Source: Candidatus Woesearchaeota archaeon (GTDB taxonomy: Archaea > Nanobdellota > Nanobdellia > Pacearchaeales > GW2011-AR1). Taken from it: a stretch of DNA of 64,000 nt. Shown here piece by piece: positions 1-64,000 of this stretch (positions are counted from its first letter, which is position 1; every line of letters begins with the position of its first letter). Position numbers and translations under genes: made by a program. The stretch is from contig CAYHCG010000001.1 of NCBI GenBank assembly GCA_964355135.1, forward strand, positions 146,138 through 210,137, written 5' to 3'. Below the pieces are notes generated by a model. That model ran no database searches. It was not told the DNA's origin and saw nothing but the letters and a program-made list of their open reading frames with translations.

Positions 1-1113
1 TTTTATATTTGAAGCATCTGTAATCGGGGCTTGAGAAAGTACTACACTAATTTCTTTTTGGGCAACAACTCCTTCGGTAATTACTGTACTTTGAAAAGGC
101 GCATGAAAGAAAAAAGTAGCCTGCTTTCTCTTTTTTACTAGTTCCCTTAACTCTGTTGGAGATTTTAAATTGGATATGATTTCTCCAATGAGTAATTGAT
201 TCATCTCTTCCAGAGATAAATTAAGTAATTTTGCCGCTTCCGTGAAATGTTCCTCTAGAGCGTAGGTTACATAGGGTATCACAAATGTTGATAATTCATC
301 CTTAAAATAGATCATTGCCTTTAGCAAATAGATATTTTCTGCAATTTCTTTAGGAACCGGGATTGTTTTTTTAGGGTTTTGCATCATTTTGCTTATGATA
401 TCGGGGAAGAAAGATTCCAGTGTACGTTTTCCTGCATTTATTGAAGTAAGGCAGAAGTACTTCTTAGCTAAAGCATCTATTTGGATATTTAGATTATTAT
501 CTTTTTCATAGAGCTTTTTTATGCCTTCTACGTCGACTATTCCATACTTGTTTTTAATTTCTTGGGCGATTTGAAGAGTGTCAGAAGAATATTCCACTAA
601 AAAAGTTGGTTTGATAGGATGGCTAAATTGAGCTAAGATATTAGAAGATTCTTCAACTGAGTGGTTAATTTTGAGTTGATCAAGGATGACTCTTTCAATT
701 TCTGAGCTTAATAGATAGAAAGCATTGCTATATGGATAGATAAAACTGAGTTCTTTGTAAAGAGATTCGAATAGAGCAATGAGTTCTTGACGATTATATT
801 TGCTTGTACGGGCCCCTTCTACTAACTCTTTTAGAGCGGAAAAATGCTTATCAAACTCTACAAGTTGAGTGTCCATCCATGCACGCGAAAGCTTGCTTTT
901 GAGTGCATTAAGAATTATTTCTGAACCTTTATCCTGCATATATCCTACAAACTCAGAGTCAATTACTTGATAGACAAATCCTACGTCTGTTCCTGTCAAT
1001 CTCTGATATCCCTTGAAATATAAGTCGCTGCACCAAAACGAAAGGGGCAAAGGGGAGTGATACTCCTGAAAAGCGAGTTGGAACTGCAATCCTTTATATT
1101 TTATTTCTGTCAT
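1..1113 (-). CDS. hypothetical protein, C-terminally truncated by the window edge (371 N-terminal codons; not in the supplied ORF track)
   Basis: My own translation of the minus strand from ATG (1113-1111), MTEIKYKGLQFQLAFQEYHSPLPLSFW..., stays open to position 1. It loosely resembles N-terminal regions of PEP-utilising-enzyme-like proteins, but no diagnostic motif lies inside the window. Confidence 0.55.
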   Translation of the reverse strand, partial: MTEIKYKGLQFQLAFQEYHSPLPLSFWCSDLYFKGYQRLTGTDVGFVYQVIDSEFVGYMQDKGSEIILNALKSKLSRAWMDTQLVEFDKHFSALKELVEGARTSKYNRQELIALFESLYKELSFIYPYSNAFYLLSSEIERVILDQLKINHSVEESSNILAQFSHPIKPTFLVEYSSDTLQIAQEIKNKYGIVDVEGIKKLYEKDNNLNIQIDALAKKYFCLTSINAGKRTLESFFPDIISKMMQNPKKTIPVPKEIAENIYLLKAMIYFKDELSTFVIPYVTYALEEHFTEAAKLLNLSLEEMNQLLIGEIISNLKSPTELRELVKKRKQATFFFHAPFQSTVITEGVVAQKEISVVLSQAPITDASNIK

Positions 1114-1160
1114 TGTTTCTTTCCTTTATTATGCTGCGAAAATAGGTGTGATATATGATT

Positions 1161-1180
1161 GGTTCAACCATAATTGAACC
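1161..1180. promoter_or_regulatory. inverted repeat GGTTCAA-N6-TTGAACC in a divergent intergenic region
   Basis: Perfect 7-bp arms read directly. A TATA-like TTTAAATA follows at 1187-1194, about 25 nt before the ATG at 1217. Confidence 0.3.
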
Positions 1181-1216
1181 GAATAGTTTAAATATAGAAT
1201 TGTACTAGGAAGTTAA

Positions 1217-2068
1217 ATGGTACTGCAATTTACTCTTCCCTTAGGAGATGAAAAGGCCGTTAAAGACATAGTATTTACTATTCTTTCTAAAGAATACCCT
1301 CTAAGGATCATAGATTTGATGAATTATTCAAGAAAAAGATATGGGAGGATGGTAACTTTCCAGGCAGTTAGAAAGGCAGTTTTAGAGCTTGTAAAACAGG
1401 ACATACTTGTACAGCAGGAAACCCGATTTTCAATAAATAAGGATTGGGTTGTAAAGGCAAAGAGTTTTGTAGATGGATTATATGAAGGTCTTAACGAGGA
1501 AAAAACAAGTAAAGATGTTGACTCAATAGGCAGCGAAATATCAGTGTTTACTTTTGCTTCGCTGAACGCGATGATGAAATTCTGGCAGGAATTGATTCAT
1601 CAGTGGTATTTAAATTTCCAGAAAGGAGACGAAAATATCAATTGCTATCAGGGAGCCCATATATGGGAGGGACTATTGCATTTAGAAAAAGAGGCACAAA
1701 TTATGGGGCAATTAAAGAAAAAAGGTATTATTTCTTATGCTTTATGCACTAGCAATAGCCCTTTAGACAAGAATATGAAGAGTTTCTATGATCGCCTGGG
1801 GGTAAAAACAACTCTGGATGCATCAACCTCGACTTTTGATAAGAGTTACTATGTGGCCACGTATGGAGATTTAGTTGTCCAGTCACAGTATCCGCAAGAG
1901 ATCGTAGCAGCACTAGAGAAGTTTTTCAAGAAAAACAAGTCTCTTAAGGATCTTGACTTAGTAGAGCTCTCAGATATAGTGAATAAAAAAGTCAAAGTGA
2001 AGTTAACAGTAATAAAGGATCGTGGAATGGCAAAACAAATCAATAAGTCTATATTGTCTGAAATGTAA
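1217..2068 (+). CDS. hypothetical protein with an N-terminal winged-helix-like segment
   Basis: 283-aa ORF with a TATA-like box about 25 nt upstream. The N-terminus (IIDLMNYSRKRYGRMVTFQAVRKAVLELVKQDILV) has a wHTH-like pattern. Confidence 0.55.
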   Translation: MVLQFTLPLGDEKAVKDIVFTILSKEYPLRIIDLMNYSRKRYGRMVTFQAVRKAVLELVKQDILVQQETRFSINKDWVVKAKSFVDGLYEGLNEEKTSKDVDSIGSEISVFTFASLNAMMKFWQELIHQWYLNFQKGDENINCYQGAHIWEGLLHLEKEAQIMGQLKKKGIISYALCTSNSPLDKNMKSFYDRLGVKTTLDASTSTFDKSYYVATYGDLVVQSQYPQEIVAALEKFFKKNKSLKDLDLVELSDIVNKKVKVKLTVIKDRGMAKQINKSILSEM

Positions 2069-2105
2069 TGATAAATAATAAATAGCTCTCTGATCTATCG
2101 ATTAG

Positions 2106-2849
2106 ATGAAAATCATCTCCTGGAACGTAAACGGAATAAATTCATGTATTAGCAAGGGTTTACTTACTTTTATGAAAGCGGAAAATGCAGATATCTATTG
2201 TTTTCAGGAAGTAAAGGCAACAAAGGAAAAAATGCCTAAACTCGATGATTATTATGAGTTTCATTCACATGCCATTAAGAAAGGATATAGTGGAGTGTCT
2301 ACTTTCTCTAAAATTAAGCCTCTTTCTGTGATAGAAGGTATAGGGAAGGATATATTTGACCGTGAAGGAAGAGTTTTAACTCTAGAATTTGATGATTTCT
2401 TCCTGATTAATGCCTATTTTCCCCATTCTCATAGAGAACTGAAAAGACTCGACTATAAACTAAGTTTCAATAAAAATTTCTTAGAGTTCTGCAAACGTCT
2501 GCAGAAGAGCAAACCTGTAATCATTGCATCTGATTTCAATGTTGCACATAAGGAGATCGATCTAAAAAACTGGAAAGCGAATCAAAGAGGAGCAGGATTT
2601 ACAATTGAGGAGAGAAACTGGTTTGATGATTTCCTAAAAGAAGGATTTATAGATACTTTCAGAGAATTTACTAAAGAAGGAGGTCACTATACTTGGTGGG
2701 GATACATGAATAATGCCAGAATGAGGGATATTGGTTGGCGTATTGACTACTTTATTTTAAGCAATGACCTAAAAAATAGGCTAAAGGGAAGCAAAATACT
2801 GAAAAATGTTATGGGATCTGACCACTGCCCTATTAGCCTAGAGATATGA
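2106..2849 (+). CDS. xth: exodeoxyribonuclease III / AP endonuclease (EEP superfamily)
   Basis: MKIISWNVNG...DIYCFQEVK...SGVS...DFNVAHKEIDL...WWGY...GWRIDYF...SDHCP are the classic ExoIII motifs in the correct order. Confidence 0.9.
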   Translation: MKIISWNVNGINSCISKGLLTFMKAENADIYCFQEVKATKEKMPKLDDYYEFHSHAIKKGYSGVSTFSKIKPLSVIEGIGKDIFDREGRVLTLEFDDFFLINAYFPHSHRELKRLDYKLSFNKNFLEFCKRLQKSKPVIIASDFNVAHKEIDLKNWKANQRGAGFTIEERNWFDDFLKEGFIDTFREFTKEGGHYTWWGYMNNARMRDIGWRIDYFILSNDLKNRLKGSKILKNVMGSDHCPISLEI

Positions 2850-3183
2850 AAGTGAAGTATTATTTAGACAGCCGCCTTTGTAACGAAATTGCTGTAAAGG
2901 CAGGAATTAAACGAATTTTTAGAGGAGAAAACTAAAGTACTGTGAAATAATATTTTTAGAAAAATGTTATTTTTGTCAAATCTATCGACGGAAAAATAGT
3001 TTAATTAAATCAAAGTAACAACAAAAATATTGCTTCAAAATGTAATAGTGTTTAAATAAGAAACAGGATAGACCAATTCATGTTTGGAAAAAAAGAGACA
3101 TCACTCAAAGATTGCAGCACAATAGAAATCAAACAAAATTCTACACTCCTACTATCAACTGAAAGGAGGTTTGAAAAATAGAG

Positions 3184-4254
3184 ATGAAAACTGCACTTAA
3201 TCTTATAGTATTAAGTCTATTGATAATCTCCGTAATACCGGGTGTCTTAGCCAATAGCGTAGGCACAGGAGTAGATCTAAACATCGAAACAGAAGACTTC
3301 GAACCTCTTGTCTTCCTTTGTGGGGACAGAGTAGTTTATGATGATGCTACTGAGCCTGGAAGAATTTCCTTAGATGGCGAAACACTTGTAGAAAGAATAA
3401 ATAATTATGCTTTCGAAGGTGAACAAGTCGTATGGGAAGTTTTGGTTGTTGATAAGAACGGTATAGAAAAAATCAGGGATGTCTACGGAACTGTTGGATC
3501 CTCTCAAGGAGCAGGAAACGACATTGAAGTCAATTGTGACTTCCAAGAAGTAGCTAGCGATGTTAGCGAAGAATGTAACGCAAGAATCCTTGAAGAAAGT
3601 TTGACAGGTGAAGACTTGTCAGAAATCGGTGCTTACTACACATGTACATTTACAGTAGAAACTGCAGATAGCATGTATGGTGAATACTGGTTGACAGTTG
3701 AAGCTGAAGACAACGATGGTTTGTTAGGTACAATGGATGAGAACGAATATTGGTTCTTCAATCCAGTTATTGCTTTGAGCATACAAGGAGACCTTACATT
3801 CGAAAATGTAAGACCTGGTACATCCAGTTACTCCGACACATTGCTTGTTGGTAATGATGCAGATGAAGGAAGCGGAGTCATGATGGATATGTTTATATCT
3901 GGAACTGACTTCTATGACTCATCCAGCAGCGGCGCTATGTGCCCAACCACAAATCAGTTGAGTCTTGAGACATTTAGCTACTTTGTAACTAATGGGGCAT
4001 ACTCCTCATTACAGGATCCTAGAAGAGATGCAGAAGGATATGTTCCAATAGAATATGGAATCGGATTCAATAATCCTGATCCATTCTATGACAACAATGA
4101 AATCCTTCAGGCACAACACGTAGGACCTTACTGGGTAGCAAACATTTTGGCTCCTGGAGCTGAAATGGCTTTGACATTCAGACTAGACTTACCTGAACCA
4201 TGTAACGGAGACTTCGATACTGGAAGTATATACTTCTGGGGAGAAGCTATCTAA
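3184..4254 (+). CDS. secreted acidic protein of unknown function
   Basis: A GGAGG Shine-Dalgarno sequence lies upstream. The N-terminal signal-like segment is MKTALNLIVLSLLIISVIPGVLA and the mature part is acidic. Confidence 0.7.
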   Translation: MKTALNLIVLSLLIISVIPGVLANSVGTGVDLNIETEDFEPLVFLCGDRVVYDDATEPGRISLDGETLVERINNYAFEGEQVVWEVLVVDKNGIEKIRDVYGTVGSSQGAGNDIEVNCDFQEVASDVSEECNARILEESLTGEDLSEIGAYYTCTFTVETADSMYGEYWLTVEAEDNDGLLGTMDENEYWFFNPVIALSIQGDLTFENVRPGTSSYSDTLLVGNDADEGSGVMMDMFISGTDFYDSSSSGAMCPTTNQLSLETFSYFVTNGAYSSLQDPRRDAEGYVPIEYGIGFNNPDPFYDNNEILQAQHVGPYWVANILAPGAEMALTFRLDLPEPCNGDFDTGSIYFWGEAI

Positions 4255-4264
4255 TTGGACTAAA

Positions 4265-4286
4265 TTTTTTTTATTTTTTTATTTTT
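4265..4286 (+). terminator. oligo-T tract (archaeal-type terminator candidate)
   Basis: Runs of T8, T7 and T5 lie immediately after the stop codon of 3184-4254. Confidence 0.35.
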
Positions 4287-4321
4287 ACTTTATCAAAAAG
4301 CTCGAAAGAACTTTGGGATCG

Positions 4322-4394
4322 TCAGGATGCGTAAACATCCTGAGATAATCAAAAACCCGGTGCGCGGGTCTCGAGGGAGAAATCCCTTGCGCAC
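4322..4394 (+). ncRNA. candidate structured RNA or structured 5' leader
   Basis: This is a G+C-rich island in an AT-rich spacer. There is an 8-bp hairpin, TCAGGATG/CATCCTGA (4322-4343). A 6-bp outer stem GTGCGC/GCGCAC (4360-4365 with 4389-4394) encloses AGGGA-GAAA-TCCCT (4374-4387), which has a GNRA-type loop. Confidence 0.3.
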
Positions 4395-4408
4395 AAACAA
4401 AGGAAAAA

Positions 4409-6118
4409 ATGGAAACAAAACAAAGAAGAAATATGAAGGGAGCAATTACTCTTGTACTAGCTCTGGCACTGGCTCTTATTGCCATGCCTCTTGTAGCTGC
4501 AGATAGTTATCAATTATACTGCCTTAGTAGCGGACAGGTACTTGATTTACCTGCTTTATGCAATCCTGAAATGGATAAGAGAACAGGACCTATCAATATC
4601 TGCATGCACATTCTTGACAATGGGAAAATATGCCCTGTTACCATCAATGTTTGTAATAATCTTGCATTAAGCTGTAGTTTTAATGGTGGGAATACCACTG
4701 TAGATCAAGATCCTCCACATATGGACATTAATTCTCCTGTAGAAGGAGAGATCTATGGAGATAGATCTATCTTAGTTGATATTGATCCTGATGAATCTGC
4801 AAGCCTATATTATATGGATAATGATGAAGAAAGATTAGGATGGAAACAACTTTGTTCTAGATGCTCTTCTTATTCTAGAGAAAGAAGCTTTAAAGAAGGA
4901 AGAAATGACTTAACATTTAAAGCTGTAGATGAGTCAGGAAACGAAGCAACTTTCGATGTAGTATTTTATATTGATAGCATAGATCCAAAGATATCGAAGA
5001 CTGCTCCTACAAAAGGTTTCGCAGGTGGAATATTCAATGTATCTTTCCAGGAATCAAGCCCTTCAGGTTTAGTACTAAATTATGGGAATATAGAAACTGG
5101 AATGAGATCACGTACTGTTGATATAGAAAACGACTGCACACAGAATGTTGACAAATATGCTTGTATGGTAGAAGTAGACTTATCAAACTTTGATGAGGAA
5201 ACTATAGAGTATAGTTTCGTACTAGAAGATATAGGCGGCAACAGTATTGAGAGTAAAATAATACTACTTCCTGTTGACTATAGTGATCCTAGAATCAACT
5301 CACTAGATTATACAATAGAAGGAAAATCAGTGACTTTCATGATTGATGTTACAGAGCAAAATCTAGACAAAATAACATATATTGATACAACGGACCCAAA
5401 AGCTAAAGAGAAAACATTATGCTCTGGAAGCCAGGGAATATTATGTGAAAAGAAAGTCAGTTTCAAAGATGGAGATCACACCGTAGCTATCAGAGCAAGA
5501 GATAAGGCAGGAAATATGGCAGAACAGACTGTTGTGTTCTTCACAGACTCTACAAAACCTAAGATTAAGAAAATGCTACCTACTGGAGGATTTGCATCTG
5601 GTGACTTTTATGTTGAATTTGAAGAGCAGAATGCTGTGAGCTTGATATTGCACTATGGTAATGGAGCTGACGATAGAAACAGTAATATTGACTTGAATGG
5701 TTGCGCAGACTTAGGCAGCGGAAAACATACCTGCACAGCTGATGTAGACTTAACAGATTATGATGGAGAGAGTATTCAGTACTGGTTTGAGATTAATGAT
5801 AGAGTCAACAATACTGTCTTGTCAAAGAGTATAAAACTTATGGTTGATATTACTAATCCTGCAATCACTGAGATAACTCATGTTGAGAATGGCGAGACAT
5901 CACAGGTTACTTTGAGTATTACAGAAATAAACTTTGATGAAGCAACGTACATGAATAATGATGATCTAACGCCTAAGGAAAGATCATTCTGCTCAAGTTT
6001 GAAAGCAGGCAAATGCACAAAGAAACTAGCATTAAATACCGGAGAGAATCATTTGACATTCTATGTCTATGATGACGCAGGCAATGCATTTGCACAGAAT
6101 TTAGAAATAACAGTTTAA
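4409..6118 (+). CDS. secreted Ig-like repeat protein (internal duplication; paralog of the C-terminal half of 46217-48364)
   Basis: The signal peptide is KGAITLVLALALALIAMPLVA. Two units of about 190 aa begin DSIDPKISKTAPTKGFAGG... and DSTKPKIKKMLPTGGFASG..., and each ends in a D-x-AGN motif. Confidence 0.8.
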   Translation: METKQRRNMKGAITLVLALALALIAMPLVAADSYQLYCLSSGQVLDLPALCNPEMDKRTGPINICMHILDNGKICPVTINVCNNLALSCSFNGGNTTVDQDPPHMDINSPVEGEIYGDRSILVDIDPDESASLYYMDNDEERLGWKQLCSRCSSYSRERSFKEGRNDLTFKAVDESGNEATFDVVFYIDSIDPKISKTAPTKGFAGGIFNVSFQESSPSGLVLNYGNIETGMRSRTVDIENDCTQNVDKYACMVEVDLSNFDEETIEYSFVLEDIGGNSIESKIILLPVDYSDPRINSLDYTIEGKSVTFMIDVTEQNLDKITYIDTTDPKAKEKTLCSGSQGILCEKKVSFKDGDHTVAIRARDKAGNMAEQTVVFFTDSTKPKIKKMLPTGGFASGDFYVEFEEQNAVSLILHYGNGADDRNSNIDLNGCADLGSGKHTCTADVDLTDYDGESIQYWFEINDRVNNTVLSKSIKLMVDITNPAITEITHVENGETSQVTLSITEINFDEATYMNNDDLTPKERSFCSSLKAGKCTKKLALNTGENHLTFYVYDDAGNAFAQNLEITV

Positions 6119-6188
6119 TTGATTGGATTAATAATTTTATTAATTTCATAAGAGAAAGTTTTAAATATTTCCGATGTTATAAGAAACT

Positions 6189-6401
6189 ATGCAGAATATA
6201 GTATCTAACTTTGAATCGTTAAGGGAAGAAGACTTTTCAGAATATGCTGGAGAGTGGATAGCAGTTATTAAGAGTAAAATAGTTGAACATGGGAATTCCT
6301 TTAAAGAAGTGTATAGCAAAGTGAAGTTGAAATATCCCATAGAAAGACCCCTTATAGGAAAAGTTCCAGAAAGAGATTTTATTACACTTTCTGTGCATTA
6401 A
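6189..6401 (+). CDS. small DUF5678-like protein
   Basis: The YAGEWIAVIKSKIVEHGNSFKEVYSKV pattern is present. The gene is separated by 1 nt from the downstream protease-like gene. Confidence 0.5.
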   Translation: MQNIVSNFESLREEDFSEYAGEWIAVIKSKIVEHGNSFKEVYSKVKLKYPIERPLIGKVPERDFITLSVH

Positions 6402-6402
6402 G

Positions 6403-6813
6403 ATGACCTTTTCTTTCAAATACAAACCTGAAAGATTAAGATCCGGATCGGTTTTATACAGGCCAATAATTCCCATTACGTTAGAAGGTAAAGAGAAGAT
6501 AGATGTTTTTTCTATACTGGACTCAGGTTCAGATATGACTATTATACCTATGGAAATAGCGGAGGTATTGGACATTAAATACAAAAAAGAAAATGAACTT
6601 TTTGGAATAACCGGAGGGCCTGTAAAAACACATGAGGGAAAATTAAGAATTTCTTTTGGTAAAGGACATGAGGTTTACAGCTTTGAAATACCCGTTCTTG
6701 TTCCTGAAAAAGAAAATCTCTCGGTCATTATTGGCAGAGCCGGATTTTTTAGCCAGTTTAAGATAACTTTTATAGAATCAGAAAGAAAAATGGAATTCAA
6801 GAAAATTATATAA
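6403..6813 (+). CDS. retropepsin-like (clan AA) aspartic protease domain protein
   Basis: The motif ILDSGSDMTIIP (D-S/T-G) lies in a 136-aa protein, and IIGRAGF lies near the C-terminus. Confidence 0.65.
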   Translation: MTFSFKYKPERLRSGSVLYRPIIPITLEGKEKIDVFSILDSGSDMTIIPMEIAEVLDIKYKKENELFGITGGPVKTHEGKLRISFGKGHEVYSFEIPVLVPEKENLSVIIGRAGFFSQFKITFIESERKMEFKKII

Positions 6814-6844
6814 AGGTGATAACTTTTTACTGGTTATAAGAAAA

Positions 6845-7105
6845 ATGGAAATAACATATGATAAAGACGCAGATGCATTGTACATTGAATTTAGCTATGC
6901 AGAATTCGTCAAGAATGAGATTCTTGAACGTGCTCGAGATGTTACAAAATCTCGACATGCTAAAAATAAGAAAATAGACAGCAAGACAATCATAGATATA
7001 GATAAAAATGATCAAATTATAGGCATAGAATTACTAGATGTTAGCCATCGTATCCCCAGAAATTTCTTACAGAAAGTAAAAGTAAATAATATAGAGTTAG
7101 AATAA
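6845..7105 (+). CDS. DUF2283-family small protein
   Basis: MEITYDKDADALYIEF...IIGIELLDVS matches the characteristic DUF2283 pattern. Confidence 0.65.
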   Translation: MEITYDKDADALYIEFSYAEFVKNEILERARDVTKSRHAKNKKIDSKTIIDIDKNDQIIGIELLDVSHRIPRNFLQKVKVNNIELE

Positions 7106-7600
7106 TTATCTTTGATAAATTGTTCCAACTGCTTCAACTATGTCTCGCAGACCTTGAACGTCGTTATAAACTTGTATGGAAGGATGTTTAGCAGCACCAA
7201 TGGCTAGAATGTCAGGTGTTAATTGTCTGTTGACTCGGTAAAATGAAAGGATAGGTAAATCTACTTCATATGCTTCTCTAATTAATTCTGCTGCTTGCGA
7301 AGAAGGCGTGCCTATATCTGCGATTATGAAATCAGAACTAATAAAGTTCCCGAACACTAATGCAGATATTCCGTGAGCGAGAGTATCCTCTGAGATATCC
7401 CTATGAGGCAAGAATGTTATGGCGGGGAATTTTTCCTCAAGAAGAGCGGCAATACTTTCATAGAAAGGAAATTCTCTTGTAGGTTCTGGCTCTTGAGGAC
7501 TAGAAGAAGTGGCAAAGGAAATCAATCTTTGAAGATCGTCTTCTCTAGACGCAATTCTCTTACACCTGTTAGGGTCAGGGTACCGGTTAATAACTACCAT
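7106..7600 (-). CDS. nucleoside 2-deoxyribosyltransferase-like (Rossmann-like) protein, tentative; tandem paralog 1
   Basis: 164 aa. FLPHRD...SDFIIADIGTPSSQAAELIREAYEVDLPIL resembles the NDT-like core (acidic residue after a G/S-x-x segment, then a P-I-L strand). Confidence 0.4.
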   Translation of the reverse strand: MVVINRYPDPNRCKRIASREDDLQRLISFATSSSPQEPEPTREFPFYESIAALLEEKFPAITFLPHRDISEDTLAHGISALVFGNFISSDFIIADIGTPSSQAAELIREAYEVDLPILSFYRVNRQLTPDILAIGAAKHPSIQVYNDVQGLRDIVEAVGTIYQR

Positions 7601-7645
7601 AAAATGATGTTTAAAAATAGGTATAAAAATATTGGTATGGTCAAC

Positions 7646-8140
7646 TTATCTTCCGTAAGCGCGCCTTACTGCTGAAACTATATCTCTGATGCCCTGGACA
7701 TTATTACGGATTATTATGGGATCAAAGTGTTGGGTTGAATATTCTAAAACTCTTTCAGCCGGTTTTCTGTCTGCTCGATAAAAAGGAAGTATGGGTACGT
7801 CATTCGAGTGGCTTTCCGCAATCATCGCCCCCACCTCATAAGAAGGAGTGGCTATATCTGCAATAACCAAGTCTGATTGCACTATGTTTCTAAACAACTC
7901 CTCATAGAGCAGAGGAGCAGAAGTTTGGCTGGCAGCATCACGATGAGGGAGAAATGTCTTTACTCCAACTACTCTCTCTAAGGCTCTAGCTGTACTCTCA
8001 TAGAGGCGAGATTCTTTTGCCGCATCGCTTTCATATTCAAATTGTGAAGAAGTTGCAAAGAAAACTTGGTTAAGAAACTTTTTTCTAGCCTGTACACTCT
8101 TCTGGACCGGAACATAGGGATTATTTATTACCATAAACAT
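7646..8140 (-). CDS. nucleoside 2-deoxyribosyltransferase-like protein, tentative; tandem paralog 2
   Basis: 164 aa and colinear with 7106-7600 (FLPHRD, SDLVIADIATPSYEVGAMIAESHSNDVPILPFYR, VQGIRDIV). Confidence 0.4.
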   Translation of the reverse strand: MFMVINNPYVPVQKSVQARKKFLNQVFFATSSQFEYESDAAKESRLYESTARALERVVGVKTFLPHRDAASQTSAPLLYEELFRNIVQSDLVIADIATPSYEVGAMIAESHSNDVPILPFYRADRKPAERVLEYSTQHFDPIIIRNNVQGIRDIVSAVRRAYGR

Positions 8141-8181
8141 GGAGAAAAATTAGGGTATAAATAGTTAATTATTGCAGGGAA

Positions 8182-8607
8182 CTATTTTCTCTTCCCAGCG
8201 TGTCCAAAATATTCATTGATTTGCTCGGAAGTCCGCCTCATTAATTCTAAGTCTTCTGCTCCTGAACCAGGAGTGCTCAATCGCATTGCGGTGTACGTTT
8301 GCCCGGCACCTATATACCTATTTTGAACAATGAATTCTACTACACTTGCTCCTGCTTCTATGAGGCCGCGATACTTTTTTGTCGTTATGTGAACAGGAAT
8401 TTCATCATCAAGAGGAACAGCAGTATCATCATCTCCTCTTAGAACGTAACCTCCTTCGTAAGTAACTTGCATTCTTCCTGGACTCATTCTTTTACTTAAA
8501 TCTACTAGTATTGTCTGTAATTCATCTTCAAAGACTGGCCTAGGAAATGCTACCTCTAATGATTTAGACAATGTCCTTGCTCCTCCATCTCCTGTCATTC
8601 CCCCCAT
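8182..8607 (-). CDS. hypothetical protein (paralog of 38922-39317)
   Basis: It shares the FPRPV(F/L)E(D/E)E(L/M) N-terminal motif and an EYF C-terminal motif with 38922-39317. A TATA-like CTTTTAAACC lies about 25 nt upstream. Confidence 0.55.
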   Translation of the reverse strand: MGGMTGDGGARTLSKSLEVAFPRPVFEDELQTILVDLSKRMSPGRMQVTYEGGYVLRGDDDTAVPLDDEIPVHITTKKYRGLIEAGASVVEFIVQNRYIGAGQTYTAMRLSTPGSGAEDLELMRRTSEQINEYFGHAGKRK

Positions 8608-8681
8608 ATGAATTAAGACAGGAATTGGTTTAAAAGGATTTGTATAGAAAAACTTAACTAATCTATTTCTTCATTATTATA

Positions 8682-9140
8682 ATGCTAACTAAACAACAAT
8701 TATCTGAGTATAGAAACGATGTGATAGAGAAATTTGTTAATATTGAATATTTAATGAATTCCGCTATTTCTCAAAAATACTTTGGCAGGGTAAGAATTGA
8801 TTTTGTCTTTCCTTTTTTACATAGCCAGCATTTCAGCTTTGCTTTACGAATAGATGTACTGAAGAAACTGGTTAAAGATTTTAATAAGCGTATGGAGACA
8901 AAACTGCGAAGAATGAGCAACCTGCGAAATTACTTTGTACATATCAGCCCCAATTATTTTGGGCCCAATGATGAAATTACGGAAGATAATGTTGGTTATT
9001 TCCCTAATCCTGATAAACTGGAAGAAAAACTGGACTTTGAGAAATTGTACAATGAATTTATTGAGCTTAATACTGAAGTCTTGCCTTATATTGCAAATAT
9101 CTTCAGAGAGTTAGGCGGCAAGTTAGATGGGAAGAAGTGA
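8682..9140 (+). CDS. hypothetical protein with a HEPN-like R-N-x3-H motif
   Basis: LRRMSNLRNYFVH sits in an all-helical-looking 152-aa protein, resembling Abi/Swt1-type HEPN domains. Confidence 0.35.
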   Translation: MLTKQQLSEYRNDVIEKFVNIEYLMNSAISQKYFGRVRIDFVFPFLHSQHFSFALRIDVLKKLVKDFNKRMETKLRRMSNLRNYFVHISPNYFGPNDEITEDNVGYFPNPDKLEEKLDFEKLYNEFIELNTEVLPYIANIFRELGGKLDGKK

Positions 9141-9265
9141 GAGAAAAGGGCATAAGGGCACGAAGGATTTTACAGATTGGTAGAGACAAACGGAAATAGA
9201 TAATAAGTAATTGTCTAAAAGTCTAGAATAGTAATCTTTAAGTAGGCTTTTTTTGTTGAAAATTC

Positions 9266-9565
9266 ATGGTTGAAAGATCAAAGTATTATGGAGAACTCGG
9301 TGACCGGGATGCCTATAAGGCTATCAGCGAAGTAAGCACTGAAATACTAGAAGTTCAAGATCATCTCAGACAACTCAGGCCAGAAAGTCCTCTTCTCCCC
9401 CTTATAACTGTAGATGCTCCTTCTGAGACCATCTTCTTTGGCAAAGGATTTGGCGATTATATTTCCCAGCAGACAGGAGCCGCTAGAAGCAGGTTAGGCA
9501 ATTGGTTTTCTGGACTAGGACATTATATAGACTTGATGGAAACTCAAGCTCGCGAAGCTGCTTAA
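9266..9565 (+). CDS. hypothetical protein
   Basis: 99-aa ORF that looks more G+C-rich than its neighbours. No motif recognised. Confidence 0.45.
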   Translation: MVERSKYYGELGDRDAYKAISEVSTEILEVQDHLRQLRPESPLLPLITVDAPSETIFFGKGFGDYISQQTGAARSRLGNWFSGLGHYIDLMETQAREAA

Positions 9566-9622
9566 AAGGATTAAGACAGAAAAGATAATCATATTTATTA
9601 AGCACTAGGGCATTTTCTTTTC

Positions 9623-10003
9623 ATGGATGAAAATGGCTATGTTCCATTGGATACTTTAACTCGTTTTTTGTTTTCTGAGGATAGAAATGCTTTCCCCGCC
9701 ATAAGACGCATTACCTATCTTCGCGATTTAAAGCCTGCACAAGATATATTGCTAATCAGGCCAGAGTTTAGCGAAGAAAGAAAGAGATATATTGCCGCGA
9801 TTTTTCTTCCTTCTATCGGTAATTTTTTGTGGGGAAGGCAGAACTTAGAATTCAAGTCCGCTCACCCGCTTGAGCTAACTTTTCTCCAGCGCAGGGATAA
9901 GGAACCGCATATAAAGAAGGTCAGGTATTTTGGGCAGGGAAATAGTTATTGGATTGATCAGGTGACAATTGATGAAAGAAGAGTATACCTAATGAGGAAC
10001 TAA
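9623..10003 (+). CDS. hypothetical protein
   Basis: 126-aa ORF. No motif recognised. Confidence 0.45.
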   Translation: MDENGYVPLDTLTRFLFSEDRNAFPAIRRITYLRDLKPAQDILLIRPEFSEERKRYIAAIFLPSIGNFLWGRQNLEFKSAHPLELTFLQRRDKEPHIKKVRYFGQGNSYWIDQVTIDERRVYLMRN

Positions 10004-10011
10004 CGGTCAAT

Positions 10012-10425
10012 CTACTTTTTCCTCTTATAATATAAAATACCCAAAGCGATTACTATTATCCCAAGAATAGTCAGAAAGCTGTTCAAGGCATTTATCTTAA
10101 CGCCGATTAGATTGAGATAGAACACGGCTAGAGGCACTATTGCAATGCTTAAGGCGAAGCTTAATGCAATTCTTTCTATCCAATCAATACTTTTCTTATT
10201 TTCCTCTTTAGATTCGAATTCCTTTGTATGTGGAAAGAAAATATAGGATAGAATAAAACCCGGGATGAATAATACATATATTGAGCCGAAAACGATCCTG
10301 AATGATTCTGCATAGCCTAAAGAAGTAGCAGTACCTAGAACTATAGAGATTATAATTAAAGCAATGACTAAAATACCACTAATGAGAAATAATCTACCTG
10401 AATCATTGAGATTTTTCCATTTCAT
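10012..10425 (-). CDS. small polytopic membrane protein (DUF1616-like N-terminal pattern)
   Basis: Four hydrophobic segments. VLFIPGFILSYIFFP resembles the DUF1616 'lPGYal' motif. Confidence 0.45.
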   Translation of the reverse strand: MKWKNLNDSGRLFLISGILVIALIIISIVLGTATSLGYAESFRIVFGSIYVLFIPGFILSYIFFPHTKEFESKEENKKSIDWIERIALSFALSIAIVPLAVFYLNLIGVKINALNSFLTILGIIVIALGILYYKRKK

Positions 10426-10795
10426 CTGCTTCCTCCATGACTAAAAGACTTAATAGTATTATTAATATTCCTGCAATAATTGAAATTACCCATGAAAGCC
10501 ATCCTAAAGCTGAGGTTTTATACTTTATTATAGCAAAACCTAGAATTCCTAATATGCCTATGAAAATATAGTCTTTCTTTGTTGTCTTTTCATTCTTTTT
10601 AGGCGGATGATCTGAAAAAACATCTAAAATGCCTGCGATGATTACTATTATTAGAAGGTAGTTTAAATTAAGATATATAGAAACAATTCCTGACCAGATT
10701 TGTTCAACTAATAACAAGGCTAAATAAGTAACTAATAATACTTGAAAAACATGATTAACTAAAGAGGCATGGTGTCCTTTGAATAGATGCTTCAT
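10403..10795 (-). CDS. polytopic membrane protein
   Basis: 130 aa with 4 hydrophobic segments. It overlaps both neighbours, consistent with an operon. Confidence 0.55.
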   Translation of the reverse strand: MKHLFKGHHASLVNHVFQVLLVTYLALLLVEQIWSGIVSIYLNLNYLLIIVIIAGILDVFSDHPPKKNEKTTKKDYIFIGILGILGFAIIKYKTSALGWLSWVISIIAGILIILLSLLVMEEADEMEKSQ

Positions 10796-12396
10796 TTTAG
10801 CACTCCCGGCTTATGCACAGTTATATTTATCCAATCTATAGGAATTGTATTATTTTGGAATCCATCTTGAGAGAGGTGGGGCGTGTTTAAGACAAAATTT
10901 AACTTGTTATTTTTGATGAATAGCTTTTCCTCTTTAATATCAAATTCTCCTTCTGCGATAAACCAACCGGAGTCACTAGCAGGGACTTCATAATCAGTGA
11001 TTAAATAATCTACATTTTCCTTTAACCATTTAATATCATTTTTTATAGGAACGACTTTTTGTTTAAATGGTTCAAAATAATTTTTCTTAGAGAATGCTAA
11101 GTAGGAAGTGCCTGATAAAACTAGATCATTATTTGGTATTTTAAATTCGTATGTGCCTTGCGCAAGATCAAGATAAAGCGGCTTGTCTTCTTGCGAGAAA
11201 TTAAATGACTTATTCTTCCCATTTTCTAGATAAGTAATGTCTTGAATTCCTTCCCTATGGTAAGTTAATAATTCTAAATTCTCATTTCTCTTAGCTTCCG
11301 TATAAATTAAAGAGGACTTCCTCTGCAAGTTATAAACAGTGCTATCGGCCAGGTATAATTTAGTGAAGACTATCTTATTTGTATTTATTTTTATTTCCCT
11401 GATTAACCCATCAAAGTCACTAAATTCTATCTTGTAAACGCCTTCTTTAAGGTTATTTGCTTGTAGAGTTCCATTTTGTATTACTGAAACATTCTTATTG
11501 CTTATGTTTGTTATTCCATCATCTACAATGGTCATATTTGAGATAAGATTATTCTCTAAATCATAAAGGGAAACTTCCAATTCATCACTATCTTCATACC
11601 AATTGATATCCTGTTTCTTTACTTCTAGAATCAAATCGCCTTCAATATATATAAAAGCCGTGTGGCCTCCTCTTAAAGAAGTATTAATAACTGTACTTTC
11701 ACCCTCGTAATCTGAGACTATGTTGGGCAGAGGAGTATATTTTTTATCCGCTGCAACAATAATATCCCTTTCATAAATAAGTTCTTGCGGGTTTACTAGA
11801 TACAATTCTGGATTAATAAGATAGACATTTCCCCTTCTAGGGAATTGCGAAAGATTGTTGAGAGAAGGGTTGTAAATGGAATGATAGTTGTAATGCCAAA
11901 CTTCCTGATCTTTAGCACCAAGACTCATAGTCTTTACCTCTGGAAAATTATCTTTAAATCGTATTTGTATATCTACTTTTTCCGCTCCCCTTGGAATAGG
12001 AACATCGAAGTAAACTAAACCACTAGTTAAATTTCTATAAGTTGAGTTTTCTGTGACAGCTGCAGATACTCTTGTAAGGGGAGTGAGATATTGCTCTCCT
12101 TGGGCGCCTATATCGTAAAAATAATTGAACTGCTTGCTAACAATAAAGTTTGAATAAATTAAATAGCCTATGATTAACAAAGGAATCAATAGTGCGATTA
12201 TTTTTAGAATTTTAAGGTGTTTTGGTTCAGTTATATAATCAAAAGCTTTTTCTTCTATTTCTTTAACTTCCTCTGCTATTGTCTGAGGAAAACTTGACTG
12301 TTTTACCTGAAATCCTGTTAATTCTCTTTTTTTCCTATCCTCTTTCCACTGCTTATATTTCCCATCCCAATCACCTGTTACGTATGGTTTATCCAT
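10792..12396 (-). CDS. membrane-anchored extracytoplasmic protein of unknown function
   Basis: 534 aa with a single TM segment (IIALLIPLLIIGYLIYS) after a charged N-terminus. There is a 4-nt overlap with the downstream gene. Confidence 0.65.
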   Translation of the reverse strand: MDKPYVTGDWDGKYKQWKEDRKKRELTGFQVKQSSFPQTIAEEVKEIEEKAFDYITEPKHLKILKIIALLIPLLIIGYLIYSNFIVSKQFNYFYDIGAQGEQYLTPLTRVSAAVTENSTYRNLTSGLVYFDVPIPRGAEKVDIQIRFKDNFPEVKTMSLGAKDQEVWHYNYHSIYNPSLNNLSQFPRRGNVYLINPELYLVNPQELIYERDIIVAADKKYTPLPNIVSDYEGESTVINTSLRGGHTAFIYIEGDLILEVKKQDINWYEDSDELEVSLYDLENNLISNMTIVDDGITNISNKNVSVIQNGTLQANNLKEGVYKIEFSDFDGLIREIKINTNKIVFTKLYLADSTVYNLQRKSSLIYTEAKRNENLELLTYHREGIQDITYLENGKNKSFNFSQEDKPLYLDLAQGTYEFKIPNNDLVLSGTSYLAFSKKNYFEPFKQKVVPIKNDIKWLKENVDYLITDYEVPASDSGWFIAEGEFDIKEEKLFIKNNKLNFVLNTPHLSQDGFQNNTIPIDWINITVHKPGVLK

Positions 12397-12491
12397 ATAT
12401 TTTTTGCTGAAAACATTTATTTAAGCATTTGGGTAGAGAGATTTAAAGGCTATTTTCCTTCTAATGCTTCGAGTTATTGATTCCATTTAAC

Positions 12492-12848
12492 CTATCTCAA
12501 TGCCTGGCCGTTTTCTGTCAAACCCTGGAAATATTTGTATTCTGCCGGCATTCCGGTACCTACTGCAGTATATTTATAATCTCCCTTATCTAGCAGTACT
12601 CCCCTGGTTCTGTCAAATCTCAAATTCTGAACATCGCATACAATAGCAATCGTATCGATTACACTACGCCCTTCCCTGTGCCTGCAAAAAGGATCTTTTC
12701 CCTCATCATTTTTTTTATAAACGTATGGTCCAGTCAAGCCTAGAGGGTCACCAGAGTTAAAAGTCAACATGATTGATTCGGTGCCATCTGCTCTAAGATC
12801 TAGGAATTGTGCTCTGTTTGCAGGGATAATTAGAGTTGGTGTGGTCAT
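12492..12848 (-). CDS. hypothetical protein
   Basis: 118-aa ORF that looks more G+C-rich than the flanking membrane-protein genes. Confidence 0.45.
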   Translation of the reverse strand: MTTPTLIIPANRAQFLDLRADGTESIMLTFNSGDPLGLTGPYVYKKNDEGKDPFCRHREGRSVIDTIAIVCDVQNLRFDRTRGVLLDKGDYKYTAVGTGMPAEYKYFQGLTENGQALR

Positions 12849-12896
12849 TTTCTCTCTAAAATATGCGATTATTAGGCCTTTTAAGCATATCTAGAG

Positions 12897-14435
12897 TTAA
12901 CAATCATATTTGTATATTTTACTTTGATTATTCTCTAAATAAAGAGTAAAACAAGGGTTGCTAAAGTCTTTTGTGCCTGCGAAAAGGTACAAAGGCTTCC
13001 GATATACCCAAAGCATTTCTTGAGTGCTATTTTTGTCTGTTACTTTCCAGAATTCATCCCATTCACTTTGATTCCATTTGTTTTCATTAAATAATCCTGG
13101 GGCTATGGTTTTTCTCTGAGAATAGCCTAAAACCCAGGGAGAGTACTCACTTGAGATTGCTATAACTGATGCATCTTGTTCAGTTTGATTGATTTTTTGG
13201 ATTAACTCTAAGTCTTGACTAGTGATTAAAGGTGTTGCACTGTATGATTCTTGGATTGTAACAAATCCTGCGGAAAGCATCAAGATAACTGTAATTAAAA
13301 CTCCTATTTTCTTACTTTGCATTAAAAGATAGAACCCTGCGCTGGCTAGAATAATAAGCGCGATATCCAGATGGATTATAAAACGATTAAAGAAGAAAAA
13401 CTGGAAGTAGACTATTGAAGCGTTTAGTATTGTCCAGAAAAATAAAGCGTTAAATTGCTTTTTCTTTATTAGATAAATGAAGCCCAGTATGGCGAAGGGG
13501 AGGTAGGCTAAAGTTGAGAATTGATAAACAAAAAATGAGACAAACGTCCCTGCAGATTCTCCCGGAGATACGAAAGACTGAGCTAATGGAGAAATAAGCG
13601 GGAGAACTGCTTCTTTATAGAAACCAATGTAGAAAATGGCAGTTATCGCTAGAATGAGCACTCCACTCAAAACATTTCTTTTCCATTCTTTATACTGAAA
13701 TATTGTAAATAAAATATAAGACAAGCCAAAAATATACAAAGTAGGCAAATGCATTATTCCTACAATTGCGCCAAAAATAACAAATAAATATCTTTTTTCC
13801 TTCTTTAAAAATACAAAGGCCAATAAGAAGGCAGATAACGCTATAATATTTTTATAATATAAGTATGAAAATACTTTAAATTGTATAACTGAGAGCGCAA
13901 AGAGTAAAATGGCTATAATTCCTACCGTAGAATTAAAGTATTCTTTAGCAAATAAATAAACTGATACTCCCAAGAGAACGTTGAATAGAATGAACAAGCC
14001 GATTAGTATAAAATTAGAATTTACTCCTAACCCATAAAGAAAGCTAAACAGATATAGGAAACCAGGAGAGATTGCTCCTTTTACCCAAGGATCGACAGAG
14101 AAACCTTTTAGGGCAAATTCTTCAAAGGCGTACTTGTAAATTCCCGTATCGTAGCCTAGCGGAATACTATTGTCAACATAAGGAATTACTCTTACTAAAA
14201 GTATAAGAAAAATAGCCAACCCAAAAAGAACATAATGCATTTTCTTATTTAGTTTAATATGCCGAGGTTTATCCTCTGTATCCCAAACAAGTACAATGCC
14301 TAATATGCCTAAAAGTAGAGCAAACAATTCAAAATGCAGAGTATATTTCCAGAAAAAGTTCAGAGATATCAATACAACTAATACAGTATAAACAGCTATC
14401 AGCTGCCAGAAAGTGTTTTTGAGTATTTGCCGCAT
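12897..14435 (-). CDS. GT-C-like polytopic membrane glycosyltransferase (tentative)
   Basis: 512 aa with more than 10 hydrophobic segments followed by a soluble C-terminal domain. It sits in a glycosylation context. Confidence 0.45.
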   Translation of the reverse strand: MRQILKNTFWQLIAVYTVLVVLISLNFFWKYTLHFELFALLLGILGIVLVWDTEDKPRHIKLNKKMHYVLFGLAIFLILLVRVIPYVDNSIPLGYDTGIYKYAFEEFALKGFSVDPWVKGAISPGFLYLFSFLYGLGVNSNFILIGLFILFNVLLGVSVYLFAKEYFNSTVGIIAILLFALSVIQFKVFSYLYYKNIIALSAFLLAFVFLKKEKRYLFVIFGAIVGIMHLPTLYIFGLSYILFTIFQYKEWKRNVLSGVLILAITAIFYIGFYKEAVLPLISPLAQSFVSPGESAGTFVSFFVYQFSTLAYLPFAILGFIYLIKKKQFNALFFWTILNASIVYFQFFFFNRFIIHLDIALIILASAGFYLLMQSKKIGVLITVILMLSAGFVTIQESYSATPLITSQDLELIQKINQTEQDASVIAISSEYSPWVLGYSQRKTIAPGLFNENKWNQSEWDEFWKVTDKNSTQEMLWVYRKPLYLFAGTKDFSNPCFTLYLENNQSKIYKYDC

Positions 14436-14510
14436 TAAAAATCAATAAGATTTTACTTTATATACATACTTATAGAAAAATTACCTTGTTGCAGGCAGGG
14501 AATAAAGAAA

Positions 14511-14909
14511 TTATAAATTAATGTCCAACAATTTGCTTAAACTACTTAATATATCCCTAATTCTGGAAATGTTTTGCTTGATATAATTTTCATTTACCAT
14601 GAATCCCTCATAAGAAGTTCTATTTCTGTAATCCCTTATCTCCTGCAATAAAATCCTTACAGATTCCCCTAAATTATGCACCTTGCAGACATAATCTATT
14701 AATTCCTGATGTGCACCTTCTCCTTTAATTTTTATCCCTTTCGATAGAGCTAATGACTCCATCAATTTATGAATAATATCATAGTAATCCGTTAGTGTAT
14801 TTGAAGGATATTTATAGATGTCTGTTGTATTAAGTCTTTGTAGAGTTATCCTTGCCATTTCTATTAGCGCCTTTGATTTCTGAATGTCTGGAGTTATCTT
14901 TATTATCAT
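14511..14909 (-). CDS. HEPN domain protein (toxin partner of a nucleotidyltransferase)
   Basis: EIRDYRNRTSYEG matches the R-N-x3-Y HEPN (PF05168-like) motif. There is a 4-nt ATGA overlap with the upstream NTase gene. Confidence 0.75.
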   Translation of the reverse strand: MIIKITPDIQKSKALIEMARITLQRLNTTDIYKYPSNTLTDYYDIIHKLMESLALSKGIKIKGEGAHQELIDYVCKVHNLGESVRILLQEIRDYRNRTSYEGFMVNENYIKQNISRIRDILSSLSKLLDINL

Positions 14910-15445
14910 ACAAATACCTCTAGATACCCGTATAATATATTTCCGTTGATTATATTGTTCTTTAACTCCTTCGGATACTCTTTAAAATTAGAATTGAAGT
15001 GCAACTGGATTTTTCTCTTTAATGTTTTCTGGAATTTTTCCAAGCTTAAAACCTGTTTTCTTGATTCAATGAAGAGATCTATATCACTACTTTCTATATC
15101 TTCTCCTTTAGCATAAGAACCAAATAGTATGATTGAGCGAGGCATACATTTGTCTCTAACCTCAGCTATTATGCCACAATTATATATTTCTGAGAGGTTA
15201 TATGTTTTCTTTTCCATTTTATAAGAAAAGCTTTCCAGATCTGCTTTATATTCAGGAAATTTTCTTTTTCCCTTCTTTTCTATTATTTCTTTGATTAAGC
15301 CTTCTTTTTTGAGTAATGTAAGATAGTTCTTTACCGAAGTGTGGGCAAGTCCTGACTTTCTGCTTATTTCAATAAGATAATGATTTATTGACGGCTCTTC
15401 GAAAAATATTCCTGCAACTTTGAGTATATTACAATTATGTATCAT
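14906..15445 (-). CDS. wHTH-fused minimal nucleotidyltransferase (antitoxin-type MNT)
   Basis: ILFGSYAKGEDIESSDIDLFI matches the G-S-x9-D-x-D motif. An N-terminal winged-helix-like segment is present. Confidence 0.8.
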   Translation of the reverse strand: MIHNCNILKVAGIFFEEPSINHYLIEISRKSGLAHTSVKNYLTLLKKEGLIKEIIEKKGKRKFPEYKADLESFSYKMEKKTYNLSEIYNCGIIAEVRDKCMPRSIILFGSYAKGEDIESSDIDLFIESRKQVLSLEKFQKTLKRKIQLHFNSNFKEYPKELKNNIINGNILYGYLEVFV

Positions 15446-15556
15446 ATATTACTTTAATGTAATATGTATTTAAATGTTTTGCATTTTGTAAGCAAAAGTC
15501 TTTTTCGGATTGAGTCTAGCGATTATTCCTTTAGGTGCCTTGCAACTTTTGATTAA

Positions 15557-16000
15557 TTACGTTTTTGCAGGTAGAGATTGAGGGACATTTCTAGAGTAGA
15601 TAGTATCTATTACGGATTGGTCAACTTCTGCACCCATAATTTCAAGCATGCTTCTTAGTCTATCTTCTTTGGGGATCAATATTCCGTGTGCGTAATCATT
15701 CACAGTTTGTTTTGGAATGCCGGACTTTTTCGAAAAAGAGTGCTGATTAAACCCGGAGGTTCTCAGAGAATCATTAAACAATGCCGTAAAGGCAAGAGTT
15801 CTAGGCTCGGTTGCTCTTTTTTCACGCAGATGTTTCTGATAAGCAGTTGAACTAGAGAATCCTTTTTCTCTTACTATTGTCATTTGGTAAGCGGAAGCAT
15901 AGCTGATTTCCAATTTTTTTGCAATAGGGTTTACTCTTTCTCCCTCTTGGTACATTATCCATGCTTGTTCTCTCATCTCTTGAGATATTTTTCTTACCAT
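15557..16000 (-). CDS. dual-HTH DNA-binding protein (paralog of 20636-21103)
   Basis: An N-terminal HTH (REQAWIMYQEGERVNPIAKKLEISYASAY) is followed by an XRE-like HTH (FSKKSGIPKQTVNDYAHG). Confidence 0.7.
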   Translation of the reverse strand: MVRKISQEMREQAWIMYQEGERVNPIAKKLEISYASAYQMTIVREKGFSSSTAYQKHLREKRATEPRTLAFTALFNDSLRTSGFNQHSFSKKSGIPKQTVNDYAHGILIPKEDRLRSMLEIMGAEVDQSVIDTIYSRNVPQSLPAKT

Positions 16001-16110
16001 ATAATTATGGTAAAACTATCTTATTTAAATATTTTGGAAAATCTGGTTTAGTTTTAACTTTAAAGTTACTACATTACTAACATTTATAAACGATCCTCGT
16101 AGCTAATTTT

Positions 16111-16524
16111 ATGGCAAAAGTATTAGTTATGCAAGAACCTAAGTACGGAAGAACGTACGACAAGGCAGTAGAAGAAGTATGCGGACCGCATAGCAGAATC
16201 ATGTATGTGAGAAGTCTCTCTGCCTGTGCAAGGCAAATTCATGAAGGAGAGGTAGATGCGGTCATCATACCTGATGGGCAGGGAAGTGATAAAACTGTTT
16301 TTGATTTAGGCACACACTTGCGCAAATTACAGGGAACTAACTCTCCTCAACCAAGAATTTATGGATCAAGTGTAGGCATTTCAATTTATAGGGAATTTGC
16401 ATTAACTCCCGGAAGAGGATATAATCCTCATTATGCGAATGAGATGAAGGAAAGATACGGGCAAAAACCTGAAGACCTATTAAGGGGATGGCTCGCAGAC
16501 AGAGTTAAGAAAGAAACTACATAA
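16111..16524 (+). CDS. hypothetical protein (weak receiver/flavodoxin-like pattern)
   Basis: KVLVMQE...DAVIIPDG. A TATA-like TTTATAAA lies about 24 nt upstream. Confidence 0.45.
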   Translation: MAKVLVMQEPKYGRTYDKAVEEVCGPHSRIMYVRSLSACARQIHEGEVDAVIIPDGQGSDKTVFDLGTHLRKLQGTNSPQPRIYGSSVGISIYREFALTPGRGYNPHYANEMKERYGQKPEDLLRGWLADRVKKETT

Positions 16525-16526
16525 AA

Positions 16527-16844
16527 TTATTCTTTAGGTGCTTTCCCAAATGATCGTAAATTAACTTTCTTTGCAGTTTGCTTAAAGAAAATAGTGCTCA
16601 AATTATAACAAGGCATCGTATATACGCCATTATCAGCCTCATTTCTTGTAGGGTCTGCGCCATTTGTAGGCGGGCGCATAGAATATTGTACACATAGCGC
16701 ACCATCTTTTGTTATTATATCAATATAATATCCTTGTCGTTTACATCCGGAGTTACGAAAAACTAGCTCAATAGGGCTTGATTGTTGCCTATATTGGATT
16801 AATTCTCTTGTAGCTCGCTCTTTTCTACCTAGTGAACCTGTCAT
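16527..16844 (-). CDS. hypothetical protein
   Basis: 105-aa ORF. No motif recognised. Confidence 0.4.
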   Translation of the reverse strand: MTGSLGRKERATRELIQYRQQSSPIELVFRNSGCKRQGYYIDIITKDGALCVQYSMRPPTNGADPTRNEADNGVYTMPCYNLSTIFFKQTAKKVNLRSFGKAPKE

Positions 16845-16934
16845 AAAAAATACAAAAAGAGCGAGTTCTTAAGGATTTATGTCAAGAACACTTCGAGAAT
16901 AAATTTTTAAATACTTAATATACTTCTAATTAAC

Positions 16935-17888
16935 ATGGGATGGTTTGATACTCCAGAAGAACAAAACAGAAAAGATAATGAAAATTATGCGCGAGGAGTA
17001 GAAGATGGACAGAACGAAAGTTTTTTGGGAAGCATATTTCATGACATAGGTCAGACGATTGGAGACATTATACCTGTTCCTGAATGTGAAGAATCTGCAA
17101 GAAGTAGGGAGAATTACGAATCTGGCCGTGCATATGGAAGGGAAAACCCTGCCAGCAGTTCATCAGACGATGACAATGATTCAAGTGATGATTCAAGTAG
17201 CGATTCGTCAAGTTATGATTATAGTTCTTCGGATTCGGATGATGAAGAATATTACCCTACGCCAACTGCTCCTGCCCGTTATGTTGCTCCTGCACCAAAA
17301 GTCATCAGTCCAGAAGAACTAGCAAGAAGAGAAAGAAAAAACATTGCAGATAAAGTTGCAGGCATGACTTCAAAGGAAAGAGATGAAGCGCTGAAAAGGG
17401 AATACGAAGATGGAAAGGCAATATACAATGAACCAGATGAGAGAGTGCGCATGCAGATTATAAATTATCAAGTTATGGAAAAGTCTAATGATATATATGG
17501 AGTTATTATAATGAGCAGACAAGAAGATGAAACGTGGAGAGAGGCCGCTCAAGATAGGTTAGAAGTTCTTCTAAGGAAACATCCAGAAGTAAAGCACTTA
17601 GTAGATATGAACCCAAATATGCTTCTTGCATATGGCAGGAATCCAGATACCCAAGGAATAGAGGCACTTACCCAAGCAAGAGGTATTGAAACTGAGAAGA
17701 GTGAGGAGAAAAGAATAATGGCTCAGATAGACGCGATGACCAGAGATGAAGTATACACCTATTATGAAAATGCTCAGAAGGGTTCTATGCGCATTTATGC
17801 GCTAACAAGATACCATAAGATGCCAGATAAAAACGCAACTTTCTTAGGATTTTTAGGCAATGTTGCTAAAGCTATCTTTGGGAAATAA
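16935..17888 (+). CDS. head-domain family protein A (type-1 head, soluble tail with a C-terminal amphipathic segment)
   Basis: MGWFDTPEEQNRKDNENYARGVEDGQN head, then a Ser/Asp-rich linker, then a tail homologous to 18589-19323 (SNDIYGVIIMSR...RLEVLLRKHPEVKHLV). It ends FLGFLGNVAKAIFGK. Confidence 0.75.
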   Translation: MGWFDTPEEQNRKDNENYARGVEDGQNESFLGSIFHDIGQTIGDIIPVPECEESARSRENYESGRAYGRENPASSSSDDDNDSSDDSSSDSSSYDYSSSDSDDEEYYPTPTAPARYVAPAPKVISPEELARRERKNIADKVAGMTSKERDEALKREYEDGKAIYNEPDERVRMQIINYQVMEKSNDIYGVIIMSRQEDETWREAAQDRLEVLLRKHPEVKHLVDMNPNMLLAYGRNPDTQGIEALTQARGIETEKSEEKRIMAQIDAMTRDEVYTYYENAQKGSMRIYALTRYHKMPDKNATFLGFLGNVAKAIFGK

Positions 17889-17986
17889 AAATCTTTAAAC
17901 AAGCTTAAAGCACGCGGTTTTCTGCCTAAGTAATCTTGACATAAAAAAGAATAAATTTTTAAATAGTTTAAATTCTTATAATAAAC

Positions 17987-18586
17987 ATGACACAAGAAGA
18001 AGATAATGCTCTATACGAACTTGGAAGAAGGGATGGAGAGAACTCTACGTTTATGGATGGACTTGCCGGGATAGCAGGAAGCTTAATTCCCAATACTGCA
18101 GAAGGATTAAGGGAAAAAAAAATTTATGAGGCCGGATATAAATATAGCCTGGAACATAGGCATGATGGTGACCTTGCTTTCTGGGAACTTCCTAAAAACT
18201 CCTCTAGCCCCGATACATCATCATATGATGAGGAAGTGGAGACTGTAGAAGAAAGTTCAACAGAATACTCAAGCTCATCAGATGAAGAATCATGGTCTTC
18301 TCGCGCAAAGTCCGGACTTGGTTTATTAGTTTCCTTTGGTGTTATTAGTCTTTTGTCATTAGGCGGATTGGTATTAACCGGAATAATAATTACTAAAAAT
18401 AAAACCTCTGCGACTCCTTCGCAAGGGTATTTTATTTTAAATGATACTCCCAAGGAATCTAAACCCTATTTCATTTTAAATGATAAACCTCCATTGCCAA
18501 AACATTATAATGGATCGCCAAAATATCCCAAAGGCAACTATAATGGTCCAGATGATTTTGGCGGAGCAGCCCCTAGTCGGAGATAA
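17987..18586 (+). CDS. head-domain family protein B (type-2 head, single TM)
   Basis: MTQEEDNALYELGRRDGEN head, an acidic Ser-rich linker, and the TM segment GLGLLVSFGVISLLSLGGLVLTGIII. Confidence 0.7.
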   Translation: MTQEEDNALYELGRRDGENSTFMDGLAGIAGSLIPNTAEGLREKKIYEAGYKYSLEHRHDGDLAFWELPKNSSSPDTSSYDEEVETVEESSTEYSSSSDEESWSSRAKSGLGLLVSFGVISLLSLGGLVLTGIIITKNKTSATPSQGYFILNDTPKESKPYFILNDKPPLPKHYNGSPKYPKGNYNGPDDFGGAAPSRR

Positions 18587-18588
18587 AA

Positions 18589-19323
18589 ATGACACAAGAA
18601 GAAGATAATGCGATTTATGCTGAAGCAGTAAGAGATGGGCAGAAAGCCGGCTTTATTGGGAGTGTTGCCCATGACTGGGCCAGGATGCTAAATGATCTTC
18701 TTCCATGCGATGCAGAAGTAAGAAGAAAAGAAGAAATAAGAGATTCAGGATTTAAATATGGTCTAGATAATCCTGCAAGTTCAACTTATGAAGAAGAAAC
18801 TAGGGAAGAAGAGAGCTCGACTGATTACGGAGAATATGAACCTTATACTGCTCCCGTACAACAAGCACCCCCCATAGTTGCACCAAAAGAAAAGAAACAA
18901 AATACTCCTAAACTTAATAATTACACTAGAAACGCAGTTTTGTATAGTAATGATATATACTCCACTATTATTTTTAGCAGAAGCAGTGATGAAGCATGGA
19001 GGGAAGCGGGAAGCGCAAGACTTGAAGTACTTTTGAAAAGACATCCTGAAATAAGACATTTAGTAAAAAAAGATTGGACTGAAATCTATAACCTGTCAGA
19101 GAATGACAAAGAAGGCAAGGGCGCGCTTGGACTAGCAAAAGAACTTGATAATAAAGAAAAAGAAGAAAACCGGATGAAGTCAGAAATAGATAAAATGAGC
19201 AGAGAAGAAGTTAGAGATATTGCACATACAAGAGGACATCCCATGGAATTATATGCCTGGGAAAGATATGGTAAAATGCCCCAATTTACCGGAATTCTTG
19301 GACGGCTTTTTGGGAGGAATTAA
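18589..19323 (+). CDS. head-domain family protein C (type-2 head, soluble tail with a C-terminal amphipathic segment)
   Basis: MTQEEDNAIYAEAVRDGQK head. The tail is homologous to protein A and ends FTGILGRLFGRN. Confidence 0.75.
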   Translation: MTQEEDNAIYAEAVRDGQKAGFIGSVAHDWARMLNDLLPCDAEVRRKEEIRDSGFKYGLDNPASSTYEEETREEESSTDYGEYEPYTAPVQQAPPIVAPKEKKQNTPKLNNYTRNAVLYSNDIYSTIIFSRSSDEAWREAGSARLEVLLKRHPEIRHLVKKDWTEIYNLSENDKEGKGALGLAKELDNKEKEENRMKSEIDKMSREEVRDIAHTRGHPMELYAWERYGKMPQFTGILGRLFGRN

Positions 19324-19324
19324 T

Positions 19325-20059
19325 ATGGGATGGTTTGATACTCCAGAAGAACAAAATAGGAAAGATAATGAAAATTATGCGGAAGGAGTAAAAGAAGGCC
19401 AAAATGCTGGATGGTTTGCGGGATTAGGCAGAGAAATAGGAGAGATCGTTACTATCGGTGTTCCTAAATCAGCAGAATATGAAAGAAAACAAGGGATACG
19501 TGATGCGGGAATTAAATATGGGATGGATCACCCTGCGAGGAGTTCTGATGATGACGATGAGGAAGATAATTCCAGTTACTCCGGAGAATCAAGTTATGAT
19601 TCAGATTATTCTTCAAGTTCATCTTACGATTCAACTCCTACTAAAAGAGAGACCCCTAAGTCAGAAGGATCTCCTCTAGGAGCTTTAGTGGCTGGAGTAT
19701 TATTAACTGTCGGACTTATAGGTGCTGCTTATAGTGTAAGGCCTGAACAAAACGTAAAAGACTCTTCCAGCTCGGCTCTGGAGCAGAGTGTTGAACCTCA
19801 ATCGCATGTAGTTGCTCCAATATACCGCGCACCTGCAAGAGCGCCAACACCACCAGTTGCCTGGGATAAAATAACAATATATGAATATTCAGATGGCACA
19901 GTCATGCAAGTTCGTGAAAATTCAACGGGAATTTATATGACGAGTAGAACAAATAATCCGGCTAAATTAGCAAATGAACTGAGATCACTTGAAGAAGATG
20001 CAGCCGCCCGTGAACAGACCATAAATGCTCAAAGGCAGATTAATAGAAAATCTCCTTAG
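19325..20059 (+). CDS. head-domain family protein D (type-1 head, single TM)
   Basis: The internal ATG at 19325 (codon 36 of track ORF 19220-20059) restores MGWFDTPEEQNRKDNENYAEGV. It lies 1 nt after the upstream stop. The TM segment is LGALVAGVLLTVGLIGAAYSV. Confidence 0.7.
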   Translation: MGWFDTPEEQNRKDNENYAEGVKEGQNAGWFAGLGREIGEIVTIGVPKSAEYERKQGIRDAGIKYGMDHPARSSDDDDEEDNSSYSGESSYDSDYSSSSSYDSTPTKRETPKSEGSPLGALVAGVLLTVGLIGAAYSVRPEQNVKDSSSSALEQSVEPQSHVVAPIYRAPARAPTPPVAWDKITIYEYSDGTVMQVRENSTGIYMTSRTNNPAKLANELRSLEEDAAAREQTINAQRQINRKSP

Positions 20060-20100
20060 ACAAGATAAATGTTTAAGTATCTTAAAAGATTAATACTCTA

Positions 20101-20304
20101 ATGGAATACAAAGAAATCGAGCGAGCAAGGAAATACCTGAGCGGACTTGGACTGCGGGCCGTTTATGTTCCAAGGCAGGATGGCTGGAGAGAGCATTTTG
20201 CCCTTCTAGATGATGAAGATTTTCCTGTTTATGCAGTTAATTCTGCTCTTCATTTAGTTAAAGAAATAAAAGATCGCAGGGATAAGGTTAGAGCGTTAAC
20301 CTAA
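20101..20304 (+). CDS. hypothetical small protein
   Basis: 67-aa ORF, convergent with 20301-20561 and overlapping it by 4 nt. Confidence 0.4.
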   Translation: MEYKEIERARKYLSGLGLRAVYVPRQDGWREHFALLDDEDFPVYAVNSALHLVKEIKDRRDKVRALT

Positions 20305-20561
20305 ATAACATCATAAATTCTATTTCCAGAATCAAATTTGTACTCTGTGGCTAAAACTTCCATAAGTTGGTAATGTTTATTTATTTGACCCTGCTTAAGC
20401 GAATCTGTTTCAGAACTTAAAAGTACATCTAATTGAGCTATCTCAAGAAGAACTGCCCTTTCATCTCCTTTATTTCTCATTAGTCTAACAAGGCCCTCGG
20501 TTTTCCAGGCCATGTCTACTACCTGTTCCCTAGTAACTTGAGATTTTATTACATTCGTCAT
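20301..20561 (-). CDS. hypothetical small protein
   Basis: 86-aa ORF. No motif recognised. Confidence 0.4.
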   Translation of the reverse strand: MTNVIKSQVTREQVVDMAWKTEGLVRLMRNKGDERAVLLEIAQLDVLLSSETDSLKQGQINKHYQLMEVLATEYKFDSGNRIYDVI

Positions 20562-20635
20562 ATATTTCTCACAAATTTGCCCTATAAAAATATTTCCATG
20601 GCGTTTTTTTAGCTGTAGAAATCTTTGATATTTTT

Positions 20636-21103
20636 TTATAAATTAAGAGATCTTGGTATTCCTTCTTGCGGAACCTCATTTCTTTGAGGATAAATTATTC
20701 CAAGAGTTTCCTTGTCGGAAGACACGCCCATAATTTCTAGTAATCCCATTAATCTGCTTACCTGAGGTATTGCTCTCCCATGCACATAATCGTGAATAGT
20801 CTGTTTGGCAACACCTGCCAGCTTACCTAAGGAATAGGAATTATAACCTGAGTTTCTCATTGAATCGTTAAATAAAGTTCTTAATGCGGCATGTCTTGGG
20901 TCTTGGGCCCTTCTTGATGCACGTTCCTTTTGGTAAGCAGTAGTGCTATGAAATCCTCTCTCCCTTAAATTTGTTAAGTTATACACAGAACTATGGCTAA
21001 TCCCTAACGTATCTGCAATTTCTCTAGTTTTTTTTCCTTCAGTATGCATAATCCAGGCTTGTTCTCTCATCTCTGGAGTTATAGGTGTAGATCTTTTAGC
21101 CAT
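20636..21103 (-). CDS. dual-HTH DNA-binding protein (paralog of 15557-16000)
   Basis: Colinear with 15557-16000 (PEMREQAWIMHTEGKKTREIADTLGISHSSVY ... LGKLAGVAKQTIHDYVHG). A similar TATTTAAAT promoter lies upstream of both. Confidence 0.7.
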   Translation of the reverse strand: MAKRSTPITPEMREQAWIMHTEGKKTREIADTLGISHSSVYNLTNLRERGFHSTTAYQKERASRRAQDPRHAALRTLFNDSMRNSGYNSYSLGKLAGVAKQTIHDYVHGRAIPQVSRLMGLLEIMGVSSDKETLGIIYPQRNEVPQEGIPRSLNL

Positions 21104-21171
21104 GTGTTTTCTGAGAGACTACCCTATTTAAATTGTTTTGTGATGGGGCTGCTTAATTATTTTTAGAAACT

Positions 21172-21420
21172 TTATTTGTATACTCTGCCTCTTTTGTCAA
21201 TAATCCTAACCCATATAATTTTTCTTTCGAAATCTATATCCATTAATATTCTGTAATCTCCTATTCTCAAATTATAAAAATCTCCTTCATAATGCTGTAA
21301 AAATCTTATTGGATTTTCCTTGATACTTTCAAGTTTGTTAATAATTCTTAAAGAAATATCCTTGGGCAATTTGTCTAAAAAGTCTTGAGCGTTTGAACCA
21401 ATATTTACAGAAAAACTCAT
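21172..21420 (-). CDS. relE: RelE/ParE-family toxin
   Basis: FYNLRIGDYRILMDIDFERKIIWVRIIDKRGRVYK is the hallmark RelE C-terminal pattern. Confidence 0.85.
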   Translation of the reverse strand: MSFSVNIGSNAQDFLDKLPKDISLRIINKLESIKENPIRFLQHYEGDFYNLRIGDYRILMDIDFERKIIWVRIIDKRGRVYK

Positions 21421-21629
21421 TTTTTTAATATTCTCTTTTTAACATTTTCAAGAGAAACATATTGTGATTCAGGTGTTTTTCTTGCTTTATCTAGTTCTTC
21501 TTTAGCCCAATCTGTCAATTCTCCTTCACTATCTTCTTCCATTTTGGACATTAACATTTTCTTTATGATCTCCATATCTCTTCTTATTTTTAATATGTCT
21601 TCCCTCATTGATTTCATTTCTGTTTCCAT
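21417..21629 (-). CDS. cognate antitoxin (small, charged, helical)
   Basis: 70 aa with a 4-nt overlap with the relE-like gene. Contains the ELTDWAKEELDKARKTP pattern. Confidence 0.6.
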   Translation of the reverse strand: METEMKSMREDILKIRRDMEIIKKMLMSKMEEDSEGELTDWAKEELDKARKTPESQYVSLENVKKRILKK

Positions 21630-21683
21630 ATTTTATAGACACTTTCAGACTTTAAATAATTATTCTTTTAGATAGATAAAGAC

Positions 21684-22577
21684 TTATTCAATAGATCCGA
21701 CATTAACTTCTGGGATAGTATAATTAACAATTAATGTTGGTTTGCCAGTTGGATTTTCTGCGGAGTTGAATGACATCATCAAGCGCATAGAATACCAATC
21801 TGTATAATAGCCCTGACTCATATTATATTCATATAATTCGTGACCTGCTCTAATGCCTAAAACAGTATATCCATTACGGTTTATCTTACTCTTTCCCATT
21901 GAATTCAGTTCGATTGATATATTTTGTACTGCTACTGGTAATGTATTTTCAGAGACATCGAATCTATCGCTTAATTCTATTGGATTGTCTACTGGACCGA
22001 AATTATCAAAATCATTTACAGAAAGGTTGGGCGAATTCTCTAAATAGGTTGGAACAATAACAATAAAATCATTTGAATTTGAGGGGTATACGAAATTTGT
22101 TATTGTGTTTCTTGTTGTTAGTGTTAAAGTTGCACTATTTATCCTGTATGCTGTATCTGGTAATGAACTAGTATCAAATGGCAGAGATATTCTAAATATA
22201 TCATAATAAGTATATTGGGCATATAAAAAAAGAGGCGGGTAGCCAGGCACGAATTCATTGATATTGATTAATAATAAATCATTTGTGTAATCGCGGGAAT
22301 GGACAAGAGCGTTATGCCAACTTCCTAGTCTAAATTCATCCCATGTTACAGGGGGGTTTAACCAAGTATATTCCTGTTCGCCAGTGATGTTATGCGCAAA
22401 GACATAACCGTCCCTGGTATCTGCAGTAAATACTGCTGTACAAGAATACTCCTGCGTTGTTGTATTAAAACCATTGTAGATATTACCTTCTCCGCAGATC
22501 GAATTATCTGCTGAAACCGATAAAGTGAATAAAAGAGTTGTGAATAAAAATGCTAAAATAATTTGGGCTTTTTTCAT
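21684..22577 (-). CDS. secreted protein of unknown function
   Basis: The signal peptide is MKKAQIILAFLFTTLLFTLSVSA. Confidence 0.65.
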   Translation of the reverse strand: MKKAQIILAFLFTTLLFTLSVSADNSICGEGNIYNGFNTTTQEYSCTAVFTADTRDGYVFAHNITGEQEYTWLNPPVTWDEFRLGSWHNALVHSRDYTNDLLLININEFVPGYPPLFLYAQYTYYDIFRISLPFDTSSLPDTAYRINSATLTLTTRNTITNFVYPSNSNDFIVIVPTYLENSPNLSVNDFDNFGPVDNPIELSDRFDVSENTLPVAVQNISIELNSMGKSKINRNGYTVLGIRAGHELYEYNMSQGYYTDWYSMRLMMSFNSAENPTGKPTLIVNYTIPEVNVGSIE

Positions 22578-22641
22578 GATAATTTATCCATAAATGCGTT
22601 TTTAAGTTTTCTGCCGTGATTGTTTCTCGCCCAAGGAGTAA

Positions 22642-22776
22642 TTATTCCTTCTTCTCTTTCCGCCAGATTAAATACTAACTAAATATTGGTCCCAGAATAA
22701 ACAAGACAACTAGACTTACTGCTCTCCCTAACAATGCCGCTGAAAGCGACTGGGTAGGGGCCATTATTAATGTCAT
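22642..22776 (-). pseudogene. decayed duplicate of the 3' end of the flippase-like gene 23888-24808
   Basis: The minus-strand reading gives ...QSLSAALLGRAVSLVVLFILGPIFS*YLIWRKEKKE*. The intact C-terminus reads VSLSATLLNRVVSLVVLFILGPIFSYYLIWRKKE*. A Tyr codon has been replaced by TAG. Confidence 0.65.
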
Positions 22777-22824
22777 GAATAGGAATATTTATATATAGTA
22801 AATATACTATAGTATTATAGTAAA

Positions 22825-23430
22825 ATGCATATAAAGAAAATTAATATTGTAGTAATGAATGCTTTTAGAAGCAATATTTTTCTTAGTAAGACAATTAGAG
22901 AAATTTCTTCAATAGTTGATAAAGATTATCCAAATGTGTTTGATGCTATGAGAGAACTTGCGGATAAAGAGATAATTAAAATTAAAAAAGTCGGAAAAGC
23001 AAATCTATGTGAATTGTTTTTAAATAAAGAATCTATTTCTCTGTTGTCATATCTTGACGAACAAGAGGCGTTCTTAAGAAAAATACCCAATTTGGACAAA
23101 ATATTAGAATACAAAGAGTTTTTAGATGATATAATTTTAGTAACAGGAAGTTATGCAAAAAAAAGAGAGAATTCTAAGTCAGATATAGATTTAGTTTTAA
23201 TCACTAGGGGTAAAGCTTTAAATAAACTAAAACTTCTAGAGAATTTAACTTCTCTATTTTACCCAAAATATCATATTATTGTTATTACCTACAAAGATTT
23301 TATAGATATGCTATTAGATAAAAAACCGACTTTTGGAAAAGAAATATTTAATAACAGGCTACTATTTAGGGGTGCAGAAAGGTATTATGAGTTAATAAAG
23401 GAAGCAATTGAAAATGGATTCAGAGGTTAG
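22825..23430 (+). CDS. wHTH-fused minimal nucleotidyltransferase
   Basis: ILVTGSYAKKRENSKSDIDLVLI (G-S...D-x-D), with an N-terminal wHTH-like region. Confidence 0.8.
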   Translation: MHIKKINIVVMNAFRSNIFLSKTIREISSIVDKDYPNVFDAMRELADKEIIKIKKVGKANLCELFLNKESISLLSYLDEQEAFLRKIPNLDKILEYKEFLDDIILVTGSYAKKRENSKSDIDLVLITRGKALNKLKLLENLTSLFYPKYHIIVITYKDFIDMLLDKKPTFGKEIFNNRLLFRGAERYYELIKEAIENGFRG

Positions 23431-23887
23431 TCTGCTTTTGGCAAGAGCGGAAGATGAATTTCTTCTGGCAAAGAAAGATATGCAAATTTCTACAGACAAG
23501 AGAATAAAAGAAATTTTGGGAATTCTGCAAGATAAGACTTTTTTCTATTCAGTAATTGCCCACTCATACTACTCTATCTTTCATACTGCTAAAGCATACT
23601 TATTAAGCAAAAATATTAAGACAGTTCCTCCAGAAGAACATAAAAAAACATACAATTTATTCTCAAAATTTGTTCATAATGGTGAACTTGATAAAGAATT
23701 ACTAATAATTTACGAAAGCGAGATAATGAAGGCAGATTCGTTGCTTGCAATATTTAAAGATGAAAAAAAGAAGAGGGGAATGTTTACCTACAATGTTAAA
23801 TCAGAGGCGAACAGACCCTATGCGCAAGAATCGGTTAATAATGCAGAAAAATTCGTTTCTACAATGAAGAATATCCTAAAAGAATAG
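23408..23887 (+). CDS. HEPN domain protein
   Basis: AHSYYSIFHTAKAYLLSKNI is a typical HEPN N-terminal helix pattern. The gene overlaps the NTase gene, and its stop abuts the stop of 23888-24808. Confidence 0.7.
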   Translation: MKMDSEVSLLLARAEDEFLLAKKDMQISTDKRIKEILGILQDKTFFYSVIAHSYYSIFHTAKAYLLSKNIKTVPPEEHKKTYNLFSKFVHNGELDKELLIIYESEIMKADSLLAIFKDEKKKRGMFTYNVKSEANRPYAQESVNNAEKFVSTMKNILKE

Positions 23888-24808
23888 TTATTCCTTCTTT
23901 CTCCAAATCAAATAGTAGCTAAATATCGGGCCTAGAATGAATAAGACTACTAATGACACTACTCTATTAAGTAGAGTTGCAGACAAACTTACTGCAGGAT
24001 TTATATCAATTAAAAGCGCGGAAAATACTGCTAAAGCTTCTGAAACTCCAAGATTAGAAGGCGTAATAGATATTATTAATCCAAGAGTAGAAATCGAGGT
24101 TAAGAATAAACCTTCTATAAAACTAATTTGGGCACCCATAGCCCCATAAGAAAGCATTGTTGCAATCGTCCCAATAATGATCTGTGATATGAATAAAACA
24201 GATATGTAAGAAACGGTTCTTTTGTTTTTGCGTATATTATTCCAACCTTCTAAGGTTTCTCTAACCTTATCTAAAAAGTAACTATCTCTTTTTTGAAGTG
24301 ATGGTGAAAATAATATCACAAAAAAAGAGCAAACAAAGGCCCCAATGAATATTATAAATAAGGTCCAGCTAAATATACCATAGTAATAATATAAACCTGC
24401 GAGGCTTATTAATCCCATTATGCTAGCAGCCATAAAGTTTATTATATAAATTCCCGAGACTGTTGAAACAAACTTGGAATATTCAAAATCATGTTTTTTC
24501 TTAAGATATATTGCCCTGCTAAATATTCCTCCTCCAAATGGGGCGATTAGATTATAAAAGGTAGTTATGATAGACAGGCCATACCATTCTTTTGTTTTCA
24601 GATTTATGTTAAAAGGTATTAAGACAAATTTAGTTATAAGCCCCCCGCAGCCTGCAAATATTATGGCTATAATGCCCAGAGAAATAAGATAACCTGGGCG
24701 TACAATGGACAAATTATTAAAATCTTCTTTATTATTATGTATATAAAAGATAAATAAGAACAGCACTATAATTAGAATAGCATAAGAAAAAATCTTTTTA
24801 CCTTTCAT
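23888..24808 (-). CDS. flippase-like polytopic membrane protein (UPF0104 / LPG-synthase TM-region-like, tentative)
   Basis: 306 aa with about 8 hydrophobic segments. It is the last gene of the GT operon. Confidence 0.5.
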   Translation of the reverse strand: MKGKKIFSYAILIIVLFLFIFYIHNNKEDFNNLSIVRPGYLISLGIIAIIFAGCGGLITKFVLIPFNINLKTKEWYGLSIITTFYNLIAPFGGGIFSRAIYLKKKHDFEYSKFVSTVSGIYIINFMAASIMGLISLAGLYYYYGIFSWTLFIIFIGAFVCSFFVILFSPSLQKRDSYFLDKVRETLEGWNNIRKNKRTVSYISVLFISQIIIGTIATMLSYGAMGAQISFIEGLFLTSISTLGLIISITPSNLGVSEALAVFSALLIDINPAVSLSATLLNRVVSLVVLFILGPIFSYYLIWRKKE

Positions 24809-25928
24809 TCTCTAATTTAAACCTCTTTAACTCTTTTATATATTCCCCTTCGTACTTTTTAACGATTCTCTTCCAGTTAAAATTTGTCTTTATAAAGGTT
24901 CTCCCAGCTAATCCCAAATTCTTTAATTTTTGAGGTTTTTTAGTAAGATGTTCAAGAGCCGCCTGAAATTCTTGGATGTTTCCAGGCTCATATAATACTC
25001 CGCTTTTACCATTCTTAATTTGCTCAGGTATTCCGCCTATATTAGAAGCGATTACACACAGTCCATAAGACATGGCTTCAAGTACAGAATAAGAAAAGTT
25101 CTCGAACCAAATGGATGGCACTACCATAATGCTTGAATTTTTATAAAACTGAGAAGGATCTTGATACCCTATGAACTTTACATTGCCATACTTGCTTTGT
25201 AATTCTTCCTTTAACTTTCCAGAACCGAGTATATAAACTTCATATTTATTATTGACTTTGTTTAGTGCCTCTATAACTGTTTGCAATCCTTTTTCCCTGG
25301 ATATCCTGCCTACAAATATTATCTTCTTACTATAGGAAGTCGTATTCTTTGGGATATCTATACCATTCGGAATAGCAACTATCTTTCTAAATTCATTAGA
25401 TTCCTTCAATTTATTAGCTAGAAAATTGCTTGGACTTATTATTGTTATCTTAGAGAGGTTTTTCCTTATAGAAGATTTATGAATTACAGATAGGGGGTAA
25501 TAACACTTACAATTCTTGCCATCGCAGACAATTTCTTTGTTAAACATTGTTGCTCGATAGCATATAAGCCAGTAATCATGGGCTGTGATAATAGTAGGGT
25601 ATTTCTGTGACATCTTTTTTATTGCCCAGGCAGATATGCCATAAAAATTGTTAACATGGACTATATCCGGATTAATCTTACTTAGAACTCTTTTTAAAGA
25701 AATATAAGAAAAAGGATTAAAATAATCAAATAATATCTTCCTAAAGATTTTATTTTTAGATAGAGAGACTCTTTCTATTTTGATATTCTTAATATTTGAA
25801 CTATCCGTGGAAGCTAAAATATATACTTCATGTCCCTTTTTAGCAAGATTTTCTGCTAACCCCACTACAAATTTTTCAGCCCCAGTATTGCTATTTCCCA
25901 ACTTAGAATTTAAAATTGCAATTTTCAT
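24798..25928 (-). CDS. glycosyltransferase family 4 (GT-B)
   Basis: FVGRISREKG...ENFSYSVLEAMSYGLCVIASNIGGIPEQI contains the E-x7-E region. Confidence 0.85.
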   Translation of the reverse strand: MKIAILNSKLGNSNTGAEKFVVGLAENLAKKGHEVYILASTDSSNIKNIKIERVSLSKNKIFRKILFDYFNPFSYISLKRVLSKINPDIVHVNNFYGISAWAIKKMSQKYPTIITAHDYWLICYRATMFNKEIVCDGKNCKCYYPLSVIHKSSIRKNLSKITIISPSNFLANKLKESNEFRKIVAIPNGIDIPKNTTSYSKKIIFVGRISREKGLQTVIEALNKVNNKYEVYILGSGKLKEELQSKYGNVKFIGYQDPSQFYKNSSIMVVPSIWFENFSYSVLEAMSYGLCVIASNIGGIPEQIKNGKSGVLYEPGNIQEFQAALEHLTKKPQKLKNLGLAGRTFIKTNFNWKRIVKKYEGEYIKELKRFKLENER

Positions 25929-27004
25929 TTTATTATTAAATCCACATACTTATCTATTAATGCTTCCCAATTTAAACCTTTTTCGGTTAATCTTGCCGAT
26001 CTCTTCCCCATAGTCTCTATTAGTTTGTGATTTTTTAAGAAAAATTCTATTTTTCGTGCTAAATCTTTAATATCTCCGCTCTTAAATATAAGCCCATTGT
26101 ATTTGTCTACAATAAAATCTTTTGAAGAACCCGCATCTGTAACTATTATTGGAAGGCCTGCAGCCATCGCTTCCGGGATAGTGGTGGAAGCTATTTCTCT
26201 TATGCTAGAACAAACATATATATCACTTTTGTGGAATGATTGATAAAGTTTATTATGTGGGATATAGGGCATAATCTTAACTCTATTCTGTAATTTTAAT
26301 TCTTTAATTAGCTGGCCTATTTCATTTTCTAAAGGCCCCTTGCCAATAATCGTTAAATTAACGTCTCTTAATCCATTAATTGCTTTGATAAGGACATCTA
26401 GCCCTTTGTGAGGAATAAATCTTGCAACACACACTAACTCTAGAGGAGCTTTTATATTGTATTTTTTCTTTTGGGGGAATTCTTTTATCTTGACTCCTAT
26501 AGGTAGATTAGCTATATCTTTCTTGCAGCCCCTCTCCTTAAGAAATTTTGTTGTAGCACTCCCATGGGAGATTATAACTCTGCTTTGCTCCCAGACATTT
26601 TTAGACAACCTCAGAAAATCAATTAAAGTTATCATAGTCTTATTAAACTTAGTTGCAGAGGTATACTTTTCTGATATCAACACTAAATTCTTATTATACT
26701 TTTTGCAATAATGAGCACTAATCCATGAGTAGGGCTGAAAATCTTCATTTATCTGAATTATATCTGGTTTTATTTTTTTAATATTTTTTAATAGCTCTTT
26801 AGGTAAAGGATAGTCTACAAAGCTCTTTTTATTATATACCTTATATCTAACAAGTTTAACCTCTTCATCTACCTTCATTCCTTTAATATCTATATTTGCA
26901 GGTACAAAGAGAAAAGCCTGAAACCCTCTCTTTGCTAGGCTAGAAGAGAAGTCTATATCTGTTTGATGTATCCCTGGTCTAATAAGCACGATTTTAGGTT
27001 TCAT
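25925..27004 (-). CDS. glycosyltransferase family 4 (GT-B)
   Basis: STTIPEAMAAGLPIIVTDAGSSKDFI. I moved the start to the internal ATG (MKPKIVLIRPG) to minimise overlap; the track start is 27052. Confidence 0.8.
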   Translation of the reverse strand: MKPKIVLIRPGIHQTDIDFSSSLAKRGFQAFLFVPANIDIKGMKVDEEVKLVRYKVYNKKSFVDYPLPKELLKNIKKIKPDIIQINEDFQPYSWISAHYCKKYNKNLVLISEKYTSATKFNKTMITLIDFLRLSKNVWEQSRVIISHGSATTKFLKERGCKKDIANLPIGVKIKEFPQKKKYNIKAPLELVCVARFIPHKGLDVLIKAINGLRDVNLTIIGKGPLENEIGQLIKELKLQNRVKIMPYIPHNKLYQSFHKSDIYVCSSIREIASTTIPEAMAAGLPIIVTDAGSSKDFIVDKYNGLIFKSGDIKDLARKIEFFLKNHKLIETMGKRSARLTEKGLNWEALIDKYVDLIIK

Positions 27005-28700
27005 TCTTAATTTCATAGAGTTGGAACTTGAGCCTATCAAAATATGACCCATTAATCGCTATAAACTCAAAATCTTTATCTAAAGCTGCGGCAACTTCAT
27101 CTATATTTGGATCATTTTCTTTCTTGTTTAAAAGAGTGGCATTATAGGGGTCGCCATAAATGCCCATGTAAACAGTCACATTGTTTCTAATTAGTTCAGA
27201 AACTACTCTTTTAGTTTCATTTATCCTATAATTTGGAGGAATTCCATCGTAATAGAACAAATGATATCTCTCTATGTCTGGATATAAAAATGAAACTTCA
27301 TGTCTTTGAGGGTATAGAATAACTGAGCCTTCCTGAGTTATATTCTGAAATGTTGAAGAATATTCTATAATCTTTGGATTTATTTCGGATACCCAATTTA
27401 GACTAGCGCCCCCAGCATATTTTATTGGAGCTACATAATTTATTATCATAAGTATAGCAATTAAAAAAACTAAAAATAATTTAATATATTTCGATCTAGG
27501 TAATCTTAAAAAGTTTTCCCAAAATAAAGCTGAAAATAATCCCAACAGTGTTATTACAGGCAATATGTATCTAAAGAAAACTAAAGATAAGCTATAAGCA
27601 AAAGCCGGATCTACTGGGGACCATAGAAGGTTTTTTATGCTGGAGAGATAGACCAAAAATATTGCTAAGGATAAAAAGCTGAAAATAATTAGTTTTTTGT
27701 CCTTAATCTTGAGAATAAATAAGATTAAAGAAATTAATGTAATAAAAAAGAATAAAGAAGAATACTTAAAATAGCCTCTGATAAAATATTCAACGGCATC
27801 TTTTAAATTTGATAAGTTTATATTTAATGAAATTAACTTTGAAGAAATTTGAGGTATGTTTGGTTCCATAAAGTCGGGAGAAACCGGATGATAATCTCCA
27901 GATATATATCCCAAAAATAAAGGATTATCAAAATAAACTAAATTAAATAATAAATTTGATGCCCCTATGAAGATAAGTGCAGAAAGAAATATTCCAGAAA
28001 CCTTAAAAAACTTCTTTAATGAATTTCTATTAAGAATGTACATATAAGCGGCGTTAGGTAATAACAGTATACCGAGAAAGGGTTTTAAGGATATTGCAAA
28101 CCCTAAAAATAGGCCTGAGAAAAATATAAGATATTTGTTATCCTTTTCCCCGTATAAAATTAGCAAGTAAAAGGAGATTAAGAAAAAGAGTAGCCCGAGC
28201 ATAATATTTTGAGGTATAACGCTCCAGAAAACAAAAACTGGGAAGGTCATAAATAGGATTATTGACAAGATTATAGAGACTTCGGATTTTGTTATCTTTT
28301 TAGTAATTAAACCCATTATGATTAATACTAATGAAGCAAAAATCAAATTAAAATAAAAAAATAATTTTGTGCCTCCTAAGGCTATTATCATTGCTGATGT
28401 GAATATGGTAAACGGCGTTTGTGAGGGATAAGAATGTCCGTAATCCACAATCACTTCGTCGGTGAAGGGTAACTTGAAATAGTAAGTCCTATAATCATAA
28501 TTGTAAGAATCCCACATGTTTAGATTATTCTTTTCTATTAAAGCCTTAGCCGGATAAAAATAGCTTACGGAATCGCCTGATACAACTTCATAGACAAAAG
28601 GAGAATATAAAAGATAAAACAGCAGCCCCACCAATATTAGAGAGGATACAAAACTAACTTCTTTCAATTTATATTTTCTTGACAAATTCATTCCCGTCAT
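26994..28700 (-). CDS. GT-C-like (GT39/ArnT-like) polytopic membrane glycosyltransferase
   Basis: 568 aa with more than 10 hydrophobic segments and a C-terminal soluble domain. It is embedded between GT4 genes. Confidence 0.55.
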   Translation of the reverse strand: MTGMNLSRKYKLKEVSFVSSLILVGLLFYLLYSPFVYEVVSGDSVSYFYPAKALIEKNNLNMWDSYNYDYRTYYFKLPFTDEVIVDYGHSYPSQTPFTIFTSAMIIALGGTKLFFYFNLIFASLVLIIMGLITKKITKSEVSIILSIILFMTFPVFVFWSVIPQNIMLGLLFFLISFYLLILYGEKDNKYLIFFSGLFLGFAISLKPFLGILLLPNAAYMYILNRNSLKKFFKVSGIFLSALIFIGASNLLFNLVYFDNPLFLGYISGDYHPVSPDFMEPNIPQISSKLISLNINLSNLKDAVEYFIRGYFKYSSLFFFITLISLILFILKIKDKKLIIFSFLSLAIFLVYLSSIKNLLWSPVDPAFAYSLSLVFFRYILPVITLLGLFSALFWENFLRLPRSKYIKLFLVFLIAILMIINYVAPIKYAGGASLNWVSEINPKIIEYSSTFQNITQEGSVILYPQRHEVSFLYPDIERYHLFYYDGIPPNYRINETKRVVSELIRNNVTVYMGIYGDPYNATLLNKKENDPNIDEVAAALDKDFEFIAINGSYFDRLKFQLYEIKNET

Positions 28701-29643
28701 CTTCCACCTCCAAATACTTGTTTTTATTTATTCCTTCTGCACCAATAGAAGTTGAAATAACTCTTTTATTACATGCTAAGGCCTCCAATATCTTAATTCT
28801 TGTACCGCTTCCACTTTTTAAGGGAGCAATTACCACATCGGAAGCATTAATATAATCTTGAATCTTTTCTACAAATCCTTTGAAAATCAAGTTAGGATGA
28901 TTAAATTCTTTTAGGAGTCCTTTCCCATCTCCCTTGCCACACACTACTATTTTATATTTTGATCTTTTTTTCTCTAATTCTGGGATTATTTTATCTCTTA
29001 TTATTTCTAAAGCTTCAACATTTGGATGATAATTTAATTGCCCAAAGAACAGAATAAATTTCTCTCTCGTTTTTAGATTTAGTTTCTTCCTTATACTATT
29101 TTTTACTTTGCTATTAGGGAAAAATATTGTATTATCTACAGGGTTATCAATTATAGTTATTTTTTCTGGATTTATCCTGAAATATTTTACTAAAAATATC
29201 TTATCTGTTTGTGAAACACAGATAATTCTCTTTGCAAATTTACATGAAAGCCACTCATATAGAAAGACAAACCGCCATATTCTAGATCCTGTTCTCTTAA
29301 ATCTTAGAAATTCTATGTTGTGCTCATCTAGAGTATACCTTTTTCCTAAAAGAATTAAATTTATGCTCTGCCACGGGAATTCAAGCCGTATTTCATCAGG
29401 GTTTTCTTTTTTTATTATTTTCTTAATTTCTTTCATCAGGCTGTAATTAAATGTTTTATTGTGTGAATTATCCTCAAATGGTTGATAAACTTTGAACTTG
29501 TTTTTTGTTGTTTTTCCTTTAGGGCAGATTAATATGACTTTATTTTTTTCGCTTAATCTCTCACTTAAGAGAAAAATCCTATTTTCACCACCGTTTGATC
29601 TCTCAAACGGGTTATGTGGAGAGATTATTAGAATTCTTTTCAT
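28669..29643 (-). CDS. glycosyltransferase family 4 (GT-B)
   Basis: ILFFGQLNYHPNVEAL...GSGTRIKILEALACNKRVISTSIGAEGI. Confidence 0.8.
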   Translation of the reverse strand: MKRILIISPHNPFERSNGGENRIFLLSERLSEKNKVILICPKGKTTKNKFKVYQPFEDNSHNKTFNYSLMKEIKKIIKKENPDEIRLEFPWQSINLILLGKRYTLDEHNIEFLRFKRTGSRIWRFVFLYEWLSCKFAKRIICVSQTDKIFLVKYFRINPEKITIIDNPVDNTIFFPNSKVKNSIRKKLNLKTREKFILFFGQLNYHPNVEALEIIRDKIIPELEKKRSKYKIVVCGKGDGKGLLKEFNHPNLIFKGFVEKIQDYINASDVVIAPLKSGSGTRIKILEALACNKRVISTSIGAEGINKNKYLEVEDDGNEFVKKI

Positions 29644-30737
29644 TTGTATACCTCTACCGTTTTTTCAGCTATCTTGCCCCAACTAAATTCCTTCTTTTTA
29701 ATTCTTGCTTCCTTTTCCAGTTTGTTCAAATTTTTTAGTGCGTATCTTATCTTTTTCTCCAAGTCTCTTCCATCATTAGGTCGAGCGATAACTTCCCGAT
29801 CTTTTACTAGTTCTGGTAAACCTCCAACTTTTGTGACTACGAGCGGCTTCTCAAAATTTAGAGCTACAGTTCCTGCTCCGCTAGAAGCCTCAAATTCTTT
29901 GTAAGGAAAGACAATAAGATCAGAGATTGTAAATAATTCTGCGACTTTTTTATCCGAGTTGAAACCTAGAAAAGATGTAACTTTATCATTTATCTTCAAT
30001 TGTTTGATTAAGGAAGAATATTTATCAAAACCTCCCCAAGGATTGCCTGCTATTATTAATTTAGCTCCCTCGATATTACTAAATGATTTCAGAAGCACGT
30101 CTAGCCCTTTATAATCTCGAATGTTACCAAAAAATAAGATAATCTTATCTTTATCTGTAAAATTATATTGTTTTCTTAACTCTTTTTTTGATTTAGATGG
30201 TTTTTTCATTTCTATTACGCCATGAGGTATTACATGGACTTTCTTTTTTGTTTTGTTTAATTTTAAGAATAGATTCTTATTATCATCTGAATGCACAATA
30301 TATTCGTTAGCTAGATTAATAACTGAACTATTTAAAAAATTCTTAATGAAAGACTTTTCGTGGGGCTTTACATTGTGAATAGTCAATATTATCTTTTTCC
30401 TTCTTAGTTTTGCTGCAGATAATACTATAAAATACTGGGGTGCGAGAAACCAGCTCCACCATTGAGCATGGATTACTTTTGTTTTAATAGAAAATCCTGT
30501 TTTAACCCATGAAAGAGGATTATACCAAGCCATGTAATTCTTAATTATTACATTTTTTATCTTGGGCTCTTTTTCGTTTGTTTTTGTTCCGCCAGGATAT
30601 AGAAATTCTGGGTAAATTGATTTAAAGCCGTAAAATTCTATTTCTACAATATTAGAAAGTTCCTTTACCAAACTAAGAGTATAGGGACTAAGACCTTTTG
30701 TGGGAGGCAATGTACTCAACATTGATATCTTTTCCAT
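29640..30737 (-). CDS. glycosyltransferase family 4 (GT-B)
   Basis: ILFFGNIRDYKGLDVL...EASSGAGTVALNFEKPLVVTKVGGLPELV. There is a 4-nt overlap with the downstream GT. Confidence 0.8.
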   Translation of the reverse strand: MEKISMLSTLPPTKGLSPYTLSLVKELSNIVEIEFYGFKSIYPEFLYPGGTKTNEKEPKIKNVIIKNYMAWYNPLSWVKTGFSIKTKVIHAQWWSWFLAPQYFIVLSAAKLRRKKIILTIHNVKPHEKSFIKNFLNSSVINLANEYIVHSDDNKNLFLKLNKTKKKVHVIPHGVIEMKKPSKSKKELRKQYNFTDKDKIILFFGNIRDYKGLDVLLKSFSNIEGAKLIIAGNPWGGFDKYSSLIKQLKINDKVTSFLGFNSDKKVAELFTISDLIVFPYKEFEASSGAGTVALNFEKPLVVTKVGGLPELVKDREVIARPNDGRDLEKKIRYALKNLNKLEKEARIKKKEFSWGKIAEKTVEVYK

Positions 30738-30742
30738 TTCCT

Positions 30743-30958
30743 CTAATCCCCCTGAGCATCAAACTCTTCTTTCTTTAAGCCGTCAAGAACTTTGTAAATG
30801 GGTTGTAGTTCTTGAGCACAACAAAGATGAGATCTTTGTGCCGTCAAAACTTTAGTTTTGAGGTGATCAAGATTCGCAAATCTTGACAGGTAGAGGATTT
30901 CTTCTTGGGTGCGGCTGAGACGCTTACTGTTACTTAATTCCATATTGTGTTTAATCAT
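30743..30958 (-). CDS. small protein whose N-terminus resembles the GT2 C-terminal tail
   Basis: ATG at 30958 with a GGAGG 7 nt upstream. KRLSRTQEEILY compares with KRISRTQEEVLY at the end of 33293-34270. Confidence 0.4.
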   Translation of the reverse strand: MIKHNMELSNSKRLSRTQEEILYLSRFANLDHLKTKVLTAQRSHLCCAQELQPIYKVLDGLKKEEFDAQGD

Positions 30959-31119
30959 TTTTTCCTCCAAAAATCGGTAAGACCGATAAATATATATAGT
31001 TTGTTTCTTTCGTTTTCCTAGTAGACGCAAGAGCTCTGACGAATCCCGTGCCTCCCTCGAGGAGATAGGAGAAATCCGAAGATGATGCGGTTAGTAGGAT
31101 TGATGAGCTCCCAAATCTA

Positions 31120-31584
31120 TTAATCATTTATGCTTCTCCTTACCAAATTTAATTGTGTATCAATTATTAAGCTTAGTTTGTATTCAGGCGAGCCTTTTTT
31201 TAATTGGCTCTCTTTAACTATTGCAACTTTATTTTGATCTACCAAACTAATTATTTTTCTAAATGTTTTATACTGAAAATTATCTACACAAATAAAGATT
31301 ATGCAATTTTCGTATTTCTTAATAAATTCAGACACTTCAATAAATATATCCAGATTGTTTCTTATACCTTTTATCTTAAGTTTCTTAAGGTAAGAGTCGA
31401 TTTTATCTCTTTCAAATAGTTTCTTCATGGAATTAAGATACTCTCTTTTATGTCTTAACTCTTTATAATGAGCGAGTTTTGTTATTTTCGGCAGCAAATC
31501 TTTAATTTGATTTTGTTCAATTATACAATATCCAATTAAATTCTCTGAATAGTCTATGAAGATGTAATAGTCAAATTCTTTCAT
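31120..31584 (-). CDS. hypothetical protein
   Basis: 154-aa ORF whose start codon lies inside the 84-bp repeat. The weak PIN/NYN-like pattern (YYIFIDYSEN...FICVDNF) is not diagnostic. Confidence 0.5.
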   Translation of the reverse strand: MKEFDYYIFIDYSENLIGYCIIEQNQIKDLLPKITKLAHYKELRHKREYLNSMKKLFERDKIDSYLKKLKIKGIRNNLDIFIEVSEFIKKYENCIIFICVDNFQYKTFRKIISLVDQNKVAIVKESQLKKGSPEYKLSLIIDTQLNLVRRSIND

Positions 31585-31661
31585 CTTTTGTCTAACTCCT
31601 GTTTTTTCAGATGGTAAAGAACTTCTTCCTGGGTTCTGCTGATACGCTTAAGCATATCGGC
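31578..31661. repeat. 84-bp perfect direct repeat, copy 1 (orphan fragment of the GT2 3' end)
   Basis: Identical base for base to 33290-33373. On the minus strand it encodes the last 26 codons plus the stop of the GT2 gene, without the rest of the gene. Confidence 0.9.
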
Positions 31662-31880
31662 TGACGAATCGATATAGAATGATTTTACTCCCGACATTTT
31701 ACACAAAAACCTCTGTTTTTACCATAAATATGCCTAGTTAATGCCAATATAAATATTATTGTGAAAGGGAAGGCACTTTTCTCACCTTGAGAGGATTATA
31801 GATAAGCGAAGGGTTTTGATGTGACGAAAAGTTTATATACTATAGGTGTATGGTTATACAATAAAGATATATGGTGTAAA

Positions 31881-32459
31881 ATGCTGACTGTGAATGAGAA
31901 AAAGGTATTGAAAGTGTTGATTTTTTCATTTGGGGAAGATTACTCTATCAATGAGATTTCAAGAAAATGCAGTATTGCGCCCAATGGAGCTTTAAAAATT
32001 CTCAGAAAGCTTGAAAAAGAAGGGATTTTAACACAAAAAAAAATAGCAAATATAAATTCTTACAAGATAAATTTTGATAATATAAAGACTAAAAATATTA
32101 TTGAACTATCATTGATTCAGGATTTAAGTGGCAAAATAAAAAATAGATACCTTGATTTAGAACAACTAAAAGAAATTACCCAGAGCTGTATCCTTTTTGG
32201 GTCTTATGTGTATAAAGATAGTCCGAACGATTTAGACTTAATTTTTATCATTGAGAAGAAAAAATTAGATAAGTATAGAGAACTGTCCAGAAAATTATAT
32301 GTCTCGATGCCGATTAAAGTTCATGATATTATTCAAACAAAAGAAGATTTTATTAATAACATTAAGATAAAAGACCCCGTTATTATCAAGTCTTTAAGAG
32401 AAGGTATAATATTATGGGGACACAGTATAATTATTGAGGCGGTTGAAAATGCAAGATAA
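31881..32459 (+). CDS. wHTH-fused minimal nucleotidyltransferase
   Basis: CILFGSYVYKDSPNDLDLIFI. ATG at 31881 is preferred over the GTG at 31821. The N-terminal wHTH-like region is INEISRKCSIAPNGALKILRKLEKEGIL. Confidence 0.8.
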   Translation: MLTVNEKKVLKVLIFSFGEDYSINEISRKCSIAPNGALKILRKLEKEGILTQKKIANINSYKINFDNIKTKNIIELSLIQDLSGKIKNRYLDLEQLKEITQSCILFGSYVYKDSPNDLDLIFIIEKKKLDKYRELSRKLYVSMPIKVHDIIQTKEDFINNIKIKDPVIIKSLREGIILWGHSIIIEAVENAR

Positions 32460-32946
32460 AATTAAATCCTGCTTAAAGGAAGGGGAACAAGGAGAAAGAC
32501 ATAAAGGGCTAAGAAAGACAATCCCTGATGATAAAATAACTAGGGGACATGTGAATAAAGCGATACACAATTTTAATGCTATTGAGACATTTAATAGAGA
32601 GGGCTACTCAGATTGGAGCGCTTCCGCAGCATTTTACTGCCTGTACCATGCCCTGCTTGCCTTGATAGCCAAGAAAGGTTACGAATCAAGAAATCAGACT
32701 TGTACATTTGCTTTAGTTGAAGATATGATAAGCAACAAAGAAATATCATTAACTCTGGAAGAGCTAAAAGAAATATATGATAAAGATGTTACAGAAAAAC
32801 TTGAACAAAGCATAAAAATATTAGATATGAGAGAAACTATGCAATATTCTATAAGAACTTCCTTAAAAGACGCAGAGTTTAAAATTCTAAAAGACAGAAC
32901 TAAATTCTTACTGGATAAAATCAGAAATGATATAGAGAAGATTTAG
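32434..32946 (+). CDS. HEPN domain protein
   Basis: SASAAFYCLYHALLALIAKKGYESRNQT is a HEPN helix pattern. The gene overlaps the NTase gene. Confidence 0.7.
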   Translation: MRRLKMQDKIKSCLKEGEQGERHKGLRKTIPDDKITRGHVNKAIHNFNAIETFNREGYSDWSASAAFYCLYHALLALIAKKGYESRNQTCTFALVEDMISNKEISLTLEELKEIYDKDVTEKLEQSIKILDMRETMQYSIRTSLKDAEFKILKDRTKFLLDKIRNDIEKI

Positions 32947-32952
32947 AAGTTT

Positions 32953-33114
32953 TTAAGCAGTATAAATAAAGACATGTCCTAAATTTAGATTTTCTTTTCT
33001 GCAGATATTTCTAAATGTTTGTAAGTATTGCAGATTCTCTTTGGTTTTATTTTGAAAATGCTTTTTTACTAATCCAAAAAAACCGTCATCAACAAAAACA
33101 ATAGTCTCTTCCAT
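32953..33114 (-). CDS. possible short ORF or gene fragment (53 aa; not in track)
   Basis: My own translation gives MEETIVFVDDGFFGLVKKHF.... Its ATG overlaps the stop of 33114-33296 (TAATG). It may be a remnant. Confidence 0.25.
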   Translation of the reverse strand: MEETIVFVDDGFFGLVKKHFQNKTKENLQYLQTFRNICRKENLNLGHVFIYTA

Positions 33115-33296
33115 TAGAATATTCCCCCAAACACATCAAGAAGATTAAAGCATCCGGCAACCTTGCGATCACCGGGGATCATACTCACAATCATAAGATT
33201 GCTAAAAGTAAGACTATCTTCAAGTTTATAAATTTTATGTTTCCCCCAAATACTCTTATCTTTCCCCTCCACTTTAAATTCTTCTTTAACTTTCAT
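33114..33296 (-). CDS. possible short ORF (60 aa)
   Basis: Its start codon lies in the 84-bp repeat and overlaps the GT2 stop (ATGA). No motif recognised. Confidence 0.3.
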   Translation of the reverse strand: MKVKEEFKVEGKDKSIWGKHKIYKLEDSLTFSNLMIVSMIPGDRKVAGCFNLLDVFGGIF

Positions 33297-33373
33297 CTTT
33301 TGTCTAACTCCTGTTTTTTCAGATGGTAAAGAACTTCTTCCTGGGTTCTGCTGATACGCTTAAGCATATCGGC
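33290..33373. repeat. 84-bp perfect direct repeat, copy 2 (3' end of the intact GT2 gene)
   Basis: Identical to 31578-31661. Confidence 0.9.
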
Positions 33374-34270
33374 CAGGAGGCCTAGGATGGCGAGGGAGAT
33401 GCCGAAGATGACTAGGAAGACTGAGACGTTGAACAACATGCGAACTGGTGTGGTGACGTGGTTGATGAGCCAGAAGTAGAGAGTGTATAGGCCGCCTATG
33501 ACTCCGAGAATGAAGGAAATGAATCCGGGAAGGCCGAAAAATGTTAGGGGTTGTGTGTCACGAGTTGTTCTGGCTATAATTCCTAGGCTTTTGAAACCGT
33601 ATCTGCTTAAATTTCCAGTTAATTTTGATTTCCTATCTTTGTGATAGACTACAGTGAGAGGAACTTCCTTAACTGTGATTCCTTTTCCTACTAAATCTAT
33701 GAAAGCTTCCTGAGTGTAAGTAAAATTACCGAATAAGTTTAGCTTTAGTGCTGCTTCACGGCTGTACGCGCGAAAACCGCATTGGGTATCTGTAAAATGC
33801 TGTCCAGTTACTCTGCTTATCAGATTTGTGAATCTTCTATTGCCCCATTTTTTTATGTAAGGCATATTCTGGGGTTTTTGGGTGGAAAATCTTGTGGCAG
33901 TTACCATGCCTGCTTCCCCATTTAGAATGGGGCGGATTAGTGCTTCAATGTCTTTAGGGTTAAATTGGCCGTCACCATCAATGTTCACTATGATGTCTGC
34001 ATCAAGAGACAAGGCGTGTTCTATTCCTTTACGGAATGCCACGCCAAGACCTTTATTTGTAATGTTAGAGATTATGTGATCTGCTCCTGCTTTGCGTGCT
34101 ACTTGAATAGTATTGTCGGTACTGCCATCATCAATAACTAAGACTTCCACAAGGTGATTGTTAACTCTTCTAGGGATATTAGAGATTACTTTGGAGATAG
34201 TTGCACTTTCATTATATGCTGGAATTTGCACAATTATCTTTTTTAATGGTTTTTTTCCTCTTTTTTCCAT
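33293..34270 (-). CDS. glycosyltransferase family 2 (dolichyl-phosphate sugar synthase-like) with C-terminal TM segments
   Basis: IPAYNES...VIDDGSTDNT...NIDGDGQ...TDTQCGFRAY, followed by two C-terminal hydrophobic segments. Confidence 0.9.
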   Translation of the reverse strand: MEKRGKKPLKKIIVQIPAYNESATISKVISNIPRRVNNHLVEVLVIDDGSTDNTIQVARKAGADHIISNITNKGLGVAFRKGIEHALSLDADIIVNIDGDGQFNPKDIEALIRPILNGEAGMVTATRFSTQKPQNMPYIKKWGNRRFTNLISRVTGQHFTDTQCGFRAYSREAALKLNLFGNFTYTQEAFIDLVGKGITVKEVPLTVVYHKDRKSKLTGNLSRYGFKSLGIIARTTRDTQPLTFFGLPGFISFILGVIGGLYTLYFWLINHVTTPVRMLFNVSVFLVIFGISLAILGLLADMLKRISRTQEEVLYHLKKQELDKR

Positions 34271-34545
34271 GGAGGTTTAGTAAGGAAGTCAATTATAAAT
34301 ATTGTTGCATGCTATTATATGATTTGGGAGAGATAATTGAGAAAGAGGGGAGTTTTGGAAAGGCTTAAATAGATTAAATACTCTTATTTATTAATAACTT
34401 CCCCGGTATGGTCCTTAGGGGCAATGCCGGGCAGATATTTAATTTTATTTATGATGTTGTTGATACATATTGATGAATTTGCGACTTTTTTCAAAGCTGA
34501 AGAGGAACTTGAGATAAAAAGGGACTCTGGAAGCTAATTAGAAAG

Positions 34546-34881
34546 CTATACTAGAGAGATTTTCTTCATACCTTCCTTTATTAAAGGAATTTCTTTTTTT
34601 AAAGTGTCCCAGATTCGATTAAGACTTATTTCATAATAGGAGTGGGCAATCAAATCTCTGAATTGTGATAAGTTAAACCAGTTAACATGTTTGTTTTTCT
34701 CCTTTAAAGATCTAGGAATATTTCTACTGGCTTCCCCGATTATCTCCAGTCTCCTCACGACAGCATCTTGTAATTTCCTGTCTTTTTTGAAATCTTCTTC
34801 CGAGATATCCATTACATACTCTTCTATATATTTTACACTATCTCTTATATCCTGCAGATATAATTTATAGTCTCTCTTCAT
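34546..34881 (-). CDS. hepT: HepT (DUF86) HEPN toxin, copy 1
   Basis: RDLIAHSYYEISLNRIW matches the R-x4-H-x-Y motif. There is a 4-nt overlap with mntA. Confidence 0.9.
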   Translation of the reverse strand: MKRDYKLYLQDIRDSVKYIEEYVMDISEEDFKKDRKLQDAVVRRLEIIGEASRNIPRSLKEKNKHVNWFNLSQFRDLIAHSYYEISLNRIWDTLKKEIPLIKEGMKKISLV

Positions 34882-35171
34882 ATAATTCTAATTTCCTCTT
34901 TGAGAATTCTATTCTTCAGTTCTTTTCTGATTGCTTCATACTCCACCAAATCGACTTTTTTACCTAAAATTGATTCTAATTCATTTTTTATTTGTATAAA
35001 GCCCATTAAACCAAAATCTCTATTTTTTATTTCTACCAAGATATCTACATCACTATTCTTCTTCTGCTCTCCCCTGACATAACTTCCAAATATGCCTGCC
35101 CTAGTGGCGTTATGTTTGATAAGTACTTTTTTTACCTTTTGCTTTATTTCTGGGAGTTCCTTATTCATCAT
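34878..35171 (-). CDS. mntA: MntA minimal nucleotidyltransferase antitoxin, copy 1
   Basis: GIFGSYVRGEQKKNSDVDILVE. Confidence 0.9.
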   Translation of the reverse strand: MMNKELPEIKQKVKKVLIKHNATRAGIFGSYVRGEQKKNSDVDILVEIKNRDFGLMGFIQIKNELESILGKKVDLVEYEAIRKELKNRILKEEIRII

Positions 35172-35176
35172 TTATA

Positions 35177-35204
35177 AGATATTATAATAGATTTAAACTT
35201 TTCT
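35177..35204 (-). promoter_or_regulatory. conserved promoter block of mntA-hepT copy 1
   Basis: This 28-nt block is identical to 36283-36310. On the minus strand it reads AGAAAAGTTTAAATCTATTATAATATCT, with the TATA-like element 20-27 nt from the ATG. Confidence 0.5.
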
Positions 35205-35293
35205 AAATAGATACTTGCCTACCAAGGAATTCAATAGATAGTATTGCATGTTTGTATGTATGTTCTAGGAGATAATTGAAAAAAACAGATCTT

Positions 35294-35524
35294 TTATTGG
35301 GTTTCTGTGGCGGGCCTGATTAAAATTGCAACAAAGTCGTCTAAAGGCTGGTCAGATTCGTCATAAGCCTGTGAGCAAACATAGTGTTCTATGTTTTTTG
35401 AGCGATACTCCTCAAGTCTTGGAGGTAGAAGAGAAAGTCTTACATTCGCCTCAAAACGGAAACCTTGACTGAGAGCATCGGCATATGTACTATCTCTTAG
35501 TGAGAGTTTAGGTTTTTCTTCCAT
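35294..35524 (-). CDS. hypothetical small protein
   Basis: 76-aa ORF preceded by a copy of the GT2 upstream segment. Confidence 0.4.
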   Translation of the reverse strand: MEEKPKLSLRDSTYADALSQGFRFEANVRLSLLPPRLEEYRSKNIEHYVCSQAYDESDQPLDDFVAILIRPATETQ

Positions 35525-35654
35525 ATGATATTAAAGGATGAAAGTAATATAAATATTGTTGCATGCTATTATATGATTTAAGAGTGATAATTGAGGATTT
35601 GGGAGTATATTTGGGAATTTTGAGCAAAAAAGGGTTTGAAGGCCATTTAGAGAA

Positions 35655-35990
35655 TTATACTAGGGAAATCTTTTTGAAACCTTCTTTGATTTGGGGAATT
35701 CTTTCCAGTACTGTCCTCCATATTCTATTAAGACTTAATTCAAAGTAGGAATGAGAGATTAAATCCCTGAACTGGGATAAATCGAACCAGGGAACCTGTT
35801 TGTTTTTTTCTTTTAATGATCGCGGTATATTTTTGCTTGCTTCTCCAATTATTTCAAGTCTTCTTACTATAGCATCTTGTAATTTCTTATCTTTTTTAAA
35901 ATCCTCTTCAGAAACATTTTTCATGTATTCTTCAATGTTAGCTATACTGTCTCGGATATCTTGTAAATAGAGTTTGTAGTCTCTTTTCAT
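35655..35990 (-). CDS. hepT: HepT (DUF86) HEPN toxin, copy 2
   Basis: RDLISHSYFELSLNRIW. Colinear with copy 1, with most residues identical. Confidence 0.9.
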   Translation of the reverse strand: MKRDYKLYLQDIRDSIANIEEYMKNVSEEDFKKDKKLQDAIVRRLEIIGEASKNIPRSLKEKNKQVPWFDLSQFRDLISHSYFELSLNRIWRTVLERIPQIKEGFKKISLV

Positions 35991-36274
35991 ATTATTTTGA
36001 CTTCCTCTTTGAGTATATTTTTCCTTAATTCCTTGCGAATTGTATTATACTCTACAAGATCGACTTTTCTGCCTATGCTTCTTTCTAATTCATTTTTTAT
36101 TTGAATAAAGTCTACTAGATCAAGTTTTTCATCTAACTCGACTAAAATATCTACATCACTATTCTTTTTTTGCTCTCCCCTGACATAACTTCCAAATATC
36201 CCTGCTCTAGAGGCATTGTGCTTAAGGAGTACTTTTCTTGCCTTTTTCTTTATTTGGGGAAGTTCTTTATTCAT
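35987..36274 (-). CDS. mntA: MntA minimal nucleotidyltransferase antitoxin, copy 2
   Basis: GIFGSYVRGEQKKNSDVDILVE. Confidence 0.9.
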   Translation of the reverse strand: MNKELPQIKKKARKVLLKHNASRAGIFGSYVRGEQKKNSDVDILVELDEKLDLVDFIQIKNELERSIGRKVDLVEYNTIRKELRKNILKEEVKII

Positions 36275-36282
36275 TACTTGTT

Positions 36283-36310
36283 AGATATTATAATAGATTT
36301 AAACTTTTCT
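36283..36310 (-). promoter_or_regulatory. conserved promoter block of mntA-hepT copy 2
   Basis: Identical 28-mer to 35177-35204. Confidence 0.5.
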
Positions 36311-36380
36311 ACAGAGAGATTTACTTAGTAAGGAAGTCAATTATAAATATATGTTTTCTAAATCAGAGGATAATTGAGAG

Positions 36381-36677
36381 TTAGTTATAAGCTGACTGGG
36401 CAGGTTCATTAAGAATTATGCTGAATTTTTCTCTTCCGCTAGGTACATGAAGAGTTCCTTCATACAATCTCCCAACCATGTCGCCAATGGATATGAATTT
36501 TCCGCGGGTAATTGTGCCCATGAACTCTTCTCCTCTAACAGGTATTTCTGCCTGATTTCTTTTGTGACCCATAAGAACTTGCATCTCTAAAAGGGACTTA
36601 TCATCTTCACTAAGACAGGCTACTGATTGTCCATAAATGATCCATTCTTCTTCTCTATTAACTAGGTAAGTGCGCAT
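36381..36677 (-). CDS. hypothetical small protein
   Basis: 98-aa ORF. No motif recognised. Confidence 0.4.
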   Translation of the reverse strand: MRTYLVNREEEWIIYGQSVACLSEDDKSLLEMQVLMGHKRNQAEIPVRGEEFMGTITRGKFISIGDMVGRLYEGTLHVPSGREKFSIILNEPAQSAYN

Positions 36678-36802
36678 TGAAAAGTTAATTTTTGATGTTT
36701 TTTAAAGCTTACTCTTCGAATATTGGGCTATAGTCTATATAAAAGGAAAAGGCTGATTATTACTATGAAAAATGTAAGGGGGTTACGAAAAAATTGTAAA
36801 AA

Positions 36803-37441
36803 ATGGTAAAAACAAGCGATAAAATAATACTAGCAGTGCTGGTTATTTTGCTAGTTGGAATCGGTTCTGTGTTTATAACTGCTTTTACTTCAAGTAATAA
36901 TGCAGAAAAAAGCAATATTGATCAGAATTCTGCAAAACAGCTGACTGCTGACGAAGCTAAAGCAATCGCTATAAGTGAATCTGCAAGCATGGATATTGGA
37001 GTTGTTACTGATGTTGAACTTGAAACTGAAAGCGGTACTCGAGTTTATTCTGTTGAATTCACTAAAGGTAGTGTTGAAACAGACATCAAAATAGATGCTA
37101 AAACTGGCGATATCCTTAAGGTAGAAAGCGATCTTGATGATGGTAGCGATGATATCGGAGATGACGAAGACGATAGTGAGGATGACGACGCTGATGAAGA
37201 AACAGTGGAAAGAACTACTGGAATGATCTCTGAACAAGAAGCAATTGATATTGCTAAAGCACAAGTGAATATGGCAGTCGTAGGTCAAATGACTGATGTA
37301 GAACTGGAAAACGAAGATGGCACTACGGTATATGCAGTAGAATTTACTAAAAATGGAATAGAAACTGATGTTAAACTCAATGCAAAAACCGGAGTAGTTA
37401 TTGAAGTTGAAAGTGATGAAGACGAAGAAGATGACGACTAA
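36803..37441 (+). CDS. membrane-anchored protein with two PepSY domains
   Basis: The unit A(K/I)AI....VTDVELE.E.GT.VY.VEFTK.G.ETD.K..AKTG....VESD occurs twice, separated by an acidic linker. An N-terminal TM segment is present. Confidence 0.7.
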   Translation: MVKTSDKIILAVLVILLVGIGSVFITAFTSSNNAEKSNIDQNSAKQLTADEAKAIAISESASMDIGVVTDVELETESGTRVYSVEFTKGSVETDIKIDAKTGDILKVESDLDDGSDDIGDDEDDSEDDDADEETVERTTGMISEQEAIDIAKAQVNMAVVGQMTDVELENEDGTTVYAVEFTKNGIETDVKLNAKTGVVIEVESDEDEEDDD

Positions 37442-37512
37442 CTAAATTTTTTTTATTTTTTGATTCGATTATTGGACTATAAACTTTAAAAGGGAAAGAT
37501 ATTGGTATTAAA

Positions 37513-37875
37513 ATGGAAAAGAAAGCAATATTGCTATTACTACTGACCCTTTTCTTATTTTCACAGATTTTTGTAGTTAGCGCGCAAATGGAAGATGGAG
37601 ATATTGGATTCTATGGACTGGAGCTAGAGAAACTCCTGGCATTTATTAATGGGTTTATTGCTCTAGCGCTGTTTATTTTTGCCTTTGTGGCATATCAAAG
37701 AACTGCTAGAAAGAGGCTTCTTTTTGTAAGCCTGGCATTCTTTCTATTTTCAGTTAAGAGCTTTTTAGTATCCTCTGAGATGTTCATAGCAGATATCTCC
37801 TGGATTGATCCTGTTGCAACTATTCTAGAATTTGCTGTTTTACTTAGCTTTTTTTATGGCTTGTTAAAAAAATGA
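37513..37875 (+). CDS. small membrane protein
   Basis: A signal/TM segment plus 3 hydrophobic segments. It lies 1 nt before the next gene. Confidence 0.55.
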   Translation: MEKKAILLLLLTLFLFSQIFVVSAQMEDGDIGFYGLELEKLLAFINGFIALALFIFAFVAYQRTARKRLLFVSLAFFLFSVKSFLVSSEMFIADISWIDPVATILEFAVLLSFFYGLLKK

Positions 37876-37876
37876 A

Positions 37877-38416
37877 ATGGCTTTCAAAAATATACAAAAG
37901 GAAAAAGTATTAGAACTAGAGTTAAGGAAAAGGATTTTTGATTTAGTTTGCGAATATGCAGGAATTCATTTAAGGGAATTAGAACGGAAAAGTGCTATTG
38001 CATATAGTACTTTAAAATATCACCTGCATTTCTTAACTAAACATGGCTTGATATTAGAAAAAAAGGGAAATGGGACTATACAGTATTATCCTGCGACTAT
38101 CAAGCCTGAAAACATAGAGATATTAGGACTATTGCGGCAGAAAAACATCAGGAGAATACTAGTATTTTTATTACATCATGATACTTGCACTATAAAAACG
38201 TTAGAGCAGTTTATGAAACTGGCCCCTTCAACAATCAGCTGGTACTTGAATGGTTTAATCAGAAAAGAGATAATAAAGAAAACAGGGCAAGGAAGTAAAG
38301 TTATTTACAAGCTCGCTTATGAAAAAGAGAAGTTGATGGGAGTGCTTATTACTTATCAGGAAAGCTTTATTGACAAACTTATAGATAAAACTGTAGAGAT
38401 GTGGGAACTGAGATAA
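37877..38416 (+). CDS. tandem winged-helix (ArsR-like) transcriptional regulator
   Basis: Two wHTH-like units: HLRELERKSAIAYSTLKYHLHFLTKHGLI and IKTLEQFMKLAPSTISWYLNGLIRKEII. Confidence 0.65.
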   Translation: MAFKNIQKEKVLELELRKRIFDLVCEYAGIHLRELERKSAIAYSTLKYHLHFLTKHGLILEKKGNGTIQYYPATIKPENIEILGLLRQKNIRRILVFLLHHDTCTIKTLEQFMKLAPSTISWYLNGLIRKEIIKKTGQGSKVIYKLAYEKEKLMGVLITYQESFIDKLIDKTVEMWELR

Positions 38417-38457
38417 TAAATCGTTAGAATTATAAAGTCTGGGGGGCTTGATATACT

Positions 38458-38850
38458 ATGCAGGCGACTGATCATAGATACTTTATGCAGGCGACTGATC
38501 GTCTAGGGGTAAGGGTCATTTACTCAGGTTCTAGGAAGGGAATTTATCGCCCAAAGGTTTTTATGAATTCTGTTATATGGATGATCTCGCAGAGATTAGA
38601 AAAAACTGGAAATTCGCCTGCTTATCTAATTAAAACAGATAATGCCGCAAAGACACCTTATGAGGCAGTTCTCTTTGAGGCAGGAATAGGTGTTAGTTAT
38701 GTTCGTATTGATGCAGAAAATTGCGCAGTAATCATGAAAGGAACAAGAAGAGATGATGTACTGGATGATCTTCTTCGACTTGTTTCTGACGAAATGCCTG
38801 ATCCAATGACCATGCACCGGCCTACAAAATCAAAAGTGCCTTTGATGTAA
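38458..38850 (+). CDS. hypothetical protein
   Basis: 130-aa ORF. The 5' end carries a 16-nt direct repeat that provides two in-frame ATGs. Confidence 0.45.
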   Translation: MQATDHRYFMQATDRLGVRVIYSGSRKGIYRPKVFMNSVIWMISQRLEKTGNSPAYLIKTDNAAKTPYEAVLFEAGIGVSYVRIDAENCAVIMKGTRRDDVLDDLLRLVSDEMPDPMTMHRPTKSKVPLM

Positions 38851-38921
38851 ATGGGGTTTCTTGCGGATAATATATGTTTTGCTATAAGAAATAATTTAAA
38901 GGCAGGACAGTGTGGAAGAAT

Positions 38922-39317
38922 ATGGCAAGAAAACAGATCCCTACAGAGATTTCAGAAAGAGATTTAGGCACATTAGTGGATGTGCATTTTCCTAGACCGG
39001 TACTCGAAGAAGAAATGAAAGCGCACATGTTAGCCTATTTGGGGCAGAGATTTAAAGATAACTCACAACATCTTCATTATAGCACTAGTGATGATAGGGT
39101 ATATGCAACTATTTCTCAGGCAAGTAAGGATATCGTTGCTTTGACTTCACAGCTGAGGGAAAACGATTTGCAGATACTAGTTTATGATTCTATGAGGTTT
39201 AACATGAAGAGAGATGAGAAAGCTGTTAGCGCCATGCGAGACATGGGAAAGTATGTACGAGAATATTTTGATGCGTTTAATAGAGTTGGAAATATAAGAA
39301 AACCTACTAAGAATTAA
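38922..39317 (+). CDS. hypothetical protein (paralog of 8182-8607)
   Basis: ATG at 38922 is preferred over the GTG at 38910 because a TATA-like AATTTAAAGG lies about 25 nt upstream. It shares the HFPRPVLEEEM motif. Confidence 0.5.
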   Translation: MARKQIPTEISERDLGTLVDVHFPRPVLEEEMKAHMLAYLGQRFKDNSQHLHYSTSDDRVYATISQASKDIVALTSQLRENDLQILVYDSMRFNMKRDEKAVSAMRDMGKYVREYFDAFNRVGNIRKPTKN

Positions 39318-39324
39318 ACAGATA

Positions 39325-39804
39325 CTATTTTCCAACAATACCTTCAAAACGGTCTCTTAAATAACCGTCTCTATCTGTCTGCGATTGCTGTGAAAGAAGA
39401 TAACGTCTCCACGCAGCGCCTTCATGAGCGACAACGCCCAGCTCCCAGCAGCAGAAGGAACCTACTTCTTCTACCTTCTTTCGGACGAATTCTATATCGC
39501 CTGGTGCTTGGTCATCAAATTCATAAATAGTCTGATTAAGCAATGAAGGGAACTGCCCTCCCCAAAGGCTCAAATTAGCTACGCCTCGAGAAACAATTAG
39601 AAATCCCAGACCGAGGCGATTATCTATATTTCCCTGAACTATTTCACTTATTACGTGATTTCCAGCCATACCGTATTGATGCGCATCTAGTCGTTCGCTT
39701 CCCACAGAGTTCATACTGTAAACTTTAAGATCGACTATACCTTTCGCGCCCATCATTTGATGAGGAGTTATTATATGCGGTTTTGGAACATAAGTTTCTG
39801 TCAT
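39325..39804 (-). CDS. hypothetical protein
   Basis: 159-aa ORF that looks comparatively G+C-rich. No motif recognised. Confidence 0.5.
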   Translation of the reverse strand: MTETYVPKPHIITPHQMMGAKGIVDLKVYSMNSVGSERLDAHQYGMAGNHVISEIVQGNIDNRLGLGFLIVSRGVANLSLWGGQFPSLLNQTIYEFDDQAPGDIEFVRKKVEEVGSFCCWELGVVAHEGAAWRRYLLSQQSQTDRDGYLRDRFEGIVGK

Positions 39805-39904
39805 ATAAGTTTCATTAATGAACTCCTTTTAAATTTTATCATTTCGTGGAGGAACCGCAAGGTTTAAATAAATAATTCTGCTTTTTTAATAAAGAGAGTG
39901 TGAA

Positions 39905-40192
39905 ATGGATTCTATAGTGCTAGCAGGTATGTTGGGCGGAATTGGAGGCCTAACAAGAGGAGTTGTTGGACTGCTAAAAGCTTTATCTTTACGAAGAAAG
40001 ATATTATGGGGATACTATTCGGTTACCGTTTTAATTGCCATAATTGTTGGAATTTTTGTCGGAGTAATATTTAATTTTGATCCTAAATTGTCTTTACTTG
40101 CAGGCTATGCAGGAACTGATATCATAGAAGGGATATACAAGTCTTTCTCCGTGCAGAAAGTTTACATTGCTCCTGCGAAGGGAAAGAAATAA
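39905..40192 (+). CDS. small membrane protein
   Basis: Three hydrophobic segments. Its stop overlaps the next start (ATAATG). Confidence 0.5.
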   Translation: MDSIVLAGMLGGIGGLTRGVVGLLKALSLRRKILWGYYSVTVLIAIIVGIFVGVIFNFDPKLSLLAGYAGTDIIEGIYKSFSVQKVYIAPAKGKK

Positions 40193-40548
40193 TGGCCGCG
40201 GATGAAAAACTCATAAAGTTTATTGTTGAAGCGCGAAAGCGAGGTTTTTCTGATCCTGATATAAAAAAGCCACTCCTAGAGAAAGGCTGGCCTGAGCGGG
40301 AAGTTGACAAAGGGTTTAATGCTCTAAAGGAAGAACCTCATATCAATGTTGAACTTACTTTGCCTGAAAGTGTTGTTAAAATAATTAGAAAGAGGGCAAA
40401 GAAGAATGTACTGTCTTTAGAAGAACAAATTGAAGATATAATAAGAAGGTCTGCTGTAAATGCTAAAAACAAACACGCAGTTGGTCCTGAAAAGATAGAT
40501 GATTTGTTAGTTTCTATATTTTCTAGAAGAAAGCGAAAAAGTAAATGA
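40192..40548 (+). CDS. hypothetical protein
   Basis: 118 aa with a basic C-terminus. Confidence 0.45.
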   Translation: MAADEKLIKFIVEARKRGFSDPDIKKPLLEKGWPEREVDKGFNALKEEPHINVELTLPESVVKIIRKRAKKNVLSLEEQIEDIIRRSAVNAKNKHAVGPEKIDDLLVSIFSRRKRKSK

Positions 40549-40560
40549 TTTTAGAGATAA

Positions 40561-40815
40561 TTAATCCCTAGGGGCATCATTCTCTACTGATTCATAAAAA
40601 GTTCTTCTATCTATGGGAGGAAGTAGTGAGCCAGGCCTCACTAAAGTATATTTGAATCTTGCGGGGGTAGGAAAGATTGGCTTAAATGCTTCCCATCTAG
40701 GTGAAGTAGGCACATCATTGATTCTTGCAGATATTTCATTATATGCGCGCAATTCAAAGGGTTCTCTGTGAGAGACAATTCTTGAGTATTGCCCAGCTCT
40801 TGGTCTAATGCCCAT
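40561..40815 (-). CDS. hypothetical small protein
   Basis: 84-aa Pro/Arg-rich ORF. Confidence 0.35.
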   Translation of the reverse strand: MGIRPRAGQYSRIVSHREPFELRAYNEISARINDVPTSPRWEAFKPIFPTPARFKYTLVRPGSLLPPIDRRTFYESVENDAPRD

Positions 40816-40889
40816 TTATTAAAAAAGATATTTGGGTTTTTAAAGTTTATTAAGATAATTTTTAAATACCTTATTAAAATAAAAAAGAA

Positions 40890-41294
40890 ATGTTAAGAAG
40901 AAAGTTGATGGGGTATGCGGCTGTTTCACTCGTGGGCCTTGCAACTTGTTCGATAAATAATAGAGATATTTCTACGCCAGTTTCCCCTCATTTTGTGCAG
41001 AAAGATGAAGAAACTTTGTTTAGGGAGAGGATGCAGAAGTACGATTGGCTTTTAGATAGGGCTTATGAAGAAAGAGTTGTCGATGAGAGTCAAATGATTT
41101 TCTACGCAGCTTGTTTATATGATGCAAGAACTTACAGAGGCGAGCTTAAGGATAGGAAGAGGCTTATGGATACGTTGGAAACGTGGATGGATGATCATTA
41201 CGCAGCTAATGGTTCTTTCTGTAAAACACAGAAAGAAGGGCCTTTAGAACAGATAAAGAGAGATTTCTTTATGACGACGGAAGATAATGAATAG
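40890..41294 (+). CDS. hypothetical protein with a signal/lipobox-like N-terminus
   Basis: AAVSLVGLATCS resembles a lipobox-like motif. Confidence 0.45.
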   Translation: MLRRKLMGYAAVSLVGLATCSINNRDISTPVSPHFVQKDEETLFRERMQKYDWLLDRAYEERVVDESQMIFYAACLYDARTYRGELKDRKRLMDTLETWMDDHYAANGSFCKTQKEGPLEQIKRDFFMTTEDNE

Positions 41295-41344
41295 TGTGCG
41301 ACTCAAATATGTAATGTGTTAGAAAGTGCTAATTAATAATTTTT

Positions 41345-41563
41345 TTATGTTCTTCCATTAGGAAGAAGATAATCTAGAGGGCAGGTGTCTAATGCTTCAT
41401 AAGGACATTCTACAGAACAGCCCACACAATAAATTGCCTTTGAGCAGAATCTTGCCATCTTTTCAGCCCTTGAACGGAGTAGAGTTTCATCTCTTGGTAC
41501 ACTCCTTTGATTAATAGAATTGCCTGCGGTTTCAATAGAGGAAAGCGAATCTAAACTTGCCAT
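41345..41563 (-). CDS. small four-cysteine-motif protein
   Basis: RFCSKAIYCVGCSVECPY (C-x5-YC-x2-C-x3-C). Confidence 0.45.
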   Translation of the reverse strand: MASLDSLSSIETAGNSINQRSVPRDETLLRSRAEKMARFCSKAIYCVGCSVECPYEALDTCPLDYLLPNGRT

Positions 41564-41631
41564 TTTATAGATATGGTAAAACAGCCGAGGATTTAAACAT
41601 TACTGTAATGAAAATGGATCGCAACCCTTTA

Positions 41632-41856
41632 TTATCTGCTGACCATTGATTTGTAATGGCAGACTTCCTGGCATTTTCCACAATATCTTGGGGCGTATCT
41701 GTCACAGAATCTGGTTAAACCTGTTGTTGGTTGTGGCAAGGGAATAGTTTGATCATATATTTCTCTTGGTTGTGGTAAATGGGCTTTTCTAGAATCTTGA
41801 TTTGCGGATAGGATAACACTTTCACTCATTTGAGCCAAAGTTTGTTGTCTGCTCAT
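41632..41856 (-). CDS. small four-cysteine-motif protein (paralog of 41345-41563)
   Basis: RFCDRYAPRYCGKCQEVCHY. ATG at 41856 is preferred over the TTG at 41871, with TATA-like CTTTATAAATC about 25 nt upstream. Confidence 0.45.
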   Translation of the reverse strand: MSRQQTLAQMSESVILSANQDSRKAHLPQPREIYDQTIPLPQPTTGLTRFCDRYAPRYCGKCQEVCHYKSMVSR

Positions 41857-41902
41857 AATAGGTATAAACAATTATGATTTATAAAGATTACGATTGTTAA
41901 GC

Positions 41903-41924
41903 ATTGTTGCACGATTGCAACAAT
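41903..41924. promoter_or_regulatory. perfect palindrome ATTGTTGCA-CGAT-TGCAACAAT
   Basis: 9-bp arms read directly. The palindrome lies about 20 nt upstream of the putative TATA box of 41632-41856. Confidence 0.35.
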
Positions 41925-42037
41925 ATCGACGGGATCAAAAAAACCATTAATTTAACACATCGACGATAAAAAAATAATCGTACAACACCGCTGTTTATTA
42001 CACTACTTGTTTAAGAAAACTAATAAGATTTTGAAAT

Positions 42038-42352
42038 TTATACAATTCTACCTTGAGTGTAATGAGTAATTCTAACGTATGCAGTACGGGAACCAGAAAC
42101 ATTTTGCACAAAACCAACACAAGAATCAATAGAATTATTGGGCCCCGGTATGTTTTGTATGTAACATCTTTGACCATAAATCAATCCCGTTTCCATTGAT
42201 GGTCCTCTTTCGATGGGCTGTAAAGCAACAGTTGAACCTGGTCTTATTGCGCTACCGTTCAATTTATATCTTCCTGCAGAAAGGTCAACATGAAAAACTG
42301 GACTTGGTACATGAATTTGTGCTTGCTTATCTCCCTTAGATTTTTGCTTCAT
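42038..42352 (-). CDS. hypothetical protein
   Basis: The internal ATG at 42352 (MKQKSKGD...) avoids overlap with the nuclease gene. The track start is 42475. Confidence 0.45.
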   Translation of the reverse strand: MKQKSKGDKQAQIHVPSPVFHVDLSAGRYKLNGSAIRPGSTVALQPIERGPSMETGLIYGQRCYIQNIPGPNNSIDSCVGFVQNVSGSRTAYVRITHYTQGRIV

Positions 42353-42410
42353 TGTAAATAATAATAATAGATTATCACTTAAATGATTTTTAAACTTTTC
42401 GTTTGATAAA

Positions 42411-42875
42411 TTAATTTGCGATAGTATCGCATAATCTTGTGTTATTTCCGTAAGGAAATACCTTGCCGAAACCATATTTGACTATTTCTTGGTTAACAAA
42501 TACTTCTGTGCCTGACTGATTAACGTAAACATATCTAAGAAGACGACCGTAACTGTCTTTGTCATCAATGTCTGCTTCTAGACGGACTTCACGATCTAAT
42601 ACTAATGATTCGAGGAATAATTTTGCAGAAGTGTAACCCTCTTGATTTTCTTCAGGAGTGTCTACGCAGATTAAACGGATGATTTCTCCGTTTTGCAAAA
42701 CGAATGTATCTCCATCTATTACTCTTGTGCCTGTAAGCTCAGAAGGAATTTCTATACTTTCATTAAACTGCTGAGTTGGATAATACTTTATTATTTGCAT
42801 AGAAACGTAGACTGTGGAAACTAGAATAAGTAGTGAAAGAAAAATTACGAGTATATTTAGATGCTTGAAATTCAT
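42411..42875 (-). CDS. secreted or membrane-anchored thermonuclease (staphylococcal nuclease, SNase-like)
   Basis: VIDGDTFVL...IRLICVDTPE...YGRLLRYVYV...VNQEIVKYGFG, with an N-terminal hydrophobic segment. Confidence 0.8.
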   Translation of the reverse strand: MNFKHLNILVIFLSLLILVSTVYVSMQIIKYYPTQQFNESIEIPSELTGTRVIDGDTFVLQNGEIIRLICVDTPEENQEGYTSAKLFLESLVLDREVRLEADIDDKDSYGRLLRYVYVNQSGTEVFVNQEIVKYGFGKVFPYGNNTRLCDTIAN

Positions 42876-43231
42876 ATAGTAAAATAACTAAATGTAATTA
42901 AATAACTTACTACTTAACAAATAATGGTATGTTGTGCACTTAGAAATAATCCCTATAAGCAAGGAAGGGTTTTGCATGAAAGCGATAACTTTTTTGTCTG
43001 CGCTACACTCGGGCATATAGGAATGAAAAAACTAGACTCAGGGCACTACTGTATTGAATGATTGTATGTAACTATATAAGGATAAACGAGAGTATTTTGG
43101 TTATATTCGACATAATTTTACCACTGCGTGTTAATAAACGATATTTATATAGAAGAGGGTTTTAACACTGTTATAAAAATCCAAAAAGATTTGAACATTT
43201 GATAAGAAATCGTCAAATATTAAGAGAGGAC

Positions 43232-44071
43232 ATGAAATCAAAAATAACATCAGGAATAATAAGCATTTTAGTTATTGTATTACTCGTAACTATGGGTCCT
43301 GCTGATGCCCTTGTTTTGAATATGGCTGTTACCGATAGTTCTCCTTTTGTTGGTGAAATTATCCATTTTGATGTTTCTGCTGAAGTTGAAGATGGCGACC
43401 AAGTACAGGAAGATGACTATCTTATACTTGAGTTGGATGGACCTCAAGTGACTACATGTAAATTCTCACTTAAGGGAGAGGCACTGTCATCATGCCCTGG
43501 AATCAATATAACTTTACTTCACTCCCCTGATATTGGATACGGATATGGGTATGGTGTTGAGTCGGGAGTATTCAAATATGATATTTCTTTAGATACTGAT
43601 TTCTACAAGCCCTGGTTATATCATACTAAATTAATTCTAGTAACTGATACAGAAACTTTTGAGAAAGCTGGGCCTGATATAACTATTACAAGAAGAGCTG
43701 TGAATATGGTAGGATGTTCTGTTAGATCAGATGACGGAGACTTTACGTTTGGAGATATGACTTTTGATGAGGGATCAAGAGTTAACTTCAATATACCTAT
43801 AAGAAACTCTGCAAATGGTGGACAGGGACACTTGATATCACAAACAAGAAGAGGTAGATTCTCTTACAAGTTTGACTTCATAAAAGTCTTGGATAGTAAT
43901 AGTGACGAAGCTACATTGCTTGTCTCTGGAACTTATAGAAGCGGACCTGGTAGCAGGACAGATGCTACTGCAATACTTGTTTTAGATAAAGATGATAAGA
44001 GCGTGGATATATTCTCTGAAGACTTTACTCTTGATGATAGTGAAGTAAGGTTTATGCGCGGATGCAATTAG
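43232..44071 (+). CDS. secreted or anchored protein of unknown function
   Basis: ATG at 43232 after a GAGAGGA sequence. The signal/TM segment is ITSGIISILVIVLLVTMGPADA. Confidence 0.6.
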   Translation: MKSKITSGIISILVIVLLVTMGPADALVLNMAVTDSSPFVGEIIHFDVSAEVEDGDQVQEDDYLILELDGPQVTTCKFSLKGEALSSCPGINITLLHSPDIGYGYGYGVESGVFKYDISLDTDFYKPWLYHTKLILVTDTETFEKAGPDITITRRAVNMVGCSVRSDDGDFTFGDMTFDEGSRVNFNIPIRNSANGGQGHLISQTRRGRFSYKFDFIKVLDSNSDEATLLVSGTYRSGPGSRTDATAILVLDKDDKSVDIFSEDFTLDDSEVRFMRGCN

Positions 44072-44125
44072 ATCTGTATTCTAGAGAGACATAATGCTTT
44101 TTAACGGAATTTGTCAATTATAATT

Positions 44126-44449
44126 ATGAAGATTGTTGATGAAATTAAGAGAGAAGAGAGAGCTAGGAAACGCTATGATGGAGCAGTCACTTTAGCTGAC
44201 GAGATTTTTGGAAGAGAAAGAGTTTTAGCTCAAAAAAGAGATTTTAATAGTTCAGACCCTTATGATACAATATATGTTGATAAAGTTGAGGAAGGAGGGA
44301 TTATTCAGTATGGAATTGAAATTTGTGTGAGAAAACCTGAAATTAAAGTATACAACGAGTCCACATTCTCTGAAGCTCGGAGATTTGGCGAAAGACTTGA
44401 GAGAGCATTTGAGGAAGAAATTACCTTAAGACATAATTATATGAGATAG
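44126..44449 (+). CDS. hypothetical protein
   Basis: ATG at 44126 is preferred over the TTG at 44111. Confidence 0.45.
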   Translation: MKIVDEIKREERARKRYDGAVTLADEIFGRERVLAQKRDFNSSDPYDTIYVDKVEEGGIIQYGIEICVRKPEIKVYNESTFSEARRFGERLERAFEEEITLRHNYMR

Positions 44450-44513
44450 AAATCTTAGACTTATTTAACTATTATAGACAATATTTATAAAGCGATGCTT
44501 GTGCCCCTTTATT

Positions 44514-44930
44514 ATGAGATTATTATTTATTTGTAAGGGGAACGTAGGAAGAAGCCAGATGGCTGAAGCTTTTTTTAAAGACTATGAAACAGAACACGAG
44601 GCGAGAAGCGCAGGGACTCAAGTAAGTAAAGAGGGGGAAACGATAGGAGAAGAAGAGAAAGCTAGATTTGTTTGGGAGGCGATGGATAAAGAAGGAATTG
44701 ACGTTAGAAGTTATCGAAGAAAACAACTTACTCCTCCAATGGTGGATTGGGCCGATAAAGTGATTGTTATTACGGAAAGAGAATCTTGGCCCGACTATTT
44801 ATTGACAAGTCCTAAATCAATTTATTGGGATATTACTGATCCAAAAGGAACTGATTATAATACTCATGTAAGAATTAGAGAAGAGGTCAAAAATCGTGTT
44901 AAGGGACTGATAGAAATATTAAAGCTATGA
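44514..44930 (+). CDS. low-molecular-weight phosphotyrosine phosphatase / ArsC-type arsenate reductase family
   Basis: LLFICKGNVGRSQMAEAFF contains the C-x5-R-S P-loop, with a downstream DITDP. Confidence 0.8.
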   Translation: MRLLFICKGNVGRSQMAEAFFKDYETEHEARSAGTQVSKEGETIGEEEKARFVWEAMDKEGIDVRSYRRKQLTPPMVDWADKVIVITERESWPDYLLTSPKSIYWDITDPKGTDYNTHVRIREEVKNRVKGLIEILKL

Positions 44931-44995
44931 CCTCTTAGAAACCTTTTTAATTATCTTTAATTAAATAGTGGCATGGCGGATACTTCTAAATTTGA

Positions 44996-45568
44996 TTAAT
45001 TTTCTATGACTATTACTCTCTGGAAAGGCAAAGGCAATTGATTAGTGCTATAAGTGTATGAATAACCTGCAATTGGTAAAAATCTCTTAAATGCTTCATG
45101 AGCATAATCTCTTTCTTTATCTAAAAAACGAAGAGTTTCATTTTGGATAACATCTTCTATATCGAGAGAGCCTATTCCTCCTTGGGTCCTGTAATAGATA
45201 TGGCACATTTCATGAATTAAAGCCTCTTTTTGCTTTTCGCTAGTGGGGCACTGACGTACGTTTATCCCCATGCTGTATAATGGAATATCATCACAAAGAC
45301 CATCGAAGTAGGCATAACCTTCCTGAAGTGATTTTTTTGAGTCATATGTGTAGACGCGTACAAATTTACCAACTAATTCTAAACAGGCCGGAGTTAACGG
45401 ATCTTGTTCCATAAGCCCTTTTAACGCATCTTGACTTGGGACAGGTATCCAGAATGTCTCACGTGGAGATGATTTTTCTTGAGATAAGAGAGGAAGCCTT
45501 AGTCTTTTCCAGAAACCTCTTTCTTCTTCTATATATTTTCTATCTCTAATCCAATCGCTATAACTCAT
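44996..45568 (-). CDS. hypothetical protein with an HExxH motif (possible zinc metallopeptidase)
   Basis: EALIHEMCHIYY. Confidence 0.4.
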   Translation of the reverse strand: MSYSDWIRDRKYIEEERGFWKRLRLPLLSQEKSSPRETFWIPVPSQDALKGLMEQDPLTPACLELVGKFVRVYTYDSKKSLQEGYAYFDGLCDDIPLYSMGINVRQCPTSEKQKEALIHEMCHIYYRTQGGIGSLDIEDVIQNETLRFLDKERDYAHEAFKRFLPIAGYSYTYSTNQLPLPFQRVIVIEN

Positions 45569-45659
45569 AATGATGCGCCTAATTTAGACTATTAAAATTT
45601 TTGCAAAAAAGTAATTGTGGGGCAAAATAGTTTATAAATTAGAAATTATTTGTTAAACT

Positions 45660-45911
45660 ATGAAAGAAGATATTGAACGCATAAAAGAAAGAAACAAAAG
45701 GGTAGAATCAGATAAGGCATGGGAAGGAAGCATTAGCAGAAGATTACTAATTGCTTTAATGACTTATATTGTTATAGTAATATTTCTTTGGACAATTAAT
45801 GCGCCAAAGCCTTGGCTAAATGCGATAGTGCCTGCAGTTGGATTTATTCTTTCAACCTTGACTTTATCTTTCTTCAAAAGATTTTGGCTTAATAACATTT
45901 ACAAAAAATAA
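45660..45911 (+). CDS. small membrane protein
   Basis: Two hydrophobic segments follow a charged N-terminus. Confidence 0.5.
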   Translation: MKEDIERIKERNKRVESDKAWEGSISRRLLIALMTYIVIVIFLWTINAPKPWLNAIVPAVGFILSTLTLSFFKRFWLNNIYKK

Positions 45912-46216
45912 TTATTGATCTAGAATTAATTTTAGTATTTCTTATACAACGCTGCCTTTAATAGGGGGTTATCTTAGACTGAAAATGGAAGACGAAAACA
46001 CAAACAGAAAGAAAAAGAGACAACAAGAGGGCGGAAGCAACACTGGTACAGACACCAGTAGCAGCCAAAATGATGACAGCGATGAAAGATAAAATCGCAA
46101 GATAAATTTTAATTTTTTTGTAAATTTTTTTATTTAGTCGGAACTATATAAGATCATAACTTCATCAAGTGAAAGTAGTAAGCAACTTTTAAATAAAAAT
46201 TAACTCAGGAGTTAGT

Positions 46217-48364
46217 ATGAAAATGGGAAAGTTATCCTACTTACTTGTAATACTCTTAGTTGCATTGACCTTTATTGGACTAACAAGCGCTGCATTGATT
46301 ATCAATGAAATTGAAGTAAATCCTCCAGGCAGTGAAGCTGGAAATGAATGGATTGAACTATTTAATGATGGTACGCCAGTTAATCTAAGCGGATGGTATA
46401 TCCAAGATAAAGACGGAAATAATTATAGTTTTGGAGAAGTTATAGTAACTCAGTTTTACGTTCTTGACGGGTTAAGTGGACTGGAAAATTTAAATCAGGA
46501 TTTAAACTTGTATGATAAGAATGGCGCTATGAAAGATTCTTATGAGAATTTTGATGATATTCTAAACAGTGATATGACTTGGAGCAGGATGCCGGACGGG
46601 ACAGGAAATTTTGATTTTAAGACTAGCACTAAAGGATTGCCAAATGAGGAAATAGAGATAAATGATAGAGATTCAACTCCAAGTTGCATTACCGCTTCAA
46701 CGAATGTAACTTTGAGCGCGAGTGTGACTGGATTTTGTGTTACAAATGTAGTTTTCTCTGTACTTGTAGATGGAAGCTGGATAAACTTTAACGGAATAAA
46801 AAACGGTGATGAATACAGCGCTAGAATACCTTCAATACTACTGAATGCCTCGGAGAGTGTTGACTGGACTATGTCTGCAACTGACTGTTTTAACACTACT
46901 ATGCAAGATGGAATAGAGAGTTTTTATGTAAATTCAAAAACTATGTTAGAAATTGATCCTACAAATCCTAGTGGTTTAGGTGGATGGTATGTGACTGAGC
47001 CTTTTTTTGAATTGATCAACCCTGATGCTGCGATGTTATTCTATCAGTGGGATTCCCAGCAAAGCAATGAATATACTGCTCCTTTTGGATTAGAAGATGT
47101 TCCTAACAATGCAAATGTAACTGGAGGAATACTGGAATTAAATTATTGGAGTGATGTCTGTAATGAAGAACGTCATAGGGTATTGCTCAAAACAGACTTT
47201 AAAGATCCGGAAATAGAAGACTTGCAACCTGCGCAAGGATCAGTAGTAATCAATAATCCAAGGCCAACTATAAGCGCATTACTTGATGAAGTATATCAGT
47301 CAAATTCTGGAATTAATAAGAGTGAAGTTGAGATGTATCTAGATGGAGTAAAGGTAAATGCTGGAGTAGAAACGTCTGGCAGCATTTTAGATGCAGAGAT
47401 ATCTTTTACTCCTTTAAGTGATCTATCTGAAGGGAACCATAGCGTTAGGATAGATGCAAAAGACAATGCTGGAAGAAGTTCAAGCATGGGCTGGAACTTT
47501 ACTCTTACTCTTAGTGTTGCAATTGAGTTTGAGGTTAATAGCCCTATAAATAAAATCTATAAGAGCAAGAAAGTGCCTTTTAACATAAGTGCCTCTGAAG
47601 TTCTTGATACTATTGAATATATTAATTATAATGAAAACACTCCAAGATGGAGATTATTATGCCACAGTTGCATGGAATATGGCAGTATGAGGAAAAAGGA
47701 AAGAAGCCTAGTGGAAGGCGAGAATAATATAACTATAAGAGGAATTAGTATTTACGGACAGGTAATTGAAAGGAATGTTACGTTGATGATTGAATCCAGA
47801 TCTCCAAAAATAAGTAAAACTCTTCCGCAGAGAGGTTTTACATCAGGCAATTTCACTATAGTGTTTGAAGAAGAGAATCCTGTGAATGTGACTTTGGTTT
47901 ATGGAAATTCCTTTAGCGGCATGCGCACGGCAGAAGTAGACTATTCCCAATGTGAAACAGAAAGAGACTTTGAGTGCAGCATTTTAGTTGATTTGATAGA
48001 TTATCAGGAGGCAGAAATTGAGTATTACTTTATTGTTAGTGATATAGCAAACAATACTGCTATTTCAAGAAGTAGAGAACTGATAGTTGACGCAGTTCCT
48101 CCCGCCATTAATGAATTTGGATATAATATTACAGATAGAAAGGTTGACTTTATGTTTAATATTACTGAAATGAATCTAAAGAAAGTGTATTACACTGATC
48201 ACAATGAAGCAAATCCACGCGGCAGGACTTTATGCACAAGACTTGTTGATGAACTATGTAAGAAGAAAGTGACTTTCTCGAGTGGAGAACATAATCTTAC
48301 CTTGACTGTTGAAGACAAAGCAGGGAACAAAGAAAATATTGAGAATATAGTTTTTGTTGTTTAA
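46217..48364 (+). CDS. secreted protein with an N-terminal lamin-tail domain (LTD) and C-terminal Ig-like units
   Basis: There is a signal peptide. LIINEIEVNPPGSEAGNEWIELFNDGTPVNLSGWYIQD is the LTD signature. The C-terminal half is colinear with 4409-6118. Confidence 0.8.
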   Translation: MKMGKLSYLLVILLVALTFIGLTSAALIINEIEVNPPGSEAGNEWIELFNDGTPVNLSGWYIQDKDGNNYSFGEVIVTQFYVLDGLSGLENLNQDLNLYDKNGAMKDSYENFDDILNSDMTWSRMPDGTGNFDFKTSTKGLPNEEIEINDRDSTPSCITASTNVTLSASVTGFCVTNVVFSVLVDGSWINFNGIKNGDEYSARIPSILLNASESVDWTMSATDCFNTTMQDGIESFYVNSKTMLEIDPTNPSGLGGWYVTEPFFELINPDAAMLFYQWDSQQSNEYTAPFGLEDVPNNANVTGGILELNYWSDVCNEERHRVLLKTDFKDPEIEDLQPAQGSVVINNPRPTISALLDEVYQSNSGINKSEVEMYLDGVKVNAGVETSGSILDAEISFTPLSDLSEGNHSVRIDAKDNAGRSSSMGWNFTLTLSVAIEFEVNSPINKIYKSKKVPFNISASEVLDTIEYINYNENTPRWRLLCHSCMEYGSMRKKERSLVEGENNITIRGISIYGQVIERNVTLMIESRSPKISKTLPQRGFTSGNFTIVFEEENPVNVTLVYGNSFSGMRTAEVDYSQCETERDFECSILVDLIDYQEAEIEYYFIVSDIANNTAISRSRELIVDAVPPAINEFGYNITDRKVDFMFNITEMNLKKVYYTDHNEANPRGRTLCTRLVDELCKKKVTFSSGEHNLTLTVEDKAGNKENIENIVFVV

Positions 48365-48440
48365 AAAATACAGCGAAAGTAGTTTTACTGAAAAAAAGTG
48401 GTAAGATTGATTTAAATAAAAGAAATTTATTAGAAAAGAC

Positions 48441-51400
48441 ATGGTGAAAAAAAGAGAAACAATTTTATTTTCGCTGGTATTTATTTTATTTATTGGATTT
48501 TGCGCGAGTGTTTCTGCTGGTGATGTCGCTTATATCTATAGTAAGAGTTTTAGAATTGATGATAATATAGTTAATGCTATAAAAAATTTGGGCTTTACTG
48601 TTGACTTGATACAGGAAAATAATATTCCAAGTAATTTGAATAATTATAAATTTATTTTTGTTGGTGATGAAAGCTTTAGAGATGAGAAAAAAGTCCCTGT
48701 GAATAAATATCCTGCTATTGTTGTTAATTACTATCATGCTACTGAATGGGGTCTTGCTGATCAGGAAGGAGTTAGCCTACTTGCACAGAATAGTCCTTTA
48801 AGTGTTAGAAAAGATGGGAGATTGATTCCTGCTTATACTAGAGCATATGCTTCTGATGGTACTGCCTTGCCTTATTATTATCTGGATATGGAAGACAAGG
48901 CGCCAGTACTAAAAGATGTTGCTTTTACTGAAACTACTTCTTCTGGATCTAAGTTTGGAACGGTTATTGCTACTGCTGATGCAGGATCTATAATGGCTAA
49001 TGGAAAAGTACAGGCCGGAAAGTTATGCTTTTTTGGGATAGTAGAGAGCGATTATTGGACAACTGGATCTAAGAATTTGTTTAATGAATGTGTAGGATTT
49101 GTATCCTCACAATGCACTACTGATAATGAATGTTCTAATCAAGTAATTAATGGGACTCCTTTCTGTCATGAAGGAGATGTTTACCAGCAGGTTACCTTGA
49201 ATAAATGTGTTATTCAGAACAATGTAGGAAGATGCATGCCTCAAAATAATAGTGTTTTAGTTGAAGAATGCCAGTTTGGCTGCAATGATGGAATGTGCAT
49301 CGGAGGCAAGCATGATGTTGCATTAGTTGATTTTTCTAATTCTGTACAGAAAATAAGACTAGAGTATACTAATGGAACAGATTTATTAGGGAATACCTTG
49401 ATGTGCAATCAAGAATACAAGATTTCAGTAACAGTTGAAAATAAAGGAGATTTTATAGAGAATGTTACTTTTGAAGGAGGTGTGGGAAGCATAGAGTTTG
49501 AGCATTTACCTATTGAAAATTTACTAGTGGATGATAAGAAATTAAAGACGAAGACTGTTAACTTCAGCTTAGGTGAAGGGAACTATAATATTACAGTACG
49601 GGCCATTATTGATAGTGATGACGATTTAACTAATAATCAAGCAAAGAGAGAAGTAGTTGTCTCATGTATGCAACCCTCATGTTTTAGAGATTCAGATTGT
49701 GGCACTGATGGATTTATCGGAGAAAACATGTGCGTTGGAAAGAATGTGACTCGCGACTATAAATTATTTACCTGTAATAATGCAGGAACACTGCAGAGTT
49801 CATGCACTTCTAGAATAGAGAAGAGAGTAACTCAAATCTGTAGCGATCTGTGTACAAATGGACAGTGTGAAGGGGTAAATTGCCATAATGATGAAGATTG
49901 TGCTGATTCTAATCCTTTGACTAAAGATGAATGTATCAATCCTGGCACAGTTGTAAGTGAGTGCAGAAATACTCCTATTAATTGCGCAGCTAATGCTGAT
50001 TGTGGATTTAGTGGCTTTATCGGAACAGAATTCTGTTCTGTTAATAATGTGAAGAAAAACTTCCAAAATGCTATTTGTAATAATGCAGGCACCTTGCAGA
50101 GTTCTTGTTCTATTACAGTGGAGCAAAGAGATGTAAATCAATGCGAGTTTGCTTGTTCAGAAGGAGCTTGCATAAGGTGTGATACCAATGCTGATTGTGA
50201 TGATAGTAAAGGAAATACTCAAGATACCTGTAGAAATGCGGGCACTGAAGAGAGTTTCTGTACTAATGAGGTAGATGAAGAAATTACCTGTAAAATGGAT
50301 AGCGATTGCGGTTCAGACCAGATATTAAGCCAGCCTTTCTGCTCTGTAAATGATGTAAATCAATTGGTTAGAAAATGGCACTGTATGAATCCTGATTCTG
50401 TTGTAAGCTTCTGCACTTCAACTATTGAGCAGGAAGTCAAGCAGACGTGTAGCAATTTATGCTCAGATGGAAGATGTGTTGATATAGAATGTTTCAATAA
50501 TGCAGATTGTAATGATAATAATAGCACTACTACAGATATCTGCAGGCACCCTGGAACGGAACAAAGCTTCTGTACTAATGATAATATTGTAGCAATCTGT
50601 CACACTGATTCTGATTGTGGTATGGATGGATTTATCAGTCAGAATATCTGCTTTGGAAATAATGTAACAAGACTATTCCAAGATTATACTTGTAATAATC
50701 CAAGTACGAGCGTGAGTTTCTGTTCTTCTGAACTAAGACAGCAAGTTACTCAAACCTGCAGCAATAGTTGCTCTAATGGAGAGTGTACTACACAGACTGG
50801 AGAATGTACTCCTGGGCAAACAAGAGCGTGTGGTAGCAGCGGCACTGGAGAATGCAGAATGGGAACACAGACTTGCGAAAGTAATGGATTTTATGGAAGT
50901 TGCAGCGGAGCAGTCAATCCTGTGAGTGAAATATGCGACAGTAAAGACAATAACTGTAATGGGCAAACAGACGAAGGAAATGTTTGCACAGTTCAATGTC
51001 AAGACGAATGTTCTCAAACAGGCTTGACACAATGCTCTGGAAATGGATACAAGACTTGCGGAAACACAGATAGCGATAGTTGTTTAGAATGGAGCACTAC
51101 TGTTACTAACTGTGCAGCAGGGCAAAGCTGTACTAACGGGCAGTGTACTAATAATCCCCCACAGTGTATACCTAGTACGGAAGTGTGTGACAATAAAGAT
51201 AACGACTGTGATAGCAGCGTAGATGAAAACTTTGGAACTAATACCTGCGGCGTTGGAGCTTGCCAGAGAACTGTTAATATGTGTGTGAATGGACAAACAC
51301 AACTATGTACTCCTGGAATGCCTGGTGCTGAAACTTGTAATAGTGTGGATGATGATTGTGACGGATCAGTTGATGAAGGCGGAGTTTGCCAACCAAGTTG

Positions 51401-52037
51401 CACTAATGATTGTACTTGGGGAAACATGCAGTGTAATGGGAATGGCGTACAAGTATGTGGCAATTTTGATTCAGATTCCTGCAGCGAGTGGAGCAGTATC
51501 AGTCAGTGCGGTAGTGGAAAAGTTTGTGAACTTGGCCAATGTATAAATCAACCTCCACAATGTAGCAATGAATGCAGTACGGGATCTAAACAATGCTCTG
51601 GAAATGGATACAAAGTATGTGGAAATTATGATTCTGACTCTTGCACAGAATGGAGCGGAGTTAGCCAATGTGGAACTGGAAAGACTTGCGATAACGGACA
51701 GTGTGTGAATCAACCTACTCCGTGTACTAATCAATGTAGTGATGGAACTAAACAGTGCTCTGGTAATGGATTTAAAGTTTGCAGAGACTATAATGGTGAC
51801 GGGTGTACTGAGTGGAGTAGCGTCGCTGCCTGTGGGACAGGAAAAGAATGTTCAAGCGGTGAATGTGTACCAATTAATAGTTGTACTAACAAATGTAACG
51901 ACGGTAGCAGACAATGCAGCGGAAATGGATTCCAAGTGTGCAGAGATTACAATGGAGATGGCTGCACAGAATGGAGTAGCACAGCTCAATGCGGTTATGG
52001 TAAACTTTGTCAAGGAGGATTTTGCGAACCACTATGA
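48441..52037 (+). CDS. giant secreted hyper-cysteine-rich modular protein
   Basis: A signal peptide is followed by a domain of about 195 aa, a CARDB-like domain, 5 modules of type CxxDxDCGxDGFIG...CNNAGTLQSSC..., MopE-like CD-x-(K/V)D(N/D)(D/N)C(D/N)(G/S)-x-(T/V)DE motifs, and 5 C-terminal modules of about 52 aa with 8 Cys each. Confidence 0.85.
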   Translation: MVKKRETILFSLVFILFIGFCASVSAGDVAYIYSKSFRIDDNIVNAIKNLGFTVDLIQENNIPSNLNNYKFIFVGDESFRDEKKVPVNKYPAIVVNYYHATEWGLADQEGVSLLAQNSPLSVRKDGRLIPAYTRAYASDGTALPYYYLDMEDKAPVLKDVAFTETTSSGSKFGTVIATADAGSIMANGKVQAGKLCFFGIVESDYWTTGSKNLFNECVGFVSSQCTTDNECSNQVINGTPFCHEGDVYQQVTLNKCVIQNNVGRCMPQNNSVLVEECQFGCNDGMCIGGKHDVALVDFSNSVQKIRLEYTNGTDLLGNTLMCNQEYKISVTVENKGDFIENVTFEGGVGSIEFEHLPIENLLVDDKKLKTKTVNFSLGEGNYNITVRAIIDSDDDLTNNQAKREVVVSCMQPSCFRDSDCGTDGFIGENMCVGKNVTRDYKLFTCNNAGTLQSSCTSRIEKRVTQICSDLCTNGQCEGVNCHNDEDCADSNPLTKDECINPGTVVSECRNTPINCAANADCGFSGFIGTEFCSVNNVKKNFQNAICNNAGTLQSSCSITVEQRDVNQCEFACSEGACIRCDTNADCDDSKGNTQDTCRNAGTEESFCTNEVDEEITCKMDSDCGSDQILSQPFCSVNDVNQLVRKWHCMNPDSVVSFCTSTIEQEVKQTCSNLCSDGRCVDIECFNNADCNDNNSTTTDICRHPGTEQSFCTNDNIVAICHTDSDCGMDGFISQNICFGNNVTRLFQDYTCNNPSTSVSFCSSELRQQVTQTCSNSCSNGECTTQTGECTPGQTRACGSSGTGECRMGTQTCESNGFYGSCSGAVNPVSEICDSKDNNCNGQTDEGNVCTVQCQDECSQTGLTQCSGNGYKTCGNTDSDSCLEWSTTVTNCAAGQSCTNGQCTNNPPQCIPSTEVCDNKDNDCDSSVDENFGTNTCGVGACQRTVNMCVNGQTQLCTPGMPGAETCNSVDDDCDGSVDEGGVCQPSCTNDCTWGNMQCNGNGVQVCGNFDSDSCSEWSSISQCGSGKVCELGQCINQPPQCSNECSTGSKQCSGNGYKVCGNYDSDSCTEWSGVSQCGTGKTCDNGQCVNQPTPCTNQCSDGTKQCSGNGFKVCRDYNGDGCTEWSSVAACGTGKECSSGECVPINSCTNKCNDGSRQCSGNGFQVCRDYNGDGCTEWSSTAQCGYGKLCQGGFCEPL

Positions 52038-52040
52038 TTG

Positions 52041-52072
52041 TTACCTTGGTCAGTAAATACAAAAATATTGCG
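52041..52072 (+). promoter_or_regulatory. conserved upstream motif, copy 1
   Basis: TTACCTTGGTCAGTAAATACAAAAATATTGCG lies about 20 nt upstream of the TATA-like CTTTATATAG of 52118-53155. Confidence 0.5.
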
Positions 52073-52117
52073 ATGGAGAACGATAACCTTTATATAGGGA
52101 CGAAAGTGAGGTAGAAC

Positions 52118-53155
52118 ATGCAAAAACAAACTCTAGGAAAATTAGGATTGGTCGGATTGATGCTAGGTAGCACTTTCGGATGCAGAAACAGAATCCAGCC
52201 TGAAACTTTACCTGCTAACAATGTTATTTTTGGAAGAACAATGGATGTTTATGAAGAAGATTTACAAAACTCTCCTGAAGGTTTACTTGATGAATTTAAC
52301 AGTATGCCTCTAGAAATTGCACCTTGCGCAAATGACGCTCCTGCTATAGTAGAAGTTGAACTATTTGATGATTTGAATAATAGAGATGCTCCTTTTGATG
52401 TTCAAGAAGTACGAAGTGCACAACACCCAAATGTAACTTATCTTCAATTTACAGATAATGCTGGAGAATTTGTAGATGGAGAATACTGGACAATGAAAGT
52501 ACGTTCTGGATGCAATAATGTTATTGCTGATTCAACTAGAGTTGTTAGTGTTCGTTATCATACAGGAAGCGGTCCTGCAAGATTAGATGATAGATTAGAT
52601 AATGTAGAAGATGAAGTTTTCGGATATGTTGTAGATGATGGAAAATGCGATTCAGCTTTAGGTGAAAATTCAGCAAACTCTCCAAGAGATTGCTACCAAA
52701 TGCCAACAGATCTTACAGACCTTCTAGCAGATACTTACACAGTTATTGTTGACGCAAGTGGAAACGAAGTAAGCCCAATGACAGTAACAGCTGGAAGCGA
52801 AACTGTATTCAGAGCTCAGTTACATATGCCTACAGAATTAGAAGATAAAGTTGGAGCTCCTTCAAACTTAGCAATTACAGAATTAGGATATACTGGAGCA
52901 GATGACTGCTTTAGAGTTGTCTCAGTTGGACAGCCTCAAAGAACAGGCGAACATCACGATATGGTAACTTACGAATCAACATTCAAAATGTTGAAAGAAC
53001 TTGGCTGTGCTCAGAATTATGAATTAGTTCATGCAAGCTTTGGACTTGATATAGGAAATGGAGATGTTAACTTCAATGACTCTGAAGAAGCAATGAAATC
53101 CAGAAGACCTTCTTACCAAACTACTGGTTACACTGCTCAGATCAACGGAAATTAA
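52118..53155 (+). CDS. secreted acidic protein with a lipobox-like signal
   Basis: LGLVGLMLGSTFGCRN. Confidence 0.65.
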   Translation: MQKQTLGKLGLVGLMLGSTFGCRNRIQPETLPANNVIFGRTMDVYEEDLQNSPEGLLDEFNSMPLEIAPCANDAPAIVEVELFDDLNNRDAPFDVQEVRSAQHPNVTYLQFTDNAGEFVDGEYWTMKVRSGCNNVIADSTRVVSVRYHTGSGPARLDDRLDNVEDEVFGYVVDDGKCDSALGENSANSPRDCYQMPTDLTDLLADTYTVIVDASGNEVSPMTVTAGSETVFRAQLHMPTELEDKVGAPSNLAITELGYTGADDCFRVVSVGQPQRTGEHHDMVTYESTFKMLKELGCAQNYELVHASFGLDIGNGDVNFNDSEEAMKSRRPSYQTTGYTAQINGN

Positions 53156-53271
53156 TTTTTTGAGTTTTTATTACTACTAAGTTTTAAGTTTGTGTTATTG
53201 ATTTTACTTTACAAATTCATTATTAGAGATCAAAACTTTGCCATTAACAAACAACGATGAAACTTGATTTG

Positions 53272-53304
53272 TTACCTGGACCAGTAACTACAAAAAACAT
53301 GTTA
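53272..53304 (+). promoter_or_regulatory. conserved upstream motif, copy 2
   Basis: TTACCTGGACCAGTAACTACAAAAAACATGTTA lies about 17 nt upstream of the TATA-like GTTTAAATAG of 53367-54377. Confidence 0.5.
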
Positions 53305-53366
53305 CTAAAGGATAATAAAGTTTAAATAGGGATGTTCGATAATGTTATTATTAAATAATTACTACA

Positions 53367-54377
53367 ATGATGAAAAAAACTACAACTACGCAAACTAACT
53401 TCGCTGGAATTGCACTATTAAGCGTTTTATGCATTTTACTTTTGATTGGAATAGTTGCAGGAACATTAATGCTTACTGATAACTCTAAATATACAATTAG
53501 TGAAAAAAAGAATAATCCTCTTAATAAAGTAATTAATGAAAATCTAGAGGGATATAGAACTGTTGTAAGTAATGATTTGTATTGCCCTTATACTATTGGA
53601 CAAGATATAGATAAAGATAATGTTGATGATTTCTGTGATAATTGCCCATTGCATTACAATCCTGAACAGTTTGATAATGATAGAGACGGAGTAGGAAACG
53701 ATTGTGATAGCACTCCAAATGGAGTATCAAAGTCTGATGCACCTACTGTGCCTGATACCCCGACAATGCCTGTTACATGTAGCAATAATGCGGATTGCGG
53801 AACCGATGGATTCATTGGCGGATTTTTCTGCTCATCTAATAATGTTGCTATAAATTATCAAATATTCACTTGTAATAATGCCGGCACAACACAAAGTTCT
53901 TGCTCAGTAAGAACTGAAGACAGAGTAATCAATACTTGCACTAATGGCTGTTCTAATGGACAGTGTAATGATCAACCACCACAATGCACAAACAAATGCA
54001 CTGATGGAGCAAGACAATGTTCTGGAAATGGATTCCAAGTGTGCAGAGATTATGATGGAAATGGCTGCACAGAATGGAGTAGCACAGCTCAGTGTGGATT
54101 TGGTCAGACATGTAATAATGGAAATTGTGATAGTCAACCTCAATGCACACCTCAAAACGAAGTTTGCGATGGTAGAGACAATGATTGTGATGGTCAAACT
54201 GATGAAGGCGGAGTTTGCCAACCTACATGCACAAACAAATGCACTGATGGAGCAAGACAATGTTCTGGAAATGGATTCCAAGTATGCAGAGATTATGATG
54301 GAAATGGCTGCACAGAATGGAGTAGCACAGCTCAATGTGGATTTGGAAAAACCTGTTCTGCAGGCCAGTGCAACTAA
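53367..54377 (+). CDS. membrane-anchored cysteine-rich protein with a thrombospondin type-3-like repeat
   Basis: An N-terminal TM segment is present. DKDNVDDFCDNCPLHYNPEQFDNDRDGVGNDCD is the TSP3-like pattern. One CGTDGFIG module and two 8-Cys modules flank CDGRDNDCDGQTDEG. Confidence 0.8.
   Translation: MMKKTTTTQTNFAGIALLSVLCILLLIGIVAGTLMLTDNSKYTISEKKNNPLNKVINENLEGYRTVVSNDLYCPYTIGQDIDKDNVDDFCDNCPLHYNPEQFDNDRDGVGNDCDSTPNGVSKSDAPTVPDTPTMPVTCSNNADCGTDGFIGGFFCSSNNVAINYQIFTCNNAGTTQSSCSVRTEDRVINTCTNGCSNGQCNDQPPQCTNKCTDGARQCSGNGFQVCRDYDGNGCTEWSSTAQCGFGQTCNNGNCDSQPQCTPQNEVCDGRDNDCDGQTDEGGVCQPTCTNKCTDGARQCSGNGFQVCRDYDGNGCTEWSSTAQCGFGKTCSAGQCN
53984..54103 (+). repeat. 120-bp intragenic repeat, copy 1
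   Basis: It differs from 54227-54346 at 2 positions. A roughly 70-bp core also matches 51921-51990 in the giant gene. Confidence 0.85.
54227..54346 (+). repeat. 120-bp intragenic repeat, copy 2
   Basis: See copy 1. Confidence 0.85.
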
Positions 54378-54464
54378 TTGTTGATTGACTAATTATTATT
54401 TATTTTAATAACTATTGAGTGTTTTAATTTATTATTGTTATTTATTGTCTTATTATTTTTCATG

Positions 54465-54496
54465 TCACCTTGCTTAGTAACTACAAAAATATTGCG
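54465..54496 (+). promoter_or_regulatory. conserved upstream motif, copy 3
   Basis: TCACCTTGCTTAGTAACTACAAAAATATTGCG lies about 17 nt upstream of the TATA-like ATTTATAAAG of 54555-55241. Confidence 0.5.
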
Positions 54497-54554
54497 TTCT
54501 ACAATAAGATTATTTATAAAGAAAACTTGGACTACTCTATTGTAATTAATAAAA

Positions 54555-55241
54555 ATGAGAAAACAAAATATCACTTATGCTCTAGGAATTATATTAGCAC
54601 TAATGATAATTCTAAATGCTGCACATGTTTCTGCGATCACTGGAAGTATTGGCAGCGCAAGAATGACCTTGCGCGCTGAAGTTGGAGAGGAAGTCGAGAG
54701 ATCAATTCTAGTAAGAAATGTTAATGATGTTGCAGTTAATATCAATGTTACTGCCTCTGGAGATTTAGCAGAGAACGTTAACTTAGATGAAGATAATTTT
54801 GACTTAGAGGCAGGAGAAGAAAAGAAAGTGTATTTCACCATCGAAGCAGATGAAGAAGGAACTACAGAGACAAGAATAACTATCAAATTCACACCTATCG
54901 AAGGGGGCAACGGCGTTGTATTATCTTCTGTTGTGAATGTGATTGCAGCAGGCGAGGGATCTGTGGACGATAGTGAAGAAGAAGATTTGAATGACACTGA
55001 AGATGGAAACGACTTTAATTTTGGTATCGGAAGCTCTGATGACTCCGACTCTATTGATGGTGAAGATAGAGATGCTACAGACTTGGAATTATCTCCTCTA
55101 AATATGTTAATGATTTCAACTATTGTACTGATTATTATCTTAGTAATACTTATTGTTTGGGCAAGTAAAAAAAGAAATAAAAGAAGCACTGCAGTGAATA
55201 AAACAGCAGTTAAAAAGAGGTCGGGGAGACCTAGTGAATAA
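54555..55241 (+). CDS. surface protein: one N-terminal module paralogous to 55234-59601, an acidic linker and a C-terminal TM anchor
   Basis: Signal peptide. SAITGSIGSARMTLRAEVGEEVERSILVRNVNDVAVNINV parallels SAISGIIGNTNVQMNGEAGKSYENYILVKNSNSFPVKITL. A C-terminal TM segment and a Lys/Arg tail follow. Confidence 0.75.
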   Translation: MRKQNITYALGIILALMIILNAAHVSAITGSIGSARMTLRAEVGEEVERSILVRNVNDVAVNINVTASGDLAENVNLDEDNFDLEAGEEKKVYFTIEADEEGTTETRITIKFTPIEGGNGVVLSSVVNVIAAGEGSVDDSEEEDLNDTEDGNDFNFGIGSSDDSDSIDGEDRDATDLELSPLNMLMISTIVLIIILVILIVWASKKRNKRSTAVNKTAVKKRSGRPSE

Positions 55242-58200
55242 TAAAATACTACTTTTAGCAATCTTATTAGTGTTATTGCCATTGACTTCGGCTATTAGCG
55301 GGATAATTGGAAATACCAATGTTCAGATGAATGGGGAAGCAGGAAAATCCTATGAGAACTATATTTTAGTAAAAAACAGCAATAGTTTTCCGGTTAAGAT
55401 AACTTTAACAGGTGTAGAAGACATTAGCGATAAAATAGTATTTAGAGATAATAACTTTACTCTAGAAAGCCAGCAACAGCAGAAAGCATATTTCAATCTT
55501 AGCTCGGAGGAAACAGGAATTTTTGATGGCAATATAAGAGTAAGATTTGCAGGAAATGGAACAAGCCTTACTTTATCTTCATCTGTAAAATTCACTGTGA
55601 CTAATTCCACAGGCGATGAGGAAGAGGAAGAAGAGCAAAATGAGACTATTCTAGTAACTACCTTCATAGATTCGCCAGCAGTCGCAGGAGAGGAGTTAAC
55701 TGTCAGAGCAGAAATCACTAACTTAGGAGAAGATGGAGAATTTTCTATTGATGTGATGGATTATGAAAACTGGGCAATACTAGATGAATTATCAAATGAT
55801 ACTATTGAAATTGGTGAAAATTCTACTGAAGAAGTCACATTATTATTTACTATTAAAGAAAGCGCAGCGGGAGAGCAGTCATTTACATTGGAAGTGAGTG
55901 ATGGACTGCAAACCCAAACGCAGGAAGTGACTGTGCTAGTTGAAGGACTAGGCGGAGATGACACCTCAATAATTCCTTTTATAGGAAATACTAGTATGAC
56001 TATCAATGGTTTTATTGGAGATAACTTAAGCAGAAGCATACTAGTGAAAAATGTCAATGACTTCCCTATTACTGTAAATATCACTACTACTAATGCAAGC
56101 ATCGTTTTACTTGATAAGAGCTTAAACTTGAATCCTGGGGAATCAGCGCAGGCCAGATTTACAGCTAAAATAAACAGCACTGGCACAAAAGAAAACAGAC
56201 TTAGCTTCCAGTTCAATGCTAATGGAAGAGACAGCGCCACATTATCTTCAACTATTATTTTAATAGGGCAAGCAAGACTGCGAGCAGATGTTGCTTATAT
56301 TGTAAGAAACTTGAACGGGGTTGACCAGAACTTACTCAATGAAATTAGGGCTTTAGGATATACTTATGAAACACTCCAGGAACCGCAGTTGTCTAGCGTC
56401 AATCTTAATGAATTTAGACTGCTTGTTATTGGAGACCAGGATCTAGTAGATCCTGCTGCTATTCCTATTGAAAAACATAAAACATTGATACTCAATTCTT
56501 ATGATTATTATAAATTAAGTAATGGAGACACTCAACTAGGATGGAGCGGCGCTAAAAGCTCTACCACAAGTCCTAAGATGAAAGTGAGAAATCTCATTAG
56601 CCCAATATCTTTGGGTATGGCCGAAGAATTTAATTCTTACAGTGTGAATACTGGGAAAAATAATATTCTTAAGGGACAGAAGCCAACAGGAACAGATATT
56701 GTAGTTTCAACTGCAACGCAGAGCGCTGACGCCACTATAGCTTCGTTAGATAAGGGCAAGAAACTCTTAAATGGAAGGACACTTGCAGAAAGGCATGTAT
56801 TCTTTGGGTTTACACAAGCAAGATACTGGACAAGCGATACTAAGAAGGCATTTAAGAATTCAATCAATTGGCTTTTAGTTGGAGAAGATAGAGACGCAGA
56901 TGGCTTCTTCTCAGATACTGATTGTAATGATAATAATTTTAATGTGAATCCTGGAGCTTTAGAAGTAGCTTATGATGGGCTAGACAATGATTGTGTGGGT
57001 GGAGACTTAAAAGATGTTGACAGAGATGGATTTGATGCTATGATAGCTGGTGGAAACGACTGTGATGATCAAGATACTGCGACAAACCCTGCATCTAGTG
57101 ATGTAATGCTAAACTGCCGCAATGACGCTCCTACTGTAGCAGATATTCAACAAATCAGAGTAAGTGAGACTGAAATAGTAGTTGTAGCTGTAAACGCTAA
57201 TGATCCTGAAGGTGATGAATTAGATTATTCTATAACTGAGCCTAATTTTGTTAAAGTTGGGAACACCTTCAGCTGGTTGACAACACTTGAAGATGAAGGC
57301 AATTATACATTCACTGTAACTGTGTCTGATGGGGAGTTTAGTGTTGAAGAACTGGTTCAAGTCGAAGTAACCAAATTTAATAGAGCGCCATTATTGTTTG
57401 AGAATATTCCTGCTGTAGCATGGGGAGAGGATAGATATGCGCAAATAGACTTATTCTCTTACTTTATAGATGAAGATGGAGATAGTTTGACTTTTGGGGT
57501 TAATCTAACTTCCGGCAATATTACTATAGAAGCTATTGATGAAGATACATTCAAATTTACCTCAGCAGAAAATTGGAATGGAGAAGGAAGCGTTGTGTTC
57601 TGGGCGAGTGATGGAGAAAAAATAACTTTGTCTAATACTTTGGAAGTATATGTAATTCCATTAAACGATCCTCTCCTGTTCAAGGGAAGTATAGCTGATA
57701 TAACTCTAAATGAAGATACTAATCTAACTAATGCTATAGATCTTAGTGATTACTTTATAGATGTGGATGGAGACGAGTTGACTTATGCCTTTGAAAAAGA
57801 CAAGGCTGGAGTAGATATTGTAATAGAGAATGATTCAGTAAGCTTCTATCCGACTAGAGATTTCAATGGTGATTTCAAGGTAATCTTTGAGGCAAGTGAT
57901 TCCGAGTACACTGCTAAATCAAATTATGTGAACGTGGAAGTAAACGCTAGAGGCGAATTGCCTATACTTACAGAATTAAGATGTGTTACTGATATAGAAG
58001 AGGACTCAATCTATGAATGTGAATTAAGCGCAGAAGATGGGGAAATAACTAGAGAAGGGGAAGATAATCTTACTTTCTCTATAGGGACTCAAAATAATTT
58101 AGAATGCTCTGTAGTAGGCAATGTCCTAACTTATAATGCAAAGAAAGATTACAATGGGGCCGCATGGTGTGAAGTTATAGTAAGTGATAAAGATGGAAGT

Positions 58201-59601
58201 GATTCTGAAAAACTTGAAGTTAGCGTTGGCGCTGTAAATGATGGTCCAAGAATTCTTTCTTATACTCCTACAGAAGACTCTGTGACAATCATAGAAGGAA
58301 GAAGCAAAGAATTCAGAATGAATGCCGGAGATATCGATTCCAACCCAACTATATCCTGGATTGTAAATGGTGAAGTAAGAGCAAGTGATAGCGGAGGGCA
58401 ATCAACGTACATTTTCTCACAACCACCAGGATTCTATTTGCTTGAAGCAAAAGTAAGAGACTCCGCTTTTAGTGAGAGCAGAGTATGGAGCGTTATTGTT
58501 GGACCTACTAGTGATTTCACCTGTTCAGAAGTGGGCGGATTTATAATAGCTGAGCGTGAAACATGTGCTGGATCATTAATAGCTGTAAGAGACAGCTCTG
58601 CATGCTGCTCCATAAGAGGGTCTCCTTCATTTAGTGATGCAGATGCTTGCCAACTCATAAATAACAGTGTCAGTATAGAAATAACTGACCCTGAAAGCGA
58701 TGATGAACTTTTCATTGGTGATGATATAAGAATAAACTTAAACATTGATAATAACTTGGATGAAGACCAGGACTTTGATATTGAAGCTCATTTGTACAAT
58801 ATGGATGGAGATAAGTCTGAAAACTCCGTCGATACTAGTTTTGAAATAGAGGCAGGCAGATCAAGAAACGTCCGCTTAGACCTAGAAGTTCCTAGTGATA
58901 TTGATCTAGATGAGAATTACGCTTTATTTGTGACTGTGCAGGACGAAGTCTGCTCACAGACATATAGGGAAATAGAATTAGAGAGACCTGCACAACAGGT
59001 AGAAATAACTGATTTTAGCTTGGCTGGCACAGTTATGTGCGGAACAAGCTTAGATACTAGAGTAAAAATTGAGAATTTAGGCTCTGATGATCAGGATGTA
59101 AGGATAAAAATTGCAAATAGAGACTTGAAAATAAGCGAAGAGACTGAAGTTTTCGAATTGAAAGAATTTGACGAAAGCGATGACAAAGAAACTAAAGAGT
59201 TCAGCCTAGTTATTCCTGATGACGCAGAAGAAGGAACTTACGAAATAGAAGCAACCGTATACTTTAATGGTAAGAGCCAGACTGTCAAAGAAAAGACTAT
59301 TGTAGAATGTCCTAGTCAAAGACCTGTTGAAAGTCAGAGCGTATCAACTTCAGCAACACTACCATTAAATGAGAGGATTAAACTTAATAGCGTTAATTAT
59401 ACTGAGAAAGTAGAGAAAAGATTTGGTTTGAGTCTAGCTTTAATATTAACTGTTGCTAATTTTGTTATGCTACTAGTGATATTCACCGCTGCAAGAAACT
59501 GGAAACGGAGAAAACTAGAGAACGATTTAGAAGTATTAAGAACAAGAGTTTTCATTAGCGAAGATGAATTAGCTGCTAAAGAAGCGAAGAAAAAGAAGTA
59601 A
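55234..59601 (+). CDS. giant multi-domain surface protein with a C-terminal TM anchor
   Basis: The GTG start overlaps the upstream stop by 8 nt. A signal peptide is present. The protein contains CARDB-like domains, a roughly 200-aa domain shared with 48441-52037, MopE-like motifs (DRDADGFFSDTDCNDNN...NPGALEVAYDGLDNDC), four cadherin/Ig-like units (NDAP/NRAP/NDPL/NDGP starts), a TM segment and a Lys-rich tail. Confidence 0.85.
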   Translation: MNNKILLLAILLVLLPLTSAISGIIGNTNVQMNGEAGKSYENYILVKNSNSFPVKITLTGVEDISDKIVFRDNNFTLESQQQQKAYFNLSSEETGIFDGNIRVRFAGNGTSLTLSSSVKFTVTNSTGDEEEEEEQNETILVTTFIDSPAVAGEELTVRAEITNLGEDGEFSIDVMDYENWAILDELSNDTIEIGENSTEEVTLLFTIKESAAGEQSFTLEVSDGLQTQTQEVTVLVEGLGGDDTSIIPFIGNTSMTINGFIGDNLSRSILVKNVNDFPITVNITTTNASIVLLDKSLNLNPGESAQARFTAKINSTGTKENRLSFQFNANGRDSATLSSTIILIGQARLRADVAYIVRNLNGVDQNLLNEIRALGYTYETLQEPQLSSVNLNEFRLLVIGDQDLVDPAAIPIEKHKTLILNSYDYYKLSNGDTQLGWSGAKSSTTSPKMKVRNLISPISLGMAEEFNSYSVNTGKNNILKGQKPTGTDIVVSTATQSADATIASLDKGKKLLNGRTLAERHVFFGFTQARYWTSDTKKAFKNSINWLLVGEDRDADGFFSDTDCNDNNFNVNPGALEVAYDGLDNDCVGGDLKDVDRDGFDAMIAGGNDCDDQDTATNPASSDVMLNCRNDAPTVADIQQIRVSETEIVVVAVNANDPEGDELDYSITEPNFVKVGNTFSWLTTLEDEGNYTFTVTVSDGEFSVEELVQVEVTKFNRAPLLFENIPAVAWGEDRYAQIDLFSYFIDEDGDSLTFGVNLTSGNITIEAIDEDTFKFTSAENWNGEGSVVFWASDGEKITLSNTLEVYVIPLNDPLLFKGSIADITLNEDTNLTNAIDLSDYFIDVDGDELTYAFEKDKAGVDIVIENDSVSFYPTRDFNGDFKVIFEASDSEYTAKSNYVNVEVNARGELPILTELRCVTDIEEDSIYECELSAEDGEITREGEDNLTFSIGTQNNLECSVVGNVLTYNAKKDYNGAAWCEVIVSDKDGSDSEKLEVSVGAVNDGPRILSYTPTEDSVTIIEGRSKEFRMNAGDIDSNPTISWIVNGEVRASDSGGQSTYIFSQPPGFYLLEAKVRDSAFSESRVWSVIVGPTSDFTCSEVGGFIIAERETCAGSLIAVRDSSACCSIRGSPSFSDADACQLINNSVSIEITDPESDDELFIGDDIRINLNIDNNLDEDQDFDIEAHLYNMDGDKSENSVDTSFEIEAGRSRNVRLDLEVPSDIDLDENYALFVTVQDEVCSQTYREIELERPAQQVEITDFSLAGTVMCGTSLDTRVKIENLGSDDQDVRIKIANRDLKISEETEVFELKEFDESDDKETKEFSLVIPDDAEEGTYEIEATVYFNGKSQTVKEKTIVECPSQRPVESQSVSTSATLPLNERIKLNSVNYTEKVEKRFGLSLALILTVANFVMLLVIFTAARNWKRRKLENDLEVLRTRVFISEDELAAKEAKKKK

Positions 59602-59606
59602 ACAAC

Positions 59607-60329
59607 TCAATTAAAAGTTTCTAAATAAGTCTCTAAAGCAGAAACAAAACCTGCCCTTTTTCTTTTATCTTTAGTTGGATGTATCCTAAAATAATACGCC
59701 TTGTGGATTATGTGTTTCTTCTCTTTAATGAAGTTATTCAAACCTTTCCAGGTTCTCGGAGGAAATTTCCCCAAACTCTTTTGTTCGTGAAACACGATCC
59801 AAAATACTTGTTTGATCAATTGGGAAAAGCCATATTCTCCTTTTTTGTGAAGAAGAATCGTCTGGTTCTTTAGGGTTTTTATCTCGTCCTTAAACATCTC
59901 CTCTGGTTTTCTCATAGGGTAGGTTGCTTTGTTCAATTTCTTGCCATAAACTAATTTATAATATTCTAAATCCCTTAGAAATGTGTCTGGTCTGCCTTTA
60001 AGAGGTCCGCGATGTTTTGCATTTTTATTATTTTTTAATTCTGTTAATGATATTGGCAAGAGTTCTGAAGGTTTGAGCATTTCTTTTTTTACATTACGTA
60101 CTGATTGCAGTTTCTTTAGTGTTTTATTATCTTTTACTATTGGAACAATATCCACGTCGCTTTTCTCGTTCATTTCTCTCGTAACAAAAGTTCCTTTAAT
60201 GTAGATAGAAACTATTTTGTTTTGGGGTATATTTTGGAAAAGGAACTTTATTGCCCTATTTACAGAATCAATAGCCATTTTTTCTATGGAAGTCTTGTTT
60301 TTGTAACTTATCCAAAACTCATTTATCAT
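59607..60329 (-). CDS. nucleotidyltransferase-domain protein (Pol-beta superfamily)
   Basis: IYIKGTFVTREMNEKSDVDIVPIV (G-T...D-x-D), with a helical C-terminal half. Confidence 0.55.
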   Translation of the reverse strand: MINEFWISYKNKTSIEKMAIDSVNRAIKFLFQNIPQNKIVSIYIKGTFVTREMNEKSDVDIVPIVKDNKTLKKLQSVRNVKKEMLKPSELLPISLTELKNNKNAKHRGPLKGRPDTFLRDLEYYKLVYGKKLNKATYPMRKPEEMFKDEIKTLKNQTILLHKKGEYGFSQLIKQVFWIVFHEQKSLGKFPPRTWKGLNNFIKEKKHIIHKAYYFRIHPTKDKRKRAGFVSALETYLETFN

Positions 60330-60392
60330 TATAACACTAAAGACGGCATACTTTTAATTCTTTTCCATTAATTCCACTAGTTATTTAGAAAT

Positions 60393-60782
60393 CTATTCTG
60401 CTGCTTCTAATTGACATCCGGTCTTTATAGCTAAAGCCTCTAGAGTTTGCTCTCCGGCAAGGAAAGATCCGTCTGGCATTTCCCACATAGGGTAGCTATT
60501 GACTCCTTTTTCTTCACATAGGGCAGGATTTGCGTCATCGCCTCTTGGATCACATTCTACATAATTAACGTACTGGAAAGAATTTCCAAAGCGCTGCTTT
60601 TGATTTGCGCAGTGAGGGCACCAGTATGCGCCATACATTGTTACGCCAGAAGTTGTCAAGCATTGAGCGAAAGCGTCATAGTCTCCGGGGCCTAAAGAAC
60701 CGCTCCCTCCGAACTGAGTTATTGCAAATACGATGACGCCTACAACGATTATTCCTATCAATAATTTTGTTGAAGATTGCAT
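60393..60782 (-). CDS. membrane-anchored thioredoxin-fold thiol-disulfide oxidoreductase (VKOR-associated Trx-like type)
   Basis: An N-terminal TM segment is present. MYGAYWCPHCANQKQRFG...VECDPRG...C...GVNSYPMWE includes the CPHC active site and a cis-Pro-type YP. Confidence 0.7.
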   Translation of the reverse strand: MQSSTKLLIGIIVVGVIVFAITQFGGSGSLGPGDYDAFAQCLTTSGVTMYGAYWCPHCANQKQRFGNSFQYVNYVECDPRGDDANPALCEEKGVNSYPMWEMPDGSFLAGEQTLEALAIKTGCQLEAAE

Positions 60783-60827
60783 AGAAATTATAAAAAAATA
60801 TTCTATTTAAAGTTATGTTTTTTGAGA

Positions 60828-61388
60828 TTAAGCTGCTCTCTCTAATGCTTCTGACTCTCTTAATGGAGTGTATTTTCCCTTATAACTCTGTTTTGTAATC
60901 TCCCCGCTTTTTGCTTTTGCAATCCATTTGCGGACTCCCTTTTCATCTGACATAGTAAAATAATCAACAACATGCAATTTATTTCCTTCAATGTAATAAG
61001 CTACTCTCTGCTTAGTCTGTCCGGTAGGAGAAAGGTAAAAATCCCCATATTTTTGTTTAGGCCTGTGTGCTGGATCTGCTGCAATCATCTGTACTTCATG
61101 CTGGTATCTGCCATAGTTTTCGCTTATTTTTGAATCATGCTCTGCTTTTTGCATTGCATTATGTGATATGAGTATTTCCAGCTCTCCTTCTTTTTTACCT
61201 CTGCTTTCAAGCAAAAGGACTATGCCTCCAATTAGAAACCAGAAAGCCCAGAAACCCTCTAACAACTGCCCAGAGTCATTACTAAAAACGCTAAACCCTG
61301 TAATTCCTTGGAAAGAATTTGCTAAAATGACTAAACCGATTAGAAGGAAAACAACTCCGCAAAACGTAAAGGTTCTTTTTGGCAACAT
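60828..61388 (-). CDS. two-TM protein with a C-terminal RelE/ParE-like pattern (tentative)
   Basis: Two N-terminal hydrophobic segments. LEILISHNAMQKAE...DPAHRPKQKYGDFYLSPTGQTKQRVAYYIEGNKLHVVDYF resembles the RelE/ParE layout. Confidence 0.35.
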   Translation of the reverse strand: MLPKRTFTFCGVVFLLIGLVILANSFQGITGFSVFSNDSGQLLEGFWAFWFLIGGIVLLLESRGKKEGELEILISHNAMQKAEHDSKISENYGRYQHEVQMIAADPAHRPKQKYGDFYLSPTGQTKQRVAYYIEGNKLHVVDYFTMSDEKGVRKWIAKAKSGEITKQSYKGKYTPLRESEALERAA

Positions 61389-61497
61389 CTTACTTCAATA
61401 TAATAACTATATTATTTAAATGTAATTTAAGGATTATGAGTAACTATATAGTGATTACAACAGAAAGATTTAAAAGTATACTTCCAGGACTATTTTT

Positions 61498-62562
61498 ATG
61501 GGAAAGAAGGCATTTTTTGCTGAAAGAACTGTTTCTGAAGTTAAAACTCTACACGGGAAAAGAGAACATACACAAAGAAATTTAGTCAGAGCTATTGAAA
61601 GTTTAGATCCTAAGGCAGACTACCTAGAAATAAGAGCGAGTATTATTCCTGGCAGATTTTACATAGGCGCAGAAAATAGCGCGCAAGCTTCCAGAAAATG
61701 TTTCAAGCATGGAGAACTAATTGCACTGAGTCACCCTCAAACTAAGAACGAATGCGATAAATCTCCTGAAATACCTTTAGCAATACGGGCGCGGGATTTT
61801 GAGATATTAGAAAGTATGCGAGAAGAAGATATTAATTTTGTAGGTTATTCAATGCAGCCTAATTGGGGAGACAGAATAAAGAGAGTTTTTCCCTTTGTTT
61901 TTATGCCTCAAGGAGTAAGACTCTTTACATATGCTGAAAGTCAAACTGTTGGAATTAAAGCAGATATTTATGATGATGCCAGAAAGGTTGCAACTGAAGG
62001 AGCAAGCGTTGTTGTACAAGTTCCTTCCCGAACTCAAAGAGAAGGAAGGTACAAGTACAAGTTAGTTCATGTTCCCGCTGTACGAAGCGCGCACAATCTT
62101 GCCACAGTTCTAACTATGGGGCCTGCTCTTTTACAAGATCAAGAAACAGGAGAAATTGAAAAAGGAAGAACTGAACATGATAATTATGATATAAGATATA
62201 GGCGGGAAACAGATAGAGAAGGAAGCACACTTATAAGATATTACCCTCATGACGTTGCAGCTTATATTAAGATTGCTGGAGAAAAATGGAAAGAGCATAA
62301 TTTGACTACGATGGAATTCAATCCATTTGCTTTAACTTCCCAGCATGGAGCGGATTTTTATATGAAGCTAGAAAATAATGCTGTCATTTACGATCCAACA
62401 ATTAAGAGAAAGGATAAATTAAGAAAATTACATTTAGCTGAAAAATCTATTCTCTGGGCAAGAGCCATTGGAAAATTTGGACATGATGATTTGGCTTATT
62501 GGGATCCTGCAAGAGACGGCAAATTAAAGGATTACCGCTGGAGTATTTCCGGAGGTAAGTAA
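61498..62562 (+). CDS. hypothetical protein
   Basis: 354-aa ORF. Its stop is fused to the next start (TAAATG). No motif recognised. Confidence 0.55.
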   Translation: MGKKAFFAERTVSEVKTLHGKREHTQRNLVRAIESLDPKADYLEIRASIIPGRFYIGAENSAQASRKCFKHGELIALSHPQTKNECDKSPEIPLAIRARDFEILESMREEDINFVGYSMQPNWGDRIKRVFPFVFMPQGVRLFTYAESQTVGIKADIYDDARKVATEGASVVVQVPSRTQREGRYKYKLVHVPAVRSAHNLATVLTMGPALLQDQETGEIEKGRTEHDNYDIRYRRETDREGSTLIRYYPHDVAAYIKIAGEKWKEHNLTTMEFNPFALTSQHGADFYMKLENNAVIYDPTIKRKDKLRKLHLAEKSILWARAIGKFGHDDLAYWDPARDGKLKDYRWSISGGK

Positions 62563-64000
62563 ATGGTTCAATTGAAAGATATTGACGACATTCAAGATTT
62601 AGAAATTGTTAGTTTGGATGAACTTCTAGAAAGAAGAGGTTATAAAGGCTTTAAAGAGAAATTTAAACAAATAGAGAAGAGAATTGTTGAAGAAGGAAAA
62701 GCGTCTAGCTTGACGGCTTATTTATTATACGAGCATCAATTTAGGCAGAGATCTCTAACAGAATTAGCAAGTGAAATAGGAATATGTAGGCCAAGCATAC
62801 AAAACCTGTTTAAAAACGCAAAAATTCCAAAAAGAAGTGGAGGAGAGTCTTCTAAATTAGAAAAAAATAAAAAAAAGGTAAGTGAAAAAAATAAGAGAGT
62901 AAGCGACGAAGAATGTGCTTCCTTTATGCTGGATTATGTTTTTTTTAATGACTCCATAAATCAATTAAAAGAAGATTATGGAATCAAATCCAGACCCCAG
63001 TCATTTTATAGCAGAGCAATTGATATGGGGATAATAACAAAAGAACAGTTTGAAAGAGCTGCAAAAAGAAGAAAAGAAAAATCAGATAGAAGTCAGAAAA
63101 CTCGAGCCATATTAGATTATGATGAATTAAGACAATTCTCTAGAGAATATGTTGAGTGCATCACTCCTTCTGGGGATTTACTAAAAGAATATGGCCTTAG
63201 CCAAGTTAGCCAGTCATTGGATAGAGCAATAAACCTTGGCCATATAACAAATGGAGAGAGAGAAAGAGCGGCTAAAATTAGAAAAAACAACGATTTGGGT
63301 AATAGAAAATATTCTGGAGAAAATCTAGTTGGATTTGAGAAAGGACGTACAATTTCTGAAGAAGAAAGAAAAGAAATGAGCTCTATGCGAAAGGGCGATG
63401 GCAATTCATTTTTTGGGAAGACACATACAGATGAAACAAAAGAAAGAATAAGATTGACACATGAAAACCCAGAAGCTAAACTAAGGGACAGAGAAAATGG
63501 AATTAAGGCAGCAATAAGAAATAAAAAAACAAAATTTATTTTCAATGGAAGACTATATGATTCGAACACAGAAGCAGTGGTTGCTAATCTTTTTGAAAAA
63601 TACATGCCAGGATATAAAGTAATAGAAGGAGAAACATTTCAAATTAATTCTAAATCCGGGGCATTGCTGGACTTTATTCTTCCTGATGGAAAAATCTTGG
63701 AGTGGCATCCTGTAAATATTACTTATGATGCTTCCCGAGAGGATAGACAAGCTTACAGAGAATTAATTTCACAGTTGCCTCCAAAAGAAAGAGGAGAATT
63801 CAAAAGATGGTATCATGATGAAATCGCCTTAGATTATTGGATATCCAGGCAAGAAAAAGTAGATTCTTCCCCAATTTTTCATGGTAGGGAGGTAATCCTA
63901 GTAAGAAATTTTGATGAGTTGTATAAGGAAGTATTAAGCTTTTACAATGTAGATATCCCAAATAAGAACTCTTTAAAAATAGAATATAATGAATTAAAAT
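62563..64000 (+). CDS. NUMOD3-motif DNA-binding protein, homing-endonuclease-like, 3'-truncated by the window edge (not in the supplied track)
   Basis: My own translation from ATG 62563 stays open to the window end. SGENLVGFEKGRTISEEERKEMSSMRKGDGNSFFGKTHTDETKERI matches NUMOD3. There are two HTH-like units of about 45 aa (EDYGIKSRPQSFYSRAIDMGIITKEQFERAAK and KEYGLSQVSQSLDRAINLGHITNGERERAAK). LDFILPDGKILEWHP is a possible PD-(D/E)xK-like core. Confidence 0.6.
   Translation, partial: MVQLKDIDDIQDLEIVSLDELLERRGYKGFKEKFKQIEKRIVEEGKASSLTAYLLYEHQFRQRSLTELASEIGICRPSIQNLFKNAKIPKRSGGESSKLEKNKKKVSEKNKRVSDEECASFMLDYVFFNDSINQLKEDYGIKSRPQSFYSRAIDMGIITKEQFERAAKRRKEKSDRSQKTRAILDYDELRQFSREYVECITPSGDLLKEYGLSQVSQSLDRAINLGHITNGERERAAKIRKNNDLGNRKYSGENLVGFEKGRTISEEERKEMSSMRKGDGNSFFGKTHTDETKERIRLTHENPEAKLRDRENGIKAAIRNKKTKFIFNGRLYDSNTEAVVANLFEKYMPGYKVIEGETFQINSKSGALLDFILPDGKILEWHPVNITYDASREDRQAYRELISQLPPKERGEFKRWYHDEIALDYWISRQEKVDSSPIFHGREVILVRNFDELYKEVLSFYNVDIPNKNSLKIEYNELK

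Follow-up and report, generated by a model that had tools for sequence, protein, structure and literature searches.

The combination of a small domain, a long disordered linker and either a transmembrane (TM) or an amphipathic membrane anchor is encountered in ZipA, in FtsA and MinD with their amphipathic C-terminal helices, and in anti-sigma factors, the latter comprising an N-terminal helical domain, a linker, a TM segment and a variable C-terminus. Regarding helices marked by regularly spaced glycines, the 'deca-GX3' helices of Yae1/Lto1 (Yae1_N, PF09811) and the GxxxG repeats of FliH type exhibit a repeated (aromatic/acidic)-x-x-G-x-x-x-G pattern, and the glycine motifs of Yae1/Lto1 mediate tight helix-helix association. 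Besides, a short helix bearing an R-G-Y-x-x-G motif opens the RMF/CrpP fold (PF04957), RMF being further characterised by its CPY and W..GW features. The genomes of DPANN archaea are tiny, and most of their envelope and cell-contact functions are unassigned. In the 64-kb stretch of DNA analysed here (the window), which stems from an ultra-small groundwater archaeon, four neighbouring genes on the + strand, designated A to D, encode proteins that share features with all of these families. They represent a tandem expansion of a rare and previously undescribed modular family, mainly of DPANN archaea; our preferred, still tentative, reading is that its membrane-tethered heads, borne on flexible tethers, would associate into a scaffold. 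The block is laid out as follows.

16876-16934, + strand: promoter region of A, with the 18-nt element TTTATGTCAAGAACACTT at 16876-16893 and the TATA box TTTAAATA at 16906-16913
16935-17888, + strand: gene A (317 aa, ORF listing); head aa 1-73 (16935-17153), Ser/Asp/Tyr linker aa 74-125 (17154-17309), all-alpha tail aa 126-317 (17310-17885) ending in a predicted amphipathic helix aa 303-315 (17841-17879)
17928-17986, + strand: promoter region of the predicted B-C-D operon, with the 18-nt element inverted at 17928-17945 and a TATA box at 17958-17965, spaced as for A
17987-18586, + strand: gene B (199 aa, ORF listing); head aa 1-58 (17987-18160), acidic Ser-rich linker aa 59-108 (18161-18310), TM segment aa 109-136 (18311-18394), then a C-terminal region rich in Lys, Pro and Tyr in which the motif PYFILND occurs twice (18395-18583)
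18589-19323, + strand: gene C (244 aa, ORF listing); head aa 1-63 (18589-18777), linker aa 64-107 (18778-18909), tail of the A type but shorter, aa 108-244 (18910-19320), with GILGRLFGRN as last residues
19325-20059, + strand: gene D (244 aa, from the ATG at 19325); head aa 1-71 (19325-19537), linker aa 72-115 (19538-19669), TM segment aa 116-139 (19670-19741), C-terminal region of about 105 aa (19742-20056)

Both the ORF lister and a metagenome gene caller place the start of D further upstream; position 19325 is preferred here because the resulting N-terminus, MGWFDTPEEQNRKDNENYA, is identical in A and D, because GGGAGG stands 8 nt upstream and because the DNA is 90% identical to the 5' end of A over 87 nt. 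With this start, the last three genes are nearly contiguous, the gaps being 2 nt between B and C and 1 nt between C and D, in agreement with an earlier note on this DNA.

The same note had proposed a common N-terminal head in the four proteins, and pairwise BLASTP of their first 80 residues with SEG filtering bears this out over some 60-70 aa, with E-values from 4e-7 to 2e-27: identities reach 51% for A-D (1.6e-27), 42% for both C-D (5e-17) and A-C (1.7e-15), 39% for B-C (1e-13), 33% for B-D (4e-9) and 31% for A-B (4e-7). As the low-complexity filter was on and the similarity lies outside the linkers, it is not a compositional artefact. Across the heads of the family, G13, G17, G49 and G53 are invariant and the extreme N-terminus is strongly conserved. 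As read from its sequence, the head is a YExGxxxG helix motif duplicated internally around a hydrophobic/amphipathic middle helix; the internal repeat is recovered by hhalign (probability 84.6%, E 6.8e-6), and the AF2 model of A (pLDDT 79) predicts head helices at residues 7-27, 30-45 and 52-70, the first and third at pLDDT 87-93. Neither head nor tail matches any entry in Pfam, NCBIfam, PHROGs, PADLOC or the PDB sequences, and Foldseek of both structures, one of the checks recommended for the head and the A/C tail, returned no significant analogue in PDB or BFVD, so that the head still fits no described family.

The likeness to Yae1/Lto1 does not amount to membership. Two of the 13 family heads match Yae1_N (best E 0.01, below the Pfam threshold), and the head contains two GxxxG units only, parted by a hydrophobic helix of 20-30 aa, instead of an uninterrupted GX3 run; moreover, the family is membrane-tethered, archaeal and rare, and shows no sign of a client of the Rli1/ABCE1 type. 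An identity with RMF was likewise discarded: two of 13 family heads match Pfam RMF (best E 0.0033) and one match to the NCBIfam RMF model has an E-value of 0.2, but A-D themselves give nothing at E<=1, hhalign against the E. coli RMF sequence yields a probability of 5.8% over 18 columns, the head profile retrieves no RMF chain from PDB, and the heads have no counterpart to the CPY and W..GW features.

Downstream of each head, the linker that had been described as Ser/Asp/Glu-rich is indeed present, its composition being Ser/Asp/Tyr-rich and acidic (20-41% Ser+Thr, 22-28% Asp+Glu and 4-9% Tyr in A-D); in the AF2 model of A, pLDDT falls below 50 at residues 82-110, inside a non-helical stretch spanning residues 71-125. 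Beyond the linker, the distinction of two tail types also holds, A and C carrying an all-helical domain of about 180 aa and B and D a single TM helix. The tails of A and C align end to end (full-length A vs. C, E 7e-37) and score 246 and 171 bits, respectively, with the tail HMM; that of A is predicted to be helical over residues 126-315, with pLDDT above 90 over residues 200-290. No consistent Pfam match and no PDB sequence match were obtained for the A/C tail. Its top Foldseek matches are HEAT, ARM and TOG proteins, but at E 3-9 and a probability of at most 0.1, and a HEAT/ARM-type alpha-solenoid was therefore rejected; the label 'helical-repeat scaffold' for the tail derives solely from these insignificant HEAT/ARM matches.

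A Kyte-Doolittle scan finds one strongly hydrophobic 19-mer in each of B (2.33, aa 117-135) and D (2.09), and none of TM type in A or C. All full tails among the family end in an amphipathic C-terminal helix, with a hydrophobic moment of 0.32-0.72 compared to 0.27 for the MinD peptide; in A, it corresponds to the AF2-predicted helix at residues 303-315, and in C to the ending GILGRLFGRN, which we take to resemble the MinD tail. As previously suggested, the four proteins are thus very probably membrane-associated, B and D by the TM helix and A and C by the predicted terminal amphipathic helix. They share with ZipA, FtsA, MinD and anti-sigma factors the logic of their design, without any sequence or fold relation to this group, and their orientation is the reverse of that of ZipA. 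Neither A-D nor the family proteins inspected possess a signal peptide, as had been stated for the four proteins.

Each protein comprises three parts, namely (i) a head of about 60 aa with two GxxxG (Y-E-x-G-x-x-x-G) helices issued from an internal duplication and packed on a middle helix, (ii) a disordered, acidic, Ser/Asp/Tyr-rich tether of 45-55 aa, and (iii) either one TM helix with a variable C-terminal region in B and D or, in A and C, a helical-repeat-like domain of about 180 aa with a short amphipathic helix at its end resembling a peripheral membrane-targeting sequence. All four would reside at the membrane with their heads, tentatively placed in the cytoplasm, on flexible tethers; through the GxxxG helices, the heads would bind one another or one common partner, and in this way TM-type and peripheral-type subunits would be brought together in a scaffold close to the membrane. 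Membrane-tethered heads associating through GxxxG helices are the most likely role that we infer for these proteins.

At the transcriptional level, two units are predicted from the sequence, A alone and a B-C-D operon, each preceded by one of two near-identical and presumably leaderless promoters. Over 42 nt, the region upstream of A matches that upstream of B at 86% identity; the TATA box of A ends 22 nt before the ATG, a spacing suggestive of a leaderless transcript. In the window, 23 copies of TTTAAATA were counted, and they usually lie some 22 nt ahead of start codons, those of A and B included. The 18-nt element is found in two copies only in the window, upstream of A and B, and in the promoter of neither flanking regulator-like gene (see below). 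Within the operon, Shine-Dalgarno-type sequences stand 8 nt upstream of C (GGAG) and of D (GGGAGG).

A HMMER profile scan of 1.84 billion representative proteins returned 17 matches in all, most of them from Woesearchaeota/Nanoarchaeota (DPANN) genomes; two of the 17 sit on integrase-bearing elements of high-GC contigs, which are taken to be bacterial, tyrosine integrases adjoining the homologues in elements that also encode either TrwC relaxase or Replic_Relax. The relatives combine head, linker and tail (P0008, P0009) or head, linker and TM helix (P0012, P0017), or consist of the tail only (P0003, P0006, P0010), and the head occurs in five C-terminal contexts: TM helix, tail, CFI-box domain, Cys-rich mini-domain or nothing. 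The CFI-box context is seen in three distant members from other samples, P0013, P0015 and P0016, in which the family head and a Ser-rich linker are joined to a CFI-box-CTERM domain (NF041770; 46.6-58.5 bits for a cut-off of 40); A-D give neither a CFI-box nor any other match in NCBIfam, and a literature search found no paper on the CFI-box. Nanoarchaeota H52-bin126_1 has one tail-type and one TM-type member on separate contigs (L022, L023), and a further woesearchaeal locus (L024) has a TM-type member. At L009, a tail-type gene lies 7 nt after a TM-type gene, the latter with the usual linker-TM layout and a different head. Every locus fetched from outside the window has just one head-bearing gene, many of the contigs being just 1-3 kb long. 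In DPANN genomes the homologues lie among housekeeping genes, which from their translations we take to encode GAPDH, the CCA-adding enzyme, ValRS and aRF1; gene neighbourhoods are not conserved across the fetched loci. Since most other genomes carry the family as unlinked single genes, conservation does not extend to a dedicated A/B/C/D complex. Of note, single-gene loci without helix-turn-helix (HTH) neighbours are the very outcome that the earlier note had named as speaking against its own proposal of a regulator-flanked system.

On both sides, the block is bordered by minus-strand genes with HTH domains and by small orphan genes.

15557-16000, - strand: HTH1, dual-HTH paralog 1 (147 aa), divergent from o137; HTH_3 at 22.2 bits (cut-off 23), N-terminal HTH_7
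16111-16524, + strand: orphan o137 (137 aa), no family match
16527-16844, - strand: orphan o105 (105 aa), no family match
20101-20304, + strand: orphan o67 (67 aa), no family match
20301-20561, - strand: orphan o86 (86 aa), no family match, downstream of HTH2 in the same direction
20636-21103, - strand: HTH2, dual-HTH paralog 2 (155 aa); HTH_3 at 31 bits (cut-off 23), AF2 pLDDT 83

The flanking genes are paralogs, 51% identical (E 2e-50), with two HTH domains each, as had been claimed; the C-terminal one is HTH_3 and the N-terminal one gives matches to HTH_7, HTH_23, HTH_38 and the IS630 N-terminus, all sub-threshold. The model of HTH2 has an N-terminal three-helix HTH followed by a C-terminal XRE/Cro-type HTH, for which Foldseek retrieves HipB, ClgR, C-proteins and ImmR (probability 1.0, TM-target 0.6-0.78), and this modelled C-terminal domain is an ordinary XRE/Cro-type fold; compared to XRE/Cro-C1 regulators such as HipB, ClgR, restriction-modification controller proteins and ImmR, the flanking genes add the N-terminal three-helix HTH. 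A word-indexed search gave no close homologues and PADLOC-DB v2 weak generic HTH matches only. An IS630/Tc1-type transposase was dismissed, as the match covers 106 of 299 profile positions, in the N-terminal part, at 23 bits for a cut-off of 100, and the two proteins, with 147 and 155 aa, have no catalytic domain. A near-identical promoter had also been reported for the two paralogs: TATTTAAAT does stand 21-29 nt upstream of both, yet this is the generic archaeal TATA box in common use in this genome (see TTTAAATA above).

The view that the block is a self-contained system, in which the dual-HTH paralogs regulate, or are sequestered by, A-D as an archaeal analogue of anti-sigma/sigma pairs, now appears highly improbable. 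It could draw on the paralogs flanking both sides, on the resemblance of B and D to anti-sigma factors and on the 18-nt element, a candidate operator confined to the A and B promoters; archaea are not known to have sigma factors. Nevertheless, at none of the fetched loci do local hmmsearch and phmmer detect a relative of the dual-HTH gene or of any of the four orphans, many of these contigs being, as mentioned, very short, and as the dual-HTH gene and the head do not co-occur elsewhere, the proposal is largely refuted, the XRE fold being besides ordinary, the promoter motif generic and the 18-nt element missing from the HTH promoters. Each HTH gene has an orphan of its own as partner, HTH1 being divergent from o137 and HTH2 co-directional with o86, so that neither is placed as a dedicated regulator of A-D; HTH1 is regarded here as a positional neighbour of the block only. 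Quite doubtful too is a reading of the block as cargo carried by a mobile element or a variable island, e.g. for exclusion, defence or anti-defence, rather than a core function. Toxin-antitoxin-type pairs do occur on both sides (NTase+HEPN at 14511-15445 and 22825-23887, ParE and its partner at 21172-21629), the two high-GC homologues adjoin integrases, the GC content of the block is somewhat higher (0.37-0.40 vs. 0.31-0.34), and tandem paralogs with gene conversion fit fast-evolving conflict loci. However, similar GC values are found elsewhere in the window, the DPANN homologues keep company with housekeeping genes, and the block contains no tRNA, no integrase among the genes called over 8.6-29 kb and no flanking direct repeats besides the paralogous HTH coding sequences; PADLOC-DB v2 provides no component match for A-D or the four orphans, and A-D find no match in PHROGs, IMG/VR, INPHARED, BFVD or phage and plasmid collections.

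Concerning topology, Lys and Arg are commoner on the C-terminal side of the TM helix in four of the five TM-type homologues outside the window (P0012, P0017, L023, L024; 0-1 vs. 2-5), and by the positive-inside rule the head would then be outside the cell. The TM-type heads and Ser-rich linkers could thus be extracellular, the linker as an O-glycosylated stalk and the head as a surface module, in a locus belonging to an envelope/glycosylation region; archaeal surface glycoproteins typically have Ser/Thr-rich stalks beside their membrane anchors, the N-terminal parts bear a net charge of -4 to -15, and around the block, the window also contains genes for PMT_2/EpsG-like and GT4 glycosyltransferases and for very large Ig-like/cadherin-like surface proteins. 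This arrangement is nonetheless improbable, as it would require 90-120 highly charged residues to be moved across the membrane with no signal peptide, the charges flanking the TM helix balance out in B (2/2) and D (3/2), and A and C share the head without a TM helix, their K/R/E-rich helical tail looking cytoplasmic. Less far-fetched, albeit still unlikely, the heads would be a common docking module for a third party, be it a division or cytoskeletal protein, an ATPase or the ribosome, with A-D as alternative membrane tethers in the way FtsA, ZipA and SepF are for FtsZ. One head fused to five C-terminal contexts is typical of an adaptor, and the conserved N-terminus and the sub-threshold matches of some heads to RMF and Yae1_N point the same way; on the other hand, no partner is identifiable, the fetched loci share no conserved neighbour, and the RMF likeness fails the profile test.

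Returning to the favoured reading of associating heads, the family brings together two undescribed domains in a conserved head-tether-anchor design with shuffled modules; it is rare, occurs in several Woesearchaeota/Nanoarchaeota genomes and has been amplified to four copies in this archaeon, which makes it a concrete and testable candidate for a lineage-specific membrane-proximal machine. 'New' applies here to protein families that are undescribed and fit no known kind, as distinct from a demonstrated new kind of system. Two domain definitions can be offered to family databases, the double-YExGxxxG head and the tail of about 180 aa with its terminal amphipathic helix. It is conceivable, though rather unlikely, that head-tether-anchor proteins are DPANN-specific scaffold subunits that assemble through their heads into a new envelope, division or host-contact apparatus; interchangeable heads would be linked by acidic Ser/Asp/Tyr tethers to a TM helix in some subunits and to a peripheral helical platform in others. 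In a bolder variant of this reading, the RMF-like RGYxxG helices would be functional, the heads docking ribosomes or another large machine at the membrane. Such interchange would involve a second, beta-rich head type (H2), and module shuffling is suggested by the presence of H2 on both anchor types: it is borne by the TM anchor at L009 and, via an apparent frameshift in a G7 run, by a tail at L030.

The core of the block is formed by four consecutive genes on the forward strand, A to D, all encoding an N-terminal head and a linker, followed either by a tail domain (A and C) or by a transmembrane (TM) segment (B and D). The ORF table and a head comparison with the low-complexity filter on both agree with the earlier note in this respect.

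16935-17888, forward strand: gene A, 317 aa (ORF table)
17987-18586, forward strand: gene B, 199 aa (ORF table)
18589-19323, forward strand: gene C, 244 aa (ORF table)
ATG at 19325, forward strand: gene D, 244 aa

Genes B and C are separated by 2 nt and C and D by 1 nt. Although D is begun further upstream, within C, by both the ORF lister and the metagenome gene caller, its start is better placed at the ATG at 19325, since the N-terminus is then identical to that of A (MGWFDTPEEQNRKDNENYA), a GGGAGG lies 8 nt upstream and the surrounding 87 nt are 90% identical to the start of A. These 5' ends (16928-17014 and 19318-19404, 90% identity over 87 nt that begin 7 nt before the ATG) are far more alike than the remainder of the A and D heads, and those of B and C have only MTQEEDNA(L/I)Y in common; this suggests that the first and the last gene of the array recently underwent gene conversion. 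Compared pairwise over the first 80 residues, the heads give E-values of 4e-7 to 1.6e-27 and identities of 31-51% under low-complexity filtering, and the shared head is therefore no by-product of Ser/Asp-rich stretches. The two tail types proposed earlier are borne out as well: the A and C tails are homologous and alignable over their entire length (E 7e-37), and B and D each possess one strongly hydrophobic segment (Kyte-Doolittle 2.33 and 2.09), of which A and C have none. The linkers contain 20-41% Ser+Thr, 22-28% Asp+Glu and 4-9% Tyr. A 19-nt direct repeat in B (18428-18446 and 18467-18485, 39 nt apart) results in a duplicated KPYFILND(T/K)P motif in its short C-terminal region.

Searching 1.84 billion representative proteins by full HMMER, with a head and tail profile derived from the four window proteins alone and E<=1e-3, returned 17 matches, including A-D themselves (4 of the 17), and the other matches show that A-D are built to a conserved plan.

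Architectures of family members found elsewhere (P00xx, library proteins; L0xx, loci)
Head, acidic linker and tail: P0008, P0009 and the L022 protein, the last found later
Head, Ser-rich linker, TM segment and variable C-terminus: P0012, P0017 and the L023, L028 and L024 proteins
Head, Ser-rich linker and CFI-box-CTERM domain: P0013, P0015 and P0016 (46.6-58.5 bits vs. a cut-off of 40)
Head and Cys-rich mini-domain: P0011
Head alone: P0014
Tail without head: P0003, P0006 and P0010

Both the TM-type and the tail-type architectures recur in DPANN genomes, the closest head relatives being found in Candidatus Woesearchaeota MAGs and in the MAG 'Nanoarchaeota archaeon H52-bin126_1', which shares the H52 well label in its name. 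Identical copies of protein C occur only on contigs of Hainich groundwater metagenomes, from wells H51/H52 and the 0.1/0.2 µm filter fractions, up to 228,659 bp long; metatranscriptome data from Hainich are described in PMC12960796. At the end of the Ser-rich linker, exactly where the hydrophobic segment starts, a Cys motif is present in the L023 (aa 92-96), L028 and L024 (aa 92-95) proteins and in P0013, P0015 and P0016, with the form AGCGC in the TM-type proteins and GGC(F/Y)L(T/S)(T/S)AC in the CFI-box types, and is absent from B and D; it recalls sorting or lipidation signals that contain Cys. A literature search on CFI-box terms found no paper. A word-indexed homologue search recovered only the query itself for C and for the flanking regulator HTH2 and missed relatives found by full HMMER; with a 13-sequence head profile, it returned four short proteins, namely P0011 and P0014, already known, together with P0018 and P0019. 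The head and tail alignments are diverse, without any conserved stretch of 7-10 columns. A Cys-rich tandem-repeat protein of 754 aa (P0005) was treated as spurious, because its score derives from 12 repeats of one 25-aa stretch; these repeats contain ERKYEIREDGCQYPLD, similar to the second head motif RRKEEIRDSGFKYGLD, which is probably a chance similarity amplified by repetition. This protein is eukaryote-like, with an apparent fungal-type cellulose-binding module at the C-terminus. A tblastn match in Saprospiraceae (L025) was unconfirmed by the head HMM and discarded.

The head follows the consensus M(T/A)K(S/T)x(D/N)DExYExGVxDGQ, then 20-30 residues, then (E/D)EIYxKGYxYGxxH, in which four invariant glycines make up two GxxxG motifs; helices of this kind serve tight helix-helix association. 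By hhalign, the segments carrying the two motifs are homologous (probability 84.6%, E 6.8e-6), so that the head contains an internal repeat. In the AF2 model of A, which is reasonably confident (overall pLDDT 79, above 90 over residues 200-290 of the tail), these segments correspond to helices 1 and 3 (residues 7-27 and 52-70, pLDDT 87-93) and the hydrophobic/amphipathic middle segment forms helix 2, followed by a non-helical stretch (71-125) in which pLDDT falls below 50 at residues 82-110. In per-member Pfam scans at E<=10, the head resembled RMF in 2/13 members (best E 0.0033) and Yae1_N in 2/13 (E 0.01), the source of both similarities being a short (R/K)GYxxG helix motif. The profile-profile test speaks against RMF (hhalign probability 5.8%) and the Yae1_N matches stay under threshold; these resemblances are at most hints of how the head might work. 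The tail is all-helical in the model of A, with a separate short final helix at 303-315, and every full-length tail ends in such a hydrophobic/amphipathic helix (GILGRLFGRN, GLIELLFGLFE, GIFGFLELILKKLF and FRAFLRKLLRVLLK; hydrophobic moments 0.32-0.72). The terminal helix may act as a peripheral membrane anchor, as in MinD and FtsA. The tails gave no consistent Pfam match (per-member scans, E<=10); the top Foldseek matches were HEAT, ARM or TOG repeat proteins, all insignificant, and three recurring '(D/E)..(V/W/F)R..A..RL' units lack statistical support.

A-D and the four small orphans of the block matched nothing in Pfam, PHROGs, NCBIfam or PADLOC, where the regulators gave HTH matches only. 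The head, tail and fused profiles found nothing below E 0.1 among PDB sequences, and the orphans no informative match there; with Foldseek, the model of A, comprising head and tail, matched no known domain in PDB or BFVD (nothing below E 0.2). RMF, Yae1_N, PADLOC, PHROG, CFI-box and any detectable solved fold were each tested as an identity for A-D and rejected. Since no known family or fold was matched, it is the protein and domain families that are new; that they make up a new kind of system is not demonstrated. The view that the head was an unrecognised domain was correct, and to it are now added an unrecognised tail, the repeat within the head, a second type of head and a family size of ~25 members. 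DPANN genomes hold many uncharacterised families. While this one is real, with a conserved and modular architecture, it is rare. Viral, phage and plasmid collections (IMG/VR, INPHARED and PLSDB) contained no family match, which disfavours a virus or plasmid origin of the block, and its borders carry no tRNA, att-like repeats or integrase that would mark an integrated element.

The modularity can be seen in the Woesearchaeota locus L009, where the tail-type P0008 gene begins 7 nt after a 385-aa gene built to the same plan of N-domain, Ser/Asp/Tyr linker, TM segment and C-domain. The head of the latter differs and is beta-rich (H2; E.V.Y.DG..VG.IE.ET, with internal TFLGFGPTEEVTRD repeats); it is found again in L030 (39% identity, E 2e-11), followed there by a Ser-rich linker and the tail. 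The H2 fusions lie at 6837-7994 in L009 and, as an apparent fusion, at 5411-5941 and 5689-6525 in L030, where the H2-tail junction has an apparent frameshift in a G7 run (L030 5721-5727), either an assembly error or a slippery site. As H2 is carried on a TM anchor in one locus and precedes the tail in the other, heads and anchors are interchangeable modules joined by a similar acidic tether. A TM-type gene is paired with a tail-type gene in at least two independent cases, the window and L009. H52-bin126_1 also has one gene of each type, on separate contigs. In the DPANN MAGs, the family neighbours are, according to our own reading of translations, housekeeping genes, namely GAPDH and the CCA-adding enzyme in H52-bin126_1 and ValRS, aRF1, NAC and endonuclease III in L024; P0009 is adjoined by a Hjc resolvase. 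Two members are on high-GC contigs (GC 0.59-0.65), taken to be bacterial: P0012 belongs to an element that carries a TrwC relaxase, with a tyrosine integrase 570 nt away, and P0014 is between Replic_Relax and an integrase.

The following genes flank or accompany A-D within the block.

15557-16000, reverse strand: HTH1, dual-HTH regulator
16111-16524, forward strand: small orphan o137
20301-20561, reverse strand: small orphan o86
20636-21103, reverse strand: HTH2, dual-HTH regulator, 155 aa

That the two flanking genes are paralogous holds (51% identity, E 2e-50, two HTH-type regions apiece). The model of HTH2 is confident (pLDDT 83); its C-terminal half superposes on XRE-family regulators, among them HipB, ClgR, R-M controller proteins and ImmR (Foldseek probability 1.0, TM-target 0.6-0.78), while the N-terminal half forms another small HTH and has sub-threshold matches to HTH_23, HTH_38, HTH_7 and the IS630 N-terminus. 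HTH1 is divergent from o137, and HTH2 co-directional with o86. To the eye, o137 (MAKVLVMQEP...VDAVIIPDGQG...) resembles a receiver or flavodoxin-like domain in degenerate form, with no supporting profile or PDB sequence match. The idea of a self-contained, regulator-flanked system was not supported: when HMMs of head, tail, dual-HTH protein and all four orphans were run over the six frames of all retrievable loci, many on contigs of only 1-3 kb, the window was the only locus with several head genes, and no other locus had a dual-HTH or orphan homologue.

The near-identical promoters attributed to the two regulators do share TATTTAAAT, yet this is the genome-wide TATA box and not specific to them. 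Such TTTAAATA boxes end ~22-23 nt before many start codons throughout the window (e.g. 1187, 15467 on the reverse strand, 16906, 17958, 40861, 46188, 48411 and 60804 on the reverse strand), a spacing implying mostly leaderless transcripts in this organism. More family-specific are the 42-nt stretches preceding A and B, with 86% identity between them, and an 18-nt element, TTTATGTCAAGAWYACTT (consensus TTTATGTCAAGA(A/T)(C/T)ACTT), with only two copies in the 64-kb window, at 16876-16893 (forward) and 17928-17945 (reverse), each ending exactly 13 nt before the A or B TATA box, in opposite orientations. The copies form inverted repeats 1034 nt apart that bracket A and its promoter; an imperfect inverted repeat of 18 nt alone is not rare, but its identical spacing to two homologous promoters is. 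This element may serve as an operator or as an upstream activating site. As A and B have promoters and the internal operon genes C and D have GGAG-type Shine-Dalgarno motifs and no promoters, transcription is predicted to yield A alone and a B-C-D operon, both presumably leaderless and possibly co-regulated via the 18-nt element.

Regarding function, the best-supported reading, though tentative and somewhat less probable than even, is that of four membrane-attached proteins, B and D being held by their TM helix and A and C by the terminal amphipathic helix. Each would bear a small three-helix head with a double GxxxG on a disordered acidic tether of ~50 residues, and the heads would bind one another or a common partner, thereby linking TM-type and peripheral-type subunits. 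ZipA, FtsA, MinD and anti-sigma factors resemble A-D in overall design only, i.e. the membrane tether. The main uncertainty of the membrane-tether reading is topology. In the TM-type proteins P0012, P0017, L023 and L024, Lys/Arg residues beside the TM number 0-1 on the N-terminal flank and 2-5 on the C-terminal flank, which under the positive-inside rule would place the head and the Ser-rich linker outside the cell, although a signal peptide is lacking; in that case the linker could form a stalk with O-glycosylation, and the PMT_2/EpsG-like and GT4 genes nearby would gain relevance. The TM-flanking charges of B and D are balanced. A cytoplasmic head is favoured by A and C, which possess the same head without any TM.

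Around the block, there are toxin-antitoxin-like pairs at 14511-15445 (reverse), 22825-23887 (forward) and 21172-21629 (reverse), two of them combining a nucleotidyltransferase (NTP_transf_2/Polbeta) with HEPN, in opposite orientations, and the third a ParE-family toxin preceded by a small partner. The surroundings suggest that the block region is a variable accessory island within a glycosyltransferase/PMT_2 envelope gene region. A DUF1616 gene, an HVO_0163-type HTH and the TATA boxes are archaeal signals, and with the closest head relatives they make a DPANN archaeon the most likely host. Very large predicted surface proteins of 715, 1198 and 1455 aa are encoded at 46217-59601 (forward) and also 4409-6118, with Lamin-tail, Big_13, Big_9, cadherin-like, CARDB and MopE-type metal-binding motifs, and are typical candidates for DPANN host attachment.

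Follow-up and report, generated by a model that had tools for sequence, protein, structure and literature searches.

How has the 3' end of an intact glycosyltransferase gene (GT2) come to stand twice in one genome, in two perfect copies with an NTase-HEPN gene pair lying between them? The question arises in a 64,000-nt stretch of DNA (hereafter the window) from a Pacearchaeota (DPANN) archaeon of Hainich groundwater, for which the data are short-read metagenome assemblies. It touches on an old open question, namely how toxin-antitoxin and defence cassettes spread without a visible mobility gene. MNT-HEPN pairs are regarded as mobile cassettes. In the literature on DPANN mobile elements we found no description of how wHTH-NTase/HEPN cassettes move, nor, in that literature together with the literature on integrons, any description of repeat-flanked cassettes of the kind considered here. 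The pattern that we report points to a route of gene insertion which no known enzyme in the region explains.

The sequence-only reading of the window had described an 84-bp perfect direct repeat, the right copy of which holds the last 26 codons and the stop of GT2 together with the start codon of the next ORF; both statements are borne out, and the interpretation built on them is for the most part supported, with the corrections given below. Self-blastn of the full 64-kb window matches 31578-31661 with 33290-33373 at 84/84 positions (E 3.8e-38), the repeat is present in several assemblies, and a repeat search together with self-blastn gives this pair as the single perfect long repeat of such a kind in the window. 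The 84-nt duplication is real. The features at its two edges are as follows.

31120-31584, minus strand: ORF154, a conserved DPANN-specific 154-aa protein with a predicted RNase H-like fold
31578-31661, minus strand: left repeat copy, an orphan GT2 3' fragment joined to the native ORF154 start ATGAAAG
33290-33373, minus strand: right repeat copy, the last 26 GT2 codons and stop, the stop overlapping the next ATG (ATGA), then AAG
33293-34270, minus strand: GT2 glycosyltransferase, intact (Pfam Glycos_transf_2 PF00535, E 2.4e-25), the source of the duplicated 3' end

The left copy reads as an ORF of 38-41 aa whose TGA overlaps the ATG of ORF154; the 84 nt extend 7 nt into ORF154, and directly past them ORF154 continues as AATTTGAC. 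The ATG embedded in this copy had been thought to serve ORF154 as a newly acquired start. This does not hold, because the conserved native start of the ORF154 family is ATGAAAGAATTT, seen as ATGAAAG at the repeat end. Since ATGAAAG is native to ORF154, the repeat is a GT2|ORF154 junction rather than a pure GT2 fragment, and a duplicated gene junction is what would be expected if the target itself had been copied. GT2 orthologues lie upstream of ORF154 in loci L027, L029 and L047 as well.

The block between the copies, ~1.63 kb long, contains, besides ORF60 and a spacer, an NYN gene that is truncated and a wHTH-NTase/HEPN pair in inverted orientation, served by a putative promoter of its own.

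31662-31823, no strand: spacer of ~160 nt from the left repeat copy to the NTase promoter
31824-31841, plus strand: putative BRE/TATA-like NTase promoter, CGAAAAG TTTATATA, read from the sequence by comparison with the left flanks of related loci
31881-32459, plus strand: wHTH-NTase of the second cassette (Pfam HTH_24; NTP_transf_2 just below the cut-off, 20.0 vs 21 bits)
32434-32946, plus strand: HEPN gene of the second cassette (PF05168, E 1.1e-5)
32953-33114, minus strand: ORF53, the N-terminal 53 codons of an NYN-domain gene, cut off beside the HEPN stop
33114-33296, minus strand: ORF60, a small conserved ORF (motif SMIPGD..VAG.F) whose start codon is the ATG within the right repeat copy

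The sequence-only reading had placed a cassette and two short, possibly fragmentary ORFs here. ORF53 is 70% identical to the N-terminus of a 200-aa NYN protein (L061:7710-8312; Pfam NYN); ORF60 is conserved and has counterparts preceding NYN genes in related loci. A candidate structured RNA inside ORF60 (88-96% nucleotide identity in L094 and L045) was rejected on the ground that the protein frame SMIPGD..VAG.F is conserved in L035. The NTase and HEPN genes of the pair are adjacent and overlapping, and encode a Pol-beta-type NTase domain and a HEPN domain; the putative promoter of this NTase has the same consensus as those of the NTase1 family. HEPN scores above the Pfam cut-off in both this pair and the first cassette of the window, NTP_transf_2 in the first alone. 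The spacer has no homologue in any fetched related locus. Owing to its truncated NYN gene, inverted NTase-HEPN pair and spacer, the block is composite and not one clean cassette. In a related lineage (L087) with a 78% identical GT2, a HEPN2-like gene already lies downstream, with another gene between the two; the HEPN adjoining GT2 there has 73% amino-acid identity to that of the second cassette. The NTase-HEPN pair may thus be old at this site, and the part that moved may have been the GT2-end+ORF154 unit rather than the pair.

Further repeats of this type lie elsewhere in the window.

22642-22776, minus strand: diverged orphan 3' end of an LPG_synthase_TM gene, upstream of the first cassette
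22825-23887, plus strand: first wHTH-NTase/HEPN cassette, its HEPN stop abutting the stop of the convergent target gene
23888-24808, minus strand: LPG_synthase_TM gene, intact, the target of the first cassette
30889-30926, minus strand: third, diverged copy of the GT2 3' end (31/38 nt, encoding KRLSRTQEEILY), just after the unit formed by ORF154 and a structured RNA
34277-34341, minus strand: GT2 promoter/5' UTR segment, repeated at 35542-35595 (91%) and 36325-36355 (97%)

A geometry shared with 22642-24019 had been proposed and is confirmed: the orphan LPG_synthase_TM 3' end is ~76% identical to its source over ~135 nt with a 6-nt indel, and aligns to it with a score of 66, where the cross-locus controls reach 38 at most. 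The third GT2-end copy scores 41 against a shuffle maximum of 27 and also exceeds the maximum of the cross-locus control, so that three GT2 3' copies stand in tandem, separated by the block and by ORF154 with its RNA. ORF71 (30743-30958), which overlaps this copy, was considered as an HTH gene and rejected, having no Pfam match and a sole relative (L124) that is not an open frame; it is now read as non-coding sequence containing the decayed GT2 end. Upstream of GT2, the three copies of its promoter segment separate two MNT-HepT pairs. At a third NTase pair (14511-15445), a match of 23 nt has the right geometry but falls short of significance (score 26, shuffle maximum 32), and no flanking match was found for the NTase at 59607-60329.

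A comparative survey of NTase-HEPN flanks, as the sequence-only reading had proposed, covered ~130 related loci with 31 NTase1-HEPN1 cassettes and 69 ORF154+RNA units, together with cross-locus controls, and the flanking repeats proved to be recurrent. Direct repeats derived from the target flank 8-10 of the 31 cassettes, compared with 1% in the controls; most cassettes (~70%) have no detectable repeat. The repeats come from the 3' ends of ArgRS, PolB and LPG synthase and from the region just downstream of SBDS, where in each case the cassette stands alone between two copies of the local target. With GT2 and gyrB included, the repeat differs for each target; as it derives from the local target, the cassette cannot have brought it along. 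The ORF154+RNA units behave likewise, with 16 of 69 (23%) repeat-flanked against 1% in controls, examples of the flanks being a gyrB 3' end (L015) and GT4 5' starts (L029, L061, L047). A common mechanism that targets gene 3' ends had been suggested. The recurrence of target repeats supports its first part, but the restriction to 3' ends fails, since in related loci, and upstream of GT2 in this window, it is the downstream gene whose promoter or 5' start has been duplicated. The apparent preference for gene ends may reflect selection for non-disruptive insertions. As had been claimed, the duplication is longer than classical target-site duplications: a fixed short length (2-15 bp) was not found, the repeat measuring 84 nt in the present case and its counterparts at related loci 28 to ~300 nt. 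Their identities span 100% to ~67%, which looks like a decay series. This amounts to a countable signature, namely target-derived repeats of 28-300 nt at gene ends, carried by a quarter to a third of cassettes, which can be searched for and dated by repeat decay.

The explanation that we prefer, and consider evenly balanced between true and false, is that the 84-nt repeat was copied from the target during DNA insertion at a long-standing cassette hotspot downstream of GT2. We infer an ancestral junction in which the GT2 stop overlapped the ORF154 start (ATGA), and the order of events and the enzymology given below are conditional in the same way; the observations on which they build are the repeat, its support in assemblies, the composition of the block, and the recurrence with its statistics. 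The ~1.63-kb block would then have come to separate two copies of this junction. Because the junction is present twice, the 3' end of GT2 stays intact, and ORF154 retains its upstream frame, ribosome-binding region and coupled start. Two routes may be envisaged. In the first, two nicks ~84 nt apart would be made, the overhangs filled in and the incoming DNA joined between them, giving a long target-site duplication. In the second, homology in GT2 would anchor DNA from a sister haplotype, and an illegitimate join would be made 84 nt upstream of the junction. ORF154 and its RNA could have been placed after GT2 by an earlier event of this type, which left the third, decayed GT2-end copy.

Several observations count against duplication on insertion. 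The block lacks defined ends and holds a truncated gene, and is therefore not a clean element; related cassettes have flanks of unequal length, with 0-96 nt beyond the HEPN stop and 1-371 nt ahead of the NTase ATG; and the cassettes lacking a repeat and the HEPN2-like gene of L087 weigh on the same side. No enzyme can be named, and exact-protein contig look-ups gave no empty-site allele, circular junction or contig running from GT2 directly to ORF154. When the flanks of 16 repeat-flanked units were joined and the fetched loci searched, no true empty site was found among them; all that the search returned were occupied orthologous sites (L140 for L137) and loci with a shuffled order (L105 against L096).

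It is possible, though we lean away from it, that homology alone stacked the cassettes, either by letting a circular cassette enter in a Campbell-type single crossover or through unequal exchange between two hotspot haplotypes. The incoming DNA would come from a relative which had a different cassette at the same hotspot and already carried the GT2 3' end; no new duplication mechanism would be needed, and the repeats would later let cassettes loop out and reintegrate. Perfect identity over 84 nt is enough for homologous recombination. The order GT2, cassettes, ORF154, glycosyltransferase is kept in L027, L029, L047, L061 and L023, arrays occur with 3-5 copies of the same GT4 5' fragment in differing lengths, the block is composite, and L087 shows a sister haplotype with another gene between GT2 and the HEPN2-like gene; all of these favour stacking. 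Homology-facilitated illegitimate recombination is known in naturally transformable bacteria and laboratory constructs. In it and in Campbell-type integration, incoming DNA is held by a single homologous anchor and, as at the locus described here, a segment is left in duplicate, which would explain both hotspots and stacked cassettes, but alone they do not explain first-time insertions at new targets. The ArgRS, PolB, SBDS and LPG-synthase sites would each need a repeat-less insertion followed by transfer, which could have happened but is less economical. We know of no description of homology-facilitated integration as a systematic cassette-array route in DPANN archaea.

Besides insertion with target duplication and stacking by homology, a dedicated mobile system deserves attention owing to the gene beside the left copy. 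The sequence-only reading had seen no recombinase gene. For known families this stands: among 40 window ORFs scanned there is no integrase/transposase, tyrosine/serine recombinase or IS1634-family DDE domain, the precomputed Pfam annotation of the 21-kb locus holds no tyrosine/serine recombinase, and the block has no transposase, encoding only the NTase, HEPN, ORF60 and the NYN fragment. The claim requires a qualification, as an uncharacterised protein with a predicted RNase H fold, ORF154, accompanied by a structured RNA, abuts the left copy.

31008-31130, minus strand: structured RNA (or structured DNA site), present after every ORF154 homologue
30982-30998, plus strand: BRE/TATA-like motif, ~24 nt from the RNA stem edge and pointing into the RNA, a candidate picked out by inspection of the letters

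By sequence, ORF154 is homologous to no family in PDB or Pfam. Its AF2 model (pLDDT 90) matches RNase HII best (E 3e-5, TM ~0.5) and IS621 weakly (E 0.036), and the family, whose members are all <=212 aa, has an invariant D..E..D..E..D pattern and no second catalytic (Tnp/serine) domain. The RNA fold is 84% paired against 37-50% in slid controls, with 14 of 17 pairs changed on both sides (covariation); the RNA model matches with 75.5 bits and has its sole copy in the 64-kb window here. Cues to its strand conflict, with G.U pairs in the outer stem favouring the ORF154 strand and A.C pairs in the apical stem favouring the opposite one, from which the BRE/TATA-like motif also points in. The motif is conserved after the RNA in most loci. 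A known RNA family or tRNA beside ORF154 was ruled out, since Rfam (gathering threshold) and ARAGORN gave no match in the whole window.

Such a system, which we regard as improbable, would move non-autonomous cassettes in trans by means of ORF154 and its RNA, or of another enzyme, and would open gene boundaries by long staggered nicks, in the manner of IS1634/IS1549. In its favour are the position of ORF154 against the left repeat copy, its predicted RNase H/RuvC-like fold with conserved acidic residues, the covarying RNA that always accompanies it, the excess of repeats around its units, and its presence at three recurrent hotspots with variable cargo (gyrB|gyrA, hsdR and GT2). Insertions of IS1634/IS1549 likewise carry long direct repeats of the target with a variable length of 8-514 bp, for which there is no mechanistic model (PMC2266710). 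Those elements differ in having a large DDE transposase and terminal inverted repeats; here neither was found, no pair having arms at 31662 and 33289, and the cassette ends are loosely defined. Against a dedicated system, no ORF154 lies within 6 kb of most repeat-flanked NTase-HEPN loci, and 154 aa is small for a recombinase. The RNA loops (GUCWAUCCUACU and UUCGUCAG) hardly vary between loci whose targets differ, and the RNA contains no guide segments varying with, or complementary to, target or donor; in this respect, and in the lack of a second catalytic domain, ORF154 and its RNA are unlike the IS110 bridge RNA and TnpB/OMEGA systems with their target-varying guides. ORF154+RNA may be no more than one further addiction or defence cassette, and a disrupted operon junction may merely be a safe place for more insertions.

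In its boldest form, to which we give a small chance, the proposal is of an undescribed route of gene movement in Pacearchaeota/Woesearchaeota, by which cassettes would be inserted at gene boundaries with target duplication, so that no gene is broken, the insertion being catalysed in trans by ORF154 and its RNA as a module that seeds the gyrB|gyrA, hsdR and GT2 hotspots. The cassettes under this proposal would be small promoter-plus-gene units (wHTH-NTase/HEPN, NYN and toxin-antitoxin pairs), with tens to hundreds of target bases duplicated. The module is DPANN-specific and marks three recurrent insertion hotspots, the gyrB|gyrA junction included. Should ORF154+RNA take part in insertion, it would represent a minimal recombination system of a new type; should it not, it still represents a conserved pair of RNA and protein, so far unreported, in genome-reduced archaea.

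It is very unlikely that the repeat arose in assembly, by concatenation of two strain haplotypes sharing 84 nt. Short-read metagenome assemblies are open to such errors, the contigs L089 and L090 end exactly at 31661, the repeat edge, and strain variation is present, with 10 mismatches in 11.5 kb between replicates. Contig ends at this point are also as expected for a true repeat. To run through both copies, a contig must include the junction 31661|31662, where the spacer meets the GT2 fragment and which is present in neither simple haplotype. Both copies are in the source contig (ENA ERZ1292616, 228 kb) and in the replicate assembly ERZ1292618 (L002, 99.9% identical); the left junction is additionally in L091 (H52 0.2 um R3) and L092 (H51), making four independent assemblies from two wells, and the right junction is additionally in L086 from well H51, making three. 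Dozens of unrelated assemblies show this geometry as well. Apparent deletions of the RNA and of part of GT2 in L091 and L086 were rejected, being 10-N scaffold gaps. In well H51, where coverage is low, one base separates the right copy from the left, a difference that speaks for a recent event and makes strong homogenisation less likely.

An integron-like platform, or an integrase-type element with an att site overlapping a gene 3' end, is scarcely credible, since the repeat is taken from the coding part of the gene next to it, differs by locus, folds weakly as single-stranded DNA (z -1.5 and -1.7) with unpaired ends and thus without an attC-like hairpin, and has no tyrosine/serine recombinase domain near it in the ORFs tested or the annotated 21-kb locus, even though integrons have been reported in Archaea, Nanoarchaeota among them (PMC9668308), and their arrays resemble this one in having small, often toxin-antitoxin-type cassettes, repeated segments between them, a fixed platform and a promoter-bearing constant module, here ORF154+RNA. 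Integron arrays differ in their IntI, which was not found here, and in having attC hairpins in place of locus-specific fragments of flanking genes. Integrative elements at gene 3' ends (attL/attR) similarly show a direct repeat of the target 3' end and leave the gene intact, but need an integrase and a fixed, element-borne att site; here no integrase was found and the repeat is target-specific.

The cargo itself recalls the MNT-HEPN systems (type VII, MntA/HepT-like) in being an NTase and HEPN pair, and canonical MNT-HepT pairs adjoin GT2. It differs from them in that the NTase, with its N-terminal wHTH domain, and the PF05168-type HEPN match the PADLOC candidate PDC-M05A rather than MntA, the wHTH-NTase of the second cassette with E 1.5e-9.

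Duplications copied from the local target, and variable in length, flank gene cassettes both at unrelated targets and at conserved hotspots. In the window, a repeat search found 31578-31661 and 33290-33373 (copies L and R) identical over 84 nt, as the sequence-only reading had stated; self-blastn of the window gave the pair E 3.8e-38 and no second perfect repeat of that length. The features around the ~1.63 kb block between the copies are as follows.

33293-34270, minus strand: GT2, a family-2 glycosyltransferase gene (Pfam E 2.4e-25)
33290-33373, minus strand: copy R, the final 26 codons and stop of GT2, the stop overlapping the next ATG (ATGA), then 3 nt more
31824-31841: BRE/TATA-like promoter of the block's NTase-HEPN pair, CGAAAAG-TTTATATA
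31578-31661, minus strand: copy L, terminating 7 nt into the 154-aa gene ORF154 (31120-31584)
30982-30998, plus strand: BRE/TATA-like motif read from sequence (ACCGAAAG-TTTATATA type), ~24 nt off the stem of the RNA element after ORF154 and aimed into that element

The window derives from a 228-kb contig from Hainich groundwater (well H52, 0.1-um fraction), and its source is a DPANN archaeon, since homologues of its genes carry Pacearchaeota, Woesearchaeota or Nanoarchaeota annotation. Independent assemblies were used as a stand-in for read mapping. Both copies are also present in the replicate R2 contig (99.9% identity); a well H51 contig spans GT2, copy R, the short ORFs ORF60 and ORF53, and HEPN, while contigs of the H52 0.2 um fraction and of H51 span NTase, spacer, copy L and ORF154. 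Two further assemblies end exactly at the repeat edge 31661. Because independent assemblies contain it, the unusual junction 31661|31662 is real sequence and not one assembler's product. A one-base difference between the copies in H51, at a coverage of just 2-3x, speaks against strong gene conversion and in favour of a recent event.

Read along the minus strand, GT2 with copy R is followed by ORF60, ORF53 and an inverted HEPN and wHTH-NTase pair, then by a ~160-nt unassigned spacer, copy L, ORF154 and a structured RNA, and finally by a decayed GT2-end fragment and GT4 genes. ORF53 comprises the initial 53 codons of an NYN-domain gene and shares 70% identity with the N-terminal part of L061's NYN protein (200 aa; L061 is a related locus); ORF60 is a small conserved ORF that lies upstream of NYN genes in L029, L047 and L061. 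The block NTase matches PADLOC candidate PDC-M05A, and the cargo pairs have the domains that define NTase-HEPN toxin-antitoxin modules. With ORF60, a truncated NYN gene and an inverted pair under its own promoter, the block is thus a composite with a broken gene, rather than the NTase-HEPN cassette with two short, possibly fragmentary ORFs that had been proposed. Nor is the ATG in copy L newly borrowed by ORF154, as had been suggested: the start ATGAAAGAATTT is conserved across the family, so the repeat ends in 7 nt of ORF154 and represents a copied GT2|ORF154 junction.

That ORF154 arose by chance is ruled out by its 267 homologues of ~153 aa. In a set of 1.84 billion proteins, the family amounts to just 106 clusters at 50% identity, with no member above 212 aa, and ORF154 matches nothing in Pfam, PADLOC, NCBIfam or PDB sequences. 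The AlphaFold model (pLDDT 90, 33 homologues as input) finds its matches in RNase H-fold proteins, RNase HII among them (Foldseek E 3e-5, TM ~0.5); D11, E125, E134 and D142 are invariant, and E14 and D101 are kept in at least 90% of sequences. The 154-aa protein is DPANN-specific, and its predicted fold is RNase H-like. Since the ORF154 start codon overlaps an upstream frame's stop (frame of at least 40 codons) in 25 of 53 units, the duplicated fragment before ORF154 would supply transcription and translational coupling.

Directly 3' of the stop, every ORF154 homologue carries an element of 90-120 nt. Across 75 sequences, a 17-pair RNA model places standard pairs in 84% of cells, compared with 37-50% for slid partners; 14 pairs change on both sides, and the covariation was reached in 0 of 500 shuffles. 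Loop sequences in this RNA of ~100 nt are near-invariant (window unit 31008-31584; also L003-L085). In a covariance-model search, the window yielded a single hit, at 31008-31130 on the minus strand (75.5 bits). The pair of ORF154 and RNA falls into no family of Pfam, Rfam, PADLOC or NCBIfam. The BRE/TATA-like motif opposite ORF154 holds the same position in most ORF154 loci and, because it points into the element, the RNA may be transcribed antisense to the ORF154 3' end; the strand signals, G.U against A.C counts, conflict.

A flanking-gene-end fragment on both sides of a selfish cassette is seen at least four times in the window. Just past the RNA, a third GT2-end copy (30889-30926, 38 nt, 82% identical to the GT2 3' end) scores 41, where 500 shuffles reach 27 at most, and tops every cross-locus control. 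Two canonical MNT-HepT pairs upstream of GT2 are set apart by copies of the GT2 promoter/5' UTR segment (34277-34341), which is found again at 35542-35595 (91%) and 36325-36355 (97%). These tandem pairs (34546-35171 and 35655-36274) are ~76% identical, each bounded by such copies. The geometry is shared with 22642-24019, as had been noted, where a diverged LPG-synthase 3'-end copy (22642-22776) lies upstream of the first wHTH-NTase/HEPN pair. A third wHTH-NTase with a 132-aa partner (14511-15445, minus strand) was rejected as a further instance: its 23-nt match (14479-14501 with 15555-15577) has the right geometry and is not statistically significant. This pair adjoins a 512-aa membrane glycosyltransferase.

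Two surveys extended the comparison to related loci. For the first, 75 ORF154 loci were taken from species-representative genomes, and the 250 nt upstream of the ATG were aligned with the 450 nt after the RNA; 16 of 69 ORF154-RNA units exceeded the 99th percentile of cross-locus controls. For the second, 54 metagenome loci with relatives of the first NTase were collected, and in the 31 with enough flank the 500 nt upstream of the NTase were compared with the 500 nt past the HEPN stop. A significant flanking repeat was present in 8-10 of these 31, against 1% in controls, and the repeated sequences were local. Most of the NTase loci lack an ORF154 within 6 kb. The cassette limits in several run from ~10-20 nt upstream of BRE/TATA to 0-26 nt from the HEPN stop, with longer flanks elsewhere.

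Flanking repeats and hotspots in the two surveys
L076, ORF154 locus: 97 nt, 96%
L029, ORF154 locus: 53 nt, 100%
L061, ORF154 locus: 128 nt, 84%
L015, ORF154 locus: last 30 nt of gyrB
L009, ORF154 locus: 84 nt, 94%, two cargo ORFs between copies
L102, NTase locus: last ~30 nt of ArgRS, stop and 14 nt more
L137, NTase locus: final 31 nt of PolB; this site also occupied in L140
L127, NTase locus: region ending at convergent SBDS stop
L099, NTase locus: intergenic, 52/52 match
Hotspot gyrB|gyrA: 4 loci (L006, L013, L015, L024)
Hotspot downstream of hsdR: 9 loci (L003, L009, L021, L025, L032, L041, L046, L049, L056)
Hotspot downstream of GT2 orthologue: 5 loci and the window

ORF154 and its RNA recur in these three contexts, each with variable extra cargo. 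In L047 and L061, a GT4 5' fragment is repeated 4 or 5 times, its copies separated by NTase-HEPN, ORF154-RNA, NYN, DUF3800 and toxin-antitoxin cassettes. The statistics of the two independent surveys support the proposal of the sequence-only reading: a shared mechanism, by insertion or recombination, that duplicates long stretches of the target. Its restriction to 3' ends holds for ArgRS, PolB, gyrB and LPG-synthase and not for the GT4 5' fragments or the GT2 promoter/5' UTR segment. In several genomes, ORF154 and RNA sit between the paired genes gyrB and gyrA or within type I restriction-modification operons, splitting them; the variable genes beside the unit at gyrB|gyrA and hsdR include NTase, OLD-like TOPRIM, AlbA_2, WYL and NYN. 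Some genomes hold 2-3 ORF154-RNA copies, including tandem ones (L018, L023, L029).

At the window locus, the ancestral GT2|ORF154 junction would have been opened, and 1.63 kb would have come to lie between duplicates of the junction's last 84 nt. The moving part would be either the block itself or a unit of GT2 end and ORF154, attached behind a GT2-X-HEPN-NTase haplotype that was already there. One route would be a staggered break spanning ~84 nt, with fill-in of both sides and DNA joined between them, yielding a long target-site duplication; the spread of cassettes to new targets favours it. The other would be homology-anchored illegitimate recombination, or unequal exchange, between two hotspot haplotypes, which is favoured by the composite block, the hotspots and a sister haplotype in L087, whose GT2 (78% identical) has a stop overlapping the ATGAAAG of an unrelated ORF, followed by a convergent HEPN 73% identical to that of the block. 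Both routes may operate, with de novo insertion first and homologous spread and stacking later. Deletion bias in small genomes would trim orphan copies and cassette flanks to functional boundaries, which could explain why junctions often coincide with start or stop codons.

The pattern is most safely classed as a variant of a known process, recombinational insertion that duplicates the target. It is reminiscent of IS1634-type long duplications, of the att-site duplications of integrative elements, of integron arrays, and of Campbell or homology-facilitated integration. As had been noted, no recombinase is seen: a scan of 40 window ORFs gave neither an integrase nor a transposase domain, and the duplications come with no terminal inverted repeats and no attC site. 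A role of ORF154 and its RNA in insertion is a minority possibility; the predicted fold is compatible with RNA-guided recombinases, but the RNA lacks target-dependent segments and the protein a second domain. By their defining tests, the pattern does not qualify as IS1634-type, as an att-site integrative element or as an integron. IS1634 and IS1549 make long target-site duplications by an unknown route (PMC2266710), integrative elements duplicate att sites and integrons form arrays, whereas here the repeats are locus-specific and neither a transposase nor an integrase nor an attC site is seen. We found no account of gene-end duplications flanking cassettes in the literature on DPANN mobile elements and integrons, and target-derived gene-end duplication around cassettes appears undescribed so far.

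Other repeats were observed in the window. A short two-hairpin element at 30809-30872 (TCAAAACTAAAGTTTTGA, ACAAAGATCTCATCTTTGT) is 83% identical to L124:2905-2973, an unrelated metagenome locus, and has a partial inverted copy at 35446-35469. Paralogous HTH genes (15557-16000 and 20636-21103) share a 36-nt repeat and enclose four tandem paralogues, all with acidic serine-rich tracts, two starting with MGWFDTPEEQNRKDNENYA and two with MTQEEDNA; 15557-21103 may represent either a gene family in expansion or an element that has integrated. Repeats of ~120 nt (84-97% identical; 51882-52004, 53978-54104 and 54221-54350), common to large, probably surface-protein genes, have the look of domain repeats and not of cassette flanks. 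A NifU-like gene on a contig of a related Pacearchaeota (L003/L004/L005:2323-4101; precomputed Pfam) contains an intein with a LAGLIDADG domain.

Follow-up and report, generated by a model that had tools for sequence, protein, structure and literature searches.

Gene content of the locus

The window, a 64,000-nt stretch of DNA, lies on a contig obtained from Hainich groundwater and comes from a Pacearchaeota (DPANN) archaeon, in line with the small-genome archaeon supposed in a first-pass annotation of the sequence; homologues of the cluster proteins also carry Pacearchaeota or DPANN labels. The six plus-strand ORFs of that annotation (g1–g6, 46217–59601) were all recovered with exactly its boundaries (Table 1). 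It had held that every product carries a signal peptide or an anchor. We found an N-terminal signal or anchor segment in each, with a pI of 4.2–4.4 throughout, and prediction places all of them outside the cytoplasm as secreted, lipid-anchored or TM-anchored proteins. About 28% of the ORFs in the window have an N-terminal hydrophobic segment, and six consecutive ones would be expected by chance at about 5e-4; a stronger case comes from conserved synteny. Three ORFs inside g4 and g5 (53904–54335, minus; 53944–54384, plus; 54575–55282, minus) were rejected as antisense or alternative-frame shadow ORFs; g5 is conserved at the protein level across 31 species.

Table 1. Genes and promoter elements at the locus, in window coordinates.
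Feature	Position	Strand	Description
Upstream neighbour	43232..44071	+	279-aa secreted acidic protein; orthologs similarly placed in L004 (63% identity) and, as two paralogues, in L009
Class-1 promoter of g1	46173..46195	+	AAGTAGTAAG-N5-TTTAAATA; TATA box starts 29 nt ahead of the ATG
g1	46217..48364	+	715 aa, predicted secreted or anchored; lamin-tail domain, Big_13, more Ig-like domains, 18 N-x-S/T sequons
Class-1 promoter of g2	48396..48418	+	AAGTGGTAAG-N5-TTTAAATA; 30 nt ahead of the ATG
g2	48441..52037	+	1198 aa, predicted secreted; signal peptide, head domain, Cys module, CARDB-like Ig domain, Cys-rich modules
Class-2 box of g3	52040..52068	+	GTTACCTTGGTCAGTAAATACAAAAATAT; TATA-like box at 52089, 49 bp downstream
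g3	52118..53155	+	345 aa, acidic putative lipoprotein, pI 4.32; fast-evolving near-orphan
Class-2 box of g4	53271..53299	+	TTTAAATA at 53321, 50 bp downstream
g4	53367..54377	+	336 aa, N-terminal TM helix anchor; thrombospondin type-3 Ca-binding repeats, Cys modules in common with g2
Class-2 box of g5-g6 operon	54464..54492	+	TATA-like box at 54513, 49 bp downstream
g5	54555..55241	+	228 aa; signal peptide, one Ig-like (ASH/PapD-like) domain, acidic linker, C-terminal TM anchor
g6	55234..59601	+	1455 aa, type I membrane protein; ends in a TM helix followed by a basic tail
g8	60393..60782	-	129 aa, N-terminal anchor, CPHC site; homologue of the Trx-like domain in the cyanobacterial VKOR fusion

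The domains named in the first-pass annotation were largely recovered by profile searches. The lamin-tail domain (LTD) of g1 scored 39.4 bits against a Pfam gathering cut-off of 34.3, and Big_13 was found too; a g1 paralogue lies inside the window at 4409–6118, and the ortholog in L004 is 58% identical. The g2 protein contains 115 cysteines (9.6% of its residues); an alpha/beta 'head' domain occupies residues 25–224, and Cys-rich modules, MopE motifs included, make up approximately 790 aa. In g4, which has 33 cysteines, residues 73–116 with their repeated DxDxDGxxDxxDxC motif align with the Ca-binding wire of thrombospondin-2 (PDB 1yo8, E=2.8e-6), as in thrombospondin type-3 (TSP3) repeats. 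MopE motifs (CDxxDNDCDGxxDE) are present in g2, g4 and g6; compared with the TSP3/MopE motifs of prokaryotic surface proteins, those of g2, g4 and g6 are short segments only. Most of the Cys-rich sequence consists of modules of ~65, 32 and 50 aa that matched nothing in Pfam, NCBIfam or PDB, and their AF2 model (pLDDT 58, pTM 0.29) gave no meaningful Foldseek match. A class III (pilin-like) signal peptide was rejected for g4, as inspection of the N-termini revealed no such motif common to the orthologs, and the apparent lack of g4 in the replicate contig L002 was attributed to a scaffold N-gap within a repeated module rather than to a biological variant.

The g3 protein had only two matches in a database of 5.8 billion proteins, and none in Pfam, NCBIfam or PDB. 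Its N-terminal hydrophobic stretch is closed by a cysteine (LGSTFGC), the final TFGC being non-canonical for a lipobox; the positional counterparts in L017 and L018 encode the canonical lipoboxes LLGGC and LVAGC, and P0002 has SVSGC.

The g5 and g6 genes are the only overlapping pair of the cluster. The GTG start of g6 at 55234 has a Shine-Dalgarno-like GGGAG ahead of it and creates an 8-nt overlap with g5; we favour it over the later ATG of the public gene call because this overlap is kept in L004 and L009. The order of domains in g6 is two pairs of Ig-like and CARDB-like domains, the head domain (approximately residues 345–560), a MopE motif, tandem Big_9/cadherin-like repeats, CARDB-like domains and the TM helix. 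Scores were 91.6 bits for Big_9, 70 bits for Cadherin_5 and 100.6 bits for tand_rpt_95, whose cut-off is 90; the CARDB matches were weak, and 20 N-x-S/T sequons were counted. The orthologs of g6 range from ~660 to 1730 aa with a variable number of repeats, and all those with a complete end have a predicted TM helix and basic tail.

That the genes share domains with each other was borne out by the intra-cluster comparison: g2 residues 28–240 align with g6 residues 352–573, the Cys modules of g2 align with g4, and g5 is a paralogue of the N-terminal domains of g6 (E=6e-20). The head domain common to g2 and g6 had no sequence match in Pfam, NCBIfam or PDB, and its family comprises 740 clusters with proteins of up to 2594 aa. 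It immediately follows the signal peptide in g2-type proteins, and likewise in the g6 ortholog of L009. The AF2 model built from eight sequences was of moderate confidence (pLDDT 62.6). Because the Foldseek matches, which were of GATase1/flavodoxin/GH42 type, were weak (best E=0.02), no fold family was assigned. The invariant residues are D, N, D, FFG and WT; neither a catalytic domain nor a conserved Cys/His triad was found in the domain.

Downstream of g6, the CPHC gene pointed out in the first-pass annotation (g8) was found beyond one unrelated nucleotidyltransferase gene (g7, Pol-beta type; 59607–60329, minus). We excluded g7 from the system as it has no ortholog at the same position in the compared loci; an HTH/Pol-beta gene stands on the plus strand in its place in L004 and L013, and several HTH/MNT-HEPN pairs occur in the window. 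The g8 protein aligns with PDB 3kp8 over 87 residues (E=1.3e-22), including the CPHC site and a second Cys pair (YVEC...C), and is probably an extracytoplasmic disulfide oxidoreductase. Like the cyanobacterial VKOR-Trx fusion (PDB 3kp8/3kp9; DsbA/DsbB-type), g8 is Trx-like, has CPHC plus a second Cys pair and contains one TM helix; unlike the fusion, it stands alone, with a VKOR domain neither fused nor found nearby. No VKOR or DsbB re-oxidising partner was detected among the window ORFs scanned. Its homologues are 109 short stand-alone DPANN proteins of 76–174 aa, none with a VKOR Pfam domain.

Upstream of g1, the 279-aa secreted acidic protein of Table 1 has further matches in L022 and L037 and possibly belongs to the same surface region. 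A membrane-anchored staphylococcal-type nuclease gene (42411–42875, minus) is a conserved neighbour in L004, with a similar gene on the plus strand in L040. A large glycosyltransferase/PMT_2 cluster lies at 10.8–34.3 kb of the window.

Promoter elements and transcription units

Two kinds of upstream element were distinguished. The class-1 element, AAGTRGTAAS-N5-TATA, stands before g1- and g2-type genes, and its position suggests that the g1 transcript is leaderless. Genes of both types are preceded by it elsewhere too, in L004, L009, L017 and other loci, with a count of at least 11 loci beyond the window. The class-2 element is a 29-bp box; g3, g4 and g5 each have it 49–50 bp ahead of their TATA. 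It corresponds to the upstream motif that the first-pass annotation had described as common to three genes.

A PWM of the class-2 box gave only three strong matches in the 64 kb, at 39–40 bits, and the next best match reached 14.5. In L004, L017 and L018 the top matches again lie before g3-, g4- and g5-type genes, and in five other loci the box before g5 ranked first in its locus; upstream of g5 orthologs it was found in L017, L018, L023, L028, L030, L032 and L036. We also considered whether the box forms an RNA hairpin or terminates transcription of the gene before it, and rejected this: its palindrome is imperfect, a loop is almost absent, there is no T-run, and the spacing to the downstream TATA is constant while the distance to the upstream stop codon varies.

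A single operon was also rejected, since g1, g2, g3, g4 and g5 each have their own TATA-like box and upstream element. We count at least five transcription units, namely g1, g2, g3, g4 and the g5-g6 operon. The sequencing runs that contain the contig sequence were DNA runs from groundwater studies only, with no RNA run among them.

Conservation of the cluster across genomes

The first-pass annotation had proposed a comparison of genomes for synteny and co-occurrence. In L004 we found the same order, g1-g2-g3-g4-g5-g6, together with the Trx-like gene, at 46–66% amino-acid identity. The gene order recurs in a distant Pacearchaeota MAG (L009), Pacearchaeota RIFOXYC1_FULL_38_15, where the cluster is expanded.

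Related loci found with the g5 alignment came from 31 GTDB species genomes, and a g6-like gene follows g5 in these wherever the contig extends far enough. Upstream of the pair, a g2-like gene was found in at least 14 loci, a g1-like gene in approximately 11 and the g4 N-terminus in four. A g8-type gene adjoins g6 in six loci (L004, L017, L018 and L021–L023); in 5 of the 31 GTDB loci it is found downstream and in the opposite orientation.

The view of the genes as one coherent unit under shared regulation thus drew support from the synteny in L004 and L009, from the g5-g6 pair kept in the 31 GTDB loci and from the two types of promoter element, both conserved across species. On these comparisons, the locus is very likely a lineage-specific Pacearchaeota surface-protein cluster that is kept across genomes and probably co-regulated.

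A candidate coat or attachment system and its alternatives

The predicted products make the cluster a good candidate for a cell coat or attachment machinery. We propose that the long Ig-like, CARDB-like and cadherin-like stalk of g6 would keep the alpha/beta head domain away from the membrane, and that g5, a one-domain anchored paralogue co-translated with g6, probably pairs with it. The g2 protein would carry the same head domain atop a stalk of disulfide-rich modules, with g4 as a short membrane-anchored version of this stalk bearing Ca-binding TSP3 repeats; g1, with its LTD and Ig-like domains, and the fast-evolving lipoprotein g3 would complete the surface layer. The ~150 extracellular cysteines of g2 and g4 would be formed into disulfides or shuffled by g8. 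Together, g1–g6 may build a fibrillar surface coat stabilised by Ca and disulfides, whose outward head domains would bind a ligand outside the cell, for example the surface of a host cell or a substrate, much as fibrillar adhesins do.

The fibrillar adhesins of bacteria consist of a stalk of tandem Ig- or cadherin-like repeats, a distal binding domain and a cell anchor (PMC8286594). The g6 protein resembles them in its predicted anchor and long stalk of Big_9/Cadherin_5/'tandem-95' and CARDB-like repeats, in the non-repeat alpha/beta domain of its membrane-distal part and in the variation of repeat number among orthologs. It differs in that the cluster is archaeal, the anchor is a C-terminal TM helix and not LPXTG, T1SS or an autotransporter, disulfide-rich modules form a second kind of stalk, and the putative binding domain, the head, falls in no recognised adhesive family. 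We judge the whole model, a surface coat with ligand-binding head domains, to be about evenly balanced between right and wrong, and a binding or attachment role specifically for the cluster comes slightly below that balance. It is doubtful that the head domain on stalks represents an undescribed archaeal fibrillar-adhesin family and the cluster a host-recognition or attachment apparatus of Pacearchaeota, with a dedicated two-promoter regulon and a VKOR-type Trx-like oxidase. Against the binding model, no recognised adhesive, lectin or enzymatic domain was found in the cluster proteins, and g8 adjoins g6 in only some loci. The moderate confidence of the head model, its weak Foldseek matches and the failure to find a re-oxidising partner for g8 among the scanned window ORFs also count against it.

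Pacearchaeota are abundant, uncultured archaea with small genomes, and we know of no host or attachment mechanism for them, nor of a mode of contact with other cells. The cluster supplies conserved targets for this question: the g5-g6 operon, the unannotated head family of 740 clusters, the two promoter elements and the stand-alone Trx-like oxidoreductase. The promoter elements would also be rare examples of gene-class-specific cis-elements in a DPANN lineage. The first-pass annotation had taken the domain set and its regulation as not described. In the literature on DPANN and Pacearchaeota surface proteins we found no description of the cluster, the alpha/beta domain or the promoters, so this part stands; the novelty does not extend to surface repertoires in general, as lineage-specific Ig/CARDB/PKD sets have already been proposed to serve cell–cell contact in other DPANN (PMC5498576; bioRxiv 10.1101/2023.10.27.564410). 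Candidate S-layer and surface proteins of other DPANN (Nanobdella MJ1_0160/0707, NEQ300, and PKD/CARDB proteins of Mia14) are alike by features, being multi-Ig/CARDB-like, acidic and sequon-rich, some with a C-terminal TM helix, and in their lineage-specificity and proposed contact role. They are unlike the present case, where conservation covers a whole multi-gene cluster that has promoters in common, Cys-rich partner proteins and a Trx-like gene as neighbour.

A structural S-layer or envelope, in which g6 would be the main envelope glycoprotein (lattice or canopy), g5 its small anchored partner and g1–g4 accessory, with cell contact incidental, is a serious rival, though possible rather than probable. 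The g6 protein scored 149.7 bits, and its L004 ortholog 125.6 bits, against a cut-off of 110 for NF033506 ('putative S-layer protein', 'PACE-CTERM-PROT'); no paper mentioning 'PACE-CTERM' was found. This match is partial and non-collinear: the matching stretches are CARDB-like, with g6 127–241 on profile positions 480–588 and g6 ~1146–1350 on 230–458, and the C-terminal part of the profile (589–627) is unmatched by g6. The presence of the g5-g6 pair in all 31 related species loci found, the sequons of g6 and g1 and the glycosyltransferase/PMT_2 cluster in the same window are consistent with an envelope glycoprotein, and other DPANN S-layer candidates are multi-Ig and glycosylated, some with a C-terminal TM helix. 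The length range and variable repeats of the g6 orthologs, however, would be more usual in stalks than in the subunits of a lattice, and a lattice role leaves the head domain common to the secreted g2 unexplained. The NF033506 match and the wide spread of the g5-g6 pair across related genomes are as compatible with a structural coat as with an adhesin.

In the SlaA/SlaB operon of Sulfolobales, a small anchored-protein gene also adjoins a large surface-protein gene and is co-transcribed with it. Here the gene order is reversed, g5 and g6 are both TM-anchored, and the smaller protein is paralogous to the N-terminal part of the larger; we know of no sequence similarity between g5 or g6 and SlaA or SlaB. 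Should the products form a structural coat and nothing more, the order would nonetheless gain its first S-layer candidate from the cluster.

The proteins might instead serve an auxotrophic cell by binding and processing polymers (DNA, glycans) or metals, with LTD and MopE binding ligands or metals and the head acting as a hydrolase-like or binding module. LTD domains are often fused to secreted hydrolases, the anchored nuclease is kept as a neighbour in L004 with a similar gene in L040, MopE motifs are classed as 'putative metal-binding', and the weak fold matches of the head are to GATase1-like and GH42-associated alpha/beta domains. We regard such capture and scavenging as improbable, since the head lacks a catalytic domain or conserved triad, the MopE matches are short Cys motifs that score at the threshold or close to it, and no transporter is linked to the cluster.

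Finally, a chance run of unrelated secreted-protein genes, as the frequency of hydrophobic N-termini in the window, the promiscuity of Cys and Ig repeats among proteins and the separate transcription units might suggest, appears largely refuted and is very improbable given a gene order kept at 46–66% identity and beyond and two gene-class-specific promoter elements conserved across species.

Surface-protein genes and their promoters

The first-pass annotation had proposed an island of six consecutive plus-strand genes (g1 to g6) for surface proteins, and all six ORFs were present exactly where it had placed them (see the table). Each predicted protein is acidic (pI 4.2-4.4) and, as expected for a signal peptide or anchor, has an N-terminal hydrophobic segment, weaker in g3; g5 and g6 additionally have a C-terminal TM helix. 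Cys accounts for nearly 10% of the residues in g2 (115 Cys) and g4 (33 Cys). Internal BLASTP among the window proteins confirmed that the island genes share domains: residues 352-573 of g6 matched residues 28-240 of g2 (E=6e-19), the Cys modules of g2 matched g4, and g5 matched two N-terminal segments of g6. The C-terminal half of g1 also matched the ORF at 4409-6118. The TSP3 assignment for g4 held as well, since genuine thrombospondin type-3 repeats span residues 73-116 (PDB 1yo8).

Table. Coordinates of the island and of other features in the window
Feature	Position	Strand	Pfam match or content
g1	46217-48364	+	LTD, Big_13
g2	48441-52037	+	MopE-type Cys motifs only
g3	52118-53155	+	no Pfam match
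g4	53367-54377	+	weak MopE motif
g5	54555-55241	+	weak Ig-like families ASH, Cep192_D3, FixG_C
g6	55234-59601	+	Big_9, Cadherin_5, MopE, weak CARDB
g7	59607-60329	-	MNT/Pol-beta nucleotidyltransferase
g8	60393-60782	-	CPHC thioredoxin-like (Trx-like)
Nucleotidyltransferase	14906-15445	-	MNT/Pol-beta
Nucleotidyltransferase	22825-23887	+	MNT/Pol-beta
Nucleotidyltransferase	31821-32946	+	MNT/Pol-beta
Second small surface region	2106-6118		next three rows
Nuclease	2106-2849		Exo_endo_phos
356-aa protein	3184-4254		N-terminal hydrophobic segment
569-aa protein	4409-6118		Ig-like paralogue of g1 C-terminal half
Protease ORF	6403-6813	+	retropepsin-like aspartyl protease
Envelope-glycosylation region	10792-34270		glycosyltransferases and others
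Anchored protein	36803-37441	+	two PepSY domains, very acidic linkers
Anchored nuclease-like protein	42411-42875	-	staphylococcal-nuclease-like
NUMOD3-motif gene	62563-64000	+	continues beyond window end

The genes do not form a single operon; they are split into two promoter classes. The class 1 element, AAGTRGTAAS-N5-TTTAAATA, ends 21-22 nt before the ATG, and its perfect pattern occurs in the window only before g1 and g2. With one mismatch per half, it was found before g1- or g2-type genes at 12 of the compared loci (L004, L009, L017, L018, L019, L022, L024, L030, L034, L035, L036, L037). The upstream motif claimed for three genes proved to be a 29-bp class 2 box before g3, g4 and g5, GTYAYCTTG-N3-MAGTAAMTACAAAAA..., whose start lies 49-50 bp ahead of a TATA-like box. 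A PWM derived from five boxes scored 39-40 bits at these sites, and the next best site in the 64 kb scored 14.5. Its top matches in L004, L017 and L018 precede the lipoprotein in the g3 position, a g4-like anchored protein and g5, and the box ahead of g5 is the best match in the entire locus in L023, L028, L030, L032 and L036. The overlap of g6 with g5 by 8 nt, identical in L004 and L009, and the Shine-Dalgarno-like sequence ahead of g6 indicate that g5 and g6 form one operon. Judged from sequence, the two elements are putative gene-class-specific cis-elements conserved across species, which would imply co-regulation of the island genes in two groups.

Conservation of the gene cluster

The island is a lineage-specific conserved surface-protein gene cluster with shared promoter elements. 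The related contig L004 (46-66% amino-acid identity) carries an anchored nuclease, a 279-aa secreted protein, g1, two inserted genes, g2-g3-g4-g5-g6 and the Trx-like gene, in this order. Its g3 homologue is 50% identical; for g3, which is nearly an orphan, the database gave only two matches. An expanded version was found in the more distant Pacearchaeota MAG RIFOXYC1_FULL_38_15 (loci L009 and L010), with the order LTD protein, 478-aa head-domain protein, 305-aa g1-like protein, 958-aa g2 homologue, 566-aa g4-like protein, 351-aa lipobox protein (weakly similar to g3, E=0.003), g5 and g6. A g5 alignment was used to scan GTDB, each species being represented by one genome; this yielded 31 loci, DPANN archaea throughout. 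In these loci, tblastn showed that wherever the contig is long enough, g5 is directly followed by a gene resembling g6 in its head domain, cadherin-like repeats and C-terminal part. Upstream g2-like genes were detected in at least 14 of the 31 loci, g1-like genes in about 11 and the g4 N-terminus in 4, and the Trx-like gene follows g6 on the opposite strand in 5 loci, plus L004. Together, these comparisons show that the genes are co-conserved.

Two contigs of one MAG (SRP178908_co1_63; L021 and L022) carry g5-g6-Trx segments with equal similarity values to the window, which is probably assembly or strain redundancy. In the replicate contig L002, an N run at about 12164-12264 lies inside the duplicated Cys module of g4, and the missing g4 gene call there is a scaffolding artefact at this internal repeat. 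The nuclease-like protein at 42411-42875, a conserved neighbour in L004 (65% identity) with a similar gene upstream in L040 on the plus strand, may be an extracellular nucleic-acid scavenger.

The g8 protein has one N-terminal TM helix and aligned with the thioredoxin-like domain fused to Synechococcus VKOR (PDB 3kp8, E=1.3e-22), including the CPHC and a second Cys pair. All 109 homologues detected are short stand-alone proteins, and those with a source name are all from DPANN archaea. The window ORFs that were scanned included no VKOR or DsbB-like partner for g8. It is reasonable to predict that g8 acts in the oxidative folding of g2 and g4, which are rich in Cys. The intervening g7 was rejected as an island member and belongs to the MNT/Pol-beta group; two genes of this group are fused to HTH domains and followed by HEPN genes, probably forming HEPN-MNT toxin-antitoxin pairs.

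Possible role of the cluster

The alpha/beta head domain common to g2 and g6 had no match in Pfam, NCBIfam or PDB sequences. Searched as a profile against 1.84 billion representative proteins, the domain retrieved 740 clusters, of which 323 had E<=1e-30; among the matches listed, it occupies about residues 20-230, immediately behind the signal peptide, and the proteins are 215-2594 aa long. Nameable members are archaeal proteins annotated as hypothetical, 'metal-binding motif', 'cysteine-rich repeat' or vWA. The AF2 model has a flavodoxin-like N-terminal half (pLDDT 62.6), and the similarities returned by Foldseek, to GATase1, GH42-associated and flavodoxin folds, were all weak. The residues that are invariant (D, N, D, FFG, WT) correspond to no known catalytic set. 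The Cys modules gave no usable model and no match.

We tentatively prefer a binding role, because the predicted architecture is that of fibrillar adhesins, with a stalk and a distal head. In this scheme, g6 would be a TM-anchored stalk that bears the head domain and is built from Ig-like, CARDB-like and cadherin-like repeats, g2 would carry the same head on a disulfide-rich stalk, and g4, g5, g3 and g1 would be their anchored or secreted partners. A structural S-layer or coat is the main alternative and only somewhat less probable: g6 scored above the cut-off of NCBIfam NF033506 'putative S-layer protein' (149.7 bits, cut-off 110), although the match consists of two CARDB-like stretches that are not collinear, the g5-g6 pair is widespread among related genomes, sequons are frequent and a glycosyltransferase cluster is nearby, whereas the length of g6 orthologs varies from about 660 to 1730 aa, which leans to a stalk. 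Scavenging, to which the conserved anchored nuclease neighbour and the LTD domain would point, is improbable.

The first-pass view that such a system had not been described stood in part. The limited literature searched held no description of the cluster, head domain, Cys modules or promoter elements, but other DPANN are already known to have lineage-specific surface proteins of Ig, PKD, CARDB or lectin type for which a role in host contact has been proposed, for example Mia14 (PMC5498576) and Nanobdella aerobiophila (bioRxiv 10.1101/2023.10.27.564410). According to the latter paper, an S-layer protein has yet to be determined by experiment in any DPANN archaeon.

Source organism and other features

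The suggested origin from a small-genome DPANN archaeon was borne out by the labels on homologues (Pacearchaeota, 'Woesearchaeota', DPANN or Nanoarchaeota), archaeal markers (DUF1616 and HVO-type HTH domains) and TTTAAATA boxes. These boxes start 29-30 nt ahead of many start codons in the window (e.g. 1187, 16906, 17958, 40861, 46188, 48411 and 60804 (-)), suggesting that leaderless transcripts make up most mRNAs of the organism; a Shine-Dalgarno-like sequence is retained by operon-internal genes such as g6. An identical locus is on a 228-kb contig from Hainich groundwater (well H52, 0.1-µm filter).

The glycosylation region contains several GT4 and GT2 glycosyltransferases, two PMT_2/EpsG-like multi-TM glycosyltransferases, an LPG_synthase_TM protein and a DUF1616 protein, and probably supplies glycans for surface proteins. 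The NUMOD3 motif is DNA-binding, as in homing endonucleases; the public call for the gene bearing it, seen in L001 at 20446-21038, is a 498-aa product.
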